From: an uncultured Ignavibacteriales bacterium
GTDB taxonomy: Bacteria; Zixibacteria; MSB-5A5; GN15; FEB-12
Assembly (NCBI GenBank): GCA_964540105.1
Contig: CAZILL010000002.1
Span: forward strand, 811,705 to 875,704
Direction of reading: 5' to 3'
Length of the DNA stretch: 64,000 nucleotides
Numbering within the stretch: position 1 is the first letter of the stretch; the number at the start of each line of letters is the position of its first letter. The notes below the pieces were generated by a model. The model was not told the origin of the DNA and made no database searches. It saw only the letters and a program-made list of their open reading frames with translations. Positions 1-64,000 of this stretch are shown here, one piece after another. The translations under genes and the position numbers were made by a program.

Positions 1-1
1 T

Positions 2-901
2 GGCATACTCGTGGTCGACGAATATACCGAAGACAGTGAGTTCAACCCCTCGGCGGCACAACACGCTGCTTTCTGTGACTCAGTTTTTGGTCCAGCCCTT
101 CGCAATTCAATAGTCGTCGACTCCATATCCAAGGCGCTGACTCGTGATCAGGCGGCTCAGTACTCTTCAATTTTTTGGTTCGACGACGACATTGTAACGA
201 AGCTGCTGCCATACAGCCGGGAGAATCTCAAGTGGTACACGGGATTCGCGACTAATCTGTTCCTGGGCGGCTACGAGACGATCCGCCAGTTCTGCGCAGT
301 CACCCCATTAGCGCCGGGGAACCTGCTCTACGATCAGTTCATGCTTCAGAGCTTTTCTGTCAATTATCCACGAGATTTTGTCGCGGCCAAAGGTCAGTTT
401 GGCTGGCCTACGATCCAACTGGATACCACACGCGGCATGCGCAACATGGGAGATATCCCCTCGCTCATGGCGCGGCCAGGGGCACAAGTGATTTACACCT
501 ATCACTCCAGTATTGCCGATCCGGCTCGCGAAGGCGCGCCAGTTGGCATTGCCTATGACTCTCCTCAGGGGCGTCGGATTTTGCTGGCTTTTCCGCTCTA
601 CTACATGACTCCGACCACAGCTTCTGCATTCATCGCAGCGGCGCGCACCTATTTCCATGAATCGGGAACGGAGAGCCCCAACGGTGACCTCGACGGATCA
701 GGGTATTGCGATGTTCTCGACCTCGTAATTCTGATCGACTACCTCGCCTTTAGTCTCCCACTTACGGCTGGATTAGAAGCGGCTGATGCCAATGGATCAT
801 GTGAAATTGACATCGGCGATATCTTCTTTATCGTTGACTATCTCATCGGCGGTGGGGAACCGCCTCGCGCAGGGTGCGCACGAATGTCGGCAGGTCAGTA
901 G
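2..901 (+). CDS. 5-prime-truncated secreted protein with C-terminal dockerin-like Ca-binding repeat pair
   Basis: The frame is open to the window edge, with no in-frame stop upstream of the GTG at 11, so the CDS continues upstream. The C-terminus (about nt 680-870) has two dockerin/EF-hand-type repeats: NGDLDGSGYCDVLDLVILIDYL and ADANGSCEIDIGDIFFIVDYLIGG. The rest of the protein is not recognised. Confidence 0.6.
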   Translation, partial: GILVVDEYTEDSEFNPSAAQHAAFCDSVFGPALRNSIVVDSISKALTRDQAAQYSSIFWFDDDIVTKLLPYSRENLKWYTGFATNLFLGGYETIRQFCAVTPLAPGNLLYDQFMLQSFSVNYPRDFVAAKGQFGWPTIQLDTTRGMRNMGDIPSLMARPGAQVIYTYHSSIADPAREGAPVGIAYDSPQGRRILLAFPLYYMTPTTASAFIAAARTYFHESGTESPNGDLDGSGYCDVLDLVILIDYLAFSLPLTAGLEAADANGSCEIDIGDIFFIVDYLIGGGEPPRAGCARMSAGQ

Positions 902-1055
902 ACCGGAGTTACTGCCCTTGCACATTTTGTGAAATCGTCGCCTGCGAACCTTCTGTTTTCTCAACCGAACCGCCAGAGCCTGAGCGGCCAGCAGCTCGTG
1001 TCGGCAAATTCTTTGTTGATTGACAACAAGTTAGGGGACCGCATCGGAAAGGGGC

Positions 1056-1895
1056 ATGGCTCTTGCTCTAACAGAGAGCGTGAAAACGAATGTGCTTTCC
1101 CAGGTCCGGATCATCGAGGCGAGCAGAGTCCTTCAGTTCGAATGGCCCCAGGAGCGGGATCAGCATGACGAGCGTCGAGTTGACGACAACGGAACAGTGC
1201 GGCACCCGCTTCCCGTGCTCGACTTGGGGGACGGATCGTTTATCCTGCTTGATGATTCCAAGCAATTGAGAGCGCTCACGGAGACGGGGCTGCCGCACCT
1301 GCTGGTTCAGGTCTGCACCCGCAAGAGCATTCGGGTGATCTCACCGAAGCTCGGGTTAGTCAGTTTTGGGTATGAGGACCTGCTTCGACTGGTGTCGAAA
1401 CATCCTGATCAGATGGCGATCGGCGCTCCCACAGAGGCAATCCCGACCGGATATATGTCAATACCCTTCGAGTTTCCATATCGCACGCCGATATCGTTCT
1501 ATCTTAGAAACTCCACGCGGGTCGGTTGCCCGTTGCCGATGGAGTATCTCTTCCGCTCTATCCTCGAGCAGGGTCGCTATGTGCCGATCGTTGACCGCCG
1601 ACAGCGGGCTGACGCCGTCTTCCGTGCTGTTCCCCACAGCGGCATGTTGGCGATGCCCTCCTTCACACTTGAGGACATCGAGAGCGCTGCGACGTCGGAA
1701 CGATTATTTCCCCCGAATGTGATTCGCCTTCAATCTGACTCGCGCGTCTTCAATATCGATTTCCCCGTATCAATCCTTCGGGCCGAGATGCCGTCCGAAG
1801 AAAAGGAGACCTTCCTGCGCGACCTGATTGTCTTCAGGGAGCAGTCCTATCGGACCACCTTCTTTGAAGGTCAAGTCTACATTCTCAATCGCTGA
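1056..1895 (+). CDS. hypothetical protein (weak ParB-N-like pattern only)
   Basis: 279-aa ATG-initiated ORF. PVLDLGDGSFILLDDSKQLRALTETGLPHLLVQV loosely resembles the ParB N-terminal strand-helix-strand but lacks the GHHR residues. No family assignment is possible by eye. Confidence 0.45.
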   Translation: MALALTESVKTNVLSQVRIIEASRVLQFEWPQERDQHDERRVDDNGTVRHPLPVLDLGDGSFILLDDSKQLRALTETGLPHLLVQVCTRKSIRVISPKLGLVSFGYEDLLRLVSKHPDQMAIGAPTEAIPTGYMSIPFEFPYRTPISFYLRNSTRVGCPLPMEYLFRSILEQGRYVPIVDRRQRADAVFRAVPHSGMLAMPSFTLEDIESAATSERLFPPNVIRLQSDSRVFNIDFPVSILRAEMPSEEKETFLRDLIVFREQSYRTTFFEGQVYILNR

Positions 1896-2019
1896 AAAAT
1901 TATTGTTGTATCCCTTCTCCGGGAGCCGATAGATTGAGCCATGTTGGCCAGTCTGTGCGACGTCATAGCCCGCGAATCGATTTCAGCTCACTCGCTCCTC
2001 AGGGTACAATCCATCGACG

Positions 2020-2050
2020 AAAAAGCCCTGCAGCCAGCTGGCCACAGGGC
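2020..2050 (-). terminator. putative rho-independent terminator downstream of rpsT
   Basis: GCCCTG (2025-2030) pairs with CAGGGC (2045-2050) around an internally palindromic GCCAGCTGGC loop. On the minus strand the hairpin is followed by TTTTT (complement of A 2020-2024). It lies 36 nt after the rpsT stop. Confidence 0.5.
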
Positions 2051-2085
2051 AAACAGTCGTTTTCTGAACTACGAGAGGAAGGACC

Positions 2086-2355
2086 CTAACCGAGTTTCTG
2101 CACAAACATCGCCAGGCGCGACTTGTTGCGGCTGGCGTTCTTCTTATGAATCAAATTATCGGCGGCGGCTTGATCCAGCAGGCTCGACGCCTCGCGGTAC
2201 TTTGTGGCCGCCAGCTGCTTATCCTTCTCGCCGCGAAGGTCTTTCAGAGCTGAGCGGAGTTTGGAACGGAACACTCGGTTCTTCACGCGATCCCGCTCAG
2301 AGGTTTTCATCCGCTTTTCACACGACTTGTGATTAGGCAAGGCAATTCCTTTCAA
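2086..2355 (-). CDS. rpsT: 30S ribosomal protein S20
   Basis: The 89-aa basic protein has the S20 N-terminus PNHKSCEKRMKTSERDRVKNRVFRSKLRSALK and a C-terminal IHKNKASRNKSRL-like motif (IHKKNASRNKSRL). The start is ambiguous: TTG at 2355 or TTG at 2340, directly before PNHKS. Confidence 0.9.
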   Translation of the reverse strand: MKGIALPNHKSCEKRMKTSERDRVKNRVFRSKLRSALKDLRGEKDKQLAATKYREASSLLDQAAADNLIHKKNASRNKSRLAMFVQKLG

Positions 2356-2374
2356 TTGGTTGCAACAAAACTAA

Positions 2375-3979
2375 GTGCGTAATATAAACGGCGGAATCGG
2401 TTTGTCAACAGATAAGGCACCCAAAAATTCGGTAGCCCGATCAACCTGGATTGTCGCCGCCGGCACCGCGTTTTCCCGAGTTTCCGGTCTGCTTCGTGAG
2501 CAGGTGATGGCCTACTATTTCGGAGCCGGCATGGCCACCGACGCTTTTGTGTTGGCCTTCCGAATCCCGAACCTTCTGCGAGATCTTTTTGCCGAAGGGG
2601 CGCTTTCCTCCTCGTTTGTTCCGGTTTTCAAGGAACGCCTGGTGCAACAGACCCAGGAGGAAGCGTTCAAGCTAGCCAACATTGTAATCACTGCCATGGC
2701 CCTGGTCCTGGGAATCGTGACGATCCTCGGGATTGCCGCGACCCCGACGATCATCTACCTCACTGCACACGGATTCACTGACGAAGCTGACAAATTCGCC
2801 CTGACTGTCAACCTGACCCGCATGATGTGGTTCTTTCTCCCGCTCGTCTCTATTTCCGCTCTGATCATGGGGATGCTAAACTCGTTTGATCGATTCGGTT
2901 TGCCGGCCATGTCTCCGGCGATGTTCAACGTCGGCAGCGTCCTGACCGTAGTGTTCTTCTATCACGAATTTGATATGCCAGTGTACACTCTCGGGATCGG
3001 CGTGCTGGTGGGTGGAATTGGGCAGATCTTGATCCAACTGCCGTCGCTATGGAAGATCGGGTATCGATTCCGTTTCCGGCTCAGCCTTTTTGATGATGGC
3101 ATGAAGAAGATGATGAAGCTGTTTACCCCGATGATGATCGGGCTGTCCGCGGGACGGATCAACATCCTGGTGAATACACTGTTGGTTTCGTTTCTGGCCG
3201 AGGGATCGATCTCGTACTTGAATTACTCGTTCCGACTGATGCATTTCCCACTGGGGGTCTTTGCGGTGGCGCTCGGGACGGTCGCTTTGCCGCGAGCCTC
3301 AGAGATCGCCAGCAGAGGGAACATGGAAGAACTGGCCAAAATCTTCCACGAAGCGCTCAGCCTTAACTTCCTGCTCATAGTACCCTCGGCGTTCTGCCTC
3401 GGACTGATGGGGAGGGAAATTGTTGAGCTCATTTATCACTACGGAGCGTTTTCAGAGCTTCATACGACCAACACAGCATTGGCGCTGTTGCACTACTCGT
3501 ACGGTCTCATCGGTTTTGCCGCGGTGCGAGTGATTGTACCGATCTACTACGCTCTCGGGGATTCGCGCATCCCCATGAAGTGCTCGATCATCGCCGTCGC
3601 TGTAAATTTGGCGCTGTATTACCCTCTCATGAAACTGATGGATTTCGCCGGGCTGGCGGCCGCTACCTCGGTGGCTGGGCTCGTGAATTCCGGGCTCCTG
3701 ATTTACTATCTGTCAGATAAAGGGGTTCCGGTAAAATACGATAAAATCCTTCTGAACTTTGTTCGCATCTCGGTTGCTTCCGCGATTGCCATGGTTATCG
3801 CCAAATTTCTGCCCATCGATGTCTTGGTCAGCGCCGACAGCTTCGCCGGCCGTGTCGCGCACTCCTTGGTTCCCCCGACCGCGGGCGTTCTGTTGTACGT
3901 GCTGCTCTGTTCCTTCATGGGCATTCAGGAAATGGCTGTTTTGAAGCGGAAACTGCTGCGTCGACGATCCACATCATGA
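2375..3979 (+). CDS. murJ: lipid II flippase MurJ/MviN
   Basis: 534-aa polytopic membrane protein with the MurJ N-terminal signature SRVSGLLREQVMAYYFGAGMATDAFVLAFRIPNLLRDLFAEGALSSSFVPVF. The start is GTG 2375; an in-frame TTG at 2402 is an alternative. Confidence 0.9.
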   Translation: MRNINGGIGLSTDKAPKNSVARSTWIVAAGTAFSRVSGLLREQVMAYYFGAGMATDAFVLAFRIPNLLRDLFAEGALSSSFVPVFKERLVQQTQEEAFKLANIVITAMALVLGIVTILGIAATPTIIYLTAHGFTDEADKFALTVNLTRMMWFFLPLVSISALIMGMLNSFDRFGLPAMSPAMFNVGSVLTVVFFYHEFDMPVYTLGIGVLVGGIGQILIQLPSLWKIGYRFRFRLSLFDDGMKKMMKLFTPMMIGLSAGRINILVNTLLVSFLAEGSISYLNYSFRLMHFPLGVFAVALGTVALPRASEIASRGNMEELAKIFHEALSLNFLLIVPSAFCLGLMGREIVELIYHYGAFSELHTTNTALALLHYSYGLIGFAAVRVIVPIYYALGDSRIPMKCSIIAVAVNLALYYPLMKLMDFAGLAAATSVAGLVNSGLLIYYLSDKGVPVKYDKILLNFVRISVASAIAMVIAKFLPIDVLVSADSFAGRVAHSLVPPTAGVLLYVLLCSFMGIQEMAVLKRKLLRRRSTS

Positions 3980-3985
3980 TGGCGT

Positions 3986-6337
3986 ATGATTCGGCTGTTT
4001 CCGGGTCCATTTGTCCTACTCTTTGTGATTGCCGGCATCATGCTCGGCGACATCACCCATGCCAGCTCCTGGCTCTTTCTCTTTCTGTCCATCCTCTCTT
4101 TTGTTATCGGTATCTACTCAGCGTATCGACGCCGCTTGAAGGCGGCCACGATGGCTCTGGCCGTGTGCATCGGTAGCGCGGCCGGGTTCGAATTCAGTTC
4201 GGGCACGTATGATCTCGGGCCACATCACGTCGCGCGAATAATCCGGGAGCCGCAGGTTTATCAGGTCTTTGGGAAGGTTTCTGACTGGCCTGATATCCGA
4301 TCCACGTACACCGATGTTCGAATCGAGCTCGACTCGATCAGGGGGGACTTTGGCCGCAAAGTGACCGGCGCCATACTGCTGAAAGTGACCGATACGACCA
4401 CTGCTCTGCAACGAGGCGATGCCGTGGAGTTCGTCGGCAGGATCTACCCACTGAAGGGAAGCGACGATTCCCGGGGCGACTATCAGCGACGCCTCGCACT
4501 TCGAGGCATTTTTGGCACCGCGTATTTGCCTACTCTGCTTGATGTTCGCGTGGATCGACGCAGCAGCTACGGACTTGTTCACCAGGCTGATCGCCTGAGG
4601 GAATCGATTAAGGAATCCCTACAGCGAAATCTATCAGTTGAATCGGCAGCGCTGGCATGCGGATTCCTGATCGGAGAAACGCGAGATATCCCCGCTGAAA
4701 TCTATACCCGCTTTCGGGACACGGGAACACTTCATCTTCTGGCCATCTCCGGTTCGAATGTCGCGCTCTTACTTCTGGTCGTTTCCGTCCTGTTGCGACC
4801 GTTCGGCACGTCGCGCGTCACGCGATCGATTCTGCTGCTGGCGGTCGTCCTGGTGTTTTCGCTGATTTGTTATGGAGAACCGTCGGTGATTCGCGCTTCT
4901 CTCATGGCCACCCTTGTGATTCTGGCGCGGCTCGTCGGCCGACGCTACGATCTCAACAATATCATCGGCCTGACCGCTTTACTCATACTCCTCGTCCAGC
5001 CCGGCCAGCTCTTTGATGTCGGCTTTCAGCTGTCGTTTGCGACGGCCTGGGGCTTGATTTTCATCGTCCCGAAAGTTGCCCCGTTACTTGGCAGCTTTGT
5101 GGGTAATCCGTCACGGCAGGTGGATAATGCCGATCCCCAAGGTATGTCGCGGTACCGACTTCTGTTCCGCAGCCGCTGGCTCTCTTGGACACTTCTCTCG
5201 CTTGTTGTCTCTTTCGTTGCTCAGGTATCTTCCGCACCGATCATTATCTACTACTTCCGAGCAATTCCGCTCATCTCCCCGCTGGCGAATCTGCTCGTGG
5301 TCCCGATGGTTTCGTTGAGTGTGATTGGCCTCCAGCTCATCCTTGTAGCCAACCTGATCTGGCCAACGCTTGGGCTGTTCATTGGATCCTTGGTTGATCC
5401 GCTTATTCGCGCCACCTTGCGAGTGGCAAATGCGATGGGTGAGCAGCAGTGGGGAGTCGTCCGCCTCGAGAGCCATGCTGACCGCCTGATTGAGCTATTT
5501 GCAGTATTCTGCGCACTCGCGCTTCCGGCTCTGCTCGCGCTCGCGATAAGCAACAAGCGGTTTAGGCGGATAAGCGTGATCGCTTTCTGCGTGATGCTCA
5601 ATGCCGGGCTTTTCGTAGCTGCCGAGAGTGTTGTAAAGGGATCGGCTCCCTTCGTGCACATCGCCTCCGTCCCCGGTGGAGTTCTTGCGACCGTTTCGAC
5701 AGCGGCAGGCGAACCTGCGGATTGCATTTTGACAGGACTCGTCGGAAAGGAATACCCGGTCGATCAGCGCGTTCTTCTCCCGATTCTGAGCGAGCGGAAG
5801 GTCACCGATCTGGGACGTCTCTTCGTGCTCTCAGTGTCGTACGATGCGGTCGATGAACTGTTCAATCTTTCGGAACGGCTCAGAGTCGATACGCTCTACA
5901 TCCGGTCCGAACTGAGACCAATGATTGAGGACGCCCTGGCAGCCGACAGCACTCGCAGGGAGCAGACGCTGTCCGTATGCTATTTTGGAGACAGGTCTGA
6001 ATCCACACAGCATGCCGGTTATTACCTATCGAATAGCGCAATACGGCTCCACACGGCTGGGCGGGATTTCCAATTCGTGAGCAAGATTGGCTCACATGAG
6101 TTTCCGCCTGTAGAAGGGAGAGGTGCAGTTATGGTCATTGGGGGACCTTGGCAACCCTCAGCGACTGACTGGCTGGATGCGCGCAAGGCTGGTTATGACT
6201 TGGTCGTCTGTTCAAGAATCATACAGTACCACCCCCCGAACATAGACCGTAACGATCCGTATCCGGACCGCGTCGCTCCTGATTATGTCTATGATCTTGA
6301 CCGTCGCGGGAATCTGACCTTACCCTATTCCGAGTAG
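3986..6337 (+). CDS. comEC: ComEC/Rec2-family DNA internalisation channel protein with a degenerate C-terminal metallo-beta-lactamase-like region
   Basis: 783 aa. It has an N-terminal OB-like region (VTGAILLKVTD...GDAVEFVGRIYPL) and the competence-domain signature FRDTGTLHLLAISGSNVALLL within a polytopic membrane core. The C-terminal ~230 aa align in pattern to the ComEC MBL domain but lack the metal-ligand motifs. Confidence 0.85.
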   Translation: MIRLFPGPFVLLFVIAGIMLGDITHASSWLFLFLSILSFVIGIYSAYRRRLKAATMALAVCIGSAAGFEFSSGTYDLGPHHVARIIREPQVYQVFGKVSDWPDIRSTYTDVRIELDSIRGDFGRKVTGAILLKVTDTTTALQRGDAVEFVGRIYPLKGSDDSRGDYQRRLALRGIFGTAYLPTLLDVRVDRRSSYGLVHQADRLRESIKESLQRNLSVESAALACGFLIGETRDIPAEIYTRFRDTGTLHLLAISGSNVALLLLVVSVLLRPFGTSRVTRSILLLAVVLVFSLICYGEPSVIRASLMATLVILARLVGRRYDLNNIIGLTALLILLVQPGQLFDVGFQLSFATAWGLIFIVPKVAPLLGSFVGNPSRQVDNADPQGMSRYRLLFRSRWLSWTLLSLVVSFVAQVSSAPIIIYYFRAIPLISPLANLLVVPMVSLSVIGLQLILVANLIWPTLGLFIGSLVDPLIRATLRVANAMGEQQWGVVRLESHADRLIELFAVFCALALPALLALAISNKRFRRISVIAFCVMLNAGLFVAAESVVKGSAPFVHIASVPGGVLATVSTAAGEPADCILTGLVGKEYPVDQRVLLPILSERKVTDLGRLFVLSVSYDAVDELFNLSERLRVDTLYIRSELRPMIEDALAADSTRREQTLSVCYFGDRSESTQHAGYYLSNSAIRLHTAGRDFQFVSKIGSHEFPPVEGRGAVMVIGGPWQPSATDWLDARKAGYDLVVCSRIIQYHPPNIDRNDPYPDRVAPDYVYDLDRRGNLTLPYSE

Positions 6338-6468
6338 CTGAAAGCGTTCGCTGCTCGCCTGGCTGTTCCCGCTTCACAATAAAGAAATGTCCCCTTCTAC
6401 CCGATACAGATACAGAAGTAGCGGTATACAGGAGAACTCTTCATCATGATCAACAGGGCCGTGAGAAC

Positions 6469-7671
6469 ATGAGCTTGTCAGGAAATCTGCGCACGGTTTC
6501 GTTTCCCGATATCCTGCAGTTGCTGGCCACCGGGAAGAAATCCGGAATTCTCGAGTGTCGAACGGCGACTCGACAGAAGGAGGTCGCGTTTCGTGACGGC
6601 AACATCATTTTCGCCTCATCGCTCAACAGCTCTGAAGATCTCTTGGGAAATATGCTGCTCAAGCGCGGGAAGATTTCCAAAACTGATCTCGAGCGGGCCA
6701 TAACGCTGCATCGGCAGACCGGTCGCCAGTTGGGCACGACGCTGATGGATATGAACCTCTTTGACAAGGAAGAGATCGGCTTGTGTCTCAAGTTGCAGAT
6801 TGAAGAGATCGTGTACAACCTGTTCTCATGGACCGAGGGAGACTTTATTTTTCATGAAGGATCGGCGCCGAGAAACGCCCCGTTCCTGATCGAGCTGAGC
6901 ACGATGAGCGTGATCATGGAAGGGACCCGTCGCATCGACGAGTGGTTGGAAATCCAGAAAGTGCTTCCCCCCGATGATGTCCTGTTGCGGATCAACAAGT
7001 CCCCCAAGGCTAACAACGACGAGGTCGTTCTCGCGCTCGACGAATTCCGCCTGCTGTCTCTTATCAACGGTGAGAGAATCGTTCCCGAATTGATCGACCT
7101 GTCGCCAGTGGGCGAATTCGTGACGTGTCGGGCCATCTACAAATTGATCATCAACGGTTTAGTGGAAGTTGCGGGGCGTCGCGAGGCACGTCCTGAAGAG
7201 CAGGAAGATCTGGAGGAGGCGGCGCTCTCGGTCATCTTCTATCTCTATAACAACTGTTTCTTTAGAATACGAACTCTGGTCGAAGGATTGCTTGGTGATA
7301 GCAATAGCCGCTTCTCCGCTTTCACGGCGCAATATCGCAGCGGCGTGCTGACGTTCTTTCCGGGCGTTGACCCGCACGCAGAGCTGAAGCCTCCCTTCGA
7401 CAAGTTCCTTAGTGCCGTCAAAGCCTTACCCGAGGAAACCCGTTACCACACAACAATGAGCCACTTGGAGCGAATGCTCTCGGAGCAATTGGTCTTTGTC
7501 TATGAGCTGCTCGGAACCGGCGCTTTCAGGGAAGCGGTGAATCGCGCCAAGAAAGAGATCTCCGAACCGTTGGCGGTTCGACGAGATCTGGTCCAGCGCT
7601 ACAGCATTGACGAGAGTATCTATGGTACCATAAAGCGAGCTGACAAGATTGTGAAGTTGATGCGAGGATAA
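6469..7671 (+). CDS. DUF4388 (PATAN-like) domain protein
   Basis: The N-terminus LSGNLRTVSFPDILQLLATGKKSGILECRTATRQKEVAFRDGNIIFASS is the typical DUF4388 opening. A second related segment is DEFRLLSLINGERIVPELIDLSPVGEFVTCRAIYKLIINGLVEV. The C-terminal half is helical. Confidence 0.8.
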   Translation: MSLSGNLRTVSFPDILQLLATGKKSGILECRTATRQKEVAFRDGNIIFASSLNSSEDLLGNMLLKRGKISKTDLERAITLHRQTGRQLGTTLMDMNLFDKEEIGLCLKLQIEEIVYNLFSWTEGDFIFHEGSAPRNAPFLIELSTMSVIMEGTRRIDEWLEIQKVLPPDDVLLRINKSPKANNDEVVLALDEFRLLSLINGERIVPELIDLSPVGEFVTCRAIYKLIINGLVEVAGRREARPEEQEDLEEAALSVIFYLYNNCFFRIRTLVEGLLGDSNSRFSAFTAQYRSGVLTFFPGVDPHAELKPPFDKFLSAVKALPEETRYHTTMSHLERMLSEQLVFVYELLGTGAFREAVNRAKKEISEPLAVRRDLVQRYSIDESIYGTIKRADKIVKLMRG

Positions 7672-7674
7672 ACT

Positions 7675-8058
7675 ATGAAACGAAGCGTTCTTTCAGCACT
7701 AATGATGGCGCTCCTGCCTTTCGCGAATGTGAGCGTTGCCGCTCAGACTCCCCCTGCTCAAACCGTAGCGGTGACTACCGCTCCACCCCTGTTTCTGACC
7801 ATTCTCGTTCTTCTGGCGTCAGGAGCTTGCGTGTATTTCTGCTGGCAGGTGTATAGTCTCGTCAGGGGAGGACAACTGAGCCGCAGCTGGCTGTTCTTTG
7901 CGGCCGGGTTCTTTGTGCTCGGCCTCAGCCAGTTCACACAGCTTCTGGACGGATTTGGAGTTTTCTCCGTTCCGAGATTCCTGGTGCCAATGGCGCTCAT
8001 CATGATGACTGGCCTGTTTTCATTTGGGCTACTCGAGACCAAGAAGGTCTTGAGTTAG
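7675..8058 (+). CDS. small membrane protein (signal peptide plus ~3 TM helices)
   Basis: 127 aa. The ATG lies 3 nt after the upstream stop. It has a signal-like N-terminus MKRSVLSALMMALLPFANVSVAAQ followed by three hydrophobic helices. No family is recognised. Confidence 0.55.
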   Translation: MKRSVLSALMMALLPFANVSVAAQTPPAQTVAVTTAPPLFLTILVLLASGACVYFCWQVYSLVRGGQLSRSWLFFAAGFFVLGLSQFTQLLDGFGVFSVPRFLVPMALIMMTGLFSFGLLETKKVLS

Positions 8059-8071
8059 GGTTGAAATTGAG

Positions 8072-8100
8072 TTGACACAATCGGTTGTAGGATTTATTGT
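8072..8100 (+). promoter_or_regulatory. candidate sigma70-type promoter upstream of the TPR-Roadblock gene
   Basis: TTGACA (8072-8077), a 17-nt spacer, then TATTGT (8095-8100), about 74 nt upstream of the ATG at 8174. This is a pattern match only, and the promoter consensus of this lineage is unknown. Confidence 0.25.
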
Positions 8101-8173
8101 TAAGTGATACCGAAAAACCGAAGAACCGGTCTCGGTTGTCTTGCAGTGACTTAACAGAGTAGATAGAGACAAA

Positions 8174-9034
8174 ATGGCTACCGAACTCGAAGAACGAATC
8201 GACAAGTGCCAAAAGCTTCTGGATGTAGATCCGAACTCTCAGATCTTCGCTGCGCTGGCAGAAGCACACCGCTGCAAAGGGGACCTGGAGAAAGCGTTTC
8301 GAGTCTGCCAGTCGGGACTACGCACGCACCCGTCGTACGGGACCGCTCATGTCGTCATGGCCAAGATTAACCTCGATCGCGGGCTGTACGACTGGGCTGA
8401 GGCAGAAGTGAAGAAAGCGATCGAAATCGAGGGGAATGGTCGCGCAATTGAACTTCTCCTCGCGGAGATCTACATCTATAAGGGCGAGTTCAATGCGGCC
8501 GTCAAATTGCTTCGAAAGCTGCACCAAACAGATTCGAAGAACGAACAGATCAAGAAACTTCTGGATATCGCCCTGAAGCTTCCTGAGGAGCAAGCCTTAC
8601 TGATGAAATCCAAGACGCCCCCGGGGTTTGATACTGGAAACCAGTCTGCGCGAGTTCCCAAGTCGGCTGTCCAGGCCACGAGCCAGACGCTTGACATCAA
8701 GGATGTTCTGCAGGCGGGAGTGGCGATCCCGGATATCGAAGGGGCTCTGTTCATAAATGTCGAAGGGTTGGTAGTCGAATCTGAATGGCAAGTGAACCTC
8801 GATCCGAATGTGTGCAGCGCGGCGCTGGGCGACGTCGATCACTTCCTGAACCAGGCGCTCGTCAGAGGGGCTTTCGGGCGGGTTCGCACTACATTGATCG
8901 AGACGGTCGAGCAGGTGTTTTATCTTTTGCACGTCGCTGACGGACTGTTCCTTTTTGTCGGCAATAGCAAGATTAATCTCGGGACGCTTCGCATGCGAAT
9001 CGCGTCTCTCGTGGACAAATACAAAGCCAGATAG
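8174..9034 (+). CDS. TPR-repeat protein with C-terminal Roadblock/LC7 domain
   Basis: The N-terminal ~135 aa are TPR-like helical repeats (GDLEKAFRVCQSGLRTHPSYGTAHVVMAKINLDRGLYDWAEAEVKKAIEIE...). The C-terminal ~110 aa are Roadblock-like: DIKDVLQAGVAIPDIEGALFINVEGLVVESEW...GLFLFVGNSKINLGTLRMRI. Confidence 0.75.
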   Translation: MATELEERIDKCQKLLDVDPNSQIFAALAEAHRCKGDLEKAFRVCQSGLRTHPSYGTAHVVMAKINLDRGLYDWAEAEVKKAIEIEGNGRAIELLLAEIYIYKGEFNAAVKLLRKLHQTDSKNEQIKKLLDIALKLPEEQALLMKSKTPPGFDTGNQSARVPKSAVQATSQTLDIKDVLQAGVAIPDIEGALFINVEGLVVESEWQVNLDPNVCSAALGDVDHFLNQALVRGAFGRVRTTLIETVEQVFYLLHVADGLFLFVGNSKINLGTLRMRIASLVDKYKAR

Positions 9035-9048
9035 GGCAAGAGTTACCT

Positions 9049-10047
9049 ATGCAAGCAAATGGTCCAGTGAATAGTCGGGTCGTGCTGATCACGCTCGTGT
9101 TGTGGATTGTGCCGATGCTCATGTTTCCGCACATGTTCGGCACGGAATTGGCCAGGGATACGATGATCCATCTGGGATACGAGTTTGTGTTCTATGGATT
9201 GGTGGCCGGCATCTTCTTCCGTCGCAACACACTTATCGGTGTAGTTCAAGCGGCGGTGGCCTGTCTGGTCTATCGTATTGCTGTTGGCGCTGTCTTCGGT
9301 CTGCTGGTGGCGGTGATGTACTCGATGAACATAACGGTGACCATGACGCTCGGGATATTCAGTTATCTGCCGGCTCTCTTGCTCCACATTGTTGCGACGC
9401 CTTTTGCGCTCAGCTCAGTATTATCGTCCAGACAGTCATCCGAGCTTCGGCGCCGCAGTTCGTATCGTCCGTCGACATCGAACCCAGTTTCGACGGCCAG
9501 CCATACGTCGATCGCGATTTCCAAGGAGAAGGGGATTGTCAAGGAGACCGCTACCTCGAGAACGGCCCAGACCTTTGAAGCTTCCCGCCCACCTATCGTT
9601 GAACCCGAAAGCTCACTCTCTCCTCTACAACACTCTGAAGTGACCGGATTTGAACGGGCGACGCGGTATCTCGGAGAACATGCGGGAGTGTTCTTGGCAG
9701 TCGTGGTTGATAACGAAGGCTTGCTCCTTTCGAATTTCAAGCGGGGCACACTCAATCCCGAAGATTGGGCGCCGCTGGCGCTGCTATTCCACGACGCCAA
9801 CAGACGCATTCTCGATCGGACTCGTTTGGGAACGCCCGATCGCCTCGATCTCACGCTCAAGGATAAGCGAATCCTGATCGCGAGGGATTCAGTCTGCACG
9901 TTGATGGTTCTCGCCGAGCGGCACGCCGATGACACCCTGAGCATTCGCGCCACGCAGGCGATGGAAATGATCCGTAAATACGTCACCGATCGATTCGGTC
10001 AAAAACAGGATACTAACGCGGAGAGAATACATGTATCAAGTACTTAA
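9049..10047 (+). CDS. membrane-anchored Roadblock/LC7 domain protein
   Basis: Four hydrophobic helices occupy the first ~125 aa, followed by a Ser/Thr/Pro-rich linker. The C-terminus is Roadblock-like: LGEHAGVFLAVVVDNEGLLLSNFKRG...CTLMVLAERHADDTLSIRATQ. Its 3-prime end overlaps the next gene by 17 nt. Confidence 0.7.
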   Translation: MQANGPVNSRVVLITLVLWIVPMLMFPHMFGTELARDTMIHLGYEFVFYGLVAGIFFRRNTLIGVVQAAVACLVYRIAVGAVFGLLVAVMYSMNITVTMTLGIFSYLPALLLHIVATPFALSSVLSSRQSSELRRRSSYRPSTSNPVSTASHTSIAISKEKGIVKETATSRTAQTFEASRPPIVEPESSLSPLQHSEVTGFERATRYLGEHAGVFLAVVVDNEGLLLSNFKRGTLNPEDWAPLALLFHDANRRILDRTRLGTPDRLDLTLKDKRILIARDSVCTLMVLAERHADDTLSIRATQAMEMIRKYVTDRFGQKQDTNAERIHVSST

Positions 10048-10372
10048 TGATCTGAACAAAACGCCCGGGATCACCGGCTCGATGGTGGTTGGCAATGACG
10101 GGATCGTGATCGCAGCAGACCTCGAGGCCGGGTTTGAGAGTGAGACCGTTGGCGCTCTGGCAGCTTCCATTACGACCAATATCCAGAAATCATTGGATCG
10201 GCTGCACACGAGTCCCCTCAATCAGGTGACGATCGAAGCGGACGACGCCAAGTTGTTCTTCACGGACGCCAACATGGGGATCCTGGTGGTCACGACCGAG
10301 AAGAACGTGAACATTGGCTTGATCAGACTGGAGATCAAGAACGCCGTCGGCAGGCTAAAATCGCCTCACTAA
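10031..10372 (+). CDS. stand-alone Roadblock/LC7 domain protein (MglC-like size)
   Basis: 113 aa. LNDLNKTPGITGSMVVGNDGIVIAADLEAGFESETVGALAASI...GILVVTTEKNVNIGLIRLEIK is a full-length Roadblock pattern. Confidence 0.8.
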   Translation: MYQVLNDLNKTPGITGSMVVGNDGIVIAADLEAGFESETVGALAASITTNIQKSLDRLHTSPLNQVTIEADDAKLFFTDANMGILVVTTEKNVNIGLIRLEIKNAVGRLKSPH

Positions 10373-10404
10373 GCACAGGCAGTCATTAGCGTAGGAAAGA
10401 ACAT

Positions 10405-11448
10405 ATGGTTTCGATTAACTACTCGGCACGCGAGGTCAGCTGTAAAATTGTCTATTATGGCCCCGGATTATCCGGCAAGACCACCAACCTGCAGTACGTT
10501 CATGCGAAGGTTCCTCAGAATACTCGCGGCAAACTCATCTCACTCGCCACGGAAGCCGATCGGACTTTGTATTTTGATTTCCTTCCGATCAACATCGGGA
10601 ATATCAACGGCTTTACCGCAAAGTTCCAGCTCTACACCGTTCCTGGGCAGGTCTATTACAATGCGACCCGCAAACTCGTCTTGCGCGGTGTGGACGGTGT
10701 CGTGTTTGTCGCCGACAGTCAACCCGACAAGATGGATGAGAATCTGGAATCACTGTTGAACCTCGAAGAGAATCTGGCCGAATATGGCTATTCCGTGGAA
10801 GATCTTCCGATTGTCATCCAGTACAACAAACGGGACTTGCCCAACGTGCTCTCGGTCGATCAATTGAACGCTCAGCTCAACAAACGTGGTTGGCCCTACT
10901 ATGAAGCCTCCGCGACTATAGGAAACGGGATATTCGATACGCTGAAACTGGTGATCAAACTCGTTCTCGACAAAGCCAAGAATATCGGGGCCGCCCGCAT
11001 GCGACCGTCGGCTTCACTGGTGCCTTCGGCCGAGATACCGACCCCTCAATTCGAGCGAGTCGAGGTTCCGGCTGCGATGACATCAGAACGAATCACGCCC
11101 GCCGACAGCGGACGAGTATCGATACCGGAGCCTGTAGCCGTGGCCGCGCCAGCGCAAACGTCAACCCCCGAGCCAGCGGCCTTCCGGCCGTACCCTGGCA
11201 GCGGACGCCGCCCAAGCCCCGAACCACATCCCTATCCGCTCGAGGCTGAGTCGACAATCTCTCCGGCGCCCCGGCACACATCGGTGGTCACTGAGATGGA
11301 TGCGTTCAACCATGAAGCCGAGGAGATCGCGGAACATCGTTCATCGACTGAACCGACTCAGCCTCATATGGCTCCTTTCTTGAAGCGTCGACATGAGAAG
11401 GTTACCAAGAAACGCGGGTTCTTTGCGCGTCTCTTCGGATTGAAATAG
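10405..11448 (+). CDS. mglA: MglA-family Ras-like polarity GTPase with ~155-aa C-terminal extension
   Basis: Residues 1-192 align along their length with Myxococcus MglA as I recall it. Matching elements are INYSAREVSCKIVYYGPGLSGKTTNLQY (P-loop), ADRTLYFDFLP (switch 1), LYTVPGQVYY (the MglA-specific TVPGQ) and IQYNKRDLP. A Pro/Ala/Ser/Glu-rich tail follows, ending KKRGFFARLFGLK. Confidence 0.9.
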   Translation: MVSINYSAREVSCKIVYYGPGLSGKTTNLQYVHAKVPQNTRGKLISLATEADRTLYFDFLPINIGNINGFTAKFQLYTVPGQVYYNATRKLVLRGVDGVVFVADSQPDKMDENLESLLNLEENLAEYGYSVEDLPIVIQYNKRDLPNVLSVDQLNAQLNKRGWPYYEASATIGNGIFDTLKLVIKLVLDKAKNIGAARMRPSASLVPSAEIPTPQFERVEVPAAMTSERITPADSGRVSIPEPVAVAAPAQTSTPEPAAFRPYPGSGRRPSPEPHPYPLEAESTISPAPRHTSVVTEMDAFNHEAEEIAEHRSSTEPTQPHMAPFLKRRHEKVTKKRGFFARLFGLK

Positions 11449-11465
11449 ATAACAAGGAGGCAGAA

Positions 11466-11951
11466 ATGTCAGAAGATATACTCATCATTTATGAAGAAGA
11501 GATTAACAAGATCGATGCCCTTCTGAGTAAGATGATCAAGGGAGCCGAGGCCAAGTGCGCGCTTGTCGTGGATAAAGATGGCCATCTCATTACCCGCCAA
11601 GGATTCACCCATTCACTGGACACAACGGCTCTGGCGGCGCTTCTGGCCGGCAGCTTCGCCTCCACAAAAGAGATCGCCCGCCTTGTGGGAGAGCCCGAAT
11701 TCTCGGTGCTGTTCCACCAGGGGAAGAAAGATCACATTCACATGTCGATCGTCGGCGAACGATCCATCCTCGTCGTGATCTTTGATGACCGCACGACGAT
11801 CGGAATGGTCCGCCTCTACGCGAGGGAAACCGCTCAGGAACTGGCCGCGGTATTCGGACAGATCACCAAGAAGACGGACTCCAAGCCGGTGGTGAACACC
11901 AATTTCGCTACGGTTGCCCAAGACCGACTTGATGATATCTTTCAGGATTGA
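11466..11951 (+). CDS. mglB: MglB (Roadblock-type GAP of MglA)
   Basis: 161 aa with a strong SD (AAGGAGG) 6 nt upstream. It is collinear with Myxococcus MglB as I recall it: IYEEEINKIDALL...AKCALVVDKDGHLITRQG...LDTTALAALLAG...ILVVIFDDRTTIGMVRLYA...ITKKTDS...DDIF. Confidence 0.88.
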   Translation: MSEDILIIYEEEINKIDALLSKMIKGAEAKCALVVDKDGHLITRQGFTHSLDTTALAALLAGSFASTKEIARLVGEPEFSVLFHQGKKDHIHMSIVGERSILVVIFDDRTTIGMVRLYARETAQELAAVFGQITKKTDSKPVVNTNFATVAQDRLDDIFQD

Positions 11952-12028
11952 CCGACCCGGAATATCCGGGGGTATGGTTGGACCCATGATATCATCAGCG
12001 TACAAACAGGTCGTACAGGTCCCCTAAG

Positions 12029-13720
12029 ATGTCTGCAGAACTCGGCGCCTTGCTCGTCAGTGCTGGGAAGATCACCCAGGAACAGGCTGATAAAGCTCTA
12101 TCCATTTCCAAGGAACGGAAAGAGAAATTCGGCGCAGCTCTGGTGCAGATAGGGGCCGTGCAGTCAGAAGACGAACTCGCTTCGTTTGTCGGAAAACACC
12201 TTAAGATCGGCGCTCTTCGGCTCAGTGACATCGAAATCAACCCCGATGTCGTTAAGCTCATACCGCTTGACATAGCCCGTAAATTCAAAGTCATCGCCGT
12301 CTCCCGCGTCAACAAGACGTTACTGGTCGCGATCAGCGATCCGAACAATATCTACGTTCTCGACGCCGTTAAATTCATAACGGGTTGCACCGTCCAGCCT
12401 GTTATCTCCCCGGAAAAGGCGATTGAGAAGGCGATCGACGTTCTCTACGCCGACAGCAGCGGCCTGTCGGAAATCGTGAAGGGTCTGGAAGAGTCGGACC
12501 TCGAGGTCGTGGCCGTTGACGAAGGGCTCAATGAGACCGACCTCCTGTCGGCCATTCAAGACAAACCGCTGGTCAAGCTCGTTGATTCAATCATCGGCGA
12601 CGCCATCCGCATGGGGGCGTCTGATATTCACTTCGAAATGTATGAAAAGAAAGTTCGCGTCCGCTACCGCGTCGACGGTGATCTTCAGGAAATGGCGCCT
12701 CTGCCGTTCAAATACCGGGCAGCAATGGTCTCGCGTATCAAGATTATGGCCGACCTGGATATTTCTGAGCGTCGACTCCCGCAGGACGGGCGCATCAAGA
12801 TCAAGTTTGGTGGACGCACGGTTGATCTCCGCGTGTCGGTCTTGCCGACAATCTTCGGCGAGAAAGTTGTCATGCGAATTCTCGACCCGACGGCGCTGCG
12901 CATCGACATGACCCAACTGGGGTTCCGTGAACAGGATTTGGTACGGTTCGAGGAGAAGATCCACTCGCCGTACGGCATTGTCCTGGTGACCGGCCCAACC
13001 GGTTCAGGAAAGACCACGACCCTATACTCCGCACTTCAGCAGTTGAACACCGTGGATGTCAACATCATGACCGCGGAGGATCCGGTGGAGTTCAACTTCG
13101 ATGGTATCAATCAGGTAGCGGTTCGGCCCGACATCGGGTTGACCTTTGCGGCGGCTCTTCGGTCGTTCCTTCGGCAGGACCCGGATATCATCATGGTCGG
13201 TGAGATTCGTGACAGCGAAACGGCCGAGATCGCCATCAAAGCCGCTCTTACCGGCCACCTTGTCTTTTCAACGCTTCATACCAACGACGCACCATCATCG
13301 GTCACCCGTCTCATCGACATGGGGATTCCGTACTACCTGGTGGCCTCGGCGACCAAGCTTATCATGGCTCAGCGTATGATGCGCAAGATTTGTCAACGCT
13401 GCAAGGAAGAGATTAACCTGACTCAGGAGCAGGTAGACAGCCTCAAGGTCCCAAAAGAATCGCTGCGGAATATCAGGGCCTTTCGTGGCGTCGGGTGCAA
13501 CGATTGCGGCAATACCGGAAAGTCCGGCCGAATTGGTATCTTCGAAGTCCTCCCGATCACTCCTGCCATCGAGAACCTCATCTTGGCCAAAGCCTCCGAC
13601 TCCGATTTTCGCCGGGTCGGTATCGAGGAAGGCATGTACAGCCTACGTATGGCAGCCGTAGAGAAGATGAAGAGCGGCATGGTCTCGATAGAGGAAGTGT
13701 TCGCCATTACGACCGCCTGA
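12029..13720 (+). CDS. pilB: type IV pilus assembly ATPase PilB (GspE family)
   Basis: 563 aa. It has an N-terminal T2SSE_N-type domain, Walker A GPTGSGKTTTLYS, the Asp/His boxes (IMVGEIRDSETAEIA, TGHLVFSTLHTNDA) and a tetracysteine motif CQRC...CNDC. Confidence 0.9.
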   Translation: MSAELGALLVSAGKITQEQADKALSISKERKEKFGAALVQIGAVQSEDELASFVGKHLKIGALRLSDIEINPDVVKLIPLDIARKFKVIAVSRVNKTLLVAISDPNNIYVLDAVKFITGCTVQPVISPEKAIEKAIDVLYADSSGLSEIVKGLEESDLEVVAVDEGLNETDLLSAIQDKPLVKLVDSIIGDAIRMGASDIHFEMYEKKVRVRYRVDGDLQEMAPLPFKYRAAMVSRIKIMADLDISERRLPQDGRIKIKFGGRTVDLRVSVLPTIFGEKVVMRILDPTALRIDMTQLGFREQDLVRFEEKIHSPYGIVLVTGPTGSGKTTTLYSALQQLNTVDVNIMTAEDPVEFNFDGINQVAVRPDIGLTFAAALRSFLRQDPDIIMVGEIRDSETAEIAIKAALTGHLVFSTLHTNDAPSSVTRLIDMGIPYYLVASATKLIMAQRMMRKICQRCKEEINLTQEQVDSLKVPKESLRNIRAFRGVGCNDCGNTGKSGRIGIFEVLPITPAIENLILAKASDSDFRRVGIEEGMYSLRMAAVEKMKSGMVSIEEVFAITTA

Positions 13721-13878
13721 TCGTTCAGGCTTGTGTCTGCCATCCCTGTTATCCATCAACAGGTTATCTCTCACCCCCGACAAGTTTTCAATCAAGAATC
13801 CTCGCCCGGCGCCGATATAGTTAGGGTAAGCATTCCTGCTCGAAAACAACCGGAACCTGGCTCTGGGAGACTGTTTAT

Positions 13879-14955
13879 ATGTCGTTGCGTGAATTACTCG
13901 AACACATGGTCAAGATGGGTGCGTCGGACCTACATCTCACCGTTGGCGCCCCGCCCGTTGTGCGCGTCGACGGCCGATTGCAACGACTCAGTGGTCAGGA
14001 CTTGTTGACATCGGAGCAGATTAAGAAGCTCGCGTACTCGATGCTCAACGAGAAGCAGAAACTGAAATTCGAACAAAACTCGGAGCTTGATTTCTCTTTT
14101 GGGATTGAGCAGATGAGTCGCTTTCGCTGCAACATGTTCATGCAGAGAGGCAATGTCGCCGTCGCGATTCGCCAGATACCGTACAATATCAAGACCTTCG
14201 ACGAACTCGGGCTGCCCAAAGTTATCGCCGAGTTCAGCAAGCTCCCTCGGGGTCTCGTGCTGGTTACCGGCCCGACCGGCTCCGGTAAATCAACTACTCT
14301 GGCGGCGATCATCGACAAGGTCAACAAAGAACGTCCTGTCCATATCATCACCGTTGAGGATCCGATTGAATACCTGCACCGTCATCAGATGGCGCTGGTA
14401 AATCAGCGGGAAGTGTATTCCGACACGCAATCATTCTCCGCGGCCCTGAAGTACGCCCTTCGCGAGGATCCCGACGTGGTTCTGATTGGTGAAATGCGCG
14501 ACCTGGAAACCATCGAAGCTGCGCTCTCGATCTCCGAGACCGGGCATCTGGCTTTTGCGACACTGCACACCAACTCCTGTGCCGAGACCATCAACCGGAT
14601 CGTGGATGTCTTCCCGACGAACCAGCAGGAGCAGATTCGAGTAGCCCTCTCTTTCTCGCTTCAGGCAGTGGTATCGCAGACCCTCATTCCCAAGGTCGGC
14701 GGCGGGCGCGTGATGGCTATGGAGGTCATGGTTGCGACGCCGGCCATCCGAGCCATCATCCGCGACGATAAAGTGCACCAGGTGTATTCCATGATCCAGG
14801 CGGGACAGAAATTCGGGATGAAAACAATGAATCAGTCGCTGGCCGAACTCTACACCAGCGGCCGGATAACCATAAACGATGCGATGAGCTACAGTCACAA
14901 CACCCAGGAGCTCAGCGAGATGCTGAACCGGCAGAAGACGCCGGCGTATTCATGA
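13879..14955 (+). CDS. pilT: twitching-motility retraction ATPase PilT
   Basis: 358 aa. It carries MGASDLHLTVGAPPVVRVDG, Walker A GPTGSGKSTTLAA, VLIGEMRDLETIEAAL, TGHLAFATLHTNS and the PilT-type AIRAIIRDDK (AIRNLIRE-like) motif. Confidence 0.92.
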   Translation: MSLRELLEHMVKMGASDLHLTVGAPPVVRVDGRLQRLSGQDLLTSEQIKKLAYSMLNEKQKLKFEQNSELDFSFGIEQMSRFRCNMFMQRGNVAVAIRQIPYNIKTFDELGLPKVIAEFSKLPRGLVLVTGPTGSGKSTTLAAIIDKVNKERPVHIITVEDPIEYLHRHQMALVNQREVYSDTQSFSAALKYALREDPDVVLIGEMRDLETIEAALSISETGHLAFATLHTNSCAETINRIVDVFPTNQQEQIRVALSFSLQAVVSQTLIPKVGGGRVMAMEVMVATPAIRAIIRDDKVHQVYSMIQAGQKFGMKTMNQSLAELYTSGRITINDAMSYSHNTQELSEMLNRQKTPAYS

Positions 14956-14981
14956 TGGGTAAGCAGGAAAGGAAATAGATC

Positions 14982-16178
14982 ATGCCGGTCTTTGAATACA
15001 AGGGCAAGACCTTAGCCGGAGCCGCCGTACAGGGGACCCTGAAGGCTAACAGCAAAGGGGAACTTGAGCGCCTTCTGCGCCGAAACCGCATCCTGGTGTC
15101 GTCGATAAGCAAACGCGCTCCGGAGATAAGCATCAAGTTTGGCACAGGCATCAAGAAGGTTGAAATCTCACGCTTTACTCGCCAGTTCGCGACCATGATC
15201 GGCGCCGGTCTCCCCATGGTTCAGTGTCTCGAAATCCTTTCTTCGCAGACCGAGAATAAGGAGATGGCCAAGGTTATCGGGGCGATCAAGAGCGGCGTTC
15301 AAGGAGGCTCGACCCTCTCGGAGTCCATGGCCCGCCACCCGAAAGTCTTTGACCCGCTGTACACTAACATGGTCGAAGCGGGTGAGGTTGGGGGTGCCCT
15401 CGACGCCATCCTGATTCGGTTGGCTGTCTATCGCGAGAAGGCCGACAAGTTGATTCGCAAAGTTAAAGGGGCGATGATGTATCCGGCGGTGATCGTTGTG
15501 GTCGCCACGGGCGTTACGATCGCGATGCTGACCTTCATCGTGCCGGTCTTCGCCAAGATGTTCGCAGGTGTTGGCGCCGAACTGCCGGGTCCCACTCAGG
15601 TCGTGCTCTCTCTGTCCAATTTCCTCAAGGCCAATATTGTCTATCTCGCACTTGGGGTTATCGGGCTGGTTGTCGGCGTCGTGTACTGGAAGAAGACCCC
15701 CAGCGGAGCGCTGAATTTCGACCGCATCCTCCTTAGGATGCCGGTCCTTGGGAATCTGGTGAGAAAGTCGTCGGTCGCTCGCTTCACCCGGACTTTGAGC
15801 ACCCTGCTTGCCTCCGGCGTTTCCATCCTTGATGCTTTGGAGATTACGGCCAAGACTTCGGGTAACCTTGTCGTGGCAGCGGCAATCAACAAGTCCGTGC
15901 TGGCCATCGCCGAGGGAGAAACCATCACCGGACCGCTGAAGGAGACCGGCGTCTTCCCGCCCATGGTCATTCAGATGATCGGCGTCGGTGAGAAGACCGG
16001 TGGTCTGGACGACATGTTGAATAAGATCGCTGACTTCTACGATGAAGAAGTTAATGATGCAGTGGCTGCGCTGACCTCTGTTATCGAGCCAATAATTATT
16101 GTGCTGATGGGTATTATCATCGGCGGTATTCTGATCGCTATGTACCTGCCGATGTTCGACATTATCGGAAAGATCTGA
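14982..16178 (+). CDS. pilC: type IV pilus platform protein PilC (T2SS F family)
   Basis: 398 aa with two T2SSF repeats. Supporting motifs are RFTRQFATMIGAGLPMVQCLEIL, RFTRTLSTLLASGVSILDALEI, GEKTGGLDDML and a C-terminal LPMFDIIG. Confidence 0.92.
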   Translation: MPVFEYKGKTLAGAAVQGTLKANSKGELERLLRRNRILVSSISKRAPEISIKFGTGIKKVEISRFTRQFATMIGAGLPMVQCLEILSSQTENKEMAKVIGAIKSGVQGGSTLSESMARHPKVFDPLYTNMVEAGEVGGALDAILIRLAVYREKADKLIRKVKGAMMYPAVIVVVATGVTIAMLTFIVPVFAKMFAGVGAELPGPTQVVLSLSNFLKANIVYLALGVIGLVVGVVYWKKTPSGALNFDRILLRMPVLGNLVRKSSVARFTRTLSTLLASGVSILDALEITAKTSGNLVVAAAINKSVLAIAEGETITGPLKETGVFPPMVIQMIGVGEKTGGLDDMLNKIADFYDEEVNDAVAALTSVIEPIIIVLMGIIIGGILIAMYLPMFDIIGKI

Positions 16179-16245
16179 TCACGACGCACACTGGCTGCAA
16201 AAGCCGGTGTCAATGTCAGGGCTCTGATCAGGGATATGAATGAGA

Positions 16246-16272
16246 AAGACGGCGCCGCCCCGGTGCCGTCTT
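16246..16272 (+). terminator. strong GC-rich hairpin between pilC and the kinase gene (terminator or attenuator)
   Basis: AAGACGGCGCCG (16246-16257), a CCC loop, then CGGTGCCGTCTT (16261-16272). This gives a 12-bp stem with one G-U pair. It is followed by AGTTTTA and then ATG 16279. Confidence 0.5.
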
Positions 16273-16278
16273 AGTTTT

Positions 16279-17991
16279 ATGGAACAGCAAGAACGACTCC
16301 GTCGACTCGGTTGGTTTCTGCCCCTCAGGCTGGCGTCCTACGTCATCTTGATGGCCGTGGTGGCGGTCTGGATGGGTTATCCGCGTTACCTTCAGTTCCA
16401 GGTCATCAGCTATTCAATTTGCACACTGGCCTTTACGCTCTCTTTCGCTCTTGAACGGCGTTTTTCACTTTCGCGGGTCACCCATGTTCTTGTCGCTATT
16501 CAATTCCTTTTAGAGATTTCGCTTGAGGGCGGAATCATCTACACGACCGGCAACGTCAACTCGCCGTTTTCGGCGCTCTTTCTGCTCACGATTGTATCGG
16601 CGGCGCTCGCCTATCGCCTCATGGGGACAATTGTCGTGGCCTCGATCGTTTCTCTGGCATATACCTTCATCATCTGGCTGGGGCTGAGCCAGTCTTCCGA
16701 TTCCGAAATGAATGTGCAGGCCTTGCGAACGATCTTCGCCAGCCAGGACGATGTCTTCTATTCGATATTTCTGCATATTCTGATCTTCTTTCTCATCGCA
16801 TTCATCTCCGGCTATCTCGCTGAACGCCTCAGCAGCCAGGACAAGCGCCTGGCCGACGCGTCACACGCTCTCAAGCTGGCCCGGCTGGAGACGGATGATA
16901 TTCTCCGCCATGTCAACTCCGGATTATTGACCATCGATTCAAGCGGGCACGTCATCTACTTCAATCATGCTGCCGAACGCATCCTGGGGTATCGGGAAGA
17001 GGAGGTACGTGGGCTGGCATGTGAGCAGGCTTTTGCCGAACGAATGCCGGTTCTTGCCCAACGACTCAAAGAAGGAATTCAGCAGGGGATAGAGCACCCC
17101 CGCCGCGAGATCGAAATCATTAATGCCGATCGTATACCGATTCCGCTTGGACTTTCCACGTCGATTCTTATGGGTGAAAGTGGTCTCGTGCGAGGCGTGA
17201 TTGCCATCTTCTCCGATCTCACCGAGGCTAAGGCGCTTGAAGCGAAAGTACGCGCCGCCGACCGGTTGACCGCGGTGGGCGAGCTCTCGGCGTCGATTGC
17301 CCACGAAATCCGAAATCCCCTGGCCGCGATTTCCGGGTCGGTCGAAGTTCTCAACAATGAACTGCAACTAACGGGTGAGAACGCCCGCCTGATGAATCTC
17401 ATCATCAAAGAATCCTCGCGGCTCAACAAAATCCTCTCGGACTTCTTGTCGTATGCCCGGGTCGATCGGCCCACGTACGACAAGGTTGAACTCTGCCACA
17501 TTGTTTCCGAAGTCATTGAGCTGCTGTATCATCAGGGGGAATTCAAGGATAACGTGAGCATCCGCTTTGACAGTGCGGAATCAATCGTGTATGTCATCGG
17601 CGATGGCAACCTGTTCAAGCAGTTGCTGATGAACCTGATGTTGAACGCTTGCGAGGCTTTTGAGGGGAAAAGGGGAGAGGTTGTCGTAAAGCTTGAGACG
17701 CGAACTTCATCAAGAACAGTTCTTCTTTCGGTTAGTGACAATGGCCCCGGCATCCCGGAGTCTCGTCTCGAAAGAATCTTCCAACCCTTCTACTCGACCA
17801 AGAAACACGGCACGGGTCTGGGACTCGCGATTGTTCACAGAATCTGCGCAGCCCTGCGAGTGAACACACATGTACACTCTCGTGTCGGGCAGGGGACGGC
17901 GTTCGTTCTCGAACTGCAGCGATACTCGCAGGATACTCCTCTCGAACACTACGGCAACGACGCCCCGGCTCTTCAGATCACTCACTCCTGA
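16279..17991 (+). CDS. PilS-like sensor histidine kinase (polytopic N-terminus, PAS, HisKA, HATPase)
   Basis: There are about 6 N-terminal TM helices and a PAS segment ILRHVNSGLLTIDSSGHVIYFNHAAERILGY. The H-box is SASIAHEIRNPLAAISG, and the ATPase boxes are LMNLMLNACEA, DNGPGIP and GTGLGLAIVHR. I moved the start from 16240 to ATG 16279 so that the hairpin at 16246-16272 is not coding. Confidence 0.85.
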   Translation: MEQQERLRRLGWFLPLRLASYVILMAVVAVWMGYPRYLQFQVISYSICTLAFTLSFALERRFSLSRVTHVLVAIQFLLEISLEGGIIYTTGNVNSPFSALFLLTIVSAALAYRLMGTIVVASIVSLAYTFIIWLGLSQSSDSEMNVQALRTIFASQDDVFYSIFLHILIFFLIAFISGYLAERLSSQDKRLADASHALKLARLETDDILRHVNSGLLTIDSSGHVIYFNHAAERILGYREEEVRGLACEQAFAERMPVLAQRLKEGIQQGIEHPRREIEIINADRIPIPLGLSTSILMGESGLVRGVIAIFSDLTEAKALEAKVRAADRLTAVGELSASIAHEIRNPLAAISGSVEVLNNELQLTGENARLMNLIIKESSRLNKILSDFLSYARVDRPTYDKVELCHIVSEVIELLYHQGEFKDNVSIRFDSAESIVYVIGDGNLFKQLLMNLMLNACEAFEGKRGEVVVKLETRTSSRTVLLSVSDNGPGIPESRLERIFQPFYSTKKHGTGLGLAIVHRICAALRVNTHVHSRVGQGTAFVLELQRYSQDTPLEHYGNDAPALQITHS

Positions 17992-18060
17992 TCTTTTTGG
18001 GCTTGCTTTTCTCCCCTCGTTGTATAATTTGTGAGCCTTGATTGACCCCCGACGGAGACT

Positions 18061-19821
18061 ATGATGATGCGTTCGTTCTTTCTTCTTCTGACAATAGCCG
18101 CCACTCTCTTCTTGACCACGATTTCGTGTCAATCCCCTCCCGCTCTGAGCGAAGAAACAGCCCCTGCTTCCACTTTCCCAATCGCGACGGCCGATCACGA
18201 CTATGTGCTGACCGCCGATCAGTACTATTCCAAGCTTAACAAGAGCGATGTGCAGCTCACAGGCGGTTATCTAACACGTGCAGCGATCGACGGCTTTCGC
18301 GATAGTCTCTTAGTCGACACGCTCCTGGGCTTCGAGGCCGATCAGCTCGATCTGAGCAAATACTACTACGATCTGTGGGATTACCGCCTCCAGTACCAAT
18401 CGCTCCTGATCCAGGTGTATCTGGAGAAGAACGTGTACAGCAAAGTTGCCGTTGATAGCTCCGAGATTCCCGGGTTTCATAAGAGTCGGGCAGACCTGTT
18501 TTCGTCGGACGATGAGGTCAAACTCTTCCAGATCCTTGTGCTTCCCTCAGTGCTCAGGGACGGCCGGGATTCGCTGCATTATCGTTCTCTCGATAAGGAG
18601 GAGTTCGAAGCCCAGGTCAGGGATTACGCGTTCACCCTCTACGATTTGATCCAGATGGGAGAGCCCTTACAGAATGTCGCTCTTCAGTATTCTCACGATA
18701 TAGATTCCAAAAACAAGGGCGGGTTTGTCGGGTGGGTTCCCCGCGGTCGATATCATCCCCCCTTCGATTCCGTCGCCTTCAACCTCAAGGCTGGCGAATA
18801 CTCCCAACCATACCGTGACCGCGACGGTTGGCATATCCTGTATGTAGATGACCGGGTCTATGCCGGTCTGTTGCCCCTCGATCGCCCCGATGTCTACACC
18901 TCGGTCTTGCATTCGCTGAAGACAGTCAAGTCTAACCAGATCGGTCGTCGACTTCTTGACAGCCTCCGCGCGTCGCTTGTGGTCGACATGAATGATGCCA
19001 TCATGGACGCTGACATATACTTGGCTGATGATTCGTTGTGGGCGGCGATCGTGAACAAGGCCGACACCATCGACTGCAAGTATGTCAAGAACTACGAGGA
19101 GGACTATCGTCGAGCCTACGACGTTCCGCAGACAACGCGCGCAATCAAGGAAATCATGCTCCGCAACATTGCGGAACGATTCATGATCGCCGATGCGGCA
19201 CGATCGGAACGACTCGACACCACGGCTGCTGTCAGGGAGAAGGAGTACTTCATGAGGCACCGGGCGTGTCGCTCAATACTGGAGCGAACGCGATACACCA
19301 TCGATTGGGCGCCGGGTGATTCCGCGGTCAAGGGATACTACGACGACCATCTTGACGAATTCGTGAAGGCGAAACCGCTGACCATTCAGCGGGTGGTGTG
19401 TTCTGATTCTGTCTACGGAGAGTTCCTCCGCGATCAGGCGATGTCTGGAATCGATTTGGAAGCGTTGGCGAAGAGTCCCACTGAGGGCGTCAAAGTAAGT
19501 CTCCAGTACAAGGGTGCGACGCCTGTTGGTCCGGGTGATCTGTCTCCGGAGCTCTACAACGCGGCGGTGGGGCTCGGAATCGGCGACATCTCGCATCCGA
19601 TACGACACGGCCGTTCTTTTTCTGTCATGAAGTGTCTTGAGCGATCTGATGCCCAGGATTTTGAGCACGCACGAACCCAGATTACTACTCGCCTCGCGCT
19701 CCAGCATCGGGAGGAGGAGCTCCTGTCCCACAGAGATCGTCTGTTTGGCAAGTATCATGTGAATTTCCCGAGACAGTTGAAGTCGGTCCACCTGAAGCCG
19801 TTCATCGATCGCAATAACTGA
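18061..19821 (+). CDS. SurA/PrsA-like periplasmic chaperone with parvulin-type PPIase domain(s)
   Basis: 586 aa with a signal peptide. The parvulin pattern is VKLFQILVLP...GGFVGWVPRGRYHPPFDSVAFNLKAGEYSQPYRDRDGWHILYVDDR. A second, more degenerate parvulin-like segment lies near the C-terminus (LTIQRVVCSD...GDISHPIRHGRSFSVMKCLE). Confidence 0.75.
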   Translation: MMMRSFFLLLTIAATLFLTTISCQSPPALSEETAPASTFPIATADHDYVLTADQYYSKLNKSDVQLTGGYLTRAAIDGFRDSLLVDTLLGFEADQLDLSKYYYDLWDYRLQYQSLLIQVYLEKNVYSKVAVDSSEIPGFHKSRADLFSSDDEVKLFQILVLPSVLRDGRDSLHYRSLDKEEFEAQVRDYAFTLYDLIQMGEPLQNVALQYSHDIDSKNKGGFVGWVPRGRYHPPFDSVAFNLKAGEYSQPYRDRDGWHILYVDDRVYAGLLPLDRPDVYTSVLHSLKTVKSNQIGRRLLDSLRASLVVDMNDAIMDADIYLADDSLWAAIVNKADTIDCKYVKNYEEDYRRAYDVPQTTRAIKEIMLRNIAERFMIADAARSERLDTTAAVREKEYFMRHRACRSILERTRYTIDWAPGDSAVKGYYDDHLDEFVKAKPLTIQRVVCSDSVYGEFLRDQAMSGIDLEALAKSPTEGVKVSLQYKGATPVGPGDLSPELYNAAVGLGIGDISHPIRHGRSFSVMKCLERSDAQDFEHARTQITTRLALQHREEELLSHRDRLFGKYHVNFPRQLKSVHLKPFIDRNN

Positions 19822-19822
19822 T

Positions 19823-20452
19823 ATGCTTGTCGGCACAGGGGAACCGGCTCAGCAGATCAGTTTCCGACGGGAGTTAGCTCGCAAAGCAACCCATATGGGG
19901 GCTTTGACTATTCCGATCGGCTACTATGTTCTGGATCTTCAGAAATGGCAGATGTTCACGGTCATGGTCGTGGCGACCGGGCTTATGGTCGCGATCGATA
20001 TCGCCCGTCTTAGAAACTGGGCTTTGTGGAGCGGCTTTGTTAAGGGACTCATCGCGCCGATAGTCCGAGAGCACGAAAAACGAGGGGATTTCACAGGAGC
20101 GACGTATCTGCTGCTATCGGCGTGTGCGACGATCGCCATGTACGATCGCTCGATAGCTATTGCCGCCCTTGCGTTTATCATCGTCGGAGATTCCTTTGCC
20201 GCCGTCATCGGCCGCCGATTTGGCGCTCACCGCTTTCGAAACAAATCACTCGAGGGCTCGCTTGGTTGCCTTCTCGGAACACTGATTGTTGCTTTTGCCT
20301 CCCCCGGCCTGCCACTTTACATCGCGATCATCGGAGCCTTCATAGCCACGCTTGTCGAAGCGTTTCCGTTCGGCGTTGATGATAACGTTTCTGTACCGAT
20401 TTTATCGGGATTGTCGATGACTATCATTCAAAAAACATCGCTCTTCTGTTAG
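19823..20452 (+). CDS. CTP-dependent polyprenol/diacylglycerol kinase family membrane protein (SEC59/DGK1/VTE5-like)
   Basis: 209 aa with ~6 TM helices. The motif IIVGDSFAAVIGRRFGAHRFRNKSLEGSLG is typical of this family. Confidence 0.6.
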   Translation: MLVGTGEPAQQISFRRELARKATHMGALTIPIGYYVLDLQKWQMFTVMVVATGLMVAIDIARLRNWALWSGFVKGLIAPIVREHEKRGDFTGATYLLLSACATIAMYDRSIAIAALAFIIVGDSFAAVIGRRFGAHRFRNKSLEGSLGCLLGTLIVAFASPGLPLYIAIIGAFIATLVEAFPFGVDDNVSVPILSGLSMTIIQKTSLFC

Positions 20453-20541
20453 TTTTTTGTAGCGTCGGGGCAGCGGAATGCGTATAATAGCTAATGAGAG
20501 CGGGAATGATTCAAACGCCACCAAAGCATTGGAGGTAGTTC

Positions 20542-20748
20542 ATGTCAAAAGGCAAGGTAAAGTATTTCAACGACCAAAAGGGTTGGGGTATAATAACTTG
20601 CGACGGCACGGAACAGGACATTTATGTCCATCACACTGCCATTAACATGCCGGGGTATCGGACGCTCCGGGAGGGGCAGGAAGTTTTCTGTGAGGTAGCC
20701 TCGAGCGACAAGGGACCGAAAGCTCACAACGTCACAGTAGTCCAGTAA
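20542..20748 (+). CDS. cspA: cold-shock protein (CspA family)
   Basis: 68 aa with GKVKYFNDQKGWGIIT (RNP-1-like) and DIYVHHTAI (RNP-2-like). A GGAGG SD lies 7 nt upstream. Confidence 0.92.
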   Translation: MSKGKVKYFNDQKGWGIITCDGTEQDIYVHHTAINMPGYRTLREGQEVFCEVASSDKGPKAHNVTVVQ

Positions 20749-20772
20749 CGTACTCACCATTCACCAGACTTG

Positions 20773-20802
20773 GGTCGTCCATCAACGGGCGACCTTTTTT
20801 TT
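20773..20802 (+). terminator. rho-independent terminator of csp
   Basis: GGTCGTCC (20773-20780), loop ATCAAC, GGGCGACC (20787-20794). This is an 8-bp stem with one G-U pair, followed by T8 (20795-20802). Confidence 0.8.
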
Positions 20803-20869
20803 GTGCGCGAGGGGATGGCGGAACAGGAATTGGCTTTATCGACCTCGGTGTTTTGGTATATTGGGACTC

Positions 20870-21898
20870 ATGAAAACGATCGATCTACGGTCCGACACGG
20901 TCACAAAGCCGTGCTCAGCAATGCGCCAGGCGATGGCCGCTGCCGAAGTGGGCGACGACGTTCTCGGCGACGACCCAACCGTTCAGGAATTGGAGCGACA
21001 TGTCGCGTCGCTTTTTGAACAGGAAGCGTCGCTGTACGTCCCGTCCGGAACAATGGCCAATCAGATTGCCCTCAAGGCCGGTTCCGAGCGAGGTTGGGAG
21101 CTTCTGTGCGATCGCGAGTGCCATGTTGTCAACTATGAGTGTGCCGGTCCGGTTATTCACTCGCAATTGCTGGTTAATCTTCTCACCACAGATCGCGGAA
21201 TGATCAGCGCTGCTACTGTCAGAGAAAACGTTCGTACCAAAGGGATTCACATCCCCGAGACCAGAATAGTGGCTCTCGAGAATACCCATAACCGTCACGG
21301 GGGAACGATTCTTCCGCAGGAGGAGATCGTCGAGGTTCGACGCGTGTGCGACGAATTTGGACTTCGCCTACACCTCGACGGCGCGCGCATTTGGAACGTC
21401 CACGTGGTAACCGGACGCTCGCTCGCAGAGCTGGTTCGGCCGTTTCATTCAATCTCTGTCTGTCTTTCGAAGGGGCTGGGAGCGCCAGTTGGCTCGATGA
21501 TCCTGGGGTCGAAACAGTTCATCGAGAAGTGCCGGAGGGAGAGGAAGTTGTTTGGTGGAGGGATGCGTCAGGTAGGCATTCTGGCGGCGGCAGGACTGTA
21601 TGCCGTAATGAACAATATCAGCCGCCTGACCGATGATCACGCCAACGCTCAACTGCTGGCGCACGGATTCAATTCGATTCCGGGATTCTCAGTCGACCTG
21701 AGCCGAGTGGAGACCAACATCGTGGTCGTGCAGATTTCAGCTGACGGAACTTCGGATGAGATCTGCGCGCGCATGAAAGATGTTGGAGTATGGGCGCTTC
21801 CCTTTGGACGGAAGAAATTCCGATGTGTGACGCATCTTGATGTGTCCCGTTCCGACTGTGAAGAGGCGCTTGCGCGACTCAGAGCCCTGTTTCACTGA
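20870..21898 (+). CDS. ltaE: low-specificity L-threonine aldolase
   Basis: [14 protein letters not shown]...[25 protein letters not shown]...PSGTMANQ, with the PLP-Lys region [14 protein letters not shown]. The start is set at ATG 20870. The tracked start at 20801 would overlap the csp terminator. Confidence 0.85.
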
Positions 21899-21972
21899 GT
21901 TCTGAGGGGGAAGTGCGCGCCTTCGGAGACAGCGATGCACGAATTCAGGATCATCACACGCACGCTGTTGAT

Positions 21973-23448
21973 ATGATCTCTTCGAAAAAAACCATCCTGC
22001 TTATTCTCGGACTGATAGTTCTTCACATGGCGTTGATCATTCTCTTCGTATTCACACGCAGCATAGATGTCGACGAGGGTTTTTATCTCTCGGCGGCGCA
22101 GCAGGTGGCGCATGGAGCTGTGCCATACGTAGAGTTCTTCTTCCCACAGATGCCACTTCTGGCGAACGTACTGTCGTTCACTGCCGGGCATGGTTTTGAA
22201 ACTTTGTACTATAGCCGAATCATCAGTGCGCTGGTTTCGTCGGTCGCCATGATTTGCTTTGTGATACTTGCTTTACGGGTCGCCCGGCAACGCACAGTGG
22301 CAACTGCCATGATCGGCCTCTACGCCTGCTCCGGATTGGTCGTTTCATGGCACTCAGTGGCAAAGACTTACCCTTGGACTGATCTGTTCTTGCTGGCCGG
22401 ATTCTGGATGCTTCTCAGGATGATGAGTGCGCGCCGATTGAAGTGGGTCATGGCAGCGGCGATCTGTCTTGGGGTCGCCATCGGATTCCGGCTCGTGTTT
22501 GCGGGTCTGATCCCGCTTTACGGATATGCCGTGATCTCTGCTTTCCGGAAGCAGAAGATCAAAGCAGTCCTGTCGTTTTCAGTCGGACTGCTGGTTGTCC
22601 TACTCCCAATACTGCTCACATATCGCTCCGAATTTTCCCGCTTCTATTTTGACAATCTCGGTTTTCATCTCCTTCGGGATTCACAGGCGACGGTTCCCGA
22701 GGCCCTGCTTCAACGATTGTTCACCCTTGTGAAACTGGTCATCTCCCCGCAGATACTCGTTCTTCTCTCTTTTGTTCTGATCGCACTCTACCGAAGTAGT
22801 GAAAGACCACTGAAGATTAGGGAGCTTGTTCAAACACCGGGCGGACTGGCCTCGGGTATGGCGGCAGCGATTTCCGTCATATATGTTCTGCCCAGCCCGA
22901 TTCATCAGCAGTATTTCGAGCAAGTGATTCCGTTCGTGCTTCTTGGACTCTCAGCCGGCCTTCCTTCCCTGAGTGATGATGCCGGGCGTCTTGTCAAGTG
23001 GTCATCGAACAGGACGGTGCGATGGATTTTGGGAGGAGTCTACTTGTTGGGATTCGTCCCGTTTGTTGTAGTGTTTATCGCTGGTACCCGGTACCGAGAA
23101 CGAGCATACAGCCTTCAGAATGTTCGGGAGCTATCCGCGTTTGTGTCGTCGTATCCGCAGCCGGGACCGCTCTATTCCGAATGGGCTGGACTTCCCGCGC
23201 TTTCGGGGCGAGCGTCGATTCGAGGACTGGAATTCATCGGCTTCGATTATCGTATGGATATTGACAGCAGTCGGAAGCGATTCTATCGAATGCCGGTGAA
23301 CGAGGACCTGAGATTGGCATTAGAGTCGAAGCAACCGGCGTTGTACGTGATCTTCGATGACCCCGACCCGGAGCTGGCCGATGTGATCAGTCGTTGTTAT
23401 CGCCTCGAACGCAGCTTCGACCGCTTCCATGTGTATGCCCGCAAGTAA
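21973..23448 (+). CDS. GT-C fold glycosyltransferase (ArnT/PMT, GT39/GT83-like) membrane protein
   Basis: Polytopic membrane protein. The first periplasmic loop carries SIDVDEGFYLSAAQQVAHGAVPY, the acidic-loop pattern of 4-amino-arabinose/mannosyl-type GT-C enzymes. The start is set at ATG 21973, just before TM1. The ORF is open from GTG 21913. Confidence 0.65.
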   Translation: MISSKKTILLILGLIVLHMALIILFVFTRSIDVDEGFYLSAAQQVAHGAVPYVEFFFPQMPLLANVLSFTAGHGFETLYYSRIISALVSSVAMICFVILALRVARQRTVATAMIGLYACSGLVVSWHSVAKTYPWTDLFLLAGFWMLLRMMSARRLKWVMAAAICLGVAIGFRLVFAGLIPLYGYAVISAFRKQKIKAVLSFSVGLLVVLLPILLTYRSEFSRFYFDNLGFHLLRDSQATVPEALLQRLFTLVKLVISPQILVLLSFVLIALYRSSERPLKIRELVQTPGGLASGMAAAISVIYVLPSPIHQQYFEQVIPFVLLGLSAGLPSLSDDAGRLVKWSSNRTVRWILGGVYLLGFVPFVVVFIAGTRYRERAYSLQNVRELSAFVSSYPQPGPLYSEWAGLPALSGRASIRGLEFIGFDYRMDIDSSRKRFYRMPVNEDLRLALESKQPALYVIFDDPDPELADVISRCYRLERSFDRFHVYARK

Positions 23449-23454
23449 GCTCTT

Positions 23455-24195
23455 TCACTTGCGCAGTGAACGGGCGTACTCGCGATTCATCTTGGCGATC
23501 ATCGAAACACTGATCTGTTTGGGGCAGACAGCTTCACACTCGTATTGATTCGTGCAGGCTCCGAATCCCTCTTTGTCCATCTGCGCAACCATGGCCCGGA
23601 CACGATTCTCGCGCTCTACCTTGCCTTGTGGAAGATAGGCGAAATGCGAAACCTTGGCCGCGACAAACAGCATGGCCGAGGCATTCTTACAGGCCGCGAC
23701 ACAGGCTCCGCACCCTATGCAAGCGGCGGCATCCATGGCGCTCTCGGCGTCATCCTTTGGAATCGGAATGGCATTCGCGTCAGGTGTCCCGCCGGTATTG
23801 ATAGAAACAAAACCACCCGCCTGCATGATTCGGTCGAAGGCGGACCGATCGACGACGAGATCCTTGATCACTGGGAAAGCCCGTGCTCGCCACGGTTCGA
23901 TGTAGATCGCATCGCCGTCCTTAAAGTGCCGCATATGCAATTGGCAGACCGTTGTGCCAGGTTCGTGACCGTGCGGAATCCCGTTGATGACCATGGAACA
24001 CATCCCGCAAATCCCCTCGCGGCAATCGTGGTCGAAGTGGATTGGGTCGACGCCCTTCGCAATCAATTCCTCGTTGACGACATCAAGCATTTCGAGAAAG
24101 GACATATGGGAGCTGACATTGTCGGCCCTGTAGACTTCCATCCGGCCTTTATCAGTTGCGTCTTTTTGACGCCAAACATGCAACGTGAGACGCAT
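23455..24195 (-). CDS. sdhB: succinate dehydrogenase/fumarate reductase iron-sulfur subunit
   Basis: Three Cys clusters are present: [11 protein letters not shown] (2Fe-2S), [11 protein letters not shown] (4Fe-4S) and [12 protein letters not shown] (3Fe-4S). Confidence 0.9.
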
Positions 24196-26108
24196 TACTT
24201 GTAACTCCTTTGGGCAAGATGAACGGTTTCGAAGTCGAGCTGCTCCTTATGCAGGACGGGGGCTTTGCCCGGCCCGGAGTATTCCCAACAGGAGGCATGG
24301 CAGAAATTGGCGTCGTCGCGAAGCGCTTCCCCTTCGGAAGTCTGACTCTCCTCGCGAAAATGCCCTCCGCACGATTCAGTGCGGTCGAGAGCGTCGGTGC
24401 ACATGAGTTCCGCGAACTCAAGGAAATCAGCAACCCGGCCCGCTTTCTCCAGCGACTGGTTCATCTCGTTGTTACCGGCCAGGACCGTAACGTTTTTCCA
24501 GAACTCATCCCTGATTTCAGGAATTCGCTTGAGCGCTTTGCGAAGTCCGGCGTCGTTTCGTCCCATCCCGCAGTACTCCCACAGGAGTGTACCAAGTTCA
24601 CGATGAAAGGAGTCGACCGAACGACTACCCTTGACTGACAAAAGCTTCTTTGTCCTCGTGGCCGCTTCCTCTTCAGCCTTCCTGAACTCTGGATGATCGG
24701 ACTTGACCTTTACCTTGCCGTGTGTGGCCAGGTAGTCGCCAATTGTGTACGGAAGCACAAAGTAGCCGTCGGCCAGTCCCTGCATCAGGGCGCTGGCACC
24801 GAGGCGATTGGCTCCATGGTCAGAGAAATTGGCCTCTCCAATTACGTGCAGGCCCGGAATCGTACTCATTAGATTGTAGTCAACCCACAGTCCGCCCATT
24901 GTGTAGTGCGGAGCCGGATAGATGCGCATCGGGGTTTCGTACGGATTCTCACCGGTAATCCGTTCGTACATCTCAAACAGATTGCCGTAGCGCTCCTCGA
25001 TAACGTGCTTGCCCAACCTCTTGATCGAGTCGGCAAAGTCCAGATAAACGCCGAGTCCGCTCTCGCCAACACCAAGGCCGGCGTCGCACACTTCTTTGGC
25101 GCTTCGAGAGGAGATGTCGCGCGGCGCCAGGTTGCCATAGCTTGGGTATTTGCGTTCAAGGTAGTAATCCCGGTCGCTCTCAGATATCTGGCTTGGGCTC
25201 TGCTTGTTCCCTTTCGTTCTGGGAACCCAGACTCTACCGTCATTGCGCAGCGATTCCGACATGAGCGTCAGTTTGGACTGGTAGTCACCGCTGACCGGAA
25301 TACAGGTAGGGTGAATCTGCGTAAAGCACGGATTTGCAAACAGGGCGCCCTTCTTGTGGGCGCGGTAAATGGCGGTAACATTGCACCCTTTAGCGTTCGT
25401 CGAGAGGTAGAAAACGTTGGCGTATCCGCCGGTCCCGAGCACGACCGCGTCACCGGTATGAGCGGTGATCTTGCCGGTCACCATGTCCCGAGTGATAATT
25501 CCCTTGGCGTGGCCATCAATTACCACGACGTCGAGCATCTCCGTTCGTGGATACATCGTGACCTGACCCAACCCGATCTGTCGGGAAAGAGCAGAATAAG
25601 CCCCAAGCAGAAGCTGCTGACCAGTCTGACCTCGAGCATAGAATGTTCGAGACACCTGCGCACCGCCAAACGATCGATTGGATAGGAGTCCGCCGTAGTC
25701 CCGTGCGAACGGAACTCCCTGCGCAACGCACTGGTCGATGATGTTGTTTGAGACTTGCGCCAGACGATAAACATTGGCTTCCCGAGCTCTGAAATCTCCA
25801 CCTTTCACCGTGTCGTAAAACAGGCGGTAGATGCTGTCCCCATCGTTTGGGTAATTCTTGGCAGCGTTAATCCCCCCTTGGGCGGCGATGCTGTGCGCGC
25901 GGCGCGGACTGTCCTGAAAACAGAAGCACTTCACGTTGTAGCCCAATTCACCGAGTGAGGCCGCGGCTGCCCCACCTGCGAGCCCTGTACCCACCACTAT
26001 AATATCGTACTTCCGCTTATTGGCCGGATTGATCAACTTCATCTCAGCCCGATGTTTATCCCATTTTTCTGCAAGGGACCCGGAGGGAATCTTTGCGTCG
26101 AGTTTCAT
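24195..26108 (-). CDS. sdhA: succinate dehydrogenase/fumarate reductase flavoprotein subunit
   Basis: 637 aa. It has the FAD fold [15 protein letters not shown], the covalent-FAD His region [17 protein letters not shown] and the active-site [10 protein letters not shown]. It overlaps the sdhB start by 1 nt. Confidence 0.93.
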
Positions 26109-26109
26109 G

Positions 26110-26832
26110 TTACATAGCCTCCCCGGGAAGTTTCACCAACCCGAGCAGAATCGCTGTCGGCACCGAAGCGTAGCCGACGAAGAAGATTATGCTGATCGCC
26201 GTCCCGAGTCTCTTGAGAGGCGTTTCGCAACGCTGACCGTTCAAACCGATTGATTGAAACATGCTGGCGATGCCGTGGCTCAAGTGGTAGCACAGAAAGC
26301 CGACCGCGATCAGATAGAAAGTCGAAATGTATCCGTTGCGAAATCCCATGATGACCATCGAGTACACGTCGTAGCGACCATGACCGTCGGTTAGATTCGC
26401 AAAATCGGGATTGGTGACACGGGCGGTGAAATGCAGGATATGGTAGACGAAGAAAGCCAGAATCGTGAGTCCGGTTATGATCATCGTGCGAGACGCGAAC
26501 GTAGCCTGAACTGTGATCGGCTTGGCGTATGACACCGGCCGAGCGGCCATGTTCTCGAGTTTGAGAACGGTACCAAGCCAAATGTGCGCTGCAAAGGCCG
26601 CCAGTAAGAAGATGCGAATAACCCACAAGAGTGGTCCAAGCGAGTGGAGAGCTTCGGCATATGCATTTAGCCGATCCTGGCCCAGGAAGATCTGAAGATT
26701 GCCGAGCATGTGACCGGCTACATACCCGAAAGCGACAAAACCGGTCAGTGCCATAAGGATTTTTTTTCCAACTGAGGTTCCGATCAGAAGGGAAGGAAGG
26801 CTCTGAGCCTTGCTCGAAAGAACTGTATTCAT
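26110..26832 (-). CDS. sdhC: succinate dehydrogenase cytochrome b subunit (single-subunit, b558/type-B family)
   Basis: It has about 5 TM helices with conserved His residues, and its stop lies 1 nt before the sdhA start. I prefer the ATG at 26832 (MNTVLSS...); a TTG at 26847 is also possible. The longer 313-aa ORF in another frame is rejected. Confidence 0.8.
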
Positions 26833-27061
26833 CGTGGTCCCTTTCAAATAGTCCGCGGAAAATAGGCCTACCGACCCATTGAGTCAAACGAAAAATGGTC
26901 TTGTCGAGCGTGCATTTCGCACACTGTACAGGAAGCCTGTTGGTCGGGCCGGATCGATAAAATGTTTGACTTCGAGACAATGTGGAATTATGGTTTCGTT
27001 CTGCCGATATTACGGTATAAGAGAAAACTGTGCAATTTGCTAACATAACAGGAGAATCAGT

Positions 27062-27697
27062 ATGTCCAAGTTCATCCGTTCAGTAGCGGCATTGGTCGTT
27101 ATCTTTCTCGTTGCCGCGGGAATCGTCTGGGCTGAAGAGAAGGGGAAAGACGCACCCAAGACAGGGAAGACTGGCGAGCCGTTAGCCATAGCTCTGAAGC
27201 TCTCCGGTAAGGGAGTTGTCAACGACAGCACGGTCAAGGCCGGCGAGCCTTTCTCGGTCGACATCTATTTCGCCAATGACAAGCATGTGCGCGGCTTTAC
27301 CGCCGGGCTGAAGGTTTCCTCAGCAGACATAAAGACGATCACTCACCCGTCCGACTCAGGCAAGGGGATCAACGAGAACGGCGACATTAAGGGATACAAC
27401 GGCTGGCAGGATAATTCTATTTGGGACCTGACCGGACTCAAAGTCGCCAAAACGGATTGGGATGGCACGTTGCCAGATGTAGCCGGATTTCTTGCCAGTG
27501 CGATGAAGAAGACCTTCGATCCGCAAGGTATGACCAAGAATCTCTCGATGGATCTTGTTGTCTCGGAGCCGGGAACACTGGTGATCGATTCTTGTTTCTA
27601 TCCGCCATCGAATTCATGGAAGTTCATTACGACGGACAATCGTCAGGGTATGAAAGCGCTCTGGAAGGGGCCGTACCACTTCAAGGTAGTGAAGTAA
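27062..27697 (+). CDS. secreted hypothetical protein (cohesin-like beta-sandwich pattern, tentative)
   Basis: 211 aa with an AGGAG SD and signal peptide MSKFIRSVAALVVIFLVAAGIVWA. GEPFSVDIYFANDKHVRGFTAGLKVSS resembles the cohesin opening pattern (G-x-hydrophobic-x-V-x-V...GF-x-hydrophobic-x-L-x-Y). Confidence 0.55.
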   Translation: MSKFIRSVAALVVIFLVAAGIVWAEEKGKDAPKTGKTGEPLAIALKLSGKGVVNDSTVKAGEPFSVDIYFANDKHVRGFTAGLKVSSADIKTITHPSDSGKGINENGDIKGYNGWQDNSIWDLTGLKVAKTDWDGTLPDVAGFLASAMKKTFDPQGMTKNLSMDLVVSEPGTLVIDSCFYPPSNSWKFITTDNRQGMKALWKGPYHFKVVK

Positions 27698-27711
27698 GAA
27701 GGATTGATCAT

Positions 27712-27742
27712 GAAACCCGCCTGTTGGCGGGTTTCTCTTTTG
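27712..27742 (+). terminator. rho-independent terminator
   Basis: GAAACCCGCC (27712-27721), loop TGTT, GGCGGGTTTC (27726-27735). This 10-bp perfect stem is followed by TCTTTTG. Confidence 0.75.
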
Positions 27743-27774
27743 TGCCTCAGGGCTGGTTCGCTGGTTGAAGCAGA

Positions 27775-28617
27775 ATGGAAGTCATGTCCTTCGTAACGAG
27801 ATTGATACTTCGATTCAGCGTCTGTCTTGCCGTGCCGATGTTTCTGACTACGATTGGAATCAGCGCAAGGGCTGGTGAACCAGTCGCGAGCGATTCCGCA
27901 AAGGATCAGTCGCCCCGGCTGATTGTCCGCGTGGATCGGCGCGAGATAACCGATCGCAGGATCATGGATACTCTTGATGTTTCACTCGAGACTTTCCAAT
28001 TCCCGGCGGCGGGATTCGACCTCAAGATAGCCTGCAACAGTCGGTTTGTTGATATAGTGGGAATCATCCCGGGGAAGATTTTTGATTCGTGCCGGTGGGA
28101 CTATTTCACAGCACGACGTCTGGAAACACGATCGGAGAGCAACTACCCTCAGACACTATGGAAGGCGGTTGGACTTGCACAGATGCCGTCAGACACTTCG
28201 CGGCCGATCTGCTTTGGCTTCGACTCTGCGGCCTCGCTGGTCAGGCTGATGGTCAGCAATCATCATGTTCTGCAGATGCCGGAGACTACGGCCGCCATCT
28301 TCTTCTTCTGGGAACAGTGCACGGATAACTGCATCTCTGGTCTCTCGGGCGAGAAGCTCGCGCTCTCCGCAAGCGTCGCTGACTACTTCCCAGTGACTCT
28401 GCTCGATTCTGAGAATTTGTTTCCGACTCACAAAGGCGCTCCTCGACAGTGTGTGAAGCTCTCGACCACCAATCCCCCGCTGAAGTGCATCGAATTTCAT
28501 AACGGCGGTGTGGCGTTTCGCTACCCGTCGGGAAAGCCTGATCCGATAGAATCGGTTGATTCGCTTCCGAAATCAAAATCGACCCGCGAGAAGATCAACG
28601 GGCACAAGCGCCGGTAG
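27775..28617 (+). CDS. secreted hypothetical protein (cohesin-like pattern, tentative)
   Basis: 280 aa with a signal-like N-terminus. DTLDVSLETFQFPAAGFDLKIACNSRFVDIVGIIPGKIF resembles the cohesin 'AGFQFDLKYDPNVLEVVSV' pattern. Confidence 0.5.
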   Translation: MEVMSFVTRLILRFSVCLAVPMFLTTIGISARAGEPVASDSAKDQSPRLIVRVDRREITDRRIMDTLDVSLETFQFPAAGFDLKIACNSRFVDIVGIIPGKIFDSCRWDYFTARRLETRSESNYPQTLWKAVGLAQMPSDTSRPICFGFDSAASLVRLMVSNHHVLQMPETTAAIFFFWEQCTDNCISGLSGEKLALSASVADYFPVTLLDSENLFPTHKGAPRQCVKLSTTNPPLKCIEFHNGGVAFRYPSGKPDPIESVDSLPKSKSTREKINGHKRR

Positions 28618-28771
28618 TCAAGGCAGGGGGCTCGCCCTGCAACCAATTGCCAGTCAACGCGATACACGCTCCAATTCCGGTTGACAAATAACCCGAATCC
28701 TGTACATTGCCCTGACTTGTGAAAGATGTAACGTTGGTGAAAGTTCATACTTCGTTTGGGGAACAGTACTT

Positions 28772-29968
28772 ATGAGATTATTCGAGTTTGAAGGGAAAGA
28801 TCTCTTCAAGAGGTTCAAGATCCCGGTTTCCGAGGGTCGCTTGGCCAAAACGCCAGATGAGACCTACGCCGCCGCCAAGCAGTTCGGGTGTCCAGTGGTC
28901 ATCAAGTCCCAGGTGCTGATAGGGGGACGAGGCAAGGCCGGCGGAATAAGGATCGCCGAAAATCCCGAACAGGCTCACGCGATCGCCCAGGAGCTGTTTG
29001 CTCTTACGATCAAAGGGTATCCTGTCGAGCAGCTTTTGATGGAGCCAAAACTCGTGATCACCAAGGAGTACTACGTCGGTGTCACCATAGATCGCGCGAA
29101 CTACAAACTCGTGGTTATTGCCTCGGGTGACGGTGGCGTCGACATCGAGGAGACCGCAGCCAAGCATCCGGAGCGAATCGTCAAGAAATCGCTCTCAATC
29201 GAAGAGCCGCTGTACGGTTTTGAAGCGTTGGCGATCGCGAAACAGATCGACATTCCGGCCGCGCTGATCCGAAGCGGGGCTGATATTATTGTCGCTCTGT
29301 TCAACATGTTCAAGAAGTACGATGCCAAATTGGTGGAGATCAATCCGCTGGTCCTGACCTCAGATATGAAGTTGATTGCGGCCGACGCCAGGGTATCGTT
29401 AGATGACGACGCGCTTTTTCGCCACCGGGAACTTGGCGACATGGGAATTGAAAAACGTCACGAAGAAGGGGAGATGTCCCCTCGTGAGAAGCAGGCCACA
29501 GAATGGGGGATCCCGTATCTTGATCTTGATGGTGATATTGGTATGTTCCCCGGGGGGGCGGGATTTGGGATTATGGGGAATGACTTCATCCACTACTACG
29601 GCGGCAAACCGGCCAATTTTATGGACTCCGGAGGAGGTCCGACACCGGAGCGCATCGCCCAAATGCTGGTCCTGCTCGACGAGAACCCGGCCGTGAAGGC
29701 GATCTTCGGCGCCCGTTTTGGCGGGATTAGCCGGTGCGACGACTTTGCCCGCGGGGTAGTAATATTTCTCAAGAATCACGGGCTATCCAAGCCGATCGTC
29801 ATGCGCATGACTGGCAACATGTGGCAGGAGGGTGTCCGTATTTTCGAGCAAGCCAAACAGGAAGATCCGTCTCTGTTCGCGAAAGTTGAATTCCACGGGA
29901 TCGAAACTCCCATTGAAGAGATTTCTAAACGAGCGGTCGAGCTGGCCGCTCAGGAACGGGGGCGGTGA
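28772..29968 (+). CDS. sucC: succinyl-CoA synthetase beta subunit (ADP-forming)
   Basis: It has MRLFEFEGKDLFKRFKIPV, an ATP-grasp region (VVIKSQVLIGGRGKAGGI) and the C-terminal CoA-ligase domain. It is coupled to sucD through an overlapping TGATG. Confidence 0.93.
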   Translation: MRLFEFEGKDLFKRFKIPVSEGRLAKTPDETYAAAKQFGCPVVIKSQVLIGGRGKAGGIRIAENPEQAHAIAQELFALTIKGYPVEQLLMEPKLVITKEYYVGVTIDRANYKLVVIASGDGGVDIEETAAKHPERIVKKSLSIEEPLYGFEALAIAKQIDIPAALIRSGADIIVALFNMFKKYDAKLVEINPLVLTSDMKLIAADARVSLDDDALFRHRELGDMGIEKRHEEGEMSPREKQATEWGIPYLDLDGDIGMFPGGAGFGIMGNDFIHYYGGKPANFMDSGGGPTPERIAQMLVLLDENPAVKAIFGARFGGISRCDDFARGVVIFLKNHGLSKPIVMRMTGNMWQEGVRIFEQAKQEDPSLFAKVEFHGIETPIEEISKRAVELAAQERGR

Positions 29969-30834
29969 TGGCTATCCTGGTAGACAAGAAGAGTCGCGTG
30001 ATGGTTCAGGGCATAACAGGATCGGCCGGTAAGTTCCATGCCGAGCGAATGACCGCGTATGGTACCACAATCGTGGGCGGGACATCTCCGGGCAAGGGGG
30101 GGACGGTCATCCTCGACAAGCCCGTGTTTGATACGGTCGCCGAGTGTGTCAAGCAGACAGGCGCCGATGTCTCGGTCATCTTTCTGCCTGCGCCGGCTGT
30201 GAAGGAGGCCGCGATTGAGGCGATCCGCGCCGGTATCAAGTTTCTTGTCGTTGTTCCCGAACATATTCCCATTCATGATATGCTGTTTGTACGCGAAGAA
30301 GCGGTTCGTCATCAGGCCACTGTCATCGGGGGAAACACAGCCGGAATCATCACTCCCGGCGAGGCGAATCTGGGCATCATGCCGGACATCGCGTTCACGC
30401 CGGGTCGTGTGGGGACTGTTTCGCGCTCGGGTTCGATCACCTATTACGTCGCCGACACCCTGACCCGGACTGGCCACGGTCAGACGACTTGCGTAGGACT
30501 GGGCGGGGATCCGGTTCTGGGCTCCACGTTCGATGAAATACTCTGGAAATTCGAACAGGACGAAAAGACGAAAGCAGTTGTCATGTGCGGAGAGATCGGC
30601 GGCGTGTATGAGGAGCGGGCGACGGCGGTCATTCCCAAGATGAAGACCCCAGTACTTGCCATGATCGGTGGTATGTTCGCACCCCAAGGGAAACGGATGG
30701 GGCATGCGGGCGCGATTGTTGAAGGATCGATGGGAACTGCGAAGGAGAAACTGGAGCTCCTTGCTCGTGCGGGTGCACACCCCTGCCGGACTTTCAAGGA
30801 GATTCCAGTGACCTTGAAGAGGCTGGGCGTATAG
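29968..30834 (+). CDS. sucD: succinyl-CoA synthetase alpha subunit
   Basis: It has MAILVDKKSRVMVQGITGSAGKFHAERM and the phosphohistidine loop GKRMGHAGAIVEG. Confidence 0.93.
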   Translation: MAILVDKKSRVMVQGITGSAGKFHAERMTAYGTTIVGGTSPGKGGTVILDKPVFDTVAECVKQTGADVSVIFLPAPAVKEAAIEAIRAGIKFLVVVPEHIPIHDMLFVREEAVRHQATVIGGNTAGIITPGEANLGIMPDIAFTPGRVGTVSRSGSITYYVADTLTRTGHGQTTCVGLGGDPVLGSTFDEILWKFEQDEKTKAVVMCGEIGGVYEERATAVIPKMKTPVLAMIGGMFAPQGKRMGHAGAIVEGSMGTAKEKLELLARAGAHPCRTFKEIPVTLKRLGV

Positions 30835-30992
30835 CAGCCACCTCCAGCTGGAACCGTCATTATTTACGCTATCGCGCAAGATATCTGCGCATTTATGGCA
30901 ATCTCTTCGTAAATTAACCTGCGACAAGGTATCTCGCGGGCGGTTGCCCGAACGGAACGAAGGTAAGAGCAACATTGAGAGACACATACGCC

Positions 30993-32024
30993 ATGGGGAC
31001 GAGCTTCAATGAGCCTGAGATTGGTGCGAGGATCTATCGCGGGCGGAGCGTTGAGGCTACCCACTACGCATCCATCGCTGTGGTGGACGGCGCAGGCACG
31101 CTGACTCACGCTCTTGGTGATCCGTATCTGGTTACGATGACCCGATCCTCGATCAAGCCCTTTCAATTGGCGCCACTGGTTATGACGGGCGCAGCCGACC
31201 ACTACAAGTTCTCCAATGAACAACTGGCGATCATGTCCGGATCGCATTCCGGAACCGACGAACATCGTGTGGTAGTGCAGTCCAATCTTGAGCGGGCGGG
31301 GAACAGACCGGAAGATCTGAAGTGCGGAGCACATCTACCGCTGTATATGCAGATCGAAAACCTCTATCCCCGAGACAGTGAGGATAAGGACCCGGTGCGT
31401 CACAATTGTTCGGGAAAGCACTCGGGCTTTCTGGCGCTGGCGCGCTTCATGGGGGTCGCTGCCGAAGACTACCTCGATCCGGAGAGTAAGTCCCAGAAGT
31501 TGATCAAGAAGACGATTGCGGAAATCTGCGAGTATGATCAGGAGAAGATGTATATTGGCACTGACGGATGTTCGGCCCCCAATTACCCCCTCCCGCTGGC
31601 CAGCCTTGCCCTGGGCTTTATGAAACTCGCCAATCCGGACAGATGTCCAAATGATCTTGGAAAAGCGTTAAAGCGCATAGGCGACGCGATTACCCAAGCG
31701 CCATATATGGTCTCAGGACTGAAGCGACTCGACTACAACCTCATGATCTCATTTCATGGCACGATTGTCTGCAAAGGGGGGGCTGAGGGGCTTCAAGGGA
31801 TTGGGTTCTCGAATCCCCCAATCGGGATCGCGATCAAAGTTCATGACGGCAACGCTCGCGCGCTGGGCGCTATCTGCGTTGAAGCGCTCAAGCAACTGGG
31901 GATTCTCCGGAATATGGGAGATTATCCGGAGCTCTATCGTTATGAAAAACCCGAAGTTCGGAGCAATCGTGATCTTGTCACAGGACACATTGTTCCCGAA
32001 TTCAAGCTGAAGGAAGTGCGGTAG
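30993..32024 (+). CDS. asparaginase-II family protein (PF06089-like)
   Basis: It has RGRSVEATHYASIAVVDGAGTLTHALGDPYLVTMTRSSIKPFQ and HNCSGKHSGFLALA, both typical of the Rhizobium-type asparaginase II family. I prefer the ATG at 30993 over the TTG at 30975. Confidence 0.75.
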   Translation: MGTSFNEPEIGARIYRGRSVEATHYASIAVVDGAGTLTHALGDPYLVTMTRSSIKPFQLAPLVMTGAADHYKFSNEQLAIMSGSHSGTDEHRVVVQSNLERAGNRPEDLKCGAHLPLYMQIENLYPRDSEDKDPVRHNCSGKHSGFLALARFMGVAAEDYLDPESKSQKLIKKTIAEICEYDQEKMYIGTDGCSAPNYPLPLASLALGFMKLANPDRCPNDLGKALKRIGDAITQAPYMVSGLKRLDYNLMISFHGTIVCKGGAEGLQGIGFSNPPIGIAIKVHDGNARALGAICVEALKQLGILRNMGDYPELYRYEKPEVRSNRDLVTGHIVPEFKLKEVR

Positions 32025-32165
32025 TTCTCATGTGGCGAATCATGACACTGCCAGTGCACCTTGGGCTCAATTACCATCGCCGCCGTATCAAAGATCACAC
32101 CTAAGATACTCTCTTTTCTCAGCGGTCGCAGAGCATTCCGTACGCGTGAAAGAAAGGAGAAATCG

Positions 32166-33569
32166 ATGTATCACCGTCAACCGACAGAACCTTACCGCAT
32201 CAAAGCAGTCGAACCGATCAGGCTCTTGGATCGGAAGCAGCGAGAGCAGAAGATAAGGCAAGCTGCATACAATGTTTTCAAGCTTGATGCCGCCGACATT
32301 TACATAGATTTGCTGACCGATTCCGGTACCGGCGCCATGTCCAACGCGCAGTGGGCCGCCCTTATGATGGGGGACGAGTCCTACGCTGGAGCACGATCGT
32401 TTCGCACGTTTGAGAGCACTGTCCAGACAATCTTCCGTAAACGTTTCGTCATACCGGTCCATCAGGGTCGAGTAGCGGAGAACCTGATCTTCAGCACTGT
32501 TTTGAAGAAGGGACAATTCGTCCTTAATAACACGCACTTTGACACGACGCGTGGCAATGTGCTCCATAAGGGAGGGATCCCTGTCGACCTGCCCTGTCCC
32601 CAGTCAAGATCAACCGATCCGCTTCAGTTCAAGGGGAACATGGATACTGCAAAGCTCGAAGAGTTCATTAAGGAACATGGTGTTGACGTAATTGCGATGG
32701 TGATCATGACCGTCACTAACAACTCGTTGGGGGGGCAGCCGGTCTCGATGGCGAATATCCATGAGACGTCGGAAATCTGCCGACGCTACCGTATTCCGTT
32801 CTACTTTGACTGCGCGCGCTTCGCCGAGAACTGCTACTTCATCAAGCGGGACGAAGCGGGTTACGCCGAAGTGAGTATCCCTCAGATCGCGGCCGAGATG
32901 TTCGAAGCTGCCGACGGGGCCTTGATGTCTGCCAAGAAGGACGGACTGGCGAATATTGGAGGCTTGATCGCCCTCAACGACGAACAGCTGTACCAGCGAA
33001 TCACGGAACTGATGGTGCTCATCGAAGGGTTTCCGACGTACGGCGGGCTGGCGGGGCGTGACCTTGAAGTACTGGCTGTTGGCCTGCGCGAGGTCATGGA
33101 GTTCGATTATCTCGATTTCCGTATCGGGCAAGTCCATTATTTCGGTGAAAAGATCAAAGAAGCGGGGATGCCTATCATTGAGCCAACAGGAGGTCACGCG
33201 ATTTTTGTCGATGCCGGCCGCCTCCTGCCTCAAATTCAGCCCGAGCACTTCCCCGGGCAGGGGTTGGCCGTCGCATTCTATCTTGAGGGGGGAATACGCG
33301 CTGTGGAGATTGGTACTCTCATGTTTGGCGGAATCGATCAGTGCACGGGTAAGAAACTCACGTCACAGAAGGAACTTGTCCGAATGGCACTGCCACGACG
33401 AGTTTTCACCAATTCACACATTGACTATGTGGCCGAGGTTGCCGAGCGGATTGTGACCAAGAAGTCCGACATTCACGGATTCCGAATCACGAAAGAGAGC
33501 GAGTTCCTCCGTCACTTTACCTGTGAGCTCGCAGAACTCTCGGCGGAAGAAGTGAATCTGGCTCGATAG
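32166..33569 (+). CDS. PLP-dependent beta-eliminating lyase (tryptophanase / tyrosine phenol-lyase family)
   Basis: It is collinear with Citrobacter TPL and E. coli TnaA as recalled: EPYRIKAVEPI, DIYIDLLTDSGTGAMSNAQWAALMMGDESYAG, GGQPVSMANI, the PLP-Lys motif SAKKDGLANIGG, and GGLAGRDLEVLAVGLRE. The start is set at ATG 32166, preceded by AAAGGAG. Substrate (Trp versus Tyr) cannot be decided by eye. Confidence 0.9.
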   Translation: MYHRQPTEPYRIKAVEPIRLLDRKQREQKIRQAAYNVFKLDAADIYIDLLTDSGTGAMSNAQWAALMMGDESYAGARSFRTFESTVQTIFRKRFVIPVHQGRVAENLIFSTVLKKGQFVLNNTHFDTTRGNVLHKGGIPVDLPCPQSRSTDPLQFKGNMDTAKLEEFIKEHGVDVIAMVIMTVTNNSLGGQPVSMANIHETSEICRRYRIPFYFDCARFAENCYFIKRDEAGYAEVSIPQIAAEMFEAADGALMSAKKDGLANIGGLIALNDEQLYQRITELMVLIEGFPTYGGLAGRDLEVLAVGLREVMEFDYLDFRIGQVHYFGEKIKEAGMPIIEPTGGHAIFVDAGRLLPQIQPEHFPGQGLAVAFYLEGGIRAVEIGTLMFGGIDQCTGKKLTSQKELVRMALPRRVFTNSHIDYVAEVAERIVTKKSDIHGFRITKESEFLRHFTCELAELSAEEVNLAR

Positions 33570-33583
33570 GGTGAAAGGTGAAT

Positions 33584-34174
33584 ATGCGCGCGTTCTATAT
33601 CGCTTCTTCCGTTGTCCTGCTTTCCTTTGTGGTTGGCGCCGGATGTATCAAAATCCAAACCGGATCTCAGACTGCGGACGAAGCTAAAGAGTCATCGGAG
33701 GTACGAGCCAAAGAATTCCAGGTGCAATGGGCCACGCGCCTGCAGGCGGCGCCACCGCTCGAGAAAATCAGTTTGGTGAGGACCCTCATGGATTCAGTCG
33801 CGGCCAGCTACTTCCGATATGGGCGAAGTGTCTCTGAGCAGTGGCGGCAGGGATCCTCCGGACGCGGAAAACCAATCGAAGACACAGAAATGCAAGCGAC
33901 AGTCCAACGCTGGAATGAGGCCCAGAAGCCGGTGATGAAGGGATATGATGCCGTGGTCGAAAACGGGATTGATCAAATCAAGCAGAGTGGGGTTTTCGAC
34001 GAGCGAGTCCTCACTAAACTCCTGCAGCTTCGGGACAACTTCTTCAGGGTCTGCGATGCCGTCTTCTTTCCGACTGGGAATCCGGACAGCTACGACGAGA
34101 AACTCGGGTCGCTCAGCCGCGACAACGCCCGATTCAGCTCGGAACTTGAACAGGAGGTGAGGCGTTTTCAGTAG
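33584..34174 (+). CDS. hypothetical lipoprotein
   Basis: It has a signal sequence with a lipobox-like VVGAGC. The rest is helical and charged. No family is recognised. Confidence 0.5.
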   Translation: MRAFYIASSVVLLSFVVGAGCIKIQTGSQTADEAKESSEVRAKEFQVQWATRLQAAPPLEKISLVRTLMDSVAASYFRYGRSVSEQWRQGSSGRGKPIEDTEMQATVQRWNEAQKPVMKGYDAVVENGIDQIKQSGVFDERVLTKLLQLRDNFFRVCDAVFFPTGNPDSYDEKLGSLSRDNARFSSELEQEVRRFQ

Positions 34175-34393
34175 GTTGGCTGATCACTTTCGACTCATCT
34201 GGGTCTGACAGGGAGAAAAAAGTGAAGAAGATTTCACGAACAACCGGGGGAAACTGGGCCCGGATCGCTCAATAACGACGTGTTGGTCTCAGTTAAGTAC
34301 TTGTCTGGTATGACTATACTCATATAGAGAGGGGAGAGGCTTCAACTCGGCCGGCAAATTGCATATCAACTGAACGTATTTCCCGCCCTGATC

Positions 34394-34422
34394 TTGACAA
34401 TTGCGCGGGAACTTATTATTAT
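34394..34422 (+). promoter_or_regulatory. candidate sigma70-type promoter of the PorU/PorV envelope operon
   Basis: TTGACA (34394-34399), a 17-nt spacer, then TATTAT (34417-34422). It sits in the largest (333 nt) and most AT-rich intergenic region of the window, about 85 nt upstream of the 34508 start. Confidence 0.3.
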
Positions 34423-34507
34423 GAACCGGCTTATAAGAACAGGAGACAATCTATAGCGACACAGCTAACGAAAAGAATAGAATCGTAACAAATACCGAGT
34501 ACGTTAG

Positions 34508-37500
34508 TTGAATCGACCACTTGGCCGTGCAATAGGTTGCTCCGATCGAAAGCCGCATTCTCTTCAGAATCCGGGAAGAGGTGAATTTTGTCTCTTCCTG
34601 TACGTCTTAACACTTCTTACACTTATTTCTTCCCAGTCCGTCAGGGCCTTGGGATCTCCGGTAGAATTGCTGTCATCGACCGCGCAGGGGGTTCGTTTCA
34701 AGGTAATTGTATCGGCCGACTTGACGGGTCTTGACCAGATCCGATCCGGCGGCTCGGTCATCGCCTGTGTGAAGACCGTGCAGGTTGCCATCCCTTCGGG
34801 GGCCTCGGCTCGAATCGTGAGCGCAACAAAACGTCTTCCGATGCCAATCGCAGTCGATGCGCTAAACGGCGAAGGGCTGTCGCTTCGCAATCTCCCTTTG
34901 GCTTCCCTTTCGCACCCGCTTGAAATCCGAGGCCGCGAGTTTGTGGCTGTTCAAATAAGCCCGATTCTCTCGGGAGAAGTTTATCAGGAGGTCGAAGTTA
35001 CTTTGGCTCTTGACGGCGGGCTGAAGCTGGCCGATGGCATCATCACGCCTGATCCCCTCTTTGAGCGCATGCTCAGGAATTCCGTGATCAACGCTGAGAA
35101 CATGATCGCCTGGCCCCAGCTGGTGCCGTCAGTAGGTTCGGATAAGATCGCCAAGCCAGAGCAGGGTCCTTTCTCTCGCAGCGATACCTGGTACAAGATC
35201 GCCATCGACCAGTCAGGTCTGTGCCGAATTACGGGCGCAGAGCTCGAGGGCGCGGGACTGTCGCTTGCCGATCTCCAGTCTGATTCTATCCGAGTTTTCT
35301 CTGGCGGGGGGCTGCCGCTTGAGATGCTGAATTCACGCCCAAGGCCCGAACTGAATGAGATTGCAATTAGGGTGGAGGATGGTGGTGACGGCTTATTTGG
35401 TAAGTCAGACCAGATTCTCTTCTACGGTGAGGCGGTGAATCGCTGGATCTACCGAGCCGATTCAGCTCCAAGGTTTGTCTCGAACCCCTACACACCCAAC
35501 AATATTTACTGGCTGACGGTCTCAGGCGACTACCCCGCGCCAAGGATCAGGATGCAGGATGTTGACGGATCCCTCGGCGGTGCAATCGACACGACAATCT
35601 CGAGTTGCTGGAGTCAGGTCCATGTCGAGCAGGATCACCTTCTGATGCAGGATGGTGATAGTCACGTCGACAATTTCTACACGTGGTACTGGAGCGACAG
35701 CACGAGGGTGTCTTTCTTCTTCGGCGCCCCGGGAGCCATTTCTTCCGACTCAGCCCGGATCACTGTAGTCGGTCGAACCGGATATCCGTTCATAGAACTC
35801 GATGTCAATCAAGTACGAGCGGTCCGGGACAGCGCTGATTCCTATCGCTGTTCAATGACTTCGCGGAGTCTTATCAACGGGCTCAACCAGGTCACAGTGT
35901 CTCTGTCTCCCATTTCGAGGGCTGTTTCTCCTTACTTGGACAATCTTGAGTGTTCGTATCATCGCCAGCTTGTTCCGGAGAACGACCGCCTCGACATCGC
36001 TCTCGGCGAGGCACGTGGTCGCGGCCGTATCCAGATCGCTGATGATTTCGTCTCGCGCCCTATCATTCTGGAGGTATCGAATCCGCTCCACCCGAAGGAA
36101 GTCACCGGTGCTGTCTCAAGCAACGGAGTCCTGTCGTTCGACGCAGATCTTCTTGCCGAGAACGCCAATCGCTTCTACTGCGCAAGTCGGTCAGCAGCTG
36201 TAAAGCCGGTTTCGATTACGCAGGCTCACCCATCCGATCTGCGAGCCGCTTCGAGTCAGACTGACCTGATTATAATCACCCCGAAGAGCTTTACAAGCGC
36301 TTTGGGGGAATACACGGCCTATCGGAGCGCCCAGGGTTACGCGATCAGGATAGTCGCGATAGAAGATGTCATGGATAACTTCTCGTTCGGGCTCTTTGAT
36401 CCGACCGCCATTCGTGATTTCCTGAAATATGCTTATGAAAACCGCATCGCCTATCCGGCCCCTATTCCCTCGGCTGTCCTTTTCGTTGGGGATGCAAACT
36501 ACGATTTTCTCAATCACTTGGAGACTTCTGTTCCGAATCTCGTGCCGACGTACATCAACCCAATGGAAGTCAGTTCAATTGGCAATACGTATGGAGACGA
36601 CAATTACGTGTATTTCGGAAAGTACGGGATTCTCGATAGCGACACCAGTCGCACAAAGCTCCGCGATCGTGGGTATGACATGATGACAGCACGCTGGCCG
36701 GTCAAGAGCGTTAGCGAAATTGCTATGATTACGAAGAAGATCAAGACCTATGAATCGGCTGCGAACCTCGGGGCGTGGCGCAATGCCGTAACTCTGGTAG
36801 CCGATGACGAATTTGGCGCGGAGAGTGACGAGACCTACCACACCACCCAGACGGAAACGCTGGAGCAGGCACACCTTCCCCGCAATTTCAATCGCACTAA
36901 GATCTATCTGTGGGATTACCCGTTTGTCAATCGACAGAAGCCCGCCGTGAATGACGCTATTGTCGAGGCGTTCAACGCCGGCAGCCTTCTGGTCAACTAT
37001 GTCGGTCACGGCAATCCTGATGTCTGGTCGCATGAACATGTCTTCACCCGGACGAGCGACCTGAGCCGACTGAATAATAACAATCTTCCGTTAGTGATTG
37101 CCGCTTCCTGCGCGATTGGTTTCTTTGATGATCCTCGTCGAGAGTCAATGGGTGAAGACTTGCTGAGCATGGCCCATGGGGCGATCGGCGTCATCTCCGC
37201 CATGCGGCTGGTCTTCTCCTATGACAACGCTCAGCTGAATCGACAGATCTACGACTACATGATGTCCGACAAGTCTCTCACCATCGGCGAGTCGTTGTTT
37301 CTCGCCAAAATGACACGCCAGTATGGAGGCGGTTCAATTCCGCAGCAGATCCAGAATGATCGCGGCTATGCGTACTTCGGCGATCCTTACTTGCGGCTTG
37401 GTCAGCCGGTTCTGAACGTTAGCTTCGATCCCTTTCGGGATAGCCTCACGGCGCTGAAGAAGATGTCGATCACTGGCTCCGTCACGGATCACAGCGGCGC

Positions 37501-38476
37501 TCCGGTCGGATTTGACGGCACTCTGAAGGTTACTGTTTTCGATTCCGAGCGTCACCGCGTTCATCGCCTCCTCAACTCCGGAGGGGCAGTCGTTCAGAGC
37601 GTTCCGTACAATCTCCCTGGACCGACGATTTTCCGCGGCAGCGCGCCGATCAACGACGGACGCTTCAGTTTCGATTTCATCGCCCCGCTCGATATCGGGT
37701 ATGGCGGGCAAGGGGCCAGGATCTCCGCCTACGCTGTCCTTGACACCGTGGACGCGGCAGGGGTTGCCGATTCTATCCCGGTATCTTCGGCTGTAGCCCC
37801 GACAACCGATTCAAGCGGCCCGGCGATCAGTTTCTCAGTCGGTGATCGCGCCAATATGGTTGGTGGCGAGACCGTTGGACTTAACGAAGTGTTGCAACTG
37901 ACTATCAGCGACTCTTCGGGAGTCAATCTCGCCGGAGGTCTTGCCCATGGGATCACCCTGGAGGTCGATGAACGAGCCGACAAGATGATCAACGTGACCG
38001 ACTTATTCGCCTACGAAGTGGGCACCTACGCTGTGGGGCACTTGCAGTATTCGCTGTCGGAGCTTGAGCCGGGCGAACATCAGTTCAAGATCAAGGCCTG
38101 GGACAACGCCAACAATTCATCGTCGGTTCAGTTTTCTCTCAAACTAACAGCGCAGCAACATCTGGCGATCATTGATCTGTTAAACTATCCGAATCCGATG
38201 TCAGCTCAGACGACTTTCTACTTCGAGCTGACCGATCAGGCCACGCGCTTTAGCCTGGAAATTTTTACCCTTTCGGGCAAAAAAATCAAGACCTATGTCA
38301 GGCAGGGTTTGGCTGCCGATAATTATCCAAATAACGACTATTCGATAGTCTGGGACGGCCATGACGCCGTCGGGGATCGAGTAGCCAGTGGAGTCTATAT
38401 CTACAAGGCCACAGCACAACCACTTCAGGGTGGAAGGTCGGTAGAGTCGTTTGGGAAAGTTGTTGTTATTAACTAA
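34508..38476 (+). CDS. porU: peptidase C25 (gingipain-fold) protein with T9SS C-terminal sorting domain; PorU-like sortase candidate
   Basis: 1322 aa with a signal peptide. The C25 catalytic dyad context is VNYVGHGNPDVW (His codon 37007-37009) and LPLVIAASCAIGFFD (Cys codon 37109-37111). The C-terminal ~98 aa (38180-38473) are a T9SS type-A/FlgD-Ig-like CTD: LLNYPNPMSAQTTFYFEL...LEIFTLSGKKIKTY...WDGHDAVGDRVASGVYIYKA. A PorV-family gene follows directly, matching the Bacteroidetes porU-porV synteny. The start codon (TTG 34508) is uncertain. Confidence 0.75.
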   Translation: MNRPLGRAIGCSDRKPHSLQNPGRGEFCLFLYVLTLLTLISSQSVRALGSPVELLSSTAQGVRFKVIVSADLTGLDQIRSGGSVIACVKTVQVAIPSGASARIVSATKRLPMPIAVDALNGEGLSLRNLPLASLSHPLEIRGREFVAVQISPILSGEVYQEVEVTLALDGGLKLADGIITPDPLFERMLRNSVINAENMIAWPQLVPSVGSDKIAKPEQGPFSRSDTWYKIAIDQSGLCRITGAELEGAGLSLADLQSDSIRVFSGGGLPLEMLNSRPRPELNEIAIRVEDGGDGLFGKSDQILFYGEAVNRWIYRADSAPRFVSNPYTPNNIYWLTVSGDYPAPRIRMQDVDGSLGGAIDTTISSCWSQVHVEQDHLLMQDGDSHVDNFYTWYWSDSTRVSFFFGAPGAISSDSARITVVGRTGYPFIELDVNQVRAVRDSADSYRCSMTSRSLINGLNQVTVSLSPISRAVSPYLDNLECSYHRQLVPENDRLDIALGEARGRGRIQIADDFVSRPIILEVSNPLHPKEVTGAVSSNGVLSFDADLLAENANRFYCASRSAAVKPVSITQAHPSDLRAASSQTDLIIITPKSFTSALGEYTAYRSAQGYAIRIVAIEDVMDNFSFGLFDPTAIRDFLKYAYENRIAYPAPIPSAVLFVGDANYDFLNHLETSVPNLVPTYINPMEVSSIGNTYGDDNYVYFGKYGILDSDTSRTKLRDRGYDMMTARWPVKSVSEIAMITKKIKTYESAANLGAWRNAVTLVADDEFGAESDETYHTTQTETLEQAHLPRNFNRTKIYLWDYPFVNRQKPAVNDAIVEAFNAGSLLVNYVGHGNPDVWSHEHVFTRTSDLSRLNNNNLPLVIAASCAIGFFDDPRRESMGEDLLSMAHGAIGVISAMRLVFSYDNAQLNRQIYDYMMSDKSLTIGESLFLAKMTRQYGGGSIPQQIQNDRGYAYFGDPYLRLGQPVLNVSFDPFRDSLTALKKMSITGSVTDHSGAPVGFDGTLKVTVFDSERHRVHRLLNSGGAVVQSVPYNLPGPTIFRGSAPINDGRFSFDFIAPLDIGYGGQGARISAYAVLDTVDAAGVADSIPVSSAVAPTTDSSGPAISFSVGDRANMVGGETVGLNEVLQLTISDSSGVNLAGGLAHGITLEVDERADKMINVTDLFAYEVGTYAVGHLQYSLSELEPGEHQFKIKAWDNANNSSSVQFSLKLTAQQHLAIIDLLNYPNPMSAQTTFYFELTDQATRFSLEIFTLSGKKIKTYVRQGLAADNYPNNDYSIVWDGHDAVGDRVASGVYIYKATAQPLQGGRSVESFGKVVVIN

Positions 38477-38494
38477 TAATTCGTGGAGAACTTG

Positions 38495-41086
38495 ATGAAA
38501 GCAAAACTCGCTGTCCTTGCCCTGCTTGGATGCAGTCTCATCTTGACTGCGACTCAGGATGCGCGCGCCTCGATCTCACAGGCTGCCTGCCTGTTCCTAC
38601 GCATCGCTCCCGGTGCACGGGCGGCCGGTATGGGGGAGGCCTTTGTGGCGATTGCCGATGATGCCACCGCCACCCATTGGAATCCGGCCGGCCTTGGGGC
38701 TTACCCGCTGGCAAGCTCGTGGGTGTCGTCCAGAATTCCGGCCCAGTTTCGTCCAATCTCGCACATGGCGGTCTTGAAAGCGCGCTCTGGAAGCAACTAC
38801 CTGGCATATGATGTCTGGGCGGTCACACCCCAGGGACTTGCTCGTTACGACAACAAGAACTGGAATCTCGGAGAAGTGTTCAACACCCGAACCGATCAGA
38901 CCGTCGCGGGAATCGTCTCGAAGTATTTCAACGTCTCCGATGACGAAACATTGGCGCGCATACTGAACCGAGTCGCCGTTGTCAACAATCGCGGCACACA
39001 CAAGAGCCTGGTTGACCTTCGCGATAGCGTCATGACCGTAGTCCCCGCCGATTACAGCGGTAATGAGTCTCTGAAGAACGGCTTTGACACACTCCTCTCG
39101 AGCTACGTGCAGTGTCGACTCAACTGGGAGAAAGTGCAGGAGATACGGGATCTATTTTCCGGAGCTATGCGGGACAGTGCGCTGACGGCCAAGGAAGCCG
39201 ACAAGATTAACTTCGCCGTTGAGCAGACGCAAACACGCTTCATCCCCGAGACCATCACCCTTCCGTATCAGGTCATTCTGGAGGGGGACATCACCTCCCT
39301 GGCCTCGAACGGTGAGATTCTCCTGGTCGGTACGACCCAGGGATTAATCCGCTATACAGGACGCGTGTGGCAGACCATTACGACGGACGAAGGTTTACCG
39401 TCAAACAACATCACCTGTCTCGAGCCTGCCGGAACCGCCACGTTCATAGGGACGGACAACGGCCTCGCTCGCTTCAATGGCCTGACGGCCGAGAAACTCG
39501 ACTCGACCTCCGGCGCTCCGGCCGGTCGGGTGGCCGCTCTCGGAGCGCGGTCGTCGAATGACGTTTATGCCGTGGTTGATCAGGAAATCTACAACTACGA
39601 TGGAAAGCGCTGGTCATCGGGCTACCGTTACACGGTCGCTCTGGATGAGACTCCCGAGACAATTGCTCGAAAATTCGCACTGTACGGGACCGCTTTGGAA
39701 GCGGAGCTTTACATCAAGAAACTCTCGGCGCTCAATCCGCAGCTTCCGGCGACGAACCTTACCCTGAAGCCCGGAGACACGATTCTTGTGCCGTTTGTTG
39801 CCAAGCTCAACAGTCCCGTGAATGCCTTGGCCGCAGGGCTGAATGGAACAGTGTGGCTCGGGACAGATCATGGTGTCATGTACAACCAGGATGGTCTGTG
39901 GGGAATTCCGGGATATCGAATTGACACCCTCGTTCAGAACCAGTCAGTGGACGACTTAGTCGCAAGCCGGGGAGCAGTCGATTCCGCCGCCGCACTGAAG
40001 TATGCCGAGGCGCTTCGGATCATCAATAACCTCTCGTCAGATTCCATGCATGGCGGCGAAGCCGTGGCCGTGTACAAGAACCCGGCGGCGTCGGCGGTAC
40101 ACCGAATAGCGCTGCGCAACGACCGAGTGTACTTTGGCACCGACGATGGTCTTCTTGAATTCGATGGCGTCGAATGGGGTCGTTCTGACTTGTACGATCT
40201 CGGCAGCAAACCCAGCTCAAGCCTGTCCATCGTGCAGGATGAATACTGGTTTGCCGGTCCCGACAAACTGGTGACGAGGGCGAATGGACGTCCCGAGATC
40301 TCCCTCATGTACGTAAAGTGGTTGCCGGCGCTGGCCAGCGATCTCTATTACGCGTACTCTTCGTTTGTCAAGAGCACGGAGACATGGGGTACGTTCGGTG
40401 GAAACGTGACCTTCATATCCTACGGCAAGTTCAGCCGGACGGCCGAAGGTACCCCGACAGTGGTCGGTACGTTCGAATCGTTCGAAACGGCGATTACGGG
40501 TTCCTATGGGACTTCGGTCTCCCGAAACCTCTCGCTGGGCATCTCGGCCAAGCTCATCTATTCAAAACTCGCGGATGCCGGAGCCGGAATCGAGCGCGGC
40601 AAAGGGACAGCGACTGATTTTGCCGTCGATCTGGGACTCCTCTACAGGGTCTTCCCACAATTGAACGTCGGGATTTCTCTGACCAACCTGGGGCCCAAGA
40701 TCTCGTACATCGACGCCGCTCAGTCGGATCATCTCCCGCGCAATCTGGCGGTTGGGCTCGCCTATAAGATCATTCAATCCGAGTACAATCGATTGACTCT
40801 CGCTGCTGATGTGAACAAGATTCTGGTCGGGCTCGATCAGAACGTAAAGCTCAGCAAGTCCCTAAATGATGTTGTAATCAATACGGGTCTCGAATACACG
40901 TACGCCAATCTCATATCAGCCCGCGGCGGGTATATCTACGATAATGAAGGAAAGATCAAGGTGTTCACTCTTGGAGCCGGACTGAATCTTCTTGATCGTT
41001 TCCGGTTTGACTTTGCGTATATTCCGAGCCAGAGCAATTCGGCGCTGTCGAACATATTGAGGACATCAATTTCTGTCTGGCCGTAA
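38495..41086 (+). CDS. porV: PorV/PorQ-family outer-membrane beta-barrel protein with a ~525-aa insertion (beta-propeller-like repeats plus LysM-like segment)
   Basis: After the signal peptide comes the PorV-family opening RIAPGARAAGMGEAFVAIADDATATHWNPAGLG. The last ~260 aa have alternating-hydrophobic barrel strands with PorV-like motifs (DFAVDLGLLYR, LPRNLAVGLAYK, INTGLEYTYANLISARGGYIYD, FTLGAGLNL..FRFDFAYIP). Between them lie Reg_prop-like repeats (GLIRYTGRVWQTITTDEGLPSNNITCL; VWLGTDHGVMYNQDGLW; RVYFGTDDGLLEFDGVEWG) and a LysM-like stretch. Confidence 0.7.
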   Translation: MKAKLAVLALLGCSLILTATQDARASISQAACLFLRIAPGARAAGMGEAFVAIADDATATHWNPAGLGAYPLASSWVSSRIPAQFRPISHMAVLKARSGSNYLAYDVWAVTPQGLARYDNKNWNLGEVFNTRTDQTVAGIVSKYFNVSDDETLARILNRVAVVNNRGTHKSLVDLRDSVMTVVPADYSGNESLKNGFDTLLSSYVQCRLNWEKVQEIRDLFSGAMRDSALTAKEADKINFAVEQTQTRFIPETITLPYQVILEGDITSLASNGEILLVGTTQGLIRYTGRVWQTITTDEGLPSNNITCLEPAGTATFIGTDNGLARFNGLTAEKLDSTSGAPAGRVAALGARSSNDVYAVVDQEIYNYDGKRWSSGYRYTVALDETPETIARKFALYGTALEAELYIKKLSALNPQLPATNLTLKPGDTILVPFVAKLNSPVNALAAGLNGTVWLGTDHGVMYNQDGLWGIPGYRIDTLVQNQSVDDLVASRGAVDSAAALKYAEALRIINNLSSDSMHGGEAVAVYKNPAASAVHRIALRNDRVYFGTDDGLLEFDGVEWGRSDLYDLGSKPSSSLSIVQDEYWFAGPDKLVTRANGRPEISLMYVKWLPALASDLYYAYSSFVKSTETWGTFGGNVTFISYGKFSRTAEGTPTVVGTFESFETAITGSYGTSVSRNLSLGISAKLIYSKLADAGAGIERGKGTATDFAVDLGLLYRVFPQLNVGISLTNLGPKISYIDAAQSDHLPRNLAVGLAYKIIQSEYNRLTLAADVNKILVGLDQNVKLSKSLNDVVINTGLEYTYANLISARGGYIYDNEGKIKVFTLGAGLNLLDRFRFDFAYIPSQSNSALSNILRTSISVWP

Positions 41087-41108
41087 ACATTCTCTCTGAG
41101 GGCGATTA

Positions 41109-44100
41109 GTGAGTTGCACACATAGGACGATTGTGCTCACACTGGTCATCGGCCTTGTCGTTGCGATGTCGGCGGAGGCCGAAGACAAAGTATGGGTCGG
41201 TAGACGCAGCGTTACGCCACCAACCGAGGGGCAGAACGATGTCGTTCATCGCTGCCTTACCCCCAGCATAGGGGATGTCAACTCCTCGACCTCTACTCGC
41301 AAGGCTCAATGGTCTCTGCCGGAACAGGCTTTGTCGACGTCATTTGACACTATCATCCGGGTACTTGTCCTGCGTTTCGATTTTCAGTATGAGGAGCAGG
41401 ACGACCCGAACAGTACTGGACGCGGGCGCATGGATCTTTCACGCCCTCTCGCCAATGCGGTCGATTCGGCCAGATATTTTGATACGATCGGGCATTGGAT
41501 CGATCCACCACCACACGATTCCGCTTATTTCAGCTCCCACATGCGCGCGCTCAATCTGTATTGGTTGCAGGTCTCACAGGGGCGATACCACCTGGTGTGG
41601 GACATCTTCCCGAAGCGCAACGACTCGCTCTACACGCTGCCCCACCCGATGAGTTATTACGGTCGTTGTCCGTTCGATTCAGTCGTGGTCGGTCTCGAGG
41701 AGTTTTTCAAGGATTGCATCCATGGTGCGGACTCAAGTCCTGAGATCGACTTCTCGCGCTACCAGGCGATCGTGATCTTCCACGCCGGTTCTGATCGCCA
41801 AAACGACATCGGATTCCCTCAGACCTGCGCTGATCTCTTCACGGGATTCATTAAGTTCAAGGACTCCATCCCGGTCGACGACGGTCGGACTTATATTCGG
41901 AAGGCAGTCATGATGCCTGAGACCGCGTGCCAGGATAATCGCGCCACTGCCCTCAATGCCGTGCTCGCCCATGAATTCGGCCATCAGCTTGGCCTTGTCG
42001 ACCTGTACAACACACGCGGCTTCATGTCTCAGCTGGGGGATTTCTGCCTCATGGATAACAACGGTTTTGGCAGTGGGATCGAATACGAAGGATTTACGGT
42101 CGGCAAGGTGTTTGGAGCGATCCCGGTTTATCCCGATGCTTGGTCGAGAGCCTATCTCGGATTCGACTCGGTTGCTGACTTCCGCCACGGCTCGGACATA
42201 CGGCTGGTGGCGGCCGAGATTGCGTCGCGCGGGCTCAAGATAGCGCGGGTGCCGATCTCCGAAAACGAATACTATCTCATCGAGAATCGGAATATCGACA
42301 CCGACGGCGACACGACGGTCACCCGTGTCGATTCGACCACGAACGTGATCCTCGGACCTGCCAACAAGCGTCGTCAGTTTACCGGAGAATATGACTTTCT
42401 CATGCCGGGCTCGGGGATGTTGATCTATCGCGTGGATGAAGGGGTGGCCGGTCTCGACTACAATGACAATGGCACAAACAACTTCGAGGACAATACCCTT
42501 CAATGGGACCCCAACCGCCGGTTTGTTTCGTTGGTTGAAGCGGACGGCTTTGTGAATTTCGGCGGGTATTATCGCAAGGGGTATGGCGACGTTGGGGATT
42601 GTTTTCGCGATGACCTCGTCACGCGGTTCACCCCCAACACGAATCCTCCGGCGCTCGACAACGGGGGGAACAACACCCATGTCAGCGTGACCGGCATCAC
42701 CCGTGAGCTCTATACCTCACCGGGCAATTCGAAGCCGATTCTTCTCGATAGCGTGATGTTCTTCGACGTCGAAACCGATATGCTGGCCGCGGGCTTCCCG
42801 GTGCGAGCGGGCTACCCGGTCTATCCGTTGTCCTCGATTGTAGATGATCTCGATCGCGACGGCCAACCGGAAGTAATCGCCGCGGCTCGCCGACTGATAA
42901 CCGTTTTCACGACTGCAGGCGAGAACTATCTTCGCAAGCGCACAAATTGCACTACGTGCCCGGAATATGCCGACATTGTCAAGTCAACCATGAGCGCCGG
43001 AACGCCTCGCGTCGTGCCAGCCTTTGCTATTGTCGGGGGAGCGAATGACACAATAACATCAGGTCCGGTCACAGGTGACTTTGCGGAAAAAGGGCTGCTC
43101 AAGTTTGTTGCGGTCGGATATCGCACCGGACCCGCCGCTGGTCGAGTAGTCTTATATGTCCCGACTGACGATAATCGCGACGGGTTGGCAGATCTGGCGA
43201 CAGAAGAGTTCGCAACAGACGGTAAACCAGTAGCCCTGTCGTTCGGGAACATTCTCTATGTGCTCACCGACAAGGGAAAAGTCTATCGACGGGATGGCAT
43301 CCTCGGTGCAACGGTCCTACTGGCGACCATAGACGCGCCCTTATTTCAAGGAATCAGCAGAATCGGCAATCGACTCGTGGTTATGGCCGGGAGCGAGCAA
43401 AACAGCAAACTATTCGTCGTGGGTTCAACACTCGATTCGATTTCCCTCGGTGACAATTTCAGCCTTGGTCCGATCACCGCTGACATGAATCGAGACTCCA
43501 TTCCAGAGGTTGTCTCTTTTACTACCGACGGCGACGGCATCTGTGTAAGCGTCGACACAACGCGCGAGCCGCCGCTGCTTACAGTTCTCGCGCAATCAGC
43601 GAGCGGCTATCACCTGACCGTCAACCCGATTGTGGGCGATGTCGACGATGACGGTCTTCCGGATGCGATCGTAGGTGGGACGAACGCTCTTTACGCTTTC
43701 GACGGCAAACTCGTGCTGAAGAGTAATTTCCCGCTTTCTGTCGATGACCGCTTTCCGTCTTCTGACATTATTGCTTCACCCGTAAGCGCTGACATCTCCC
43801 GGGGCGGCCGCTCTGAGCTGATTTTTCCGAACGATGCCGGCGCAATTCATTCCTATGGCACTTCCTCAGCCGATCTGCCTGCAGCTGTTCAGGTTTACAG
43901 CCGGACGGCCGGCTTCCCGCTCTCAGCAGGCGAGAAAGGGGCAGGCTCGTGCGTTGTATTTGCCGATTCCGCCGGCGGGAAGCTCGGCTACCTGGGCGCC
44001 GATGGATGGTTTTACGCTTGGGAAATAGACCGCGATAGCTCGGCCGACTACTGGCCGATGGGCGGTCACGATCCATCCGGCAGCTTCACTTTTCCTGCGG

Positions 44101-44414
44101 ACAAATTGCACGAACGGAGCGAATACCCGCAGGATTATCTCGGTGGACGGTTCTACAATTATCCAAATCCCGTGACAACGGGATCAACCAATTTTCGATA
44201 CTTCCTGGGGGAGGAGGCTCGACGAGTGACGGTGACTGTGTATGACTTATCTGGTCAGAGGATGGCATCGTTCGATGGGACAAGGGCTGCGGGCGAGAAC
44301 TCTCAGACTTGGAACTGTTCGGACCTGACACCGGGAGTCTATCGATGCCGCCTTGAAGCAACGTTCTCCGGAACCACGAAATCAGTATTCACCGACGTGG
44401 CCATCATCAGATGA
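41109..44414 (+). CDS. M6 (immune-inhibitor-A)-like zinc metalloprotease with FG-GAP/VCBS-like repeats and T9SS C-terminal sorting domain
   Basis: It has a signal peptide and the zinc motif VLAHEFGHQLGLVDLYNT (HEFGH at 41970-41984). FG-GAP-like Ca-binding loops are present (DDLDRDGQPEVI, ADMNRDSIPEVV, GDVDDDGLPDAIVGG). The CTD at 44151-44411 reads FYNYPNPVTTGSTNFRYFL...VTVYDLSGQRM...LTPGVYRCRLEA. Confidence 0.8.
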   Translation: MSCTHRTIVLTLVIGLVVAMSAEAEDKVWVGRRSVTPPTEGQNDVVHRCLTPSIGDVNSSTSTRKAQWSLPEQALSTSFDTIIRVLVLRFDFQYEEQDDPNSTGRGRMDLSRPLANAVDSARYFDTIGHWIDPPPHDSAYFSSHMRALNLYWLQVSQGRYHLVWDIFPKRNDSLYTLPHPMSYYGRCPFDSVVVGLEEFFKDCIHGADSSPEIDFSRYQAIVIFHAGSDRQNDIGFPQTCADLFTGFIKFKDSIPVDDGRTYIRKAVMMPETACQDNRATALNAVLAHEFGHQLGLVDLYNTRGFMSQLGDFCLMDNNGFGSGIEYEGFTVGKVFGAIPVYPDAWSRAYLGFDSVADFRHGSDIRLVAAEIASRGLKIARVPISENEYYLIENRNIDTDGDTTVTRVDSTTNVILGPANKRRQFTGEYDFLMPGSGMLIYRVDEGVAGLDYNDNGTNNFEDNTLQWDPNRRFVSLVEADGFVNFGGYYRKGYGDVGDCFRDDLVTRFTPNTNPPALDNGGNNTHVSVTGITRELYTSPGNSKPILLDSVMFFDVETDMLAAGFPVRAGYPVYPLSSIVDDLDRDGQPEVIAAARRLITVFTTAGENYLRKRTNCTTCPEYADIVKSTMSAGTPRVVPAFAIVGGANDTITSGPVTGDFAEKGLLKFVAVGYRTGPAAGRVVLYVPTDDNRDGLADLATEEFATDGKPVALSFGNILYVLTDKGKVYRRDGILGATVLLATIDAPLFQGISRIGNRLVVMAGSEQNSKLFVVGSTLDSISLGDNFSLGPITADMNRDSIPEVVSFTTDGDGICVSVDTTREPPLLTVLAQSASGYHLTVNPIVGDVDDDGLPDAIVGGTNALYAFDGKLVLKSNFPLSVDDRFPSSDIIASPVSADISRGGRSELIFPNDAGAIHSYGTSSADLPAAVQVYSRTAGFPLSAGEKGAGSCVVFADSAGGKLGYLGADGWFYAWEIDRDSSADYWPMGGHDPSGSFTFPADKLHERSEYPQDYLGGRFYNYPNPVTTGSTNFRYFLGEEARRVTVTVYDLSGQRMASFDGTRAAGENSQTWNCSDLTPGVYRCRLEATFSGTTKSVFTDVAIIR

Positions 44415-45346
44415 GAGGATATCAGATGCGACTTCAGACATGCATGCTTCTTGTGATCTTCGTGTCCTTTGGAACTATTGGGGTTTCCGGCAGGGAACTG
44501 CAGCTAAGTTCGTCTCGCATGTCTCAGGAACTCCTGCAGATGCGCTATCAAGGAGTTCGCATGTTGTCCGAGGAAGAGCCATCGGCGTCAACTCATCAAG
44601 TGGACCAGTCGGAGAGCGTCTCGAATCGATCATCCAAGCAGTGGAAACGCAAGTCCGCCCCGAAAGCGTTCGCCATGTCGTTGGTGATACCCGGCCTCGG
44701 ACAGTTCTACTATGGGAGTCGCGTCAAGGCGGCCCTCTTCTTCGGGGCGGATGTTGCGTTCTGGGCGCTGGCTTCTTCATCGCACAAGAAAGGGAATGAA
44801 CTGACCGACGAGTTCAACGCGTTTAATCGCGCCCACTGGAATCGAGATTCGTACGAACAGAAGTACCTGTTGTGGACCTATGGTTTTGCCGACGACGAAG
44901 AGATCCCGACGGATAAAACCGAAATCAGCCATCATCTTCCGGACACTGAAACACAGCAGTACTTCGAAATGACCGGCAAATACAACCAGTTTGCATGGGG
45001 GTGGGACGACGCCGAATTGAACGGTAAGAAGATAGATGACTACAGCGTGCAGAATCCGCCACTCCGGATTCTGGAACCGGCGTCGACTCCATATTCCCAG
45101 AACCGCCTCACGTATGAAGATATGCGCCACTCCGCGAACAAGAAGTTCGAACAATCTCGAGCCATGATTATGCTGGCAATGGCCAACCGCATCATCAGCA
45201 GCTTCGAGGCGCTCTTCACGGTCAACAGGCACAATCGCGGTCTGGCGCCCGAGCAGCAGTTCAGCAGAGTAGAGGTTCGGGCGTCGCTGAAGTCATACCG
45301 CGCTAAGCGCGACACCCCGTTTCTGAAATTGACATATCGATTCTAA
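44411..45346 (+). CDS. hypothetical envelope protein, PGLGQFY-motif family (DUF5683-like), paralogue 1
   Basis: Its start overlaps the upstream stop (ATGA). It has a signal peptide and the motif KSAPKAFAMSLVIPGLGQFYYGSRVKAALFFGADVAFWA. It is a paralogue of the next gene. Confidence 0.55.
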   Translation: MRGYQMRLQTCMLLVIFVSFGTIGVSGRELQLSSSRMSQELLQMRYQGVRMLSEEEPSASTHQVDQSESVSNRSSKQWKRKSAPKAFAMSLVIPGLGQFYYGSRVKAALFFGADVAFWALASSSHKKGNELTDEFNAFNRAHWNRDSYEQKYLLWTYGFADDEEIPTDKTEISHHLPDTETQQYFEMTGKYNQFAWGWDDAELNGKKIDDYSVQNPPLRILEPASTPYSQNRLTYEDMRHSANKKFEQSRAMIMLAMANRIISSFEALFTVNRHNRGLAPEQQFSRVEVRASLKSYRAKRDTPFLKLTYRF

Positions 45347-45354
45347 GAAAGCGA

Positions 45355-46164
45355 ATGAACTGCACTTCCCTCAAACGCTGGGCGATCATACTGACTGCCA
45401 GTTGCTGCGCCGGATCACTTTACGGACAGGTAAGTTATCCGGCGCTCACCATCCAGGAAGAGTTTCACCAGCGGATGGGAGATCTTAGCCCGCGATTTGC
45501 GGCGCTCTCAGACAGCTCGCGGCGCCCAAGCCAGGCCGTCGGAACAGAGCCCAGCGATGAGGGGACAAGACGCAAGTCTTCCGCAAAGGCGCTTCTGCTC
45601 TCCGCGGTTGTGCCGGGGGCGGGACAGTTCTATCTGGGACAGAGAAGCCGCGCTCGTTTCTTCTTCGCCGGTGAAGCGCTCTCATGGATTGGCTATGCGT
45701 CGTTTCGGCTGTTTGGCCACTGGCGCGAGGAAGACATGATCCGATTTGCCCGCCAGCGCGCGGGAGCAGATTTGAATGGGAAATCCGAACGGTTTCAGGA
45801 CATCGTCGGCTTCTATTGGGACATAGACCAGTACAATTCACTGGGGCGTGCTTATGACCCACAACGCGCATATCTTCCAGACACGCCGGAAAATCACTGG
45901 CGATGGCAGGATCCGGCCGATCAGGTATCGTATCGGCTGCTGAAGAATCGCAGCCGGGGAGCGTTCGATCGAGCCCGACTCATGATCGGCGTTATGGTCG
46001 TCAACCGCGCTCTCAGCGTTATTGACACCTATCGCGAGCTGCGTCATCGAAATTCCCGCAAGGGGCTTTCATCGTCGCTGACCGATCTGGGTAATTATTC
46101 GCTCGATTTCGATCCGTTTGGCCGGAATGATCAGGTGACCCTCACGTGGCGTGCACCGTTCTGA
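45355..46164 (+). CDS. hypothetical envelope protein, PGAGQFY-motif family (DUF5683-like), paralogue 2
   Basis: KSSAKALLLSAVVPGAGQFYLGQRSRARFFFAGEALSWI. The C-terminal FDRARLMIGVMVVNRALSVID matches FEQSRAMIMLAMANRIISSFE in paralogue 1. Confidence 0.55.
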   Translation: MNCTSLKRWAIILTASCCAGSLYGQVSYPALTIQEEFHQRMGDLSPRFAALSDSSRRPSQAVGTEPSDEGTRRKSSAKALLLSAVVPGAGQFYLGQRSRARFFFAGEALSWIGYASFRLFGHWREEDMIRFARQRAGADLNGKSERFQDIVGFYWDIDQYNSLGRAYDPQRAYLPDTPENHWRWQDPADQVSYRLLKNRSRGAFDRARLMIGVMVVNRALSVIDTYRELRHRNSRKGLSSSLTDLGNYSLDFDPFGRNDQVTLTWRAPF

Positions 46165-46166
46165 TC

Positions 46167-47135
46167 ATGCGGCGATCCCCTTTCCCGGCGACGCTCGCCT
46201 TGCTGGCATTGCTTACTCAGTCCTGCACCAAGCCGCCGTCGAAAATAGATCACACCACAGCGCTCACGGTGCGACGACCTGCCGAACTACTTGTAAAGCA
46301 AGTCATCTCCGGCCCTATCCTTGGCATGCAGATGAAGAACCCTTCGGGGCTCGCCGCCGATGATCAAGGTGCACTCTACGTTTGCGACGCGGGCAACAAT
46401 CGAATACTCAAGTTCGGCAGCGATCTGACGCCGGTCAGGGAGTCAGGTGGTTTCGGGAGTGAACCCGGGCTGTTCGGCCAGCCGCGCTTTGTAACAGTCG
46501 ACAACCGCTTGAACCTATGGGTCACCGATCCGGGAAGTCGGCGCGTTGTTCGTCTTGACGCAAACCTCAAGTACGTCGACGAAGTGAACTTGCATGATGA
46601 ACAGGATGCTCTGAAGTACGGCGCTCCCACCGGCGTCGCGTCGTCCATCTACGGCGTCTTGTGGATAGCGGATCGAGAGAAGAGTCGCGTTGCTACGTTT
46701 GATAACGTCGGCCGTTTTGACCGATTTGTTGGCGACTTCGGTTATAGCGGAGGACAGCTTCTCCACCCCGAGAAGATCATCACGGGCCCCGACGACGAGT
46801 ATGTCGTGTGCGATGCCGGCAACCGCAGGATCGTTTTCTACGACAGCTACGGAAACTTCACGAGGACCCTGGAAAATCCCCGATTCGAGTTTCCCGTTGC
46901 CGTCACCGATGATCGCGCCGGGAACCTCTGGATTCTCGATCAGAAGCTCGGTATCCTGAGTCTCTACGATCAGCAAAGACGCTTCGTGCTGGAGCGAGGC
47001 CCGCAATTGAACGGCAACTCGACCGCTCTTCGTGCTCCTTCCGATATTGCAGTGATGTCCGACGGACGGATAGTCATCGCTGATAGTGGCAACAACCGTC
47101 TCGTCGTATGTGAAACAATCTCTGCTGCTCCGTAA
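46167..47135 (+). CDS. NHL-repeat beta-propeller lipoprotein
   Basis: The lipoprotein signal is MRRSPFPATLALLALLTQSC. At least five NHL repeats are present: LYVCDAGNNRILKF, LWVTDPGSRRVVRL, LWIADREKSRVATF, YVVCDAGNRRIVFYD and IVIADSGNNRLVVC. I prefer the ATG at 46167 over the GTG at 46146. Confidence 0.8.
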   Translation: MRRSPFPATLALLALLTQSCTKPPSKIDHTTALTVRRPAELLVKQVISGPILGMQMKNPSGLAADDQGALYVCDAGNNRILKFGSDLTPVRESGGFGSEPGLFGQPRFVTVDNRLNLWVTDPGSRRVVRLDANLKYVDEVNLHDEQDALKYGAPTGVASSIYGVLWIADREKSRVATFDNVGRFDRFVGDFGYSGGQLLHPEKIITGPDDEYVVCDAGNRRIVFYDSYGNFTRTLENPRFEFPVAVTDDRAGNLWILDQKLGILSLYDQQRRFVLERGPQLNGNSTALRAPSDIAVMSDGRIVIADSGNNRLVVCETISAAP

Positions 47136-47147
47136 GAGCCGGGTGAA

Positions 47148-50100
47148 ATGGACAGGGGCTGGTTCGCACAGGCGTGCAGGATTGCGGCGTGCGGCTGCCT
47201 TTTCACCCAGATGGCCATTGCCCGGACCGACACTCTGCTGGTAGGTTCGGCGATTCCCTCCCGGTTCTTGATTCCAGCCAGTCGCATCTTTTCTAATTCG
47301 GACACATTATACATGAACGGGCGGCTCCTCGCTCGTGGCACGGAGTACCGGTTGGGCGCGGGTGAGAACCTGTTCGAACTTGCTCAGATTCAACGCACCC
47401 CCAACGACACCCTGCGGATCATCTATCATGAATGGCCGAACTGGATGCTCAAATCGTTTGGTCGGCCAATACCTGAAGCGACTGATCGACCCACGGTCGT
47501 CCCACAAGAACCCACGATCGCCAGAAGCGCTAATCCCGGTCTCTTCGGCGAAGGGGTCAGGATCGATGGAGCCAAGTCGTTTCGTTTTTCCACGCGTACT
47601 TCGGGGAACGCTGAATTCGGCCAATCCCTTGATCTTCGCCTTAGCGGTGAACTGTCACCCGGGTTCGAACTCACCGGTGCAATTTCTGATCGGGGCTACA
47701 ACCCCAGCTACGGCACCTCCAATAGCCGACTTAGTGAGCTCGACAAAGTCAATCTCCAGTTGAAATCATCACACCTACAGGCACGTGTCGGTGATATCGA
47801 CATGGCTGCTTCTCAGAAGTCGGGGAATAAGCAGGCCTCAGGCTTCTCGATTGCGCTTTCGTATCCGCAATGGCAGGCGCACGGCGCTATCGCCCGACCC
47901 AGAGGCAGATTTCAAACCATCTCATTTCCAGGGCTCGATGGCTTTCAGGGACCGTATCAGATCGCTTCCGGGTCCAAGATTACTCCTGTTGTTCCGAATT
48001 CCGAAACGGTCTGGCTTGACGGTCAGAAGCTGGAGCGAGGGATCGAAAAGGACTATTCAATCGATTACCCGGCAGGTCGAATAACCTTGAGCAGCCGCCA
48101 TCCGATTGACCGCAGAAGTCGCTTCGAGGTCGACTTTGAGCCACAGTTAGACGCGTATCGCATGGAAATGGCCGAAGTAGGCGGCGCGGTTCAAGCGAAG
48201 GACTCCCTATTCGCGTTCTCTGTGGATGCAACGCGTGAGGGGGATAATCGGAACCAGTCGATCGGAATCGGGTTGTCTGAAACCGACAGACAGATTCTCG
48301 AGAACAGCGCCGACAGCGCTGCTTCGCGCTCCGGCGTCGTTCAGGACACGGCAGGCGATTACGAACTGGAGACTGAGCTTCTTCCAGACTCAGTCTTTCG
48401 CTACGTTGGTCCGTCGAATGGCACCTATCGGATAACCTTCACGTACGTAGGCATTGGTCGCGGTTCGTATCATTTCTTTGGAGCCGGGAACTATCAGTTC
48501 GCCGGGCGGGATTCCGGGGACTACCTGCCGATTGTCATCCTCACCAAGCCTGAGCGACTCGATTCGTATCGTGCTCGTGCGAGTTTTCGCCCGAGCGACT
48601 TGGGGAGATTCACAGTTGACTATCGCCAGACGGAATTCGACGATAATCTGTTCTCAAGTCAACCGCGCACGCGGCAGACCGGTCGAGCGTACCTGGCTTC
48701 GTATGCGAGACAGTGGCAATCTGGGGAGCAGATCAACTCGATCAGCCTCAGTCGCCGTTATCGTCAACCAACGTTCCGATCTCGGGAGCGCTTCTCGCCG
48801 GTCGACCTCGTTCGGGATTTCCTCGTCCCGACTTCCGATAGTACTACCTCTTCTACCGAAACATGGCAGGAATTCAAGGGTGAGTTCCATCTGATTCGTG
48901 CACTGGCAATCACCCCATCGTATTCCACGTTATCCTACGGCCGGGGCTTTTCATCGCGAGCAGGCAGCGTTGGGATCGTATTGAGACCGCTGTCACACTT
49001 CACGTCGAATCTGTCATGGCGGGCCGTTGCGGCTCACCGCTCTACCGATTCCGCCTCACTGCCGGGAGAAGCGAACAGCTACGCGGCGACCGTCGCCTAT
49101 CGGTTCAGTCAAGACCATTCCATCGAAATAGGGGCAGAGCTCGATTCACGGGAACACTATTACTCTGGCCTGCCAAAAGGGACGCGGTTTGTGCGTTCTT
49201 TCGCGAATCTTACTGTTGGCCACGAGCGTTTGCGCTACGAGTACTACCGTGAGGACAGCCTTTCGACCACTTGGTTTACTGACCTTCGGAGGCAGCGCAT
49301 CACCTCGCGCTCGGAGCGGGCGCTGGGAAACCTCCGATATCAGATTGACGCTTCATACCAATGGTTGCAGCTATTGAGTAGTCGGCAGGGGAGTTTCCTG
49401 GCGCGCTCCAACCTGACCTATTCGAATCCGCAGAAGAACTTTGCAGCGAATGCCGCGATCTCACTGTCCGATGAACTGAGAAGTGAGCGCGGAATCAGCT
49501 ATCTGGAGGTGCCCTCAGGACGCGGGAACTACATTCTCGACAACGGGCGGTATGTACCCGATCCTGACGGCAACTTCGTTCAGGTCGAGGAGATTCTGTC
49601 GGCTCAATCTCGCGTGCGTCGCGCAGAGAAGAACTTCCAATTCAGCAAGGACTGGCGCGACGTCTCCATGCACTTCACCTCTGAGGTCAAAGAGGAACTG
49701 CTACCGGCCGGTACGCGACCCTGGATCTGGGCGCTGCCGTTCTATTCGGACGAATCCGAGGCGTATTTGTACCTTTCGAGACGATATGCCGGCGACCTTC
49801 ACCTGTTTGGCTGGAGCACATTTCACTTCGTGAACCTCGAGGCCTCAGAGGAACTCGAGAAACGTCGCCTCGGATCTCAAACTGCGCAACGTCGAGACCA
49901 GAAACTGCAACTCATGTTCAAAGAGGCTCTGGGGAGGCTGTATTGCGATCAGGCCCTTGATCTGTATCACTCGCGGCGCGATGCTTACTTCAGCAGCGGC
50001 GGCGACATCAGCGGTTACAAAGTTCGTACGGGAGTCAAACGGACGCTCGACGTCGGAGAGTACGGAGCCAGCCTGAGTTATCGAAGGGCAGCATCCAGCC

Positions 50101-50396
50101 ATGACGAACAGTCGCGCATTCTGTCAATCATCACCGACATACGTAGTCGACTGAGGCAGCGGGGGGAACTACGCATATCGGTCGAACTCTTTCGTCAGAT
50201 TCTCGATCGGGTTACAGAGTATCCTTCCTATCAACTCACCGATAACCACTTTGGTCAACGGGGAGCAAACTGGTCTTTAGCGCTCAATTACCGAATGAGG
50301 GAAGGGATGCGCCTCAACATCACACTTTCCGGTCGCTCCGCAGACGACCGCGCTGCGCGGATTACTGCCCGAGGTGAGTTTGTTACGGAGTTTTGA
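47148..50396 (+). CDS. large hypothetical outer-membrane protein (putative beta-barrel)
   Basis: 1082 aa with a signal-like N-terminus. It has long stretches of alternating polar and hydrophobic residues rich in Tyr/Arg/Ser/Gly, and a C-terminal aromatic beta-signal-like end ARGEFVTEF. No family is recognised. Confidence 0.6.
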   Translation: MDRGWFAQACRIAACGCLFTQMAIARTDTLLVGSAIPSRFLIPASRIFSNSDTLYMNGRLLARGTEYRLGAGENLFELAQIQRTPNDTLRIIYHEWPNWMLKSFGRPIPEATDRPTVVPQEPTIARSANPGLFGEGVRIDGAKSFRFSTRTSGNAEFGQSLDLRLSGELSPGFELTGAISDRGYNPSYGTSNSRLSELDKVNLQLKSSHLQARVGDIDMAASQKSGNKQASGFSIALSYPQWQAHGAIARPRGRFQTISFPGLDGFQGPYQIASGSKITPVVPNSETVWLDGQKLERGIEKDYSIDYPAGRITLSSRHPIDRRSRFEVDFEPQLDAYRMEMAEVGGAVQAKDSLFAFSVDATREGDNRNQSIGIGLSETDRQILENSADSAASRSGVVQDTAGDYELETELLPDSVFRYVGPSNGTYRITFTYVGIGRGSYHFFGAGNYQFAGRDSGDYLPIVILTKPERLDSYRARASFRPSDLGRFTVDYRQTEFDDNLFSSQPRTRQTGRAYLASYARQWQSGEQINSISLSRRYRQPTFRSRERFSPVDLVRDFLVPTSDSTTSSTETWQEFKGEFHLIRALAITPSYSTLSYGRGFSSRAGSVGIVLRPLSHFTSNLSWRAVAAHRSTDSASLPGEANSYAATVAYRFSQDHSIEIGAELDSREHYYSGLPKGTRFVRSFANLTVGHERLRYEYYREDSLSTTWFTDLRRQRITSRSERALGNLRYQIDASYQWLQLLSSRQGSFLARSNLTYSNPQKNFAANAAISLSDELRSERGISYLEVPSGRGNYILDNGRYVPDPDGNFVQVEEILSAQSRVRRAEKNFQFSKDWRDVSMHFTSEVKEELLPAGTRPWIWALPFYSDESEAYLYLSRRYAGDLHLFGWSTFHFVNLEASEELEKRRLGSQTAQRRDQKLQLMFKEALGRLYCDQALDLYHSRRDAYFSSGGDISGYKVRTGVKRTLDVGEYGASLSYRRAASSHDEQSRILSIITDIRSRLRQRGELRISVELFRQILDRVTEYPSYQLTDNHFGQRGANWSLALNYRMREGMRLNITLSGRSADDRAARITARGEFVTEF

Positions 50397-50399
50397 GTC

Positions 50400-52043
50400 A
50401 TGAAGTCAGTCTTCTGGGCAGCATCTGCAGTACTATTGAGCGTCTGTCAAGTGCACTCATCCACAATTCACTTCACTGGCACGCCGCCTGTTGAAAAGCA
50501 GGCGCTATTGAGAAGTAGTGATCGGCTGCTCAGAAGCAGCGTACCACGCACGGTGGCGCTGGATTCGATCGCATTCTGGCTGATTGAGCTTGGCTATCTC
50601 GAAGCCACTGCAAGACAATCGGGAGACTCGATCCTTGTTTCGGCCGGGCCTCTTTATAGGCTTGAGACGGTTCGTGTCAGTCATGATTCTACGATGGCAT
50701 TTCATCCAAGAACAGCTTTCTCGAAGTTGGCCCTCGAGGCGGCTGCCGACTCGCTGCTCTCCCGTTACCAAGTCGACGGTCACTACTATGCTCGCGCTTC
50801 GATAGACTCAACGACGCGCGCCGGCAACGATCTCTCAATCTCGGCGAAGATCAATCCCGGGCCGGTCGTGACGATCAGAAAGAGAATCTACAACGGGCTC
50901 AGGTACAGCCGCCCGGGACTGGTCGACCGCTTCCTGCGAAACGACTTCGGCGAGTTGCTCACCCAAACGGCAATTGAACGAGTAGAGCGGGACGCTTCTG
51001 CGATACCCTTTCTGGAAGCGATCTTGCCGGTTACGGTTGAGCCTTGCCCCGGATACACACAAGCCGACTTGGTCTTTACCTTTGCAGAGAAGCGCCAGTT
51101 CCGCTTCTTTGGTGGCGCTGGCTATCTGCCCGACAATTCAACCGGTCTGGTCTGGAACGTCGATCTTACGCTGCAGAATCTCTTTGGAGATGGAAGACAG
51201 CTCTCGCTTCGTTCGGAGAGGCGAGAATTGGGAAAGAACACGCTGTCGATCAGTTATGTTCAACCTTCATTCTTGCTGGGAATCGGTGAACTCCGGGCTG
51301 AAGTCTCCACGCGCGATTATCGCAATCAATTTTACGAGTTCGCAATGTCTGCTGAGCAGACCACTCGCTTGGCTGATCATCTGGACGTAGGCGTCGGGAT
51401 TGGCTGGAAGCGTGTTGAGCCTGCTCAGCGGGAGATCGGCTACAATCGTGTAACGGCGGAGGTCACAGGCAGCCGCTCATCGTTTGGACTGGTCCAGAAT
51501 CCCGTAAGCGGGGTAGCCCTTTCCTGGAGTGTCGCCTATGCCCATCGCAGCTATCGACCCGACAGTTCGTTTTTCTCCACCCAGAGCACATCGTTTAGTG
51601 AAACACGAACATCCGCCAGCTTCGACTGGTATCATTGCCTGGCCGGACCGATTGTTTCGCGCCTGCGTGCCCGCTATCAAGGCCTTGAGACGTCGGAAAG
51701 TACGCCACCCCTCTCCGAGCTCTATCTTGTGGGCGGGGCACTCACTCTCCGTGGCTTTCGCAATGATCAGTTCGCCGCCCAGCGAACCGTCCTCGCAACA
51801 GTGGAACCTCGGGTGAGGTTCCACTCGTCATACCTCTTTCTCTTTTGCGATGCGGCGTATATCAACCGACCGTCAAGCGGGTCAATCGAAGGGTCGACGG
51901 TCAAGGAGCTCTTCCGCAACGGCTATGGGGTCGGGTTTGCCATCGTCGACAGAGCGAGCTTTCTCCGCCTTTCGCTCGGATGGAATCCTGAGGTAGCGCT
52001 CTCCGAGCCGAGGCTGTTACTTGAGTTCTCCGCTGGATTATAG
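50400..52043 (+). CDS. Omp85/BamA-family (bacterial surface antigen D15) outer-membrane protein
   Basis: 547 aa with a signal peptide and POTRA-like N-terminal modules. The barrel carries the family motif LYLVGGALTLRGFRNDQF. It starts 3 nt after the upstream stop. Confidence 0.75.
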   Translation: MKSVFWAASAVLLSVCQVHSSTIHFTGTPPVEKQALLRSSDRLLRSSVPRTVALDSIAFWLIELGYLEATARQSGDSILVSAGPLYRLETVRVSHDSTMAFHPRTAFSKLALEAAADSLLSRYQVDGHYYARASIDSTTRAGNDLSISAKINPGPVVTIRKRIYNGLRYSRPGLVDRFLRNDFGELLTQTAIERVERDASAIPFLEAILPVTVEPCPGYTQADLVFTFAEKRQFRFFGGAGYLPDNSTGLVWNVDLTLQNLFGDGRQLSLRSERRELGKNTLSISYVQPSFLLGIGELRAEVSTRDYRNQFYEFAMSAEQTTRLADHLDVGVGIGWKRVEPAQREIGYNRVTAEVTGSRSSFGLVQNPVSGVALSWSVAYAHRSYRPDSSFFSTQSTSFSETRTSASFDWYHCLAGPIVSRLRARYQGLETSESTPPLSELYLVGGALTLRGFRNDQFAAQRTVLATVEPRVRFHSSYLFLFCDAAYINRPSSGSIEGSTVKELFRNGYGVGFAIVDRASFLRLSLGWNPEVALSEPRLLLEFSAGL

Positions 52044-52051
52044 TTGTTGAT

Positions 52052-52930
52052 TTGGCTCTCGTGTCGAGCTACTCTCCGCGCGTGTCGAAGCTCTCTGCAA
52101 TCGCCCGACTTGTTCGCCTCCCAAATTGTCTGATCGCTGCTGCCGGAGTTCTTGTCGGGGCTCACATGGCGGGAGGAATTCGATCAATGTCAGCAATGGC
52201 GCTTTCAGCCCTTGCCGCATCCCTCGTATGTGGAGCGGGGAATATTTCCAACGACATTCTCGATCTACGTATCGATGGCATCAATCGCCCAGACCGTGTT
52301 CTTGTCAGAGGGCTGCTCACGGTCCCATTCGCTCGACGGCTGGCCTTTACCTGCAATCTCCTTGCACTCCTTGTCGCCGGATTTGTCGGCGTGGCGGCGA
52401 CGGGTTTCGTCGCCGGAGCGATTGTTCTCTTGATGGTCTATAATCACTATCTGAAGAAAGTCATGCTGGTTGGCAATATCGCCGTTGCCGCTCTCGGGGC
52501 TTTGATCTTCATAACCGGCGCGGCAGTTGCAGGGAAGGGCTCTCTGCTGCAACTTCCCGGTCCGCTCATTGCATCAGTCTTCGCTTTCCTGATGAATTTG
52601 GCCAGGGAGCTGCTCAAAGATATCGAGGACGTTGAGGGGGATAGAGCGGAAGGAGTCGTTACGCTGCCGCAAGTTCTTGGCGCTACCCGTACGCAGGCTC
52701 TTGCTTGCCTAATCTGGCTCTTCTTGGTGAGTGTCACGTTTGTTCCGATCATTAAACACTGGTACGGAAGCTTCTACTCGGTCGCGGTTGTTCTTCTTTT
52801 CGATTTGCCGCTCTCCGCCATAATGTTGTGGATGATGTTCAGTCGCACGAAGCGATCAGTGGGCGTTGCTTCAGCGTCGCTAAAGATGGCAATGCCAGCC
52901 GGCATCATCATTCTCTTCTTAGCCCGATAG
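52052..52930 (+). CDS. UbiA-superfamily prenyltransferase, DGGGP-synthase-like
   Basis: 292 aa with ~8 TM helices. It has the N-terminal RLPNCLIAAAGVLVGA. The first Asp-rich motif is NISNDILDLRIDGINRPDRVL (NDxxDxxxD plus INRPDR). The second motif is LLKDIEDVEGDRAEGVVTLPQVLG. Confidence 0.8.
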   Translation: MALVSSYSPRVSKLSAIARLVRLPNCLIAAAGVLVGAHMAGGIRSMSAMALSALAASLVCGAGNISNDILDLRIDGINRPDRVLVRGLLTVPFARRLAFTCNLLALLVAGFVGVAATGFVAGAIVLLMVYNHYLKKVMLVGNIAVAALGALIFITGAAVAGKGSLLQLPGPLIASVFAFLMNLARELLKDIEDVEGDRAEGVVTLPQVLGATRTQALACLIWLFLVSVTFVPIIKHWYGSFYSVAVVLLFDLPLSAIMLWMMFSRTKRSVGVASASLKMAMPAGIIILFLAR

Positions 52931-53060
52931 TAGTTGCAACCTACGCGAATTCTACTTGTATAATTCCCCTGTATGGTTGAGGCAGGACCGTAACTAAACA
53001 CTTGACAAACAGTTACGCTTTGGTTTCTTGACCGGCTAAACATTTCACAAGGGTAAGAAT

Positions 53061-53951
53061 ATGGGTCGAATCCGGGCATGTGGAAGTCTGTTTTGGAGCC
53101 TGAGTTTGGGCGCGTTGCTTGCAGTTTCTTCCACTGCCGGCGAGATCAGCGTTTCTCAGGCGCTTGAGCGAACCGAAATCCCCTATAATTCGACAACAAC
53201 TTTGACTATCACGATCTCCTGGCGGGGAGCGCAATCGGCTTATCGCTTTGATCGCCCTCTCCAGCCGCAGCTCGACAAGCTCAAAGTGCGCGAGTTTTCT
53301 TCTACGATCAGCTCCGTTGGCGCCGTTCAGGAGGAGATTACCACCAAGAAGTTTCGATACACACTTATTCCTACGGGTTCTGGTCAGGGGCGGATTGAGC
53401 CGATCACAATCGCGTATGCATCCTGGCCTGACTCTGTTCCGGGGGAGCTTGTTACCGAGGGAATGTGGGTCACTATCGGACTCCCTCCGCCAGTTGAAAA
53501 GAGAGTTGGCTGGAGGGAGCGGCTGACCCTTCCCGTTATCGCTGTCCTTGGTCTTCTGGTCACGGCGGGAACGGGCGCAGTCTTCTATGTCAGGGCGCGT
53601 AACAAGAAACCTCGTGAGACTGTAAAGTCCCCAGCTGAGTTGTTCCTCGAGCAATTAACTGCGGCAAAGGGAGAATCGGGAGGCGACCTGAAGCGTTTCC
53701 AGACCCTTCTCTATCGCAACTTATTGTGGTATGTTCGTGTACAACACGGGGTAGAGCTTTCCGGCCTGACGATGGAGGAGATTCTACGAGTTGTTGATTC
53801 CAGCTCGATGCCGGATCAGCAGAAGGACAGAATATGCGGATGGTTGCTTCGTGCTGATCGGGAAAAATTCAGTCCTGCGACGCCGGCCCCGGGTGAGACC
53901 ATTCGACTGGAAGCAGAAGTTCGCCAGTTTTTTGAGACATTAACAGCATAG
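53061..53951 (+). CDS. BatD-N-like ectodomain / TM / DUF4381-like tail protein (paralogue of 56771-57805)
   Basis: It has a signal peptide, a beta-rich ~130-aa ectodomain, a single TM helix (LTLPVIAVLGLLVTAGTGAVFYV) and a cytoplasmic helical tail containing LTMEEILRVV and LLRADREKFSP. Confidence 0.55.
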   Translation: MGRIRACGSLFWSLSLGALLAVSSTAGEISVSQALERTEIPYNSTTTLTITISWRGAQSAYRFDRPLQPQLDKLKVREFSSTISSVGAVQEEITTKKFRYTLIPTGSGQGRIEPITIAYASWPDSVPGELVTEGMWVTIGLPPPVEKRVGWRERLTLPVIAVLGLLVTAGTGAVFYVRARNKKPRETVKSPAELFLEQLTAAKGESGGDLKRFQTLLYRNLLWYVRVQHGVELSGLTMEEILRVVDSSSMPDQQKDRICGWLLRADREKFSPATPAPGETIRLEAEVRQFFETLTA

Positions 53952-53969
53952 CGATAGAGCGGAGGTGCC

Positions 53970-54959
53970 ATGCACACTGACATTCAGCAAATTCAATCAC
54001 TTGTAGAGAAAGAATCCTCTTTTGTGGATCGACTCACCGGCCAGATCAGTTCGGTCATAGTCGGACAGAAATATCTGATCGAACGGTTACTCGTTGGGGT
54101 CCTCTCCAATGGGCATATCCTGATCGAAGGGGTACCTGGACTGGCGAAAACGCTATCGGTGAAGACGCTTGCCGATGCCATTCAAGTAAAGTTTCGCCGT
54201 CTGCAGTTCACCCCTGACCTGCTGCCAGCCGACCTGATCGGAACCATGATCTACAACCCGCAGAAGGCGGAGTTTACGGTTCGCAAAGGGCCGATTTTCG
54301 CCAATATCATTTTGGCCGATGAAATCAACCGTGCCCCTGCCAAAGTGCAGTCAGCGTTGCTCGAAGCCATGCAGGAGCGTCAGGTTACGATTGGAGAAAA
54401 CTCCTTCAAGCTAGACGAACCGTTCCTCGTTCTTGCGACCCAGAATCCTATCGAACAGGAAGGAACCTACCCGCTTCCCGAAGCCCAGATCGACCGCTTC
54501 ATGCTGATGCTCAAAATCACCTATCCCAAACCGGCGGAAGAGCGCGAGATCATGGATCGCAACACGGCGGTCGGCGTTGCGGATGTGGCCCGTGTCATCG
54601 CTCCTGATGACATTCTCAGGGCACGCACCGTCGTTCGCTCTGTTTACGTTGACGAAAAGATCAAGGACTACATCATCAACGTCATCTTTGCTACCCGCGA
54701 ACCGGCAAAGTACGGTCTCGGGGATCTCGCCAGTCTGATTGCCTTTGGCGCGTCGCCGCGGGCAACGATATACCTCAATCTGGCCGCCAAGGCGCACGCC
54801 TTCATGAAGGGGCGGGGTTATGTAACCCCGGAAGACATCAAGGCTATTGGTGCCGACGTTCTGCGACACCGTGTACTTCTGACCTACGAAGCCGAAGCGG
54901 AAGAAGTCACCTCGGACGACATTGTCAAACGTGTTTTCGATGCCATTGAAGTGCCGTAA
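53970..54959 (+). CDS. moxR: MoxR-family AAA+ ATPase
   Basis: It has ILIEGVPGLAKTLSVKTLA (Walker A), ILADEINRAPAKVQSALLEAMQERQVT (Walker B / sensor region), LVLATQNPIEQEGTYPLPEAQIDRF and ASPRATIYL. Confidence 0.92.
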   Translation: MHTDIQQIQSLVEKESSFVDRLTGQISSVIVGQKYLIERLLVGVLSNGHILIEGVPGLAKTLSVKTLADAIQVKFRRLQFTPDLLPADLIGTMIYNPQKAEFTVRKGPIFANIILADEINRAPAKVQSALLEAMQERQVTIGENSFKLDEPFLVLATQNPIEQEGTYPLPEAQIDRFMLMLKITYPKPAEEREIMDRNTAVGVADVARVIAPDDILRARTVVRSVYVDEKIKDYIINVIFATREPAKYGLGDLASLIAFGASPRATIYLNLAAKAHAFMKGRGYVTPEDIKAIGADVLRHRVLLTYEAEAEEVTSDDIVKRVFDAIEVP

Positions 54960-54968
54960 GTCGACGCT

Positions 54969-55844
54969 ATGATCCCTCGCGAGATTCTAAAGAAAGTCCG
55001 CCGTATCGAAATCTCGACCAAACGGCTGGTCAACAATCTCTTCTCCGGAGAGTATCACTCAACCTTCAAGGGACAGGGGATGGAATTCGAGGAGGTTCGT
55101 CTCTATCAACCCGGTGATGAAATTCGCCTCATCGACTGGAATGTTACGGCTCGTACGGGAGTTCCCTATATCAAGAAATTCTGCGAAGAGAGAGAACTTA
55201 CCGTTGTCCTTCTATTTGACGCTTCGTCGTCGGGGCGATTCGGAACCCGCGGACGCTTCAAGAATGACACTGCCGCCGAGTTGTGCGCCCTGCTGGCCTT
55301 TTCCGCCATCAAGAATAATGATAAGGTCGGGTTGATCATCTTTACCGACCAGATCGAAAAATTTGTTCCACCCAAGAAGGGACGCGCCCATGTACTCCGC
55401 CTGATTCGCGAAATCCTCTATTTTCAGCCGAAGGGAACTCGCACCGACATAACCGGCGCGTTGGAGTACTTCAATCGGGTGATCAAGCGTAAGTCGGTTG
55501 TGTTTCTCATCTCGGATTTCCTTTCCGAGGGTTTCTATAAACCCCTTCAGATCGCCAACAACAAGCACGACGTCATTGCCGTCAAGGTGAGTGACCCGCG
55601 CGAGACCGGTTTCGACGACCTGGGGCTCATTGAGCTTGAAGACACTGAGACCGGTGAAGTGCTCCTTGTGGATACCGGGTCCAAGGAATTTCGCAACGAG
55701 TTTTCAGCTCGGGCACGGGAGGATTTCTCAGCCCTGCGTCGAGGGTTCCAACTGATCAATCTGGATTTCATCAACATTCGCACCGATCAGTCATACATCG
55801 TGCCGTTGATCAACTTTTTCAAGATGCGAGAGAGGAGGCACTGA
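54969..55844 (+). CDS. DUF58 domain protein (MoxR-associated, VWA-like)
   Basis: GEYHSTFKGQGMEFEEVRLYQPGDEIRLIDWNVTARTG is the DUF58 signature. It is followed by a degenerate VWA-like fold (VVLLFDASSSGRFG). Confidence 0.9.
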   Translation: MIPREILKKVRRIEISTKRLVNNLFSGEYHSTFKGQGMEFEEVRLYQPGDEIRLIDWNVTARTGVPYIKKFCEERELTVVLLFDASSSGRFGTRGRFKNDTAAELCALLAFSAIKNNDKVGLIIFTDQIEKFVPPKKGRAHVLRLIREILYFQPKGTRTDITGALEYFNRVIKRKSVVFLISDFLSEGFYKPLQIANNKHDVIAVKVSDPRETGFDDLGLIELEDTETGEVLLVDTGSKEFRNEFSARAREDFSALRRGFQLINLDFINIRTDQSYIVPLINFFKMRERRH

Positions 55845-56755
55845 TGAGAGGGAAGTTTCTGGAAAGGCTCCTGACATTTGTCATCGTTATGGCCACGTTC
55901 GTCGCGTTACTTTCATGTGCTGAGAAGAAAGCAGGAGTATCGATCGAGCTGCGCAAGAAGCTGGCCGGAGATCTCCGCGACAACAAGCTCTACGGAGCGG
56001 CGATAGAGGAATACTTGCAGGTGTTGTCGGGTGACGAACTCGATAATGTCCAGCGCGGTACCTTGAGCTATCTGATCGCTCGGATCTACTTCGATGATCT
56101 CAAGGACTATGCAAACGCTGCGGCCTACTATGTGCGCGCACGCGGATACGATGCCAACGGCTCATACAACAATGAAGCCATGCAAAATCTGGTCGCTTGC
56201 CTCGAAAAGATGGGACAGTATGTCGATGCCCGGCGCGAGCTTGGGGCTGCCACCGACATCAAGGCTGAAGCGAAGCAGAGCGGCGATGTAGAAGTGGCCC
56301 GCATCGGCGGCACACCTATCTGGAAATCCGAGGTTGAAAGCCAGATACAAACCCTGCCACCCAACATGCAAAAAGAATTCGTGACACCTGAAGGGAAACG
56401 GAACTTCGTTCGGCAATATGTCGGCTCGGAACTCATGTATCGCGCCGCCCTGCGTGAAGGGTACGATCGCGATCAGGAAGTTATGCGCAAGAGAGAGCTG
56501 CTCGCGAAGAATCTTGTCGTGAATAAGTACGTTATCGAGAAAGTCATGCCCGAGGTGAAGATCGACACCCAGGATGTTCGCAATTTCTACGTCGCCAACA
56601 AAGATGCCCGATACAAGAATGCCCCGTATGACTCCGTCAAGGCTCAGGTGTTTCTCGACTATCAGGCTGAGAAGGCACAGGCGGCATTCGGGATCTATAT
56701 CGATAAGCTGGCTCGGAGTGAGCAGGTCGAGTTTCTCGACCAGAACATCAGGTAG
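55844..56755 (+). CDS. lipoprotein with TPR-like N-terminus and SurA-N/PpiD-like chaperone domain (no parvulin domain)
   Basis: The lipobox is ALLSC, followed by TPR-like helices. The SurA-N-like pattern is VARIGGTPIWKSEVESQIQTLPP...FVRQYVGSELMYRAALREG...NFYVANKDARY. Its start overlaps the DUF58 stop. Confidence 0.6.
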   Translation: MRGKFLERLLTFVIVMATFVALLSCAEKKAGVSIELRKKLAGDLRDNKLYGAAIEEYLQVLSGDELDNVQRGTLSYLIARIYFDDLKDYANAAAYYVRARGYDANGSYNNEAMQNLVACLEKMGQYVDARRELGAATDIKAEAKQSGDVEVARIGGTPIWKSEVESQIQTLPPNMQKEFVTPEGKRNFVRQYVGSELMYRAALREGYDRDQEVMRKRELLAKNLVVNKYVIEKVMPEVKIDTQDVRNFYVANKDARYKNAPYDSVKAQVFLDYQAEKAQAAFGIYIDKLARSEQVEFLDQNIR

Positions 56756-56770
56756 ATAATCGCAGGTTCC

Positions 56771-57805
56771 ATGTCTCGCAATTCAGTTCCACTACTCATC
56801 GTTCTTGTGAGCCTGTTGGCATTTGCAGGCCACTCTTCGCTGTTTGCCGAACCGATCTCGGATACCGCGGCTTCAATCCCCGGTATAGAAATCAGTACGT
56901 CTGTGGATCTGGCCGAAGTCTACGTCGGCGATCTGATCACGTACAAGGTGACGATCATTCACGATTCCACAATTCGGCTTGTCCCACCGCCACTCGGCGC
57001 CAATTTAGGGGCCTTTGATGTAAAGGACTACCAACCCGATCAAGAGACCAAGCTCCCCGACGGGCGGATCAGAAGTGAGACGAAATTTGTACTCAGCACT
57101 TTCACCACCGGCAAGTACATTATCCCGGCGCTACCGATTCTCTTCCGAATGCCGGACAGTACTGCCCGCGTGATGCTCGCCGAGGCCGTTTCCATCAATG
57201 TGCTTTCTCTGCTTGAGAATGCGAGCGACTCGGCCGACATCCGACCACTTAAGAACCCACACGAATTCAAGCGAAACTGGATGCCATATGTTCTTGCGGG
57301 AGTGGCCGGTATTGTCCTCCTGGTCGCCGCTCTGCTGCTCTGGCTGAAGTTTCGCCGGAAGAAAGGCGCCGTCGATGCTGTGGATTTGCGCCCCCCCTGG
57401 GAGATCGCGTTCGAAAGACTGGCTCTCCTTAAGACGAGTCGCCTGATCGAGGAAGAGAAATTCAAGCAGTACTACATTGAATTGACCGAGATTGTCCGCG
57501 GCTATCTGGCTCGTATGTATGCCATCACCGTGCTCGACATGACAACCGAGGAGTTTCTCTTGCAATTCAGGGACATGACCCTTCCCGCTTACCTTCTGGA
57601 GAACACGGCGTCTTTCCTCCGGCACGCAGATCTCGTGAAATTCGCTAAGTATGTGCCCGAGTCTGAGAGGATCGAGGCCGATTTTTGTACGGCTCATGAT
57701 GTTGTTGAGATCGTACGCGTCGATTTCGAACAGCGCCAGAGGATGCAGATCAACCAGGCTGATTCGCCGCAGTCGGAGCAACCGGTAGGTGGGGGAGAGG
57801 TATGA
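56771..57805 (+). CDS. BatD-N-like ectodomain / TM / DUF4381-like tail protein (paralogue of 53061-53951)
   Basis: It has a signal peptide, a beta-rich ectodomain, a TM helix (YVLAGVAGIVLLVAALLLWL) and a tail containing RPPWEIAFERLALLK, MTTEEFLLQF and LRHADLVKFAKYVP. Confidence 0.6.
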   Translation: MSRNSVPLLIVLVSLLAFAGHSSLFAEPISDTAASIPGIEISTSVDLAEVYVGDLITYKVTIIHDSTIRLVPPPLGANLGAFDVKDYQPDQETKLPDGRIRSETKFVLSTFTTGKYIIPALPILFRMPDSTARVMLAEAVSINVLSLLENASDSADIRPLKNPHEFKRNWMPYVLAGVAGIVLLVAALLLWLKFRRKKGAVDAVDLRPPWEIAFERLALLKTSRLIEEEKFKQYYIELTEIVRGYLARMYAITVLDMTTEEFLLQFRDMTLPAYLLENTASFLRHADLVKFAKYVPESERIEADFCTAHDVVEIVRVDFEQRQRMQINQADSPQSEQPVGGGEV

Positions 57806-58848
57806 TGAGCGCGCTCGAATTCTCCGGATTCGGCCTCAACGTGTTCGATGTCGTCGATACGACCATCCCGGCGTTCCTGATCTTCTCGCTTGGTTTTATA
57901 GTCATCGTCGGGATGATCCTGTTTCAACGGAGCAAGCGTCGCCAATCAGCTACGCTCAAGTATTCCGACATCCGCATTGTCAAGCGGGCCGGTCGCACCA
58001 GCCGCCAGAGACTTCGCGTACTGTTACCGACGCTGCGGATCGCAGCCATAGCTTTGTTCGTCGTCGCTTTTGCCCGCCCGCGCTCGGGAACAGAGGTGAC
58101 CGACGTTAATTCCGAGGGGATCGACATCATGATGGTACTCGACGTTTCCTCTTCGATGCTCGCTGAGGACTTCAAACCGAACAACCGACTTTATGTAGCG
58201 AAAGAGGAATTGAAGCGCTTTGTCACCAAGCGCAAGAATGACCGGATCGGCCTGGTGGTCTTCGCTCGCCACGCGTTCACGCAGTGCCCCCTGACTGTTG
58301 ACTATGGCGTCTTATTGAATTTCGTCGATCAGGTCGATATCGGCACTGTCGACGATGGCACCGCCATCGGCATGGCGATCGCAACCGGCGTCAATCGACT
58401 GCGGGAATCCACCGCGAAATCGAAAGTGATGATTCTCTTGACCGATGGTGATAACAATGCCGGCGAGATTGACCCAATAACGGCGGCCAATCTGGCTCAA
58501 GCCATGGATATCAAGATATATACCATCGGAGTGGGTGTCCCTGGCAACGCCATGTTCCCGTATCAGGATCCAATTTTCGGGAAAAGGTATGTCTATCAAC
58601 CAGTCCGGATCGACGAAGAGAGTCTCAGGGAAATCGCCAGCCGTACGGGAGGGCGCTATTATCGCGCCCGATCCGGTGAAGAACTTGACCAGATCTATAG
58701 CACCATTGACGAGCTGGAGAAGACCGAGATCAAGATATCGGCGCATATCCAGTACAAGGAACTCTTTCAGTATTTCGCTTATGCTGGATTGCTACTGTTG
58801 ACGCTTGAACTGATCCTCGCGAATACATACTTCAGAAAGTTGCCATGA
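57802..58848 (+). CDS. batA: VWA-domain membrane protein BatA
   Basis: It has N-terminal TM helices, a VWA domain with MIDAS DVSSSMLAEDFKPNRL, then ILLTDGDNNAG, and a C-terminal TM helix. It overlaps the upstream stop by 4 nt. Confidence 0.85.
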   Translation: MMSALEFSGFGLNVFDVVDTTIPAFLIFSLGFIVIVGMILFQRSKRRQSATLKYSDIRIVKRAGRTSRQRLRVLLPTLRIAAIALFVVAFARPRSGTEVTDVNSEGIDIMMVLDVSSSMLAEDFKPNNRLYVAKEELKRFVTKRKNDRIGLVVFARHAFTQCPLTVDYGVLLNFVDQVDIGTVDDGTAIGMAIATGVNRLRESTAKSKVMILLTDGDNNAGEIDPITAANLAQAMDIKIYTIGVGVPGNAMFPYQDPIFGKRYVYQPVRIDEESLREIASRTGGRYYRARSGEELDQIYSTIDELEKTEIKISAHIQYKELFQYFAYAGLLLLTLELILANTYFRKLP

Positions 58849-58873
58849 AGAAGCGGCGGAGGAGATTACCGTA

Positions 58874-59896
58874 ATGCGTTTCGCGGAACCGATGAATTTC
58901 CTGCTCCTGATCGGAGTTCTGATCATGGGCGCTTTCATGTTCTGGGCGATAGCCCGCAAGAAGCGTCTGCTTTCCCGATTCGGCGATTTGCCGCTCCTGA
59001 TGAAAGCCGCGCCGTACATATCATTTGCCCGACAGAGAACAAAGGCCACCTTCCTGATATTGGCCCTCGTTTTCATTGTCGTTGCCGTCGCCCGTCTGCA
59101 GTTCGGCACGCATCTGGAAATGCTGAAACGGGAAGGAATCGATATCTTCGTTGCACTCGACGTTTCCACATCGATGCTCGCGCAGGACATCAAGCCCAGT
59201 CGACTGGACAAAGCCAAACAGGAGTTGCGGAGTATTATCGACCGACTCAAAGGGGATCGGATCGGACTGGTCGCGTTCGCGGGCGAGGCTTTTGTGCAGT
59301 GTCCGCTGACTCTCGACTACGGCGCCGCGCGGCTTCTGCTCTCTGTGATGGATAACACTTCGGTATCGATCCAGGGAACATCGATTTCTTCTGCGATCAA
59401 GGTGGCCGAGAAGTCGTTCGATCAGCAGGAAAAGAAGCACAAGGTTCTGGTGCTGCTGACCGATGGGGAAGACCTTGAGGGGGGCGCACAGGAGGCGGCT
59501 GAAGAGGCGCGGAAAGACGGCGTCAAAGTGTATACGGTTGGCATAGGGAATCCCGCCGGGCAGCCCATTCCAGTGTTGGATCGCAGCGGAAATCAGGTTG
59601 GGTTCAAGAAGGATGACAACGGAGAAGTAATCATCTCAAAGCTCGACGAAGAAGCGCTCCAGAAAATCTCTCTGGCGACCGGAGGAAAGTACTACAACGC
59701 CTCGGCGGGTGAAATGGAACTGGATCGAATCTTTGAGGAGATTGGTAAAATGGAAAAGAAGGATCTGGAAGGAACGCTTGTGACCAAGTATGACGATCGA
59801 TACCAGTGGCCGTTGCTCCTTGCCCTGATTTTCATCGTTGGAGAGTTCTTCCTTTCGGAGAGGAAGCGACCAATGGAGGGGACCGGCAATGCGTGA
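58874..59896 (+). CDS. batB: VWA-domain membrane protein BatB
   Basis: It has MIDAS DVSTSMLAQDIKPSRL, then VLLTDGEDLEG, and a C-terminal TM helix. Confidence 0.85.
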   Translation: MRFAEPMNFLLLIGVLIMGAFMFWAIARKKRLLSRFGDLPLLMKAAPYISFARQRTKATFLILALVFIVVAVARLQFGTHLEMLKREGIDIFVALDVSTSMLAQDIKPSRLDKAKQELRSIIDRLKGDRIGLVAFAGEAFVQCPLTLDYGAARLLLSVMDNTSVSIQGTSISSAIKVAEKSFDQQEKKHKVLVLLTDGEDLEGGAQEAAEEARKDGVKVYTVGIGNPAGQPIPVLDRSGNQVGFKKDDNGEVIISKLDEEALQKISLATGGKYYNASAGEMELDRIFEEIGKMEKKDLEGTLVTKYDDRYQWPLLLALIFIVGEFFLSERKRPMEGTGNA

Positions 59897-60656
59897 GAAT
59901 CTGCTGGTTTTCATCTTTGTCACGGTCTCGGCCTGCTCGGCCTTTGCGGAAGACTACGTCAGTAAAGTCCGCAAAGGAAACGCCGCAATGAAGACCGGGG
60001 ACTATAAGACCGCTTTGGAGTGTTACCACGACGCCGAAACCGAAATCCCGGAATCGGCTGAGCTCGATTACAACATAGCCGGTGCGCTGCACGGTCAGGG
60101 GAATTACGAACAGGCGGTCGAGAAATTCAATCGCGCCATGAAAACGACCGATGTTGGGCTTGAATCGAACGCCAGCTATAATCTTGGGAATACCTATTTC
60201 CGAATGAAGGATTTCGAGAAGGCTATCAATTCGTACGAGAATGCCCTCAAGGCCAACCCGGCGGACCAGGACGCGAAGTTCAATCTTGAACTTGCGAGAA
60301 AGAAGCTTAAAGAGCAGATTAAGCCGCAACAGCAGAACGATCAGGACAAACAAGACAAGCAGGACAAGCAGGACAAGCAGGATCAGGAGAAGAAGGATCA
60401 GCAGCAACAGGACCAGCAGCAACAGCAGCAGCAGGACCAGCAGAATCAACAAGATCAACAAGACAAGCAGAATCAACAGGATAAGCAGGATCAGAAGAAC
60501 GAGAACCAGCAGCAGCGTGCACAAAAAGACGCAAAGCAGATGTCCAAAGAAGATGCCGAACGAATACTAAATGCACTGCGTGACGATGAGAAGGACATTC
60601 AGAAGAAGATCAAGCGTGAAACCGTCAAAGGGGACTATGTCGGTAAGGACTGGTAG
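59889..60656 (+). CDS. batC: TPR protein BatC-like with Gln/Asp/Lys-rich low-complexity tail
   Basis: It has a signal peptide (MRENLLVFIFVTVSACSAFA) and TPR repeats (YKTALECYHDAE..., YEQAVEKFNRAM, FEKAINSYENALKANP). A ~60-aa Q/D/K-rich tract follows. The start is set at ATG 59889, which overlaps the batB stop (ATGCGTGA). Confidence 0.65.
   Translation: MRENLLVFIFVTVSACSAFAEDYVSKVRKGNAAMKTGDYKTALECYHDAETEIPESAELDYNIAGALHGQGNYEQAVEKFNRAMKTTDVGLESNASYNLGNTYFRMKDFEKAINSYENALKANPADQDAKFNLELARKKLKEQIKPQQQNDQDKQDKQDKQDKQDQEKKDQQQQDQQQQQQQDQQNQQDQQDKQNQQDKQDQKNENQQQRAQKDAKQMSKEDAERILNALRDDEKDIQKKIKRETVKGDYVGKDW
60328..60516 (+). repeat. imperfect trinucleotide/nonanucleotide coding repeat (CAG/GAC/AAG-rich)
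   Basis: GACAAGCAG occurs three times in perfect tandem (60354-60380), within ~190 nt made almost entirely of CAG/CAA/GAC/GAT/AAG codons. It encodes QQQNDQDKQDKQDKQDKQDQEKKDQQQQDQQQQQQQDQQNQQDQQDKQNQQDKQDQKNENQQQ. Confidence 0.8.
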
Positions 60657-62466
60657 TCACATCGGAATCTGGCGCCGTTTGATCCTCTTTGGGCTAACCG
60701 CTGTCGTGCTGGCGGCGGGGAGAATCTCCGCAACAGACGTTTCGATTGCTGCGGCACTCAGTCCGGACACCGTCGGCGTAGAGGAGCAGAGCGTCCTCGA
60801 GGTCACCGTCTCAGGCGCGGACCAGAATTTTCCCCAACTGCAAATGCCCACGTTGTCGACTGTCGAAGTGTACTCTCAGGGTCAGGCAAGTAATATCAAT
60901 ATTGTCAACGGAGCTGTGAGCGCCTCGATTACTTACCGCTTCCTGCTCATCCCGCGCAAACCAGGAACGATCAATTTACAGGGAATATTCGTCATGAAGG
61001 ACGGCAAGCGATTCGACGCCGACCCGATCCGCTTGACCGTTCTCGACAAACCCAAGTCCGCGTCACCTCGTTCGGAACCGCGGGCCGCTGACGGACAGGG
61101 GAACAGTCGAGACTACTTCCTTGAAGCGGTGGTCGACAAGAAGACTCCGTTCGTCAACGAGCAAGTCACGCTCACGTTGAAGTTCTTCATTGGCGTGCAG
61201 TATTACAGCAGTCCCGAACTCGACGAACCTGCGACGACAGGGTTTTGGACCGAAGTGCTTGGCAACAGCTCCCCCTATTTTCAGAAGGTCGGCGGCCGCA
61301 ATTATCGCGTGATTGAGCGCAAGTATGCGCTCTTCCCGACTCAAACCGGCGAGCTGACCATTGGTCGTGCGGCCATCAGCACAACGGTCGCGGCCCGTGC
61401 GCAGCGTCGGGATCCATTCGATATGTTCGGGGACATGTTTGCCCAGGGGCAGAAGATCACGACCGCCTCTCAACCGATCACGATTCAGGTCAGACCGCTT
61501 CCGCAGGAAGGACAGCCGGCTGATTTCAGCGGCTCGGTCGGCAAATTCGATATCAGTGTCCTCGCCGACAAGACTCAGGTTGAAGTCAATCAACCGGTCA
61601 CAGTCAAAGTGAAAATCGCAGGTGCCGGAAACATCAAGTCAATTGCCGAGCCAAAAATTCCCGATCTTCAGGATTTCCGCGTCTACCGCGCGTCAAGCAA
61701 TGAGAGCTCCGCGAAGATCAACGATCGCCTGAGTGGGACAAAGGTATATGAGGAAGTTTTCATGCCCAAACGTCCGGGGATACTGGAGATTCCCGCCTTG
61801 GCCTTCAACTACTTCGATCCCGATCGCGGTCGCTACGAAACACTGATGACAAAGCCGATCAGCATTTCCGTGGCGAAACCGGAGGGCTACCTTTCGTCAC
61901 CTGACATTCCCTATTCGTCCCCCGCAGCGATCATTGGCAGCCAGGCACAGGACATACGGTACATCAAGAGTGATGCAGGCGATCTCAGGCCAATTGGCAA
62001 GCTCGTGATCCTCACGCCGGCATACCTGCTCGCCAACGGACTGCCGGTCGCGGTATTGGTCGGCTTGGTGGTCATGCGCAGAAGACGCGACCGGCTTTCA
62101 GCGGATATCGGCTATGCTCGTTCGCGGAGTGCGTCACGTGGCGCTCGCAAACGATTAGGCAAAGCGCGTTCGCTCGCGAAACTTGAGACAGCGCAGGAAT
62201 TCTACGGCGAACTGAGCCTCGTCGTTACAGCGTACGTGGCCGACAAACTGAACGTCTCTCCGCACGGTCTGATGAGTGACAAGATAGGTGAACTCCTCGC
62301 CGACATGGAGGCGACCTCGGATCTCATCAATGATGTCACGCGGTTCCTGCGCCAGTGCGATTTCGCGCGTTTTGCCCCGACTTCAATGTCCGCTTCGGAT
62401 CTGGAATCGGCGCTCTCGTCGGCGGAGAGTATCATGGTGCGCATGGAGGAGGTGAAGTTTGGATAA
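60637..62466 (+). CDS. batD: BatD-like (oxygen-tolerance) protein
   Basis: About 609 aa with a signal peptide and a large beta-rich ectodomain made of repeated modules. A TM helix lies near residue ~490 (LLANGLPVAVLVGLVVM), and the cytoplasmic tail ends LRQCDFARFAP. It sits after batC. The start is set at ATG 60637. Confidence 0.7.
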   Translation: MSVRTGSHIGIWRRLILFGLTAVVLAAGRISATDVSIAAALSPDTVGVEEQSVLEVTVSGADQNFPQLQMPTLSTVEVYSQGQASNINIVNGAVSASITYRFLLIPRKPGTINLQGIFVMKDGKRFDADPIRLTVLDKPKSASPRSEPRAADGQGNSRDYFLEAVVDKKTPFVNEQVTLTLKFFIGVQYYSSPELDEPATTGFWTEVLGNSSPYFQKVGGRNYRVIERKYALFPTQTGELTIGRAAISTTVAARAQRRDPFDMFGDMFAQGQKITTASQPITIQVRPLPQEGQPADFSGSVGKFDISVLADKTQVEVNQPVTVKVKIAGAGNIKSIAEPKIPDLQDFRVYRASSNESSAKINDRLSGTKVYEEVFMPKRPGILEIPALAFNYFDPDRGRYETLMTKPISISVAKPEGYLSSPDIPYSSPAAIIGSQAQDIRYIKSDAGDLRPIGKLVILTPAYLLANGLPVAVLVGLVVMRRRRDRLSADIGYARSRSASRGARKRLGKARSLAKLETAQEFYGELSLVVTAYVADKLNVSPHGLMSDKIGELLADMEATSDLINDVTRFLRQCDFARFAPTSMSASDLESALSSAESIMVRMEEVKFG

Positions 62467-63214
62467 ACGCTCTATCGCCATCATCTTTGCACTGTTGTGC
62501 TCCGTCTGCCAGGCAGCATCAGCCACCCCGGCCGACGAGTTCGCGAGGGGTAATCAAGCCTTCGAGGGCAAGCAGTATGCAGAGGCAGCGCGGCTCTATA
62601 CCGGCATCGTCACCCAGGGATTGGAGTCCGCTCCCCTTTACTTCAATCTCGGCAACGCCCACTTCAAGAACGGGGATCTCGGTCTCGCTATTCTGTACTA
62701 CTTGAAGGCAAAACGGATCGATCCTTCCAACGAGGATATCCGCAGCAACCTCCAGTTTGCCAGACAGTTCACCAGTGTCCAAATCGAAGGGATGCAGTTA
62801 AACCCCGTTAGTAGCGTGCTGACGTCAATCCTCGATCCCTATCGGCTCACCACTCTCGCGTGGATATCATCGTTCTGCTTTGTACTGCTGATTGTTATGC
62901 TCGCCTTACGCCACGGGCTGGGGTTAGCCTTGCCGTTCCTGAGAGGCGCGACCTACTTGACGTTAGCGTTGGTTGCCCTCTTTGCGTCGATCACGACATT
63001 CAAGTATCGCCACGACTATCTCACGCGCCGAGCTGTCATCATCGCGCAGGAAAGTCCTGTCCACACTGGCCCCACCGATCAATCGGAGCTCGAACTTCAT
63101 GGGGCCGCGGGTCTGACAGTCGAGGTTCTTTCCGAATCCGGCGAGTATTACAACGTTCTGTTCGAGAACATGCGCCGCGGGTGGATCAAGAAGAGCTTAG
63201 TAGCTGAAATCTAA
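62459..63214 (+). CDS. batE: TPR plus SH3b domain protein BatE-like
   Basis: It has a signal peptide, TPR repeats (YAEAARLYTGIV, LYFNLGNAHFKNGDLGLAILYYLKAKRIDP) and TM helices. The C-terminal SH3b-like segment is AVIIAQESPVHTGP...GEYYNVLFENMRRGWIKKS. The TTG start overlaps the batD stop. Confidence 0.6.
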   Translation: MDKRSIAIIFALLCSVCQAASATPADEFARGNQAFEGKQYAEAARLYTGIVTQGLESAPLYFNLGNAHFKNGDLGLAILYYLKAKRIDPSNEDIRSNLQFARQFTSVQIEGMQLNPVSSVLTSILDPYRLTTLAWISSFCFVLLIVMLALRHGLGLALPFLRGATYLTLALVALFASITTFKYRHDYLTRRAVIIAQESPVHTGPTDQSELELHGAAGLTVEVLSESGEYYNVLFENMRRGWIKKSLVAEI

Positions 63215-63308
63215 GCAGTTACCGCGGCTCTTGCAGCCTTTATTCGATTGACTCTCACAACGACTGCCTCTATCTTTTTGCCTATGCGCAGGGTGGGATT
63301 ATAGTCGT

Positions 63309-64000
63309 ATGTTCAGCTTCCTGAAGCGAAAACAGTTCTGGGGTATTCTGATCGGCGTCGGCTTGCTCTTCTGGTGCGTCAAAGACATCGATCTGCAAGA
63401 AGTGTCGTCGCTGTTCCTTCGCGTCCGCTACAGCTTTCTGCTGTACGCCGTTCTGGCCGCCTTCTCGTTTGTGATCTTCCGGGCGTTGCGCTGGCAGATG
63501 ATGATAACACGGCAGGCAGCGCTGAGCATGCTGCGCGCAGTTGTGCTGTATTCTGCAGGCCAGGTCATGAACATCATCATGCCCATGCTGACCGGGCAGG
63601 TTGGTCGTCTGCTCCTTTTTTCCCGAAGGCTCAAGCTCCGTAAGACGTTCATCTTTTCCACCATCGTTCTCGAAATTCTCTTTGATGCCGTCAGCCTGAT
63701 CATCTTCATGCTCTTTACTTCACTGGCCTTTGTCTTCCCGCAGGAATATCGGGCAGTCAGTTTTGTTGTCGCCGGAGTGACAACCGCTGTCCTCATTGGT
63801 TTCTACGTCATCCTGCACTATCAACGGCGCCTGGAGCAACAGTTGCGGGCTCATCTTGCACCCCGCTGGCCGGGAGTCTACGTGACCACCAAGAAATTCA
63901 TACGCTCCTTCGTCAAGGGGATTGCGCTCCTTCGGTCAAGCCAGCATCTCGCGGGTACCCTGTTCTTTTCTCTTATGGCTTGGACCGCCCACATGCTGGT
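63309..64000 (+). CDS. 3-prime-truncated LPG-synthase-TM / UPF0104 flippase-like membrane protein
   Basis: This ORF is not in the supplied track because it is open to the window end. Hand translation from ATG 63309 gives MFSFLKRKQFWGILIGVGLLFWCVKDIDLQEVSSLFLRVRYSFLLYAVLAAFSFVIFRALRWQMMI... with no stop through 64000. The KxIDxxxV...RAxRW opening and multi-TM layout are typical of the family. Confidence 0.7.
   Translation, partial: MFSFLKRKQFWGILIGVGLLFWCVKDIDLQEVSSLFLRVRYSFLLYAVLAAFSFVIFRALRWQMMITRQAALSMLRAVVLYSAGQVMNIIMPMLTGQVGRLLLFSRRLKLRKTFIFSTIVLEILFDAVSLIIFMLFTSLAFVFPQEYRAVSFVVAGVTTAVLIGFYVILHYQRRLEQQLRAHLAPRWPGVYVTTKKFIRSFVKGIALLRSSQHLAGTLFFSLMAWTAHML

Follow-up and report, generated by a model that had tools for sequence, protein, structure and literature searches.

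In Myxococcus xanthus, the closest described system comprises MglA, MglB, MglC, RomR/RomX and SgmX; according to two reports (PMC7519303, PMC7668184), MglA acts on type IV pili with the TPR protein SgmX. MglC is a Roadblock paralogue that binds MglB and has lost both MglA binding and GAP activity (PMC4719450), and the coupling of a Group 1 MglA to two MglB homologues was, like MglC itself, already known. In Synechocystis, the PATAN domain is membrane-localised and sets pilus polarity; it binds the N-domains of PilB1 and PilC and is sufficient for output (bioRxiv 10.1101/2021.06.11.447907). PATAN genes adjoining mglA/mglB have also been published (PMC4316618; bioRxiv 10.1101/2021.06.11.447907). 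Here we describe a seven-gene block that is kept throughout the uncultured phylum Zixibacteria and that probably directs the type IV pilus motor encoded beside it.

Results

The window, i.e., the whole stretch of 64,000 nucleotides that was analysed, belongs to Candidatus Zixiibacteriota. Seven co-directional ORFs occupy positions 6469-11951, separated by 3, 115, 14, -17 (an overlap), 32 and 17 nt. Another 77 nt lie between mglB and pilB, which is followed by pilT, pilC and pilS. A sequence-only reading had proposed this arrangement, with its tiny gaps and overlaps and its distance to pilB-pilT-pilC, and had assigned domains to all seven products; the coordinates and the domain calls all proved right. 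One promoter-like site was found by consensus scan, within the ORF2-ORF3 gap. The features are as follows:

6469-7671, + strand: ORF1, PATAN (DUF4388/PatA_N) protein, 400 aa (Pfam PF14332, 112 bits, E 1.9e-32)
6625-6801, + strand: alpha-clip (MshEN/GSPII-like) insertion in the ORF1 PATAN domain, residues 53-111 (NCBIfam NF053729, 40.5 bits; cutoff 38 bits)
7675-8058, + strand: ORF2, small membrane protein, 127 aa (signal-peptide-like N-terminus and about three hydrophobic helices by hydropathy)
8174-9034, + strand: ORF3, TPR-Roadblock fusion, 286 aa (Pfam TPR and sub-threshold Robl_LC7; AF2; Foldseek)
9049-10047, + strand: ORF4, membrane-anchored Roadblock, 332 aa (AF2; Foldseek; hydropathy)
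10031-10372, + strand: ORF5, stand-alone Roadblock, 113 aa (Pfam Robl_LC7, 46.9 bits)
10405-10992, + strand: MglA G domain, residues 1-196 (M. xanthus MglA 5ymx, E 3.4e-79; T. thermophilus 3t12, 1.5e-73)
10993-11448, + strand: MglA C-terminal tail, residues 197-347, then stop codon (variable Pro/Ala/Glu/Ser-rich linker with three conserved islands)
11466-11951, + strand: MglB, Roadblock and C-terminal helix, 161 aa (M. xanthus MglB 6h5b, E 4.3e-41; Pfam Robl_LC7, 52.8 bits)
12029-13720, + strand: pilB (Pfam T2SSE, 450 bits, and MshEN)
13879-14955, + strand: pilT (Pfam T2SSE, 166 bits)
14982-16178, + strand: pilC (Pfam T2SSF, 222 bits)
16240-17991, + strand: PilS-like sensor histidine kinase, last conserved gene of the block (NCBIfam histidine-kinase matches)

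The order comEC, seven genes, pilB-pilT-pilC-pilS is the same in 80 of 80 species-level genomes, within the reach of each contig, and the order and orientation of the seven genes are kept although the identity of ORF4 is only 33–47% across these genomes. In relatives, pilB, pilT and pilC (12029-16178, + strand) always lie 3' of mglB, and the PilS-like kinase, which has a Pfam 6TM_PilS domain in orthologues, keeps its position in 49 loci. The neighbourhood, for which a synteny survey had been suggested, is therefore not confined to one contig but recurs phylum-wide. Conservation of ORF5, MglB and the ORF3 TPR part equals that of PilB and PilC, which fits fixed protein partners.

We did not find the exact seven-gene module described in any paper. 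The novelty claimed from the sequence holds to that extent, whereas the linkage of PATAN to MglA/MglB and the existence of extra Roadblock paralogues (MglC) had been published. Fibrobacterota, a sister phylum, carry a simpler, homologous TPR-PATAN-MglA(tail)-MglB module, which the sequence-only reading had not considered and a description of which was likewise not found in the literature. The two modules, from phyla that both belong to the FCB group, share (i) a PATAN gene, a long-tailed MglA and MglB, in the same order, (ii) a MinD-like end of MglA, present in 106 of the 112 members of the family, and (iii) rpsT nearby. However, the Fibrobacterota module is devoid of the small membrane protein, the TM-Roadblock and the stand-alone Roadblock, its TPR protein (about 700 aa) has no Roadblock, its MglB is elongated (253–291 aa, in one case also with a MinD-like end), and it does not lie beside pilBTC. 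Since Fibrobacterota have their own module, what is specific to Zixibacteria is limited to the small membrane protein, the three extra Roadblocks and the position beside pilBTC. The order mglA then mglB, which had been singled out as noteworthy, is shared by Fibrobacterota and carries no special meaning.

The G domain of MglA can be aligned over its whole length with the M. xanthus MglA structure (5ymx). It has a P-loop, an Arg beside the G2 Thr, TVPGQ and NKRD, all of them near-invariant, and the translation contains every signature noticed initially (GPGLSGKTT, ADRTLYFDFLP, TVPGQ and NKRD). The alignment of MglB with 6h5b spans residues 6-160, including the C-terminal helix and the DD-x-D-x-F end, and thus confirms the collinearity with Myxococcus MglB that had been proposed initially. 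The median identity of MglB is 79%; its NCBIfam MglB score is 92 bits, below the equivalog cutoff of 200 bits. Besides the Group-1 MglA G domain and the full-length MglB, the likeness to M. xanthus extends to Roadblock paralogues additional to MglB and to the involvement of a TPR protein and type IV pili. In contrast, the genes here lie directly upstream of pilBTC in the order mglA then mglB, RomR and RomX were not seen within the block, and MglA, the solved M. xanthus chains of which have about 200 residues, continues here with a 150-aa tail with a MinD-like end.

This tail of ~150 aa is disordered, and its conserved islands are FRPYPGS (residues 260-266, nt 11182-11202), MAPFLKRR (residues 322-329, nt 11368-11391) and the terminal KKRGFFARLFGLK (residues 335-347, nt 11407-11445). 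All orthologues (73/73) are 311–399 aa long and end with P-x-MAPSLRRR-x(3-5)-KKRGFFKRLFGIK, which is near-invariant; the tail has a conserved YRPYPG motif, with [RK]P[YF]P in all 73. The terminal consensus is identical, in register, to the E. coli MinD membrane-targeting sequence (KGFLKRLFGG; PMC5471200) at 7 of 10 positions (KGFLKRLFGG versus RGFFKRLFGI), and both are terminal, basic and hydrophobic. MinD-like ends were found in 45 of the 150 best MglA representatives, versus 0.2% of internal control windows. The hydrophobic-moment calculation alone did not separate the tail from shuffles, and the claim of membrane binding therefore rests on the MinD similarity and the terminal position. The arrangements differ in that MinD bears the motif directly on a ParA/MinD ATPase, the dimerisation of which controls binding, whereas in MglA a long disordered linker joins it to a Ras-like GTPase. 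We propose that MglA may bind the membrane through this tail, which is MinD-like at its end, bears conserved linear motifs and had not been noted in the sequence-only reading.

Pfam recovered DUF4388/PatA_N in ORF1 and TPR in ORF3, with Robl_LC7 sub-threshold in two cases: ORF3 scored 21.5 bits, slightly below the cutoff of 23 bits, and ORF4 gave a partial match alone, at 15.5 bits. The Roadblock folds proposed for both C-termini were recovered in AF2 models and by Foldseek. The ORF3 model (mean pLDDT 85.8) consists of TPR helices (residues 2-145, nt 8177-8608), a disordered linker (147-169) and a Roadblock (residues 175-281, nt 8696-9016); it matches consensus TPR proteins as well as LAMTOR2, an Asgard Roadblock and MglB (target TM 0.7-0.84), and ORF3 has 641 database relatives. 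ORF4 has a helical 4-TM domain (residues 5-136, nt 9061-9456), a variable disordered linker and a Roadblock (residues 200-316, nt 9646-9996, pLDDT >93) of alpha-beta-beta-alpha-beta-beta-beta-alpha topology, the top matches of which are Roadblock, LAMTOR2 and MglB chains (target-normalised TM 0.7-0.84). Hydropathy supports membrane segments in the ORF4 N-terminus and in ORF2. Residues P27, G31, E45, R76, Y106 and P108 of the ORF4 membrane part are conserved in 87 full-length relatives, and positive charges after TM2 and TM4 suggest that its Roadblock is cytoplasmic.

ORF5, which starts within the last 17 nt of ORF4, has a median identity of 78% across Zixibacteria. The Roadblock domains of ORF3 and ORF4 have it as their closest relative. 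In profile searches, these two domains retrieved ORF5 at 1.4e-16 and 4.4e-8, respectively, and the MglB profile retrieved MglB alone; hhalign gave E values of 8e-13 and 2e-5 against ORF5, and weak similarity of all accessory Roadblocks to MglB (probability 0.8–40%). The best PDB matches of the ORF5 profile are Asgard Roadblocks (7yh1, 2e-12), with MglB at 0.055. Judged from these comparisons, the three extra Roadblocks are kin to one another and not to MglB, and ORF5 lies closer to archaeal Roadblocks than to either MglB or MglC, without being an orthologue of the latter (E 0.93). Unlike the M. xanthus proteins, the extra Roadblocks come as fusions to a TPR array or a 4-TM anchor and are encoded with mglA, not as orphans.

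Several Roadblocks on a membrane anchor beside a small GTPase are also a feature of Ragulator (LAMTOR1-5) and the Rag GTPases, and Foldseek places the C-terminal domains of ORF3 and ORF4 by LAMTOR2. However, the fold alone is common (identity about 18%), the anchor is an integral 4-TM domain here and lipidated LAMTOR1 in Ragulator, and the GTPase is MglA instead of a heterodimer of Rag proteins that carry Roadblock domains themselves. The actinobacterial conservons (CvnA-D) likewise combine a membrane-associated MglA-family GTPase, a Roadblock and a membrane protein in a complex (PMC4316618), but their Group-2 MglA, histidine kinase CvnA and DUF742 protein CvnC are all absent from the block, and CvnB5 resembles ORF5 only at E 3e-4.

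ORF1, always the first gene of the block (median identity 69%, 79 orthologues), has its PATAN domain at residues 4-159, followed by a C-terminal region of ~240 aa without family match. The alpha-clip insertion is near-invariant (77 orthologues), and its family profile matches T. thermophilus PilF GSPII (6e-8) and the V. cholerae MshE N-domain (7e-6). Relative to the RLG motif definition (PMC5013675), both Arg positions are substituted (L58, Q87) and Gln24 of motif I is replaced by an invariant His81. A PATAN domain with an alpha-clip insertion is also found in cyanobacterial PatA-type (PATAN-REC) regulators such as PixG, PixE and PilG, whereas ORF1 has no receiver domain, has the uncharacterised 240-aa region, and would receive its input from MglA, not from a chemotaxis-like phosphorelay. 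ORF2 was found in 81 loci (118–128 aa, median identity 41%) and had no family match in Pfam and NCBIfam searches; like ORF4, it has conserved polar residues within its membrane helices.

Discussion

On balance, we lean towards a reading in which the block is a type IV pilus polarity and activation module, with a membrane-delimited Group-1 MglA/MglB switch wired to PilB/PilT/PilC. From the identities, folds, tail motifs and phylum-wide synteny reported above, we infer the following contacts, membrane binding and direction of regulation. The switch would run at the inner face of the cytoplasmic membrane, MglA being kept nearby by its long flexible tail and amphipathic MinD-type end; if MinD-type behaviour also applies, stable binding should need clustering or a partner. 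The MglB Roadblock dimer would stimulate GTP hydrolysis by MglA, as in Myxococcus and Thermus. The three extra Roadblocks may pair into a membrane-attached platform, ORF5 joining the ORF4 anchor and/or the ORF3 TPR protein, that sets the location of MglB and/or MglA, with a role analogous to Myxococcus MglC/RomR and an architecture analogous to Ragulator. Output would reach the pilus motor (PilB/PilC) via the PATAN protein and the highly conserved ORF3 TPR array, in parallel with Myxococcus SgmX. As the Fibrobacterota MglA/MglB have no extra Roadblocks, these are dispensable for the basic cycle; as that module has no adjacent pil genes, the pilus link is not universal.

The sequence-only reading had instead seen the accessory Roadblocks as additional GAPs or GEFs acting directly on MglA, i.e., a catalytic and not a positioning scaffold. 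Three papers provide precedents, namely a Roadblock dimer as the GAP of MglA (PMC3199381), a GEF platform for Rag GTPases built of Roadblock dimers (PMC3747258) and GAP- as well as GEF-like behaviour of MglB itself (PMC13408092), and the accessory genes are tightly linked to mglA. We nevertheless consider this improbable: a canonical, highly conserved MglB is already there, the paralogue MglC has neither MglA binding nor GAP activity, and the mutual kinship of the extra Roadblocks, their weak likeness to MglB and the archaeal affinity of ORF5 do not favour a direct GAP role.

Similarly unlikely is a direct action of the accessory proteins (Roadblock, TPR and membrane) on the PilB/PilT ATPases, or on the level of pilus assembly, beside MglA and not through it, in which case the input would be a membrane or envelope signal and the block a co-regulated pilus operon, not one machine. 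The Roadblock/LC7 superfamily has been proposed to be general NTPase regulators (Koonin and Aravind 2000, as cited in PMC4316618), the polar residues in the ORF4 and ORF2 membrane helices are sensor-like, a PilS-type sensor kinase closes the block, and, both being missing in Fibrobacterota, extra Roadblocks and adjacent pil genes appear together in Zixibacteria. However, we found no precedent for Roadblock proteins on PilB/PilT-type ATPases, ORF5 lies directly 5' of mglA (32-nt gap), and the characterised bacterial Roadblocks that adjoin a small GTPase (MglB, MglC, CvnB) all serve that GTPase.

Less likely still is a module for DNA uptake (competence pili) or surface adhesion, in which MglA would gate the timing and not the site of pili. 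Non-motility roles of type IV pili such as DNA uptake exist (bioRxiv 10.1101/2021.06.11.447907), and comEC is always directly upstream. However, comEC is part of a longer conserved rpsT-murJ-comEC housekeeping stretch, and the Fibrobacterota module, itself devoid of comEC, likewise has rpsT nearby, so that the comEC adjacency may be inherited synteny. In addition, the block resembles motile systems in having the retraction ATPase gene pilT and a PilS-like kinase. Thermus MglA/MglB reportedly affect pilus polarity and not transformation, which also counts against this explanation.

Chance juxtaposition or an annotation artefact, for which one could invoke the promoter-like site and the consensus promoter and terminator scans, the counts of which were no higher than in shuffled sequence, is refuted by the identical order and orientation in 80 species genomes at divergence down to 33%, together with conserved product lengths and high-confidence folds, and has a negligible probability.

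For the favoured pilus module, two genomes are of interest in which the seven genes are intact and pilB/T/C are frameshifted; if real, this argues for a role of the block beyond pili.

A seven-gene block precedes the pilus motor genes throughout the phylum

Translation confirmed the seven co-directional ORFs at the positions that had been read from the sequence:

6469-7671, + strand: ORF1, PATAN protein, 400 aa
7675-8058, + strand: ORF2, small membrane protein, 127 aa
8174-9034, + strand: ORF3, TPR-Roadblock protein, 286 aa
9049-10047, + strand: ORF4, four-TM Roadblock protein, 332 aa
10031-10372, + strand: ORF5, stand-alone Roadblock protein
10405-11448, + strand: MglA, 347 aa
10993-11445, + strand: disordered tail of MglA (residues 197-347), ~150 aa, with three islands kept in 73/73 orthologues
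11466-11951, + strand: MglB, 161 aa

The distances between successive ORFs are 3, 115, 14, -17, 32 and 17 nt, and 77 nt separate the end of mglB from the start of pilB. Most domain assignments of the sequence-only reading were borne out by profile searches (PATAN, TPR, Robl_LC7 and PilB/PilT/PilC). The downstream genes encode a type IVa pilus motor (Pfam: PilB T2SSE 450 bits, PilT 166 bits, PilC T2SSF 222 bits), in which PilB is the T2SSE ATPase carrying an MshEN N-domain, PilT the second, PilT-type ATPase and PilC the T2SSF platform protein.

The conservation of the block was assessed in a scan with the TPR-Roadblock alignment, each GTDB species being represented by one genome: 130 genomes matched and 80 loci were kept. 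The gene order was the same in 80/80 of these loci, as far as the contigs extend, showing that the neighbourhood is a phylum-wide trait and is not unique to this contig. The named relatives belong to Candidatus Zixiibacteriota (also named GN15). Around each of three distant ORF4 relatives (35-40% identity), we found rpsT-murJ-comEC, the seven genes and pilB-pilT-pilC-pilS. ORF5 and MglB are conserved to the same extent as PilB, and ORF2 and ORF4 have the lowest median identities.

Median protein identity to the window
PilT: 83%
MglB: 79%
ORF5: 78%
PilB: 78%
ORF1: 69%
MglA (whole protein): 58%
ORF3: 54%
ORF2: 41%
ORF4: 40%

Two features of the surrounding DNA may be mentioned here. The murJ-comEC genes (window 2375-6337) invariably lie directly upstream of the block, as part of rpsT-murJ-comEC in relatives (loci L001, L003 and L005); rpsT is also found near the Fibrobacterota module described below, which suggests that this neighbourhood is an old syntenic anchor. 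In the 115 nt that separate ORF2 from ORF3, a sigma-70-like site (8072-8100; TTGACA, 17 nt, TATTGT; 10/12 matches) may be an internal promoter, the overall count of promoter-like sites being at chance level. As the promoter and terminator scan of the window gave counts no better than chance, we make no operon claim beyond the ORF spacing.

Three accessory Roadblock domains form a separate lineage

Pfam searches identified Robl_LC7 in ORF5 above threshold (46.9 bits) and detected TPR repeats in ORF3; the matches to the C-terminus of ORF3 (21.5 bits) and to part of ORF4 (15.5 bits) left their Roadblock domains doubtful. To settle these, family alignments were built and AF2 structures predicted for both proteins. 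The ORF4 model comprises a membrane-helix bundle (residues 5-136), a disordered linker and a Roadblock domain at residues 200-316 (pLDDT >93; topology alpha-beta-beta-alpha-beta-beta-beta-alpha), for which the best Foldseek matches were the Asgard Roadblock 7yh1, LAMTOR2, a Streptomyces Roadblock and MglB (target-normalised TM 0.7-0.84). The ORF3 model comprises TPR helices (2-145), a disordered segment (147-169) and a Roadblock domain (175-281; pLDDT ~90 or higher), and it matched consensus TPR proteins as well as the Roadblock structures recovered with the C-terminal domain of ORF4 (target TM 0.7-0.84). The claim that the 286-aa and 332-aa proteins end in Roadblock folds is thus upheld by AF2 and Foldseek. 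From the models, Pfam and cross-family HMM matches, the C-terminal domains of ORF3 and ORF4 (ORF3-C and ORF4-C) and ORF5 all have the Roadblock/LC7 fold.

These three accessory Roadblocks resemble one another more than they resemble MglB. The local family HMMs of ORF3-C and ORF4-C matched ORF5 (1.4e-16 and 4.4e-8, respectively) and revealed no fifth Roadblock in the window. By hhalign, ORF3-C and ORF5 aligned with a probability of 97.8% (E 8e-13) and ORF4-C and ORF5 with 77.8% (E 2e-5), and the alignments of accessory Roadblocks against MglB were weak throughout. The ORF5 family profile was nearest to Asgard archaeal Roadblocks (7yh1, 2e-12; 7f8m, 5e-9), with remoter matches to CvnB5 (3e-4), MglB (0.055) and MglC (7ct3, 0.93). 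Because of the likeness of ORF3-C and ORF4-C to ORF5, the weak MglB matches and the Asgard-nearest ORF5 profile, the accessory Roadblocks are, as judged by these profiles, a separate lineage and no recent copies of MglB or MglC.

Roadblock proteins generally dimerise, and ORF5 would therefore pair with the Roadblock domain of ORF3, of ORF4 or of both. We also considered ORF5 as an orthologue of MglC (MglB_orphan1), and rejected it: the E value was 0.93 against MglC 7ct3 but 2e-12 against 7yh1. The accessory Roadblock genes are coupled to mglA and do not have the orphan location of MglC; ORF5 may nevertheless have an MglC-like function, despite falling outside the family by sequence. MglC is a Roadblock paralogue that binds MglB and RomR, not MglA (PMC4719450).

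Two known systems invite comparison. In a Ragulator-like scaffold, Roadblock heterodimers assemble on a membrane anchor and the GTPase is bound there; the likeness of the block to Ragulator lies in the fold of ORF3-C and ORF4-C and in the presence of a membrane anchor in the block, as known here from sequence and models. The block differs from the actinobacterial conservon (CvnA kinase, CvnB Roadblock, CvnC DUF742, CvnD GTPase): profile searches found neither a DUF742 protein nor a CvnA-type kinase among the seven genes, and the MglA encoded here is Group-1-like. With regard to the membrane proteins, the helices of the ORF4 membrane domain (window 9061-9456) contain conserved polar or helix-breaking residues (P27, G31, E45, R76, Y106, P108, P118), and ORF2 (7675-8058) has a conserved RGG..S.W loop. 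Taken together, these residues may point to a specific membrane complex or to a role in sensing.

MglA and MglB are close to their characterised counterparts

MglA aligned end to end with the solved MglA of M. xanthus (5ymx, E 3.4e-79) and T. thermophilus (3t12, E 1.5e-73). The signatures GPGLSGKTT, ADRTLYFDFLP, TVPGQ and NKRD were all found in the translation, as the sequence-only reading had them; their positions are near-invariant among 69 orthologues, and the G domain as a whole is near-invariant although the identity of the whole protein is 58%. Group 1 MglA proteins (Wuichet and Sogaard-Andersen 2014) have (i) a P-loop in a Ras-like G domain, (ii) a G3 motif in which Thr replaces Asp (TxxGQ), (iii) an intrinsic Arg finger beside the G2 Thr and (iv) mglB within four genes. 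The signatures and the alignments to 5ymx and 3t12 place the sequence of the window MglA in this group, and mglB follows mglA after 17 nt, the two genes being coupled in all loci.

The 161-aa protein proved collinear with Myxococcus MglB, as the sequence-only reading had it: it aligned with 6h5b over residues 6-160, C-terminal helix included (E 4.3e-41), and with T. thermophilus 1j3w (E 4e-16). It scored 52.8 bits with Pfam Robl_LC7, above threshold, and 92 bits with the NCBIfam MglB model, under the strict equivalog cutoff of 200. The order mglA-mglB, which had been thought notable as the reverse of Myxococcus mglBA, is uninformative: Fibrobacterota show the same order, and we do not consider it meaningful. 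The sequence-only reading of the block stands as a correct and robust observation with a reasonable but hypothetical interpretation, the novelty of which was somewhat overstated. What is new, as far as sequence comparison goes, is a conserved, more elaborate form of a known system and a widespread class of predicted tail-anchored MglA.

MglA has a long tail with a putative membrane-targeting sequence

With 347 aa, MglA is ~150 aa longer than the solved M. xanthus chains (~200 residues), and 73/73 orthologues are 311-399 aa long. The linker has a biased composition (Pro, Ala, Glu, Ser, Arg) and is poorly conserved outside the three islands. The first, [Y]RP[YF]PG[S], is present in 73/73 orthologues (FRPYPGS in the window, nt 11182-11202); the second is P-x-MAPSLRRR (MAPFLKRR in the window, nt 11368-11391); and the third is the extreme C-terminus, KKRGFFKRLFGIK in orthologues and KKRGFFARLFGLK in the window. 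These conserved islands are candidate docking sites.

MinD-type membrane-targeting sequences are short, amphipathic C-terminal motifs of basic and hydrophobic residues; that of E. coli MinD is KGFLKRLFGG (PMC5471200). Its comparison with the MglA tail-end consensus showed 7/10 positions identical, in register. The hydrophobic moment of the MglA 10-mer is 0.54 versus 0.45 for the MinD sequence, a value indistinct from that of shuffled sequences; as this measure does not discriminate (the MinD sequence itself scores modestly), the likeness rests on sequence identity. A PDB sequence search with a 26-residue tail peptide gave no match. Sequence and terminal position together suggest that the end of MglA is a putative MinD-type membrane-targeting sequence; by analogy with MinD, membrane residence of MglA would need clustering or partners. 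If it is a true MinD-type sequence, this 13-residue tail should be transplantable.

Tailed MglA proteins are found beyond Zixibacteria

An exhaustive HMMER search with the window MglA among 1.84 billion representatives returned 2406 proteins at E <=1e-30. Of the best 150 of these 2406, 147 are at least 300 aa long; the query, itself long-tailed, biases the ranking towards such proteins. Tails were typed by a rule (a basic run and hh..hh) with internal windows as control: a MinD-like end after a basic run occurs in 45/150 of the best matches, versus 0.2% of internal control windows, and a hydrophobic TM-like C-terminal segment in 13/150 (e.g. P0249, P0281 and P0310). Altogether, 58 of these 150 best representatives end in a predicted membrane-binding element. 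Another group among the same 150 (P0208-P0357) ends in KKKGFFDGLFKKDK (P0226, P0228, P0241, P0259). Predicted tail-anchored MglA thus appears common in metagenomes, which may bear on the evolution of membrane targeting in small GTPases.

A large MglA group belongs to Fibrobacterota, in which 106/112 members have a MinD-like end. Its gene context consists of rpsT, a TPR protein of ~700 aa, a PATAN protein, the long-tailed MglA and an elongated MglB (L086 5568-11384 and L087 5672-11261; Fibrobacter sp., Chitinivibrionales), with neither extra Roadblocks nor adjacent pil genes at the loci examined. The L087 MglB likewise has a MinD-like C-terminus, KGLFSRFFNRSK. Since it is present in Fibrobacterota, and both phyla are members of the FCB group, the TPR-PATAN-MglA(tail)-MglB core predates Zixibacteria on this comparison. 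Specific to Zixibacteria are the small membrane protein, the Roadblock fused to a short TPR array, the four-TM Roadblock, the stand-alone Roadblock and the placement before pilBTC-pilS. In an incomplete coverage of the literature, we found no work linking Zixibacteria or Fibrobacterota to MglA, no description of TPR-Roadblock or TM-Roadblock proteins with MglA, and no paper on an MglA with a membrane-targeting tail.

The PATAN protein carries a modified MshEN-like insertion

In ORF1, a PATAN match (PF14332) that spans positions 1-121 of the 122 in the profile scored 112 bits. The alpha-helical insertion of this domain (residues 53-111, window 6625-6801) shares homology with the alpha-clip (GSPII/MshEN) seen in PilF and MshE, and scored 40.5 bits with NF053729, the NCBIfam model of an "MshE-related c-di-GMP motif", narrowly over the cutoff of 38. 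We considered ORF1 as a c-di-GMP receptor on this match and, after checking the motif residues, rejected the assignment as unproven. Across 77 orthologues the insertion is near-invariant, and in it (i) Leu58 and Gln87 stand where the RLG motifs have their two Arg residues, (ii) motif I has an invariant His81, not Gln, at position 24, and (iii) motif II has Asn or Gly at the Gly10 position. It retains the motif spacing, the LG, Gln110 and the majority of hydrophobic positions; the insertion falls outside the relaxed MshEN motif of Wang et al. (PMC5013675), and it may bind another ligand or do no more than offer a PilB-like surface for interactions.

The PATAN domain of Synechocystis PixE, which is membrane-localised, binds the N-domains of PilB1 and PilC and is by itself enough for the switch in pilus polarity; PATAN genes are regularly neighboured by mglA/mglB homologues (bioRxiv 10.1101/2021.06.11.447907). 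A survey of prokaryotic Ras-like GTPases found them occasionally adjoining Group 1 and Group 5 mglA (PMC4316618). The block described here also offers two short conserved linear motifs, and its soluble domains (Roadblock and TPR) may suit binding and GTPase assays.

A possible membrane-delimited GTPase cycle

MglA/MglB is the model for a Ras-like switch setting bacterial front-rear polarity, known almost wholly from Myxococcus, whose MglA is a soluble protein that other proteins recruit. The present locus suggests a second polarity design, kept by a whole phylum, in which the GTPase has its own putative anchor on a long flexible tail, and to which three Roadblock modules, one integral to the membrane and one fused to TPRs, are added, encoded before the pilus motor genes. 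The organisms are uncultured, and the whole picture is drawn from sequence and predicted structure.

From the demonstrated identities, folds, motifs and synteny a mechanism can be proposed, in which we infer every contact and the direction of control. MglA would be tethered through its tail and go through its cycle at the membrane, and MglB would stimulate its GTP hydrolysis; a platform of ORF5 with the ORF4 anchor, the ORF3 TPR protein or both could fix the position of MglB or of MglA. Alternatively, the accessory Roadblocks might themselves act as GAP or GEF: recent work describes both GAP and GEF behaviour for MglB, with RomRX as an effector sequestering it (PMC13408092). In our mechanism, the state of MglA would be relayed to PilB and PilC by the TPR array, which is very conserved, and by the PATAN protein; pilus stimulation by MglA with the TPR protein SgmX is described in two reports (PMC7519303, PMC7668184). 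The pilus ATPases could also be regulated directly, beside MglA, or the role of the block could be in competence or adhesion, not motility.

Put most fully, the cycle that we propose tentatively, and hold to be rather doubtful as a whole, would be eukaryote-like and membrane-delimited: MglA tethered by a hypervariable linker and a polybasic amphipathic anchor, a Roadblock hetero-oligomer as platform on an integral membrane anchor, a PATAN adaptor as output to the pilus motor, and the YRPYPG and MAPSLRRR islands docking TPR or Roadblock partners, with a simpler form in Fibrobacterota and other uncultured lineages. If true, this cycle would match, in bacteria, the combination of Ras/Rho tail targeting with Ragulator-type scaffolding.

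Irregular loci

Several module-bearing GTDB genomes carry the name "uncultured Ignavibacteriales", or that of Calditrichota or Deferrimicrobium (L012, L013, L015, L052, L053, L054 and others). As the identities of these loci are within the range of Zixibacteria-labelled loci, these are probably loose or wrong MAG labels and probably no sign of spread beyond the phylum. In two loci, both from genomes of sample MFD05942, several frameshifts interrupt pilB, pilT and pilC (L030, 13801-17984) or pilB and pilT (L059, 13868-16817), the seven upstream genes and pilS being intact; these result either from long-read assembly error or from pseudogenisation of the pilus motor.

Follow-up and report, generated by a model that had tools for sequence, protein, structure and literature searches.

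An MglA-type GTPase of Zixibacteria with a long, conserved C-terminal extension that ends in a putative MinD/RocS-like membrane-targeting sequence

A single gene, mglA-ext (347 codons and a stop; 10405..11448, + strand), encodes a GTPase of the MglA type whose G domain is followed by a long C-terminal extension with a MinD/RocS-like peptide at its very end. The gene lies in a contiguous stretch of 64 kb, referred to here as the window. Our preferred reading, to which we give a probability of roughly 70%, is that a polybasic amphipathic helix of the MinD/RocS type, at the end of a flexible leash, anchors the G domain at the cytoplasmic membrane, close to membrane-embedded Roadblock partners and type IV pilus motors. 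Several lines of evidence argue for this tethering: canonical catalytic motifs together with an adjacent MglB, identities of the tail to known anchors, conservation of the extension, AlphaFold2 models, interfacial energy and the organization of the operon. From these we infer lipid binding, topology, partners and the effect on pilus polarity.

Among bacteria, MglA serves as the model case of spatial regulation by a Ras-like protein. To our knowledge, all current models regard MglA as a soluble protein that is captured at the pole by protein partners. The literature was searched for MglA proteins that carry a C-terminal extension, a membrane-targeting sequence or an amphipathic helix, and no such architecture was found; nor was there anything on MglA of Zixibacteria, a phylum that is uncultured. 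A self-anchored MglA throughout this phylum would mean that bacteria, too, rely on the eukaryotic design in which a hypervariable linker connects the G domain to a membrane anchor. Such a variant would moreover provide a natural experiment on the effects of tethering in a GTPase/GAP polarity circuit. Since the tail is a short and portable peptide, the claim is testable in standard hosts.

By its G domain, and as judged from sequence, the protein is a group-1-type MglA. The MglA G domain comprises residues 1-195 (10405..10989, + strand) and matches PDB entries 5ymx, 6h17 and 3t12 with E=1e-73 to 3e-79. Residues 3-196 align to Myxococcus xanthus MglA (PDB 5ymx, E=3.4e-79) with 121 of 194 residues identical (62%), and residues 2-190 match Thermus thermophilus MglA (PDB 3t12, E=1.5e-73), while the remaining small GTPases in PDB gave E>1e-6. 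Invariance of residues was judged from alignments of 29 and 122 sequences. The P-loop GPGLSGKT (residues 19-26, 10459-10482), the intrinsic arginine finger R53 (within 10558-10575) and T78VPGQ82 (10636-10650) occupy invariant columns, as does NKRD (residues 141-144, 10825-10836) apart from R143, whose conservation is 90% or more. Helix alpha5 (10933-10983) carries K181 and K185, both conserved in the family alignments; all of these elements are on the + strand. A likely ribosome-binding site, GGAAAG, lies 5' of the ATG. The N-terminus MVSINYS aligns to canonical MglA from residue 3, and an N-terminal amphipathic helix of the Arf/Sar1 type is absent. Pfam assigns the protein only to generic Arf/Ras families, and NCBIfam has no MglA-specific family model. 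The protein shares the features of group 1 MglA except one, in that it is not a single-domain protein of about 195 aa. PDB chains of canonical MglA have 195-203 aa, so that about 150 residues of MglA-ext are extra. A preliminary description of this DNA had placed the end of the G domain about where canonical MglA stops. Neither a second MglA nor a MinD was found within the window.

The gene belongs to a cluster whose members lie on one strand (+) with short or overlapping junctions. The first cluster gene encodes a PATAN (DUF4388) protein of 400 aa (6469..7671; Pfam PF14332, E=2e-32). It is followed by a small, syntenic protein of 127 aa with four transmembrane segments (7675..8058), which was recognized by hydropathy and has no Pfam family, and by a 286-aa protein with TPR repeats and a C-terminal Roadblock domain (8174..9034), ahead of whose gene lies a promoter-like site (8072-8100). 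Next comes an integral membrane protein of 332 aa (9049..10047; hydropathy, hhalign) with several predicted transmembrane segments in residues 11-127, followed by a linker that is not conserved and, at the C-terminus, by a Roadblock-like domain. This domain was assigned by hhalign to the Robl113 family (probability 93.5%, E=2e-7), the Pfam match alone being sub-threshold. The end of this gene is overlapped by the start of the gene for a stand-alone Roadblock/LC7 protein of 113 aa (10031..10372; Pfam E=2e-12), which is syntenic in the 39 listed loci. Downstream, 17 nt past the stop of mglA-ext and preceded by the ribosome-binding site AAGGAGG, starts the gene for MglB, a Roadblock GAP of 161 aa (11466..11951; Pfam Robl_LC7, E=3e-14); the NCBIfam MglB model matches it with E=3e-26, which is below cut-off. 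The C-terminal helix of MglB is acidic (...DRLDDIFQD). The cluster continues with the type IV pilus motor genes pilB (12029-13720), pilT (13879-14955) and pilC (14982-16178), whose products match Pfam T2SSE, MshEN and T2SSF, and a gene for a PilS-like kinase follows further downstream.

The gene order PATAN, 4-TM, TPR-Roadblock, TM-Roadblock, Roadblock, MglA-ext, MglB, PilB, PilT and PilC was found in 39 of 39 listed loci, each scored as far as the stored locus reaches, some of them ending at mglA-ext before MglB. This conserved operon includes two integral membrane proteins and pilBTC; the system is thus membrane-located in any case. The loci are labelled Zixibacteria/GN15, 'bacterium' or, in some sets of metagenome-assembled genomes (MAGs), Ignavibacteriales. 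A spread of the system into Ignavibacteriota was set aside, since MAGs with the latter label are 89-92% identical in DNA over 6-8 kb to loci labelled Zixibacteria. All 39 related loci appear to be Zixibacteria.

The extension comprises residues 196-347, i.e. 152 added residues. Trivial explanations would be a frameshift in the assembly, an overlooked stop codon or the fusion of two genes. Apart from the unusual length, nothing points to such an artefact but a GC peak of 0.66-0.685 at 11000-11300, over the linker, and this peak is explained by Pro/Ala-rich codons. An identical product of 347 aa is called on four independently assembled contigs, and the three places shown come from three different sequencing runs. 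Among the best 120 database homologues, extension and tail are in frame in 119, and the same in-frame tail is present at no fewer than 41 genomic loci. The identical product on four contigs and the extended homologues exclude a frameshift or a missed stop, and we give an artefact of any of these kinds practically no credence. In the 119 homologues the extension measures 124-183 aa (median 154). The best 120 database homologues have 316-375 aa, one truncated entry aside, and homologues taken together have 316-414 aa. Two questions raised in the preliminary description, on an assembly frameshift and on the conservation of extension and tail among orthologues, are thereby answered in favour of a genuine extension.

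The tail KKRGFFARLFGLK, a putative membrane-targeting sequence, was delimited by alignments and pattern scans to residues 335-347 (11407..11445, + strand), with its core GFFARLFG at 11416-11439 on the same strand. The coordinates of the preliminary description hold: codon 193 begins at 10981, and RGFFARLFGLK is encoded by the last 11 codons, 11413-11445. The consensus of the tail in the family is KKRGFFKRLFG(I/L)K. The two glycines, G338 and G345, never vary, and F339, F340, R342, L343 and F344 each show a conservation of 90% or more. Two residues separate the core from the stop, in the window as well as in every full-length homologue. Searched as DNA on both strands, the pattern for GFFx[KR]LFG has a single match in the window, as compared to 0 occurrences in 100 shuffles. 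A degenerate protein pattern likewise gives a single match in the six frames of the window, two residues before the stop of mglA-ext. A chance match can therefore be dismissed.

Two experimentally studied proteins end alike. The membrane-targeting sequence of Escherichia coli MinD is KGFLKRLFGG (PMC5471200), and that of RocS from Streptococcus pneumoniae is KKGFFARLFGGK, the C-terminus of the protein reading …ATKKGFFARLFGGK (PMC13042908). MAS solid-state NMR of the RocS peptide revealed a membrane-inserted kink-helix that starts at the conserved glycine, and the RocS authors align their membrane-targeting sequence with MinD tails (PMC13042908). The tail had been called MinD-like on first inspection, and the likeness is close: the consensus RGFFKRLFG is a literal MinD C-terminus and GFFARLFG is the RocS core.

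In the pattern KKR-G-FF-AR-LF-G, basic residues and a Gly precede two hydrophobic pairs (i and i+1, i+4 and i+5), which are separated by Lys/Arg and followed by a second Gly. The preliminary description had called the tail an amphipathic helix. AlphaFold2 places a short helix at residues 339-344; the hydrophobic moment (0.24-0.38) does not stand out from shuffles, 12,690 of 20,000 (63%) reaching the same value. Corresponding values are 0.245 for RocS and 0.424 for E. coli MinD. Because the validated RocS scores just 0.245, the moment was dropped as a discriminator. By its summed Wimley-White interfacial energy, the tail core is no less favourable than either known anchor: the value is -2.5 kcal/mol for GFFARLFGLK compared with -1.55 for E. 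coli MinD and -1.95 for RocS.

Between G domain and tail lies a variable linker rich in Pro, Ala, Ser and Glu (residues 196-334, 10990..11406, + strand), as seen from composition, alignments and AlphaFold2. Proline, alanine, serine, glutamate, threonine and glycine together make up 59% of the extension, which has no hydrophobic segment. The net charge of the linker is -4 in the window, with a family median of -3 and a lowest value of -18. Two AlphaFold2 runs, with 29 and then 122 sequences, left the chain beyond helix alpha5, whose end lies at about residue 198, without regular structure except for the short helix mentioned above. Mean pLDDT was low overall (51 and 61). This low confidence, which includes the N-terminal half of the G domain, is attributed to a shallow alignment of closely related sequences. 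The extension in the window has no cysteine, and only 3 of 119 homologues have any cysteine in theirs. None of the 120 homologue C-termini examined ends in a CAAX, CC or CXC motif.

According to the alignments of 29 and 122 sequences, the extension is poorly conserved and variable in length, but three conserved islands break it up, namely (Y/F)RPYPGS, PxMAPSLRRR and the tail. Island 1 is FRPYPGSG in the window (residues 260-267, 11182..11205, + strand; alignments) and YRPYPGS in the family consensus. Its residues R261, P262, P264 and G265 are invariant, and RP[YF]PG is present in 119 of 119 homologues, 56-82 residues N-terminal of the tail. Island 2 is PHMAPFLKRR (residues 320-329, 11362..11391, + strand; alignments), with the family consensus PxMAPSLRRR. 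M322 is invariant, and the glycine of the tail always follows 12-17 residues further on. Island 2 is part of a polybasic C-terminal module, the last 27 residues carrying a net charge of +8 in the window and of +6 to +11 in homologues. The extension had been described as disordered. This stands insofar as AlphaFold2, at low confidence, gives it no regular structure; the two further conserved motifs besides the tail mean that it is not a featureless spacer.

Most likely, YRPYPGS and PxMAPSLRRR are short linear motifs that bind other products of this cluster, and the TPR-Roadblock protein may be considered a candidate reader of one or the other. A YRP-type motif shared with the linker of the membrane Roadblock protein was considered and rejected, as the motif is not conserved there. 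One may go further and assume that the tail, too, together with both islands, is purely a protein-binding motif, read for example by the TPR-Roadblock protein, PilB/PilT or the PATAN protein, with an incidental resemblance to membrane-targeting sequences. The two islands lack obvious lipid-binding character and the cluster encodes a TPR protein, which would fit such an assumption. An identity of 8-9 residues with the anchors of RocS and MinD, at the same extreme C-terminus, is hard to call chance.

The distribution of the peptide bears on the same question. A profile of the C-terminal 85 positions gave 48 matches among 1.84 billion representative proteins, and no second family with the whole module was found; those matches that were inspected are fragments of the MglA-ext family or repeat proteins sharing the tail alone. 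The whole module thus is specific to this MglA lineage, while the tail peptide alone is widespread and portable. When the family consensus RGFFKRLFG was written as a degenerate DNA pattern and sought in one genome of each species, at least 120 loci emerged. Among the matches listed, at least 41 loci encode MglA with the extension, 39 of them full-length, and about a dozen further ones are 5'-truncated copies of MglA-ext. RGFFKRLFG is also the exact C-terminus of MinD in Ottowia, in Caldimonas and in a Campylobacterales MAG among these matches; the three carriers score 333-348 bits with TIGR01968, as compared to a cut-off of 213 bits. The listed matches further include one FtsY, with a TIGR00064 score above cut-off, and several class A penicillin-binding proteins, of which one was checked (L069) and passes the NCBIfam cut-off for the PBP1A family. 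In Sel1-repeat proteins the motif occurs as internal repeats, and at least one of these proteins has a signal-peptide-like N-terminus. Since it is also found in Sel1 repeats and at PBP1A-family C-termini that are presumably periplasmic, the motif is not exclusive to the cytoplasmic face. Carriage by exported proteins speaks for a protein-binding motif, as the peptide then is not strictly a cytoplasmic anchor. What the carriers MinD, FtsY and the PBP1A family have in common, however, is membrane association and not a protein partner, and a purely protein-binding tail is in our view quite unlikely. On the sequence level, [KR]GFF[KA]RLFG is a recurrent module on unrelated membrane-associated proteins (MinD, RocS, FtsY, class A penicillin-binding proteins, Sel1-repeat proteins), and it may aid the annotation of peripheral membrane proteins.

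With membrane tethering as the preferred reading, MglA-ext would act as an active, MglB-regulated switch whose G domain is joined to the tail peptide by a flexible linker of about 140 residues. The preliminary description had suggested direct membrane binding through a flexible tether, and those elements of its proposal that were checked proved correct. Upon contact with anionic phospholipids, the tail would fold as a short kinked helix (G338, then FFARLF). The face formed by F339, F340, L343 and F344 would enter the inner leaflet of the cytoplasmic membrane, and the flanking Lys/Arg residues, which give the last 27 residues their net charge of +8, would strengthen the binding electrostatically. 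Held in this way, the G domain would stay at most some tens of nanometres from the membrane, in a position to meet the membrane Roadblock protein, the 4-TM protein, the soluble Roadblock protein, the TPR-Roadblock protein, MglB and PilB/PilT/PilC.

In a refinement of the tethering reading, the tail would itself be a nucleotide-dependent switch: in one nucleotide state the G domain or the acidic linker would mask it, and in the other it would be free to reach the membrane, in the manner of the Arf N-terminal helix. Tethering would in this case be conditional and not constitutive. The opposite charges of the linker (net negative) and of the last 27 residues (+6 to +11) make intramolecular electrostatic masking possible, and MglA undergoes a large beta-screw rearrangement between its nucleotide states (PMC6785124). 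The sole known helix pocket of MglA, however, lined by the conserved lysines K181 and K185, takes an acidic helix, the C-terminal helix of MglB (PMC6785124). Since an acidic MglB tail and K181/K185 are conserved here, the basic tail is an unlikely intramolecular ligand of that pocket. Moreover, a linker of 140 residues is needlessly long for an intramolecular latch, and we consider such a switch unlikely.

A single MinD-type membrane-targeting sequence binds weakly, and MinD needs ATP-driven dimerisation. Canonical MglA is monomeric within the MglA:MglB2 complex (PMC6785124). With one tail per MglA monomer, the protein may stay bound only briefly, or may depend on avidity or on the polybasic flank for binding. 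M. xanthus MglA is reported to stimulate type IV pili via the TPR effector SgmX (PMC7519303), and by analogy the TPR-Roadblock protein may be a candidate counterpart of SgmX. It is conceivable, if rather doubtful, that MglA of Zixibacteria is a permanently membrane-attached module which is regulated on the membrane surface by four Roadblock proteins, including one that is integral to the membrane, and which directly gates PilB/PilT. If true, this would be a bacterial, convergent counterpart of eukaryotic membrane-anchored Ras/Rag-Ragulator signalling, and the lipid or curvature preference of the anchor would select the pole, instead of protein landmarks of the RomR/RomX type.

Several known systems resemble MglA-ext in part. 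It shares with MglA of M. xanthus and T. thermophilus the P-loop, R53, T78xxGQ82, NKRD and K181/K185, as well as an adjacent MglB with an acidic C-terminal helix and the linkage to type IV pilus ATPases. Canonical MglA, in contrast, is soluble, has about 195 aa and is recruited to the pole by protein partners, whereas MglA-ext has 152 more residues, made up of the linker, two motifs and a tail of the membrane-anchor type. A 2014 survey of prokaryotic Ras-like GTPases is silent on a C-terminal extension or a membrane anchor of MglA (PMC4316618).

With MinD, MglA-ext has in common the extreme C-terminal position of the peptide and its pattern of basic-G-F-hydrophobic-x-R-L-F-G. MinD is an ATPase of the ParA type which uses two tails jointly after ATP-dependent dimerisation, each tail following straight after the fold, whereas MglA-ext, as a presumably monomeric GTPase, would have one tail, a linker of 140 residues and a much stronger polybasic flank. 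The resemblance to RocS includes the GFFARLFG core, basic residues ahead of it (KK in RocS, KKR here) and a terminal Lys, and the conserved Gly of the tail corresponds to the experimentally defined kink of RocS (PMC13042908). RocS differs in being a DNA-binding coiled-coil protein that multimerises and has neither a GTPase domain nor a long disordered linker. FtsY is a bacterial GTPase that is held at the membrane by a disordered region (the acidic A domain) and an amphipathic lipid-binding helix. It belongs to the SIMIBI and not to the Ras-like class and has another function. In E. coli FtsY the disordered region is N-terminal; one Ruminococcus FtsY carries KKRGFFKRLFG after an acidic C-terminal region of about 150 aa.

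In its layout, MglA-ext comes close to eukaryotic Ras, Rho and Rab proteins, e.g. K-Ras4B with its polybasic-farnesyl anchor: a small G domain is followed by an unstructured, poorly conserved linker and by a polybasic C-terminal anchor. The anchor of MglA-ext would be an amphipathic helix and not a prenyl group, and its linker is 4-6 times longer. Having no CAAX box or cysteine, MglA-ext is not a member of the Ras/Rho/Rab anchor group, and its likeness to the hypervariable region and anchor of eukaryotic Ras is a matter of convergence and not of membership.

Overall, the region is a neighbourhood of pilus and competence genes. Its upstream flank (within window positions 2375-6337, forward strand) encodes the lipid II flippase MurJ and a ComEC-like competence channel, and its downstream flank (16240-17991, forward strand) a PilS-like sensor kinase with a six-TM PilS domain. 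The TPR-Roadblock gene is directly preceded by a sigma-70-like promoter match (10/12; 8072-8100, forward strand), and at the pilB stop lies a weak terminator-like hairpin (13715-13730, forward strand). Between the two there is no terminator-like site; the counts of promoter-like and terminator-like sites do not exceed shuffled expectation.

The gene that separates the PATAN gene from the TPR-Roadblock gene (7675-8058, forward strand) encodes a protein of 127 aa, which has four predicted TM segments and belongs to no Pfam family. Almost all related loci for which the stored sequence reaches that far have it at this position, the matches being weak (27-57%). Further downstream, a membrane Roadblock-like gene (9049-10047, forward strand) shares 17 nt with a 113-aa Roadblock gene (10031-10372, forward strand); such an overlap points to translational coupling, and the two products possibly form a heterodimer. 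In the membrane Roadblock-like protein, the linker (residues ~128-198) is without conservation. As to the naming of related loci, MAGs called 'uncultured Ignavibacteriales/Ignavibacteriaceae' were compared with loci called Candidatus Zixiibacteriota. Over 6-8 kb, DNA identity reaches 92% (locus L017 vs L101) and 89% (L004 vs L008); therefore one of the two label sets is wrong.

In a sub-clade of MglA-ext homologues (e.g. the database proteins P0053, P0063, P0066, P0076, P0121, P0126), the extension harbours two more conserved islands C-terminal to RPYPGS, namely KKISxxxFxP (18 of 119 homologues) and EKNV[VI] (9/119), with hit rates in shuffles of <=0.002. By its sequence KKISxxxFxP looks like a basic-x-Ser phosphorylation-type site. 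The MglA-ext protein of the window carries neither island.

The tail peptide is also found on other proteins. In Sel1-repeat proteins of 949-1141 aa (P0151, P0153, P0162, P0163), KKGFF[KSA]RLFGK recurs internally 5-8 times, with acidic linkers between the copies, and in one example, P0151, the N-terminus is signal-peptide-like. Three copies are present in two smaller proteins of ~300 aa (P0165, P0166). Such repeated use of a MinD-type peptide is not known to have been described. RGFFKRLFG moreover lies at or close to the C-terminus of PBP1A-like penicillin-binding proteins at the loci L020 (Agriterribacter), L023 and L067 (Acidobacteriota), L069 (Elusimicrobia) and L083 (Propylenella); L069 scores above the NCBIfam PBP1A-family cut-off, and the other four were judged by sequence. 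Because the C-termini of these carriers should be periplasmic, the peptide would not be restricted to the cytoplasmic membrane face.

A further carrier is FtsY of a Candidatus Ruminococcus ruminiciens MAG (L071), a 5'-cut ORF of 329 aa scoring over the TIGR00064 cut-off, in which the NG domain is followed by a strongly acidic disordered region of ~150 aa and then by KKRGFFKRLFGRKDSDDE. Its layout of GTPase, disordered linker and putative membrane-targeting peptide is like that of MglA-ext, whereas the GTPase class differs.

What the first reader, a model, noticed from the sequence alone, without database searches (positions are those of the whole stretch)
34508..41086. porU-like / porV-like gene pair (T9SS sortase and shuttle candidates) at the head of a long envelope operon
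Seen: a 1322-aa C25-fold peptidase has an intact His/Cys dyad context (GHGN at 37007; SCAIG at 37109) and its own T9SS-type CTD. A protein with the PorV/PorQ-family opening (GARAAGMGEAFVAIADDATATHWNPAGLG) and a PorV-like C-terminal barrel follows 6-18 nt later.

Established: in Porphyromonas gingivalis, the C25-family sortase PorU (PG0026) and the shuttle PorV/LptO (PG0027) are adjacent. PorU is unusual in keeping its CTD.

Inference: this is the PorU/PorV attachment module of a T9SS-like pathway. No other core T9SS genes (porK/L/M/N, sprA/sov, porT) are recognisable in the window. Either they lie elsewhere, or this lineage uses a reduced or divergent machinery.
Basis: partly seen in the sequence, partly recalled or inferred. 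Interest (0 to 1): 0.55.

Follow-up and report, generated by a model that had tools for sequence, protein, structure and literature searches.

The report
PorU sortase plus oversized PorV
This is a real type IX secretion sortase gene (porU) next to a double-length porV whose extra half is predicted to be a periplasmic, cell-wall-binding propeller; the pair heads an eight-gene outer-membrane operon that is conserved across the uncultured phylum Zixibacteria and may include a half-size secretion pore.

Summary
ORF 34508-38476 passes NCBI's curated PorU model (673 bits, cutoff 420). Its His834/Cys868 dyad is invariant in 70 relatives, and it carries a CTD.

ORF 38483-41086 passes the PorV/PorQ family model (241 bits, cutoff 90) but not the PorV equivalog model (178 bits, cutoff 250).

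It is a split PorV. A PorV N-terminal motif and a 14-strand barrel are separated by a roughly 530-aa insert, which is present in all 47 aligned relatives. The insert is predicted to be a Reg_prop-type beta-propeller with a helical bundle and a LysM domain. Its position places it in the periplasm.

The lineage is Zixibacteria. The order porU, porV-long, M6 metalloprotease with CTD, two DUF5683 genes, NHL, a 1082-aa barrel and Omp85 recurs across about 80 genomes.

The 1082-aa protein is predicted to have about 38-40 long beta-strands. 32 of 45 family members weakly hit the SprA/Sov model.

No porK/L/M/N gene lies in the window or near the operon in any genome examined. Whole genomes could not be screened.

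Verdict: a real PorU/PorV module containing an undescribed PorV variant. Interest is moderate.

The parts
34394..34422 (+). sigma-70-like promoter candidate (TTGACA-17-TATTAT, 11 of 12) in the 333-nt gap upstream of porU
   Evidence: gap sizes. This is a consensus match only, not proof of function.
34508..38476 (+). porU: T9SS sortase, C25 cysteine peptidase, 1322 aa. Signal peptide about aa 27-48; lineage-specific N-terminal extension aa 50-223; C25 domain aa 588-964; CTD aa 1216-1322.
   Evidence: NF033707 673 bits (cutoff 420); Pfam C25 276 bits; 6ZA2 E=6e-67; region conservation
37007..37111 (+). catalytic dyad of PorU: His834 codon 37007-37009 and Cys868 codon 37109-37111
   Evidence: Both residues are invariant in 70 of 70 Zixibacteria PorU sequences. 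They align with the GHG and TC motifs of solved P. gingivalis PorU.
38153..38473 (+). C-terminal T9SS type-A-like sorting domain (CTD) of PorU, aa 1216-1322
   Evidence: aligned to the CTD of 6ZA2; FlgD_ig 28.2 bits (cutoff 27); TIGR04183 22.5 bits (cutoff 23); lineage CTD HMM 127 bits (the window's own CTD was in the training set)
38483..41086 (+). porV-long: PorV/PorQ-family outer-membrane protein, 867 aa (probable start ATG 38495)
   Evidence: NF033709 241 bits (cutoff 90) and NF033710 177.9 bits (cutoff 250); 6H3I_F E=1.3e-21 in three pieces; AF2 pLDDT 83.9; Foldseek top hits are PorV 8gl6_F and 6h3i_F
38570..38704 (+). PorV N-terminal conserved motif (aa 30-74), the most conserved part of the protein (86% mean identity)
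38705..40294 (+). roughly 530-aa insert (aa 75-604): Reg_prop-like beta-propeller with a helical bundle (aa 141-247) and a helical pair (aa 489-514); inferred to be periplasmic
   Evidence: AF2 secondary structure; Foldseek hits to the HTCS periplasmic propellers 3ott, 3va6 and 4a2l; Reg_prop in 16 of 48 members; present in all 47 homologues at 529-653 aa; no PDB sequence match
39620..39802 (+). LysM-like beta-alpha-alpha-beta unit (aa 380-440) nested in the propeller
   Evidence: Pfam LysM 20.6 bits (cutoff 20.9) here; LysM in 21 of 48 family members, best E=3.9e-10; beta-alpha-alpha-beta pattern E380-384, H391-397, H404-417, E433-437
40295..41083 (+). 14-strand FadL/PorV-type beta-barrel (aa 605-867)
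   Evidence: 14 strands with 2-4-residue turns alternating with longer loops; PorV Pfam match aa 605-783; Foldseek TM 0.60 normalised to PorV
41109..44414 (+). M6-like zinc metalloprotease with FG-GAP region and T9SS type-A CTD (aa 1012-1101); HEFGH at nt 41970-41984. Candidate dedicated cargo or processing enzyme.
   Evidence: TIGR04183 31.4 bits (cutoff 23) and NF052323 230 bits (cutoff 600); HEFGH or HEYGH intact in 59 of 60 homologues; follows porV in 72 of 82 loci
44411..45346 (+). DUF5683-like envelope protein a (311 aa)
   Evidence: PF18935 28 bits (cutoff 26.7); hydrophobic N-terminus and C-terminal ...YRF; conserved position
45355..46164 (+). DUF5683-like envelope protein b (269 aa), paralogue of the previous gene
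   Evidence: PF18935 25.2 bits (below cutoff); clusters with the previous gene; C-terminal ...APF
46146..47135 (+). NHL-repeat beta-propeller protein (329 aa), possible lipoprotein (LLTQSC)
   Evidence: PF01436 94 bits; sits next to the barrel gene even in a distant relative (L083)
47148..50396 (+). 1082-aa predicted giant beta-barrel (about 38-40 long strands, aa 138-1081), with a small N-terminal beta domain and two inserted domains. Candidate reduced SprA-like translocon, unproven.
   Evidence: AF2 pLDDT 84.2, pTM 0.69; Foldseek SprA chains have the highest query-normalised TM (0.25) but all TM values are low; TIGR04189 hit in 32 of 45 members; no Pfam family and 'hypothetical' in nearly all source names (one is called DUF2460 domain-containing)
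47904..48146 (+). most conserved block of the barrel family (aa 253-333; G262, QGPY 267-270, R325, D329), which matches SprA model positions 589-654
   Evidence: The same block also weakly hits TIGR02217 (phage distal tail protein).
50400..52043 (+). short Omp85/BamA-TamA-family protein (547 aa), possible dedicated assembly factor for the barrel
   Evidence: PF01103 43 bits; TIGR03303 61.6 bits (cutoff 297); stays with the barrel gene when the operon is split (L087)

Best explanation
The two genes are the surface-sorting module of a type IX-type secretion pathway in a Zixibacteria genome. Shown: the first gene is a PorU-family C25 sortase with an intact, invariant His/Cys dyad and its own CTD. 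The second is a PorV/PorQ-family 14-strand barrel. The third is a CTD-bearing M6-like metalloprotease. All three head a tightly packed envelope operon that is conserved across the phylum. Inferred mechanism: Sec exports the proteins to the periplasm. CTD proteins cross the outer membrane through a large barrel. The extracellular loops of PorV bind the CTD and hold PorU at the surface. PorU Cys868/His834 then removes the CTD and probably transfers the cargo to a surface glycolipid. What differs from the textbook system is PorV itself. About 530 residues are inserted between its N-terminal motif and barrel strand 1. They form a beta-propeller carrying a helical bundle and a LysM domain, and the insertion point puts them in the periplasm. 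I infer that this module binds peptidoglycan and/or periplasmic partners, so this PorV is a tethered station rather than a freely diffusing shuttle. It would combine in one chain what P. gingivalis builds from the PorP barrel plus periplasmic PorE (WD40 propeller and OmpA_C peptidoglycan-binding domain). Downstream, the 1082-aa giant barrel with its NHL partner and Omp85 assembly factor is the best candidate in the window for the translocon, at roughly 0.35-0.4 probability.
For: PorU identity: NF033707 673 bits (cutoff 420) over the full model; 6ZA2 E=6e-67 including the CTD; His834 and Cys868 invariant in 70 of 70. PorV identity: NF033709 241 bits (cutoff 90); 6H3I_F E=1.3e-21; the AF2 model (pLDDT 83.9) has 14 C-terminal strands, and Foldseek's two best PDB hits are PorV chains 8gl6_F (E=2.6e-17, TM 0.60) and 6h3i_F. 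Insert: confidently modelled; structurally closest to Reg_prop periplasmic sensor propellers; LysM in 21 of 48 and Reg_prop in 16 of 48 members; present in all 47 aligned homologues with many invariant residues. Periplasmic placement: the insert ends 4 residues before strand 1. The alignment to solved PorV puts Asn87 at window residue 619, in the loop after strand 1. In the solved structure Asn87 lies in an extracellular loop that contacts the CTD lysine (PMC10994853). Strand 1 therefore runs from periplasm to outside. The 2-4-residue turns alternating with longer loops agree. Precedent for a barrel with a periplasmic propeller and a peptidoglycan binder: the PorE-PorP complex (PMC9143113, PMC12773672). 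Cargo: the M6 CTD scores 31.4 bits on TIGR04183 (cutoff 23), and HEFGH or HEYGH is intact in 59 of 60 homologues. Operon: promoter-like site and gaps of -19 to +22 nt; gene order conserved in 80 genome loci, including RBG-1. Barrel: about 38-40 long strands; the highest query-normalised TM values are with the largest known barrels (SprA 0.25, SlpA 0.24, MtrB 0.23, against BtuB 0.17); TIGR04189 is the only recurrent family, in 32 of 45 members with best E=1e-11.
Against: PorV-long misses the PorV equivalog cutoff (177.9 against 250). The N-terminal motif (aa 21-49) is modelled at low confidence. I had no model coordinates, so the propeller's position relative to the barrel is argued from topology, not measured. 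LysM in this particular protein is 0.3 bits under Pfam's cutoff. For the barrel: its score on the SprA model is 19 bits against a cutoff of 200 and covers only about 65 residues. The same block weakly hits a phage tail family. Neither the family profile nor the block profile reaches F. johnsoniae SprA in the PDB. All Foldseek TM scores are low. In the complete chromosome CP070824.1 the barrel block lies about 1 Mb from porU-porV and stays with UbiA and the Bat genes instead. Two genomes lack the barrel and Omp85 at this position (L019, L050). Distant relatives of the barrel stand alone. No porK/L/M/N, porT or porW gene was seen, so the energy source is unknown. Nothing here is experimental.
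Confidence: 0.72

Rival explanations
1. This is an ordinary T9SS whose core (SprA/Sov, PorK/L/M/N, PorT, PorW) is encoded elsewhere in the genome. Only porU, porV and the M6 cargo belong to it. The downstream DUF5683, NHL, barrel and Omp85 genes form an unrelated outer-membrane module, for example a large porin or an envelope-biogenesis unit linked to the Bat genes, that merely shares the transcript.
For: The operon splits cleanly into porU-porV(-M6) and DUF5683x2-NHL-barrel-Omp85-UbiA-Bat in the complete chromosome CP070824.1. L019 and L050 keep porU through NHL but lack the barrel and Omp85. Distant barrel homologues are not next to por genes. The SprA similarity is short and far below the cutoff.
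Against: The full eight-gene order is kept in most of the loci that extend far enough, down to 23-35% identity, including RBG-1. TIGR04189 is the only family that recurs across barrel homologues. A barrel of about 38 strands is otherwise known, as far as I am aware, only from SprA-type translocons (36 strands; PMC10994853).
Confidence: 0.4
2. The insert of PorV-long lies on the cell surface and acts like PorZ, so the protein is in effect a PorQ-PorZ fusion. An outer-membrane barrel would carry a Reg_prop-type propeller that binds the surface glycolipid, with LysM as the glycan binder, and hands it to PorU.
For: PorZ is built of Reg_prop-like propellers and docks on a PorV/PorQ-family barrel (PMC5121618, PMC12365241). 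One family member hits PF21544 PorZ_N_b_propeller (E=1.4e-4). LysM domains bind GlcNAc-containing glycans in general (established knowledge).
Against: The insert is joined to strand 1 by only 4 residues. Strand 1 leads outward to the loop that aligns with the CTD-binding extracellular loop of solved PorV (PMC10994853), so the insert is on the periplasmic face. The protein scores much higher on the PorV model (178 bits) than on PorQ (72 bits). PorZ is not among the top 50 Foldseek hits.
Confidence: 0.1
3. The 1322-aa protein is merely a CTD-bearing gingipain-like C25 protease, that is a secreted cargo and not the sortase.
For: It has a C25 domain and a CTD, as gingipains do.
Against: It scores 673 bits (cutoff 420) over the whole PorU model, including the non-catalytic N- and C-terminal domains. 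The PDB match to PorU is 6e-67 over about 770 residues, against 1e-6 over about 120 residues for gingipain R. It is next to porV in 81 of 82 loci.
Confidence: 0.02

Closest known systems
PorU (PG0026) of Porphyromonas gingivalis, T9SS sortase, PDB 6ZA2; NCBIfam NF033707
   Same: Matches over the full length of the curated model and above its cutoff. The C25 fold has aligned His/Cys residues, the protein has its own C-terminal CTD, and the gene lies immediately upstream of porV.
   Different: It carries a roughly 170-aa N-terminal extension (aa 50-223) that has no counterpart in P. gingivalis PorU and is only 23% conserved within Zixibacteria. The host is outside Bacteroidota. The attachment substrate is unknown, since A-LPS is a P. 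gingivalis feature.
PorV of Flavobacterium johnsoniae / P. gingivalis (LptO, PG0027), PDB 6H3I chain F and 8GL6 chain F; NCBIfam NF033710 and NF033709
   Same: Same N-terminal motif and the same 14-strand FadL-type barrel. It is the best sequence and fold match in the PDB, and the gene is adjacent to porU.
   Different: It is 867 aa rather than about 390-400. A roughly 530-aa propeller, helical-bundle and LysM module is inserted between PorV residues 64 and 73. It falls below the PorV equivalog cutoff. A peptidoglycan-bound PorV could not shuttle freely between the translocon and the attachment complex.
PorE-PorP complex of P. gingivalis (PMC9143113, PMC12773672)
   Same: Both combine a 14-strand FadL-family carrier barrel with a periplasmic beta-propeller and a peptidoglycan-binding domain.
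   Different: In P. gingivalis these are two proteins, with a WD40 propeller and an OmpA_C domain, and they serve type-B CTD cargo. Here there is one chain, with a Reg_prop-like propeller and LysM on a PorV-type barrel, next to PorU. No sequence homology to PorE was tested or shown; the likeness is architectural and inferred.
SprA/Sov T9SS translocon (36-strand barrel, about 2300-2500 aa; PDB 6H3I chain A; TIGR04189)
   Same: The 1082-aa operon product is predicted to have about 38-40 long strands. SprA chains give its highest query-normalised TM score. 32 of 45 family members hit TIGR04189 at model positions of about 589-669. In most Zixibacteria it is co-operonic with porU and porV.
   Different: It is less than half the length and scores 19 bits against a cutoff of 200. 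No profile hit reaches solved SprA. Most loops on both faces are short, so an SprA-like cap is not evident. It is separable from porU-porV in some genomes.
NCBIfam 'PorU2 / PorV2 / T9SS-dependent M6-like inactivated metalloprotease' models (NF052324, NF052325, NF052323)
   Same: The window has the same three kinds of protein side by side: a PorU-like sortase, a PorV-like barrel and an M6-like protease with a CTD. The three window proteins give partial hits to these models of 151, 49 and 231 bits.
   Different: All three hits are far below the cutoffs of 450, 325 and 600. The window's PorU is a better match to canonical PorU. The M6 HEFGH site is intact here and in 58 of 60 relatives (HEYGH in one more), so the protease is not 'inactivated'. 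I found no publication on these families; the apparent literature hits were citation-superscript artefacts.

Membership tests
T9SS sortase PorU (NF033707) | Whole-protein score at or above the curated cutoff, with full model coverage | tested here: met
   673.4 bits against a cutoff of 420; model positions 3-1094 of 1095
T9SS sortase PorU (NF033707) | C25 catalytic His/Cys dyad present and aligned with P. gingivalis PorU | tested here: met
   His834 and Cys868; invariant in 70 of 70 relatives
T9SS sortase PorU (NF033707) | Carries its own C-terminal T9SS CTD | tested here: met
   Aligned to the CTD of 6ZA2; FlgD_ig 28.2 bits (cutoff 27); TIGR04183 22.5 bits (cutoff 23), borderline. Whether the CTD is retained after secretion is not testable here.
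T9SS sortase PorU (NF033707) | CTD cleavage and transpeptidation of cargo to a surface glycolipid | not testable with these tools
   Needs biochemistry or genetics
PorV/PorQ family (NF033709) | Score at or above the curated family cutoff | tested here: met
   241 bits against a cutoff of 90; Pfam PF19572 74.5 bits against 27
PorV proper (NF033710 equivalog) | Score at or above the equivalog cutoff | tested here: not met
   177.9 bits against a cutoff of 250; PorQ model 71.8 against 220
PorV proper (NF033710 equivalog) | 14-strand FadL-type barrel with the conserved N-terminal motif | tested here: met
   14 strands at aa 605-865; best Foldseek hits 8gl6_F and 6h3i_F; N-terminal motif aligned to PorV residues 6-64
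PorV proper (NF033710 equivalog) | Single-domain protein of about 390-400 aa | tested here: not met
   867 aa, with a roughly 530-aa insert between PorV residues 64 and 73
PorV proper (NF033710 equivalog) | Binds type-A CTDs, docks on the SprA lateral opening and anchors PorU | not testable with these tools
   Needs co-purification or structural work
SprA/Sov translocon (TIGR04189), for the 1082-aa ORF | Score at or above the curated cutoff | tested here: not met
   19.4 bits against a cutoff of 200, covering about 65 residues only. The hit recurs in 32 of 45 members. No hit to solved SprA.
SprA/Sov translocon (TIGR04189), for the 1082-aa ORF | Single barrel of about 36 strands | tested here: inconclusive
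   About 38-40 long strands in the DSSP string of a confident model. Foldseek to SprA gave E=1e-7 and TM 0.25.
Complete T9SS (PorK/L/M/N motor and ring, PorT, PorW, PorZ, PorQ) | Core genes present | tested here: not met
   None is in the 64-kb window. No gene family other than the operon's own and its conserved upstream neighbours recurs near the operon in 80 Zixibacteria loci. A whole-genome screen was not possible with these tools, so this row applies to the window and its neighbourhoods only.
T9SS type-A CTD cargo (TIGR04183), for the M6-like protein | C-terminal sorting domain above the cutoff | tested here: met
   31.4 bits against a cutoff of 23; Pfam PF18962 29.6 bits against 27

The most novel reading that the evidence does not exclude
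Zixibacteria run a self-contained, reduced type IX system encoded largely by this one operon. It would comprise a half-size SprA-like pore of about 38 strands with an NHL lipoprotein and its own Omp85 insertase, a peptidoglycan-anchored PorV that stays beside the pore, and PorU. There would be no PorK/L/M/N ring or motor, so cargo release from the pore would not depend on the rotary, proton-motive-force-driven machinery thought to be essential in Bacteroidota.
Probability: 0.18. Interest if true: 0.85.

Novelty: new variant of a known kind. Interest (0 to 1): 0.5.

Why it matters
T9SS mechanism has been worked out almost entirely in Bacteroidota. There, PorV is pictured as a small mobile carrier that is pulled off the SprA pore by a motor-driven ring (PMC10994853, PMC12365241).

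This window shows a phylum-wide PorV whose periplasmic half is a large, conserved propeller with a peptidoglycan-binding-type domain. That is hard to reconcile with free shuttling. It suggests an alternative way to position or energise the carrier.

The same operon offers a compact, predicted giant barrel as a candidate minimal translocon. If confirmed, it would define which parts of the 2300-aa SprA are essential, and it would be a far more tractable target for structural work.

It also extends PorU/PorV sorting to an uncultured phylum. The held paper library contains no paper that mentions both Zixibacteria and T9SS.

At the level of gene naming, however, public annotation already calls the relatives of the second gene 'PorV/PorQ family protein'. 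The pair itself is therefore not a discovery.

Tried and rejected
1. Gingipain-like cargo instead of PorU: rejected.
2. Sequence homology of the 1082-aa protein to solved SprA: nothing was found with the single sequence, the family profile, a distant member that scores best on TIGR04189 or a profile of the conserved block alone.
3. Foldseek on the barrel model gave generic TonB-receptor hits with the best E-values, and all TM scores were low, so it is not decisive.
4. The insert alone against PDB sequences gave nothing.
5. A search for other recurrent neighbours of the operon in 80 loci, as possible hidden T9SS parts, found only tryptophanase, an asparaginase-like gene and a 198-aa protein upstream.
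6. A lineage-specific CTD HMM over all window ORFs found only PorU and the M6 protein, so no further cargo lies in the 64 kb.
7. Literature searches for Zixibacteria with T9SS, for DUF5683 and for PorU2/PorV2 found nothing relevant. The 'PorU2' and 'PorV2' hits were citation superscripts.
8. A whole-genome screen for porK/L/M/N, sprA and porT was not possible.
9. The paper by Lauber et al. 2018 (PMC6927815) is not held.
10. One call failed on the residue limit and was repeated with fewer sequences.


Full report
**1. The observation**

Both ORFs are present at the stated coordinates.
The PorV-type opening is at aa 44-72 of the second ORF.
- The two genes are 6 nt apart, or 18 nt if the ATG at 38495 is the real start.
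- A 333-nt gap precedes the first gene. It contains a TTGACA-17-TATTAT site at 34394-34422.
- Nine genes then follow with gaps of -19 to +22 nt.
- The eight products from PorU to Omp85 are all predicted secreted or outer-membrane proteins. Six of them show a recognisable hydrophobic N-terminus.
- 'Head of a long envelope operon' is therefore accurate.

**2. The first gene is PorU**

- It scores 673 bits on NCBI's equivalog-domain model NF033707 (cutoff 420) and covers positions 3-1094 of 1095.
- It scores 276 bits on Pfam Peptidase_C25.
- Among solved structures it matches P. gingivalis PorU (6ZA2) at 6e-67 over about 770 residues, including the C-terminal sorting domain. Gingipain R matches only at 1e-6 over the catalytic core.
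- In an alignment of 70 relatives taken from other genomes, Gly833, His834 and Cys868 are invariant.
- The CTD is borderline on TIGR04183 (22.5 bits, cutoff 23) and passes FlgD_ig (28.2 bits, cutoff 27).
- One difference from the P. gingivalis protein is an N-terminal extension (aa 50-223) that is poorly conserved.

**3. The second gene is a PorV, but not an ordinary one**

- It passes the PorV/PorQ family model (241 bits, cutoff 90).
- It fails the PorV equivalog model (177.9 bits, cutoff 250). It is still far closer to PorV than to PorQ (71.8 bits).
- The match to solved F. johnsoniae PorV (6H3I chain F, E=1.3e-21) comes in three pieces: query 13-70 to chain 6-64, query 605-783 to chain 73-259, and query 790-863 to chain 315-391.
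- About 530 residues are therefore inserted between PorV residues 64 and 73.

An AlphaFold2 model built on 48 family sequences is confident (pLDDT 83.9, pTM 0.80).
- It shows 14 strands at aa 605-865.
- Before these, at aa 75-600, it shows successive four-strand blades. These are interrupted by a helical bundle (141-247), a beta-alpha-alpha-beta unit (380-437) and a helical pair (489-514).

Foldseek against the PDB ranks two PorV chains first (8gl6_F, E=2.6e-17, TM 0.60 normalised to PorV; 6h3i_F). Next come the Reg_prop double propellers of Bacteroides hybrid two-component sensors, then FadL, TodX and TbuX.

Scanning each family member against Pfam gives PorV in 48 of 48, LysM in 21 of 48 (best 3.9e-10) and Reg_prop in 16 of 48. 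In this particular protein LysM is 0.3 bits under the cutoff.

The insert is present in all 47 aligned homologues at 529-653 aa, with 41% mean identity and many invariant residues. By comparison the N-terminal motif is 86% identical and the barrel 57%. The insert has no sequence match in the PDB.

**4. Which side of the membrane the insert is on**

This step is inference.
- The insert ends four residues before strand 1.
- In the alignment to solved PorV, Asn87 falls at window residue 619, in the loop that follows strand 1.
- In the solved structure Asn87 belongs to an extracellular loop that contacts the conserved lysine of the cargo CTD (PMC10994853).
- Strand 1 therefore runs from the periplasm outwards, and a domain attached four residues before it is periplasmic.
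- The alternation of 2-4-residue turns with longer loops along the 14 strands agrees.

A LysM domain in the periplasm points to peptidoglycan binding.

There is a known precedent for the architecture. P. gingivalis PorE is a periplasmic lipoprotein with a WD40 propeller and an OmpA_C peptidoglycan-binding domain. It binds PorP, a 14-strand FadL-family barrel related to PorV (PMC9143113, PMC12773672). The Zixibacteria protein looks like that arrangement fused into one chain on a PorV-type barrel.

If so, this PorV is a tethered station rather than a free shuttle. That matters because current models have PorV pulled away from the pore by motor-driven components (PMC10994853, PMC12365241).

**5. 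Lineage and conservation**

- The closest relatives of the long PorV are 850-980-aa proteins. Where a source names them, they are nearly all from Zixibacteria metagenome-assembled genomes and are called 'PorV/PorQ family protein'. The best identity is 54%.
- A scan of one genome per species returned 80 loci, including the founding RBG-1 genome and several complete chromosomes.
- tblastn with the window's proteins shows the order porU, porV-long, M6 protease, DUF5683, DUF5683, NHL, 1082-aa protein, Omp85 wherever the contig extends far enough. Counts out of 82 loci were PorU 81, M6 72, DUF5683a 54, DUF5683b 50, NHL 45, 1082-aa 42 and Omp85 18. The falling counts mainly reflect contig and flank ends.
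- Clustering all ORFs of these loci finds no other recurrent neighbour apart from tryptophanase, an asparaginase-like gene and a 198-aa protein upstream.
- porK/L/M/N are therefore not linked to porU-porV in this phylum. None is in the window either.

**6. The other operon genes**

The third gene is an M6-like metalloprotease.
- It has an FG-GAP region and a type-A CTD above the cutoff (TIGR04183 31.4 bits against 23).
- Its HEFGH site is intact here and in 58 of 60 relatives, with HEYGH in one more. This is unlike NCBI's 'inactivated' M6 family, which it hits only partially (230 bits, cutoff 600).
- It is the only CTD protein in the window besides PorU. It follows porV in 72 of 82 loci, so it is either a dedicated cargo or a processing enzyme of the system.

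The two DUF5683-like proteins and the NHL propeller are uncharacterised. No relevant literature exists for DUF5683.

**7. The 1082-aa protein**

Nearly every source calls it hypothetical (one calls a relative 'DUF2460 domain-containing'), and it has no Pfam family.

AlphaFold2 (pLDDT 84.2, pTM 0.69) predicts:
- a signal helix;
- a small beta domain at aa 26-95;
- about 38-40 long strands from aa 138 to the C-terminal Phe, mostly joined by very short turns, with two inserted domains.

Foldseek gives its best E-values to 22-strand TonB-dependent receptors, at TM 0.17. The highest query-normalised TM values go to the largest known barrels: SprA 0.25, SlpA 0.24 and MtrB 0.23. All are low.

The window protein's single NCBIfam hit is the SprA/Sov model, at 19 bits over residues 270-333. 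Across the family, 32 of 45 members hit that model at the same place (best E=1e-11), and no other model recurs. The matched block is the most conserved part of the family.

Evidence against homology with SprA:
- The block is short, and in distant members it also weakly hits a phage tail family.
- Profiles of the family or of the block do not reach solved SprA.

The family is large, with 3,916 cluster representatives at E<=0.001. The 150 best are mostly full-length matches of 1,050-1,230 aa. Some distant members stand alone in their genomes, and one keeps the NHL neighbour.

In the complete chromosome CP070824.1 the operon is split.
- porU-porV lies at about 2.03-2.05 Mb.
- DUF5683x2-NHL-barrel-Omp85-UbiA-Bat lies at about 3.07-3.10 Mb.
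- Two other genomes lack the barrel and Omp85 at this position (L019 and L050).

I therefore treat the barrel as a candidate reduced translocon, with the adjacent short Omp85 as its likely insertase. I put the probability at roughly 0.35-0.4. This is not a finding.

**8. Comparison and novelty**

- The pair belongs to known families, and automatic annotation already names relatives of the second gene as PorV/PorQ family proteins.
- What appears to be undescribed is the long PorV architecture with its periplasmic propeller and LysM module, its conservation throughout a phylum, and the conserved envelope operon with a giant barrel.
- The held library has no paper containing both 'Zixibacteria' and 'type IX secretion' or 'T9SS'.
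- I file it as a new variant of a known kind.

**9. Limits**

- Nothing here is experimental.
- I could not view model coordinates.
- I could not screen any whole genome for the T9SS core.
- The choice between 'core elsewhere' and 'reduced machinery' therefore remains open.

Noticed in passing
window 52052-52930 (+): The last tightly packed gene of the operon is a UbiA-family prenyltransferase. Its best NCBIfam hits are archaeal-type geranylgeranylglycerol-phosphate geranylgeranyltransferase models (175 and 170 bits, both below cutoff). That is unusual for a bacterium and may be relevant to reports of archaeal-like ether-lipid genes in the FCB group. It stays with the barrel, Omp85 and Bat block when the operon is split (L087).
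   Followed up: partly
window 53061-62466 (+): A Bat/MoxR-type 'aerotolerance' operon: BatD-like, MoxR AAA_3 ATPase, DUF58/VWA, a TPR protein, an unknown 344-aa ORF, BatA, BatB and a 631-aa BatD protein. It lies directly downstream of the por operon.
   Followed up: no
L075 and L087 (CP070824.1, complete Zixibacteria chromosome): The operon is split into porU-porV at about 2.03-2.05 Mb and DUF5683x2-NHL-barrel-Omp85-UbiA-Bat at about 3.07-3.10 Mb. At the first site the M6 gene appears broken into three ORFs (12451-12990, 13090-13875, 13928-15397) and PorV is only 812 aa.
   Followed up: partly
L019 and L050: In these two Zixibacteria genomes the NHL gene is followed directly by UbiA, BatD and MoxR. 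The 1082-aa barrel and the Omp85 gene are missing together at this position, which suggests they form a sub-module.
   Followed up: no
window 30975-34174 (+) and loci L003-L082: An asparaginase-like gene, tryptophanase and a 198-aa protein with a hydrophobic N-terminus sit upstream of porU. The same is true in 24-37 of the related loci (tryptophanase up to 75% identical). This is unexpectedly stable synteny between amino-acid catabolism genes and the por operon.
   Followed up: no
window 12029-16178 (+) and 6469-7671 (+): A type IV pilus cluster: PilB (693 bits, above cutoff) with an N-terminal MshE-type c-di-GMP-binding motif, then PilT and PilC. A separate 400-aa protein carries the same c-di-GMP-binding motif.
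   Followed up: no
window 34508-35176 (PorU aa 1-223): PorU has a lineage-specific N-terminal extension with no counterpart in P. gingivalis PorU. The only start codon that keeps the signal peptide is the TTG at 34508, whereas one public gene call starts 53 codons later and loses it.
   Followed up: partly
window 47904-48146 (1082-aa protein aa 253-333): The conserved block (QGPYQ ... VWLDG ... DY..G.ITF ... RSRIE.D) hits the SprA model, and in distant family members it also weakly hits TIGR02217, a phage distal tail protein family (DUF2460). One relative is annotated 'DUF2460 domain-containing'. The relationship between these small beta domains is unexplained.
   Followed up: partly
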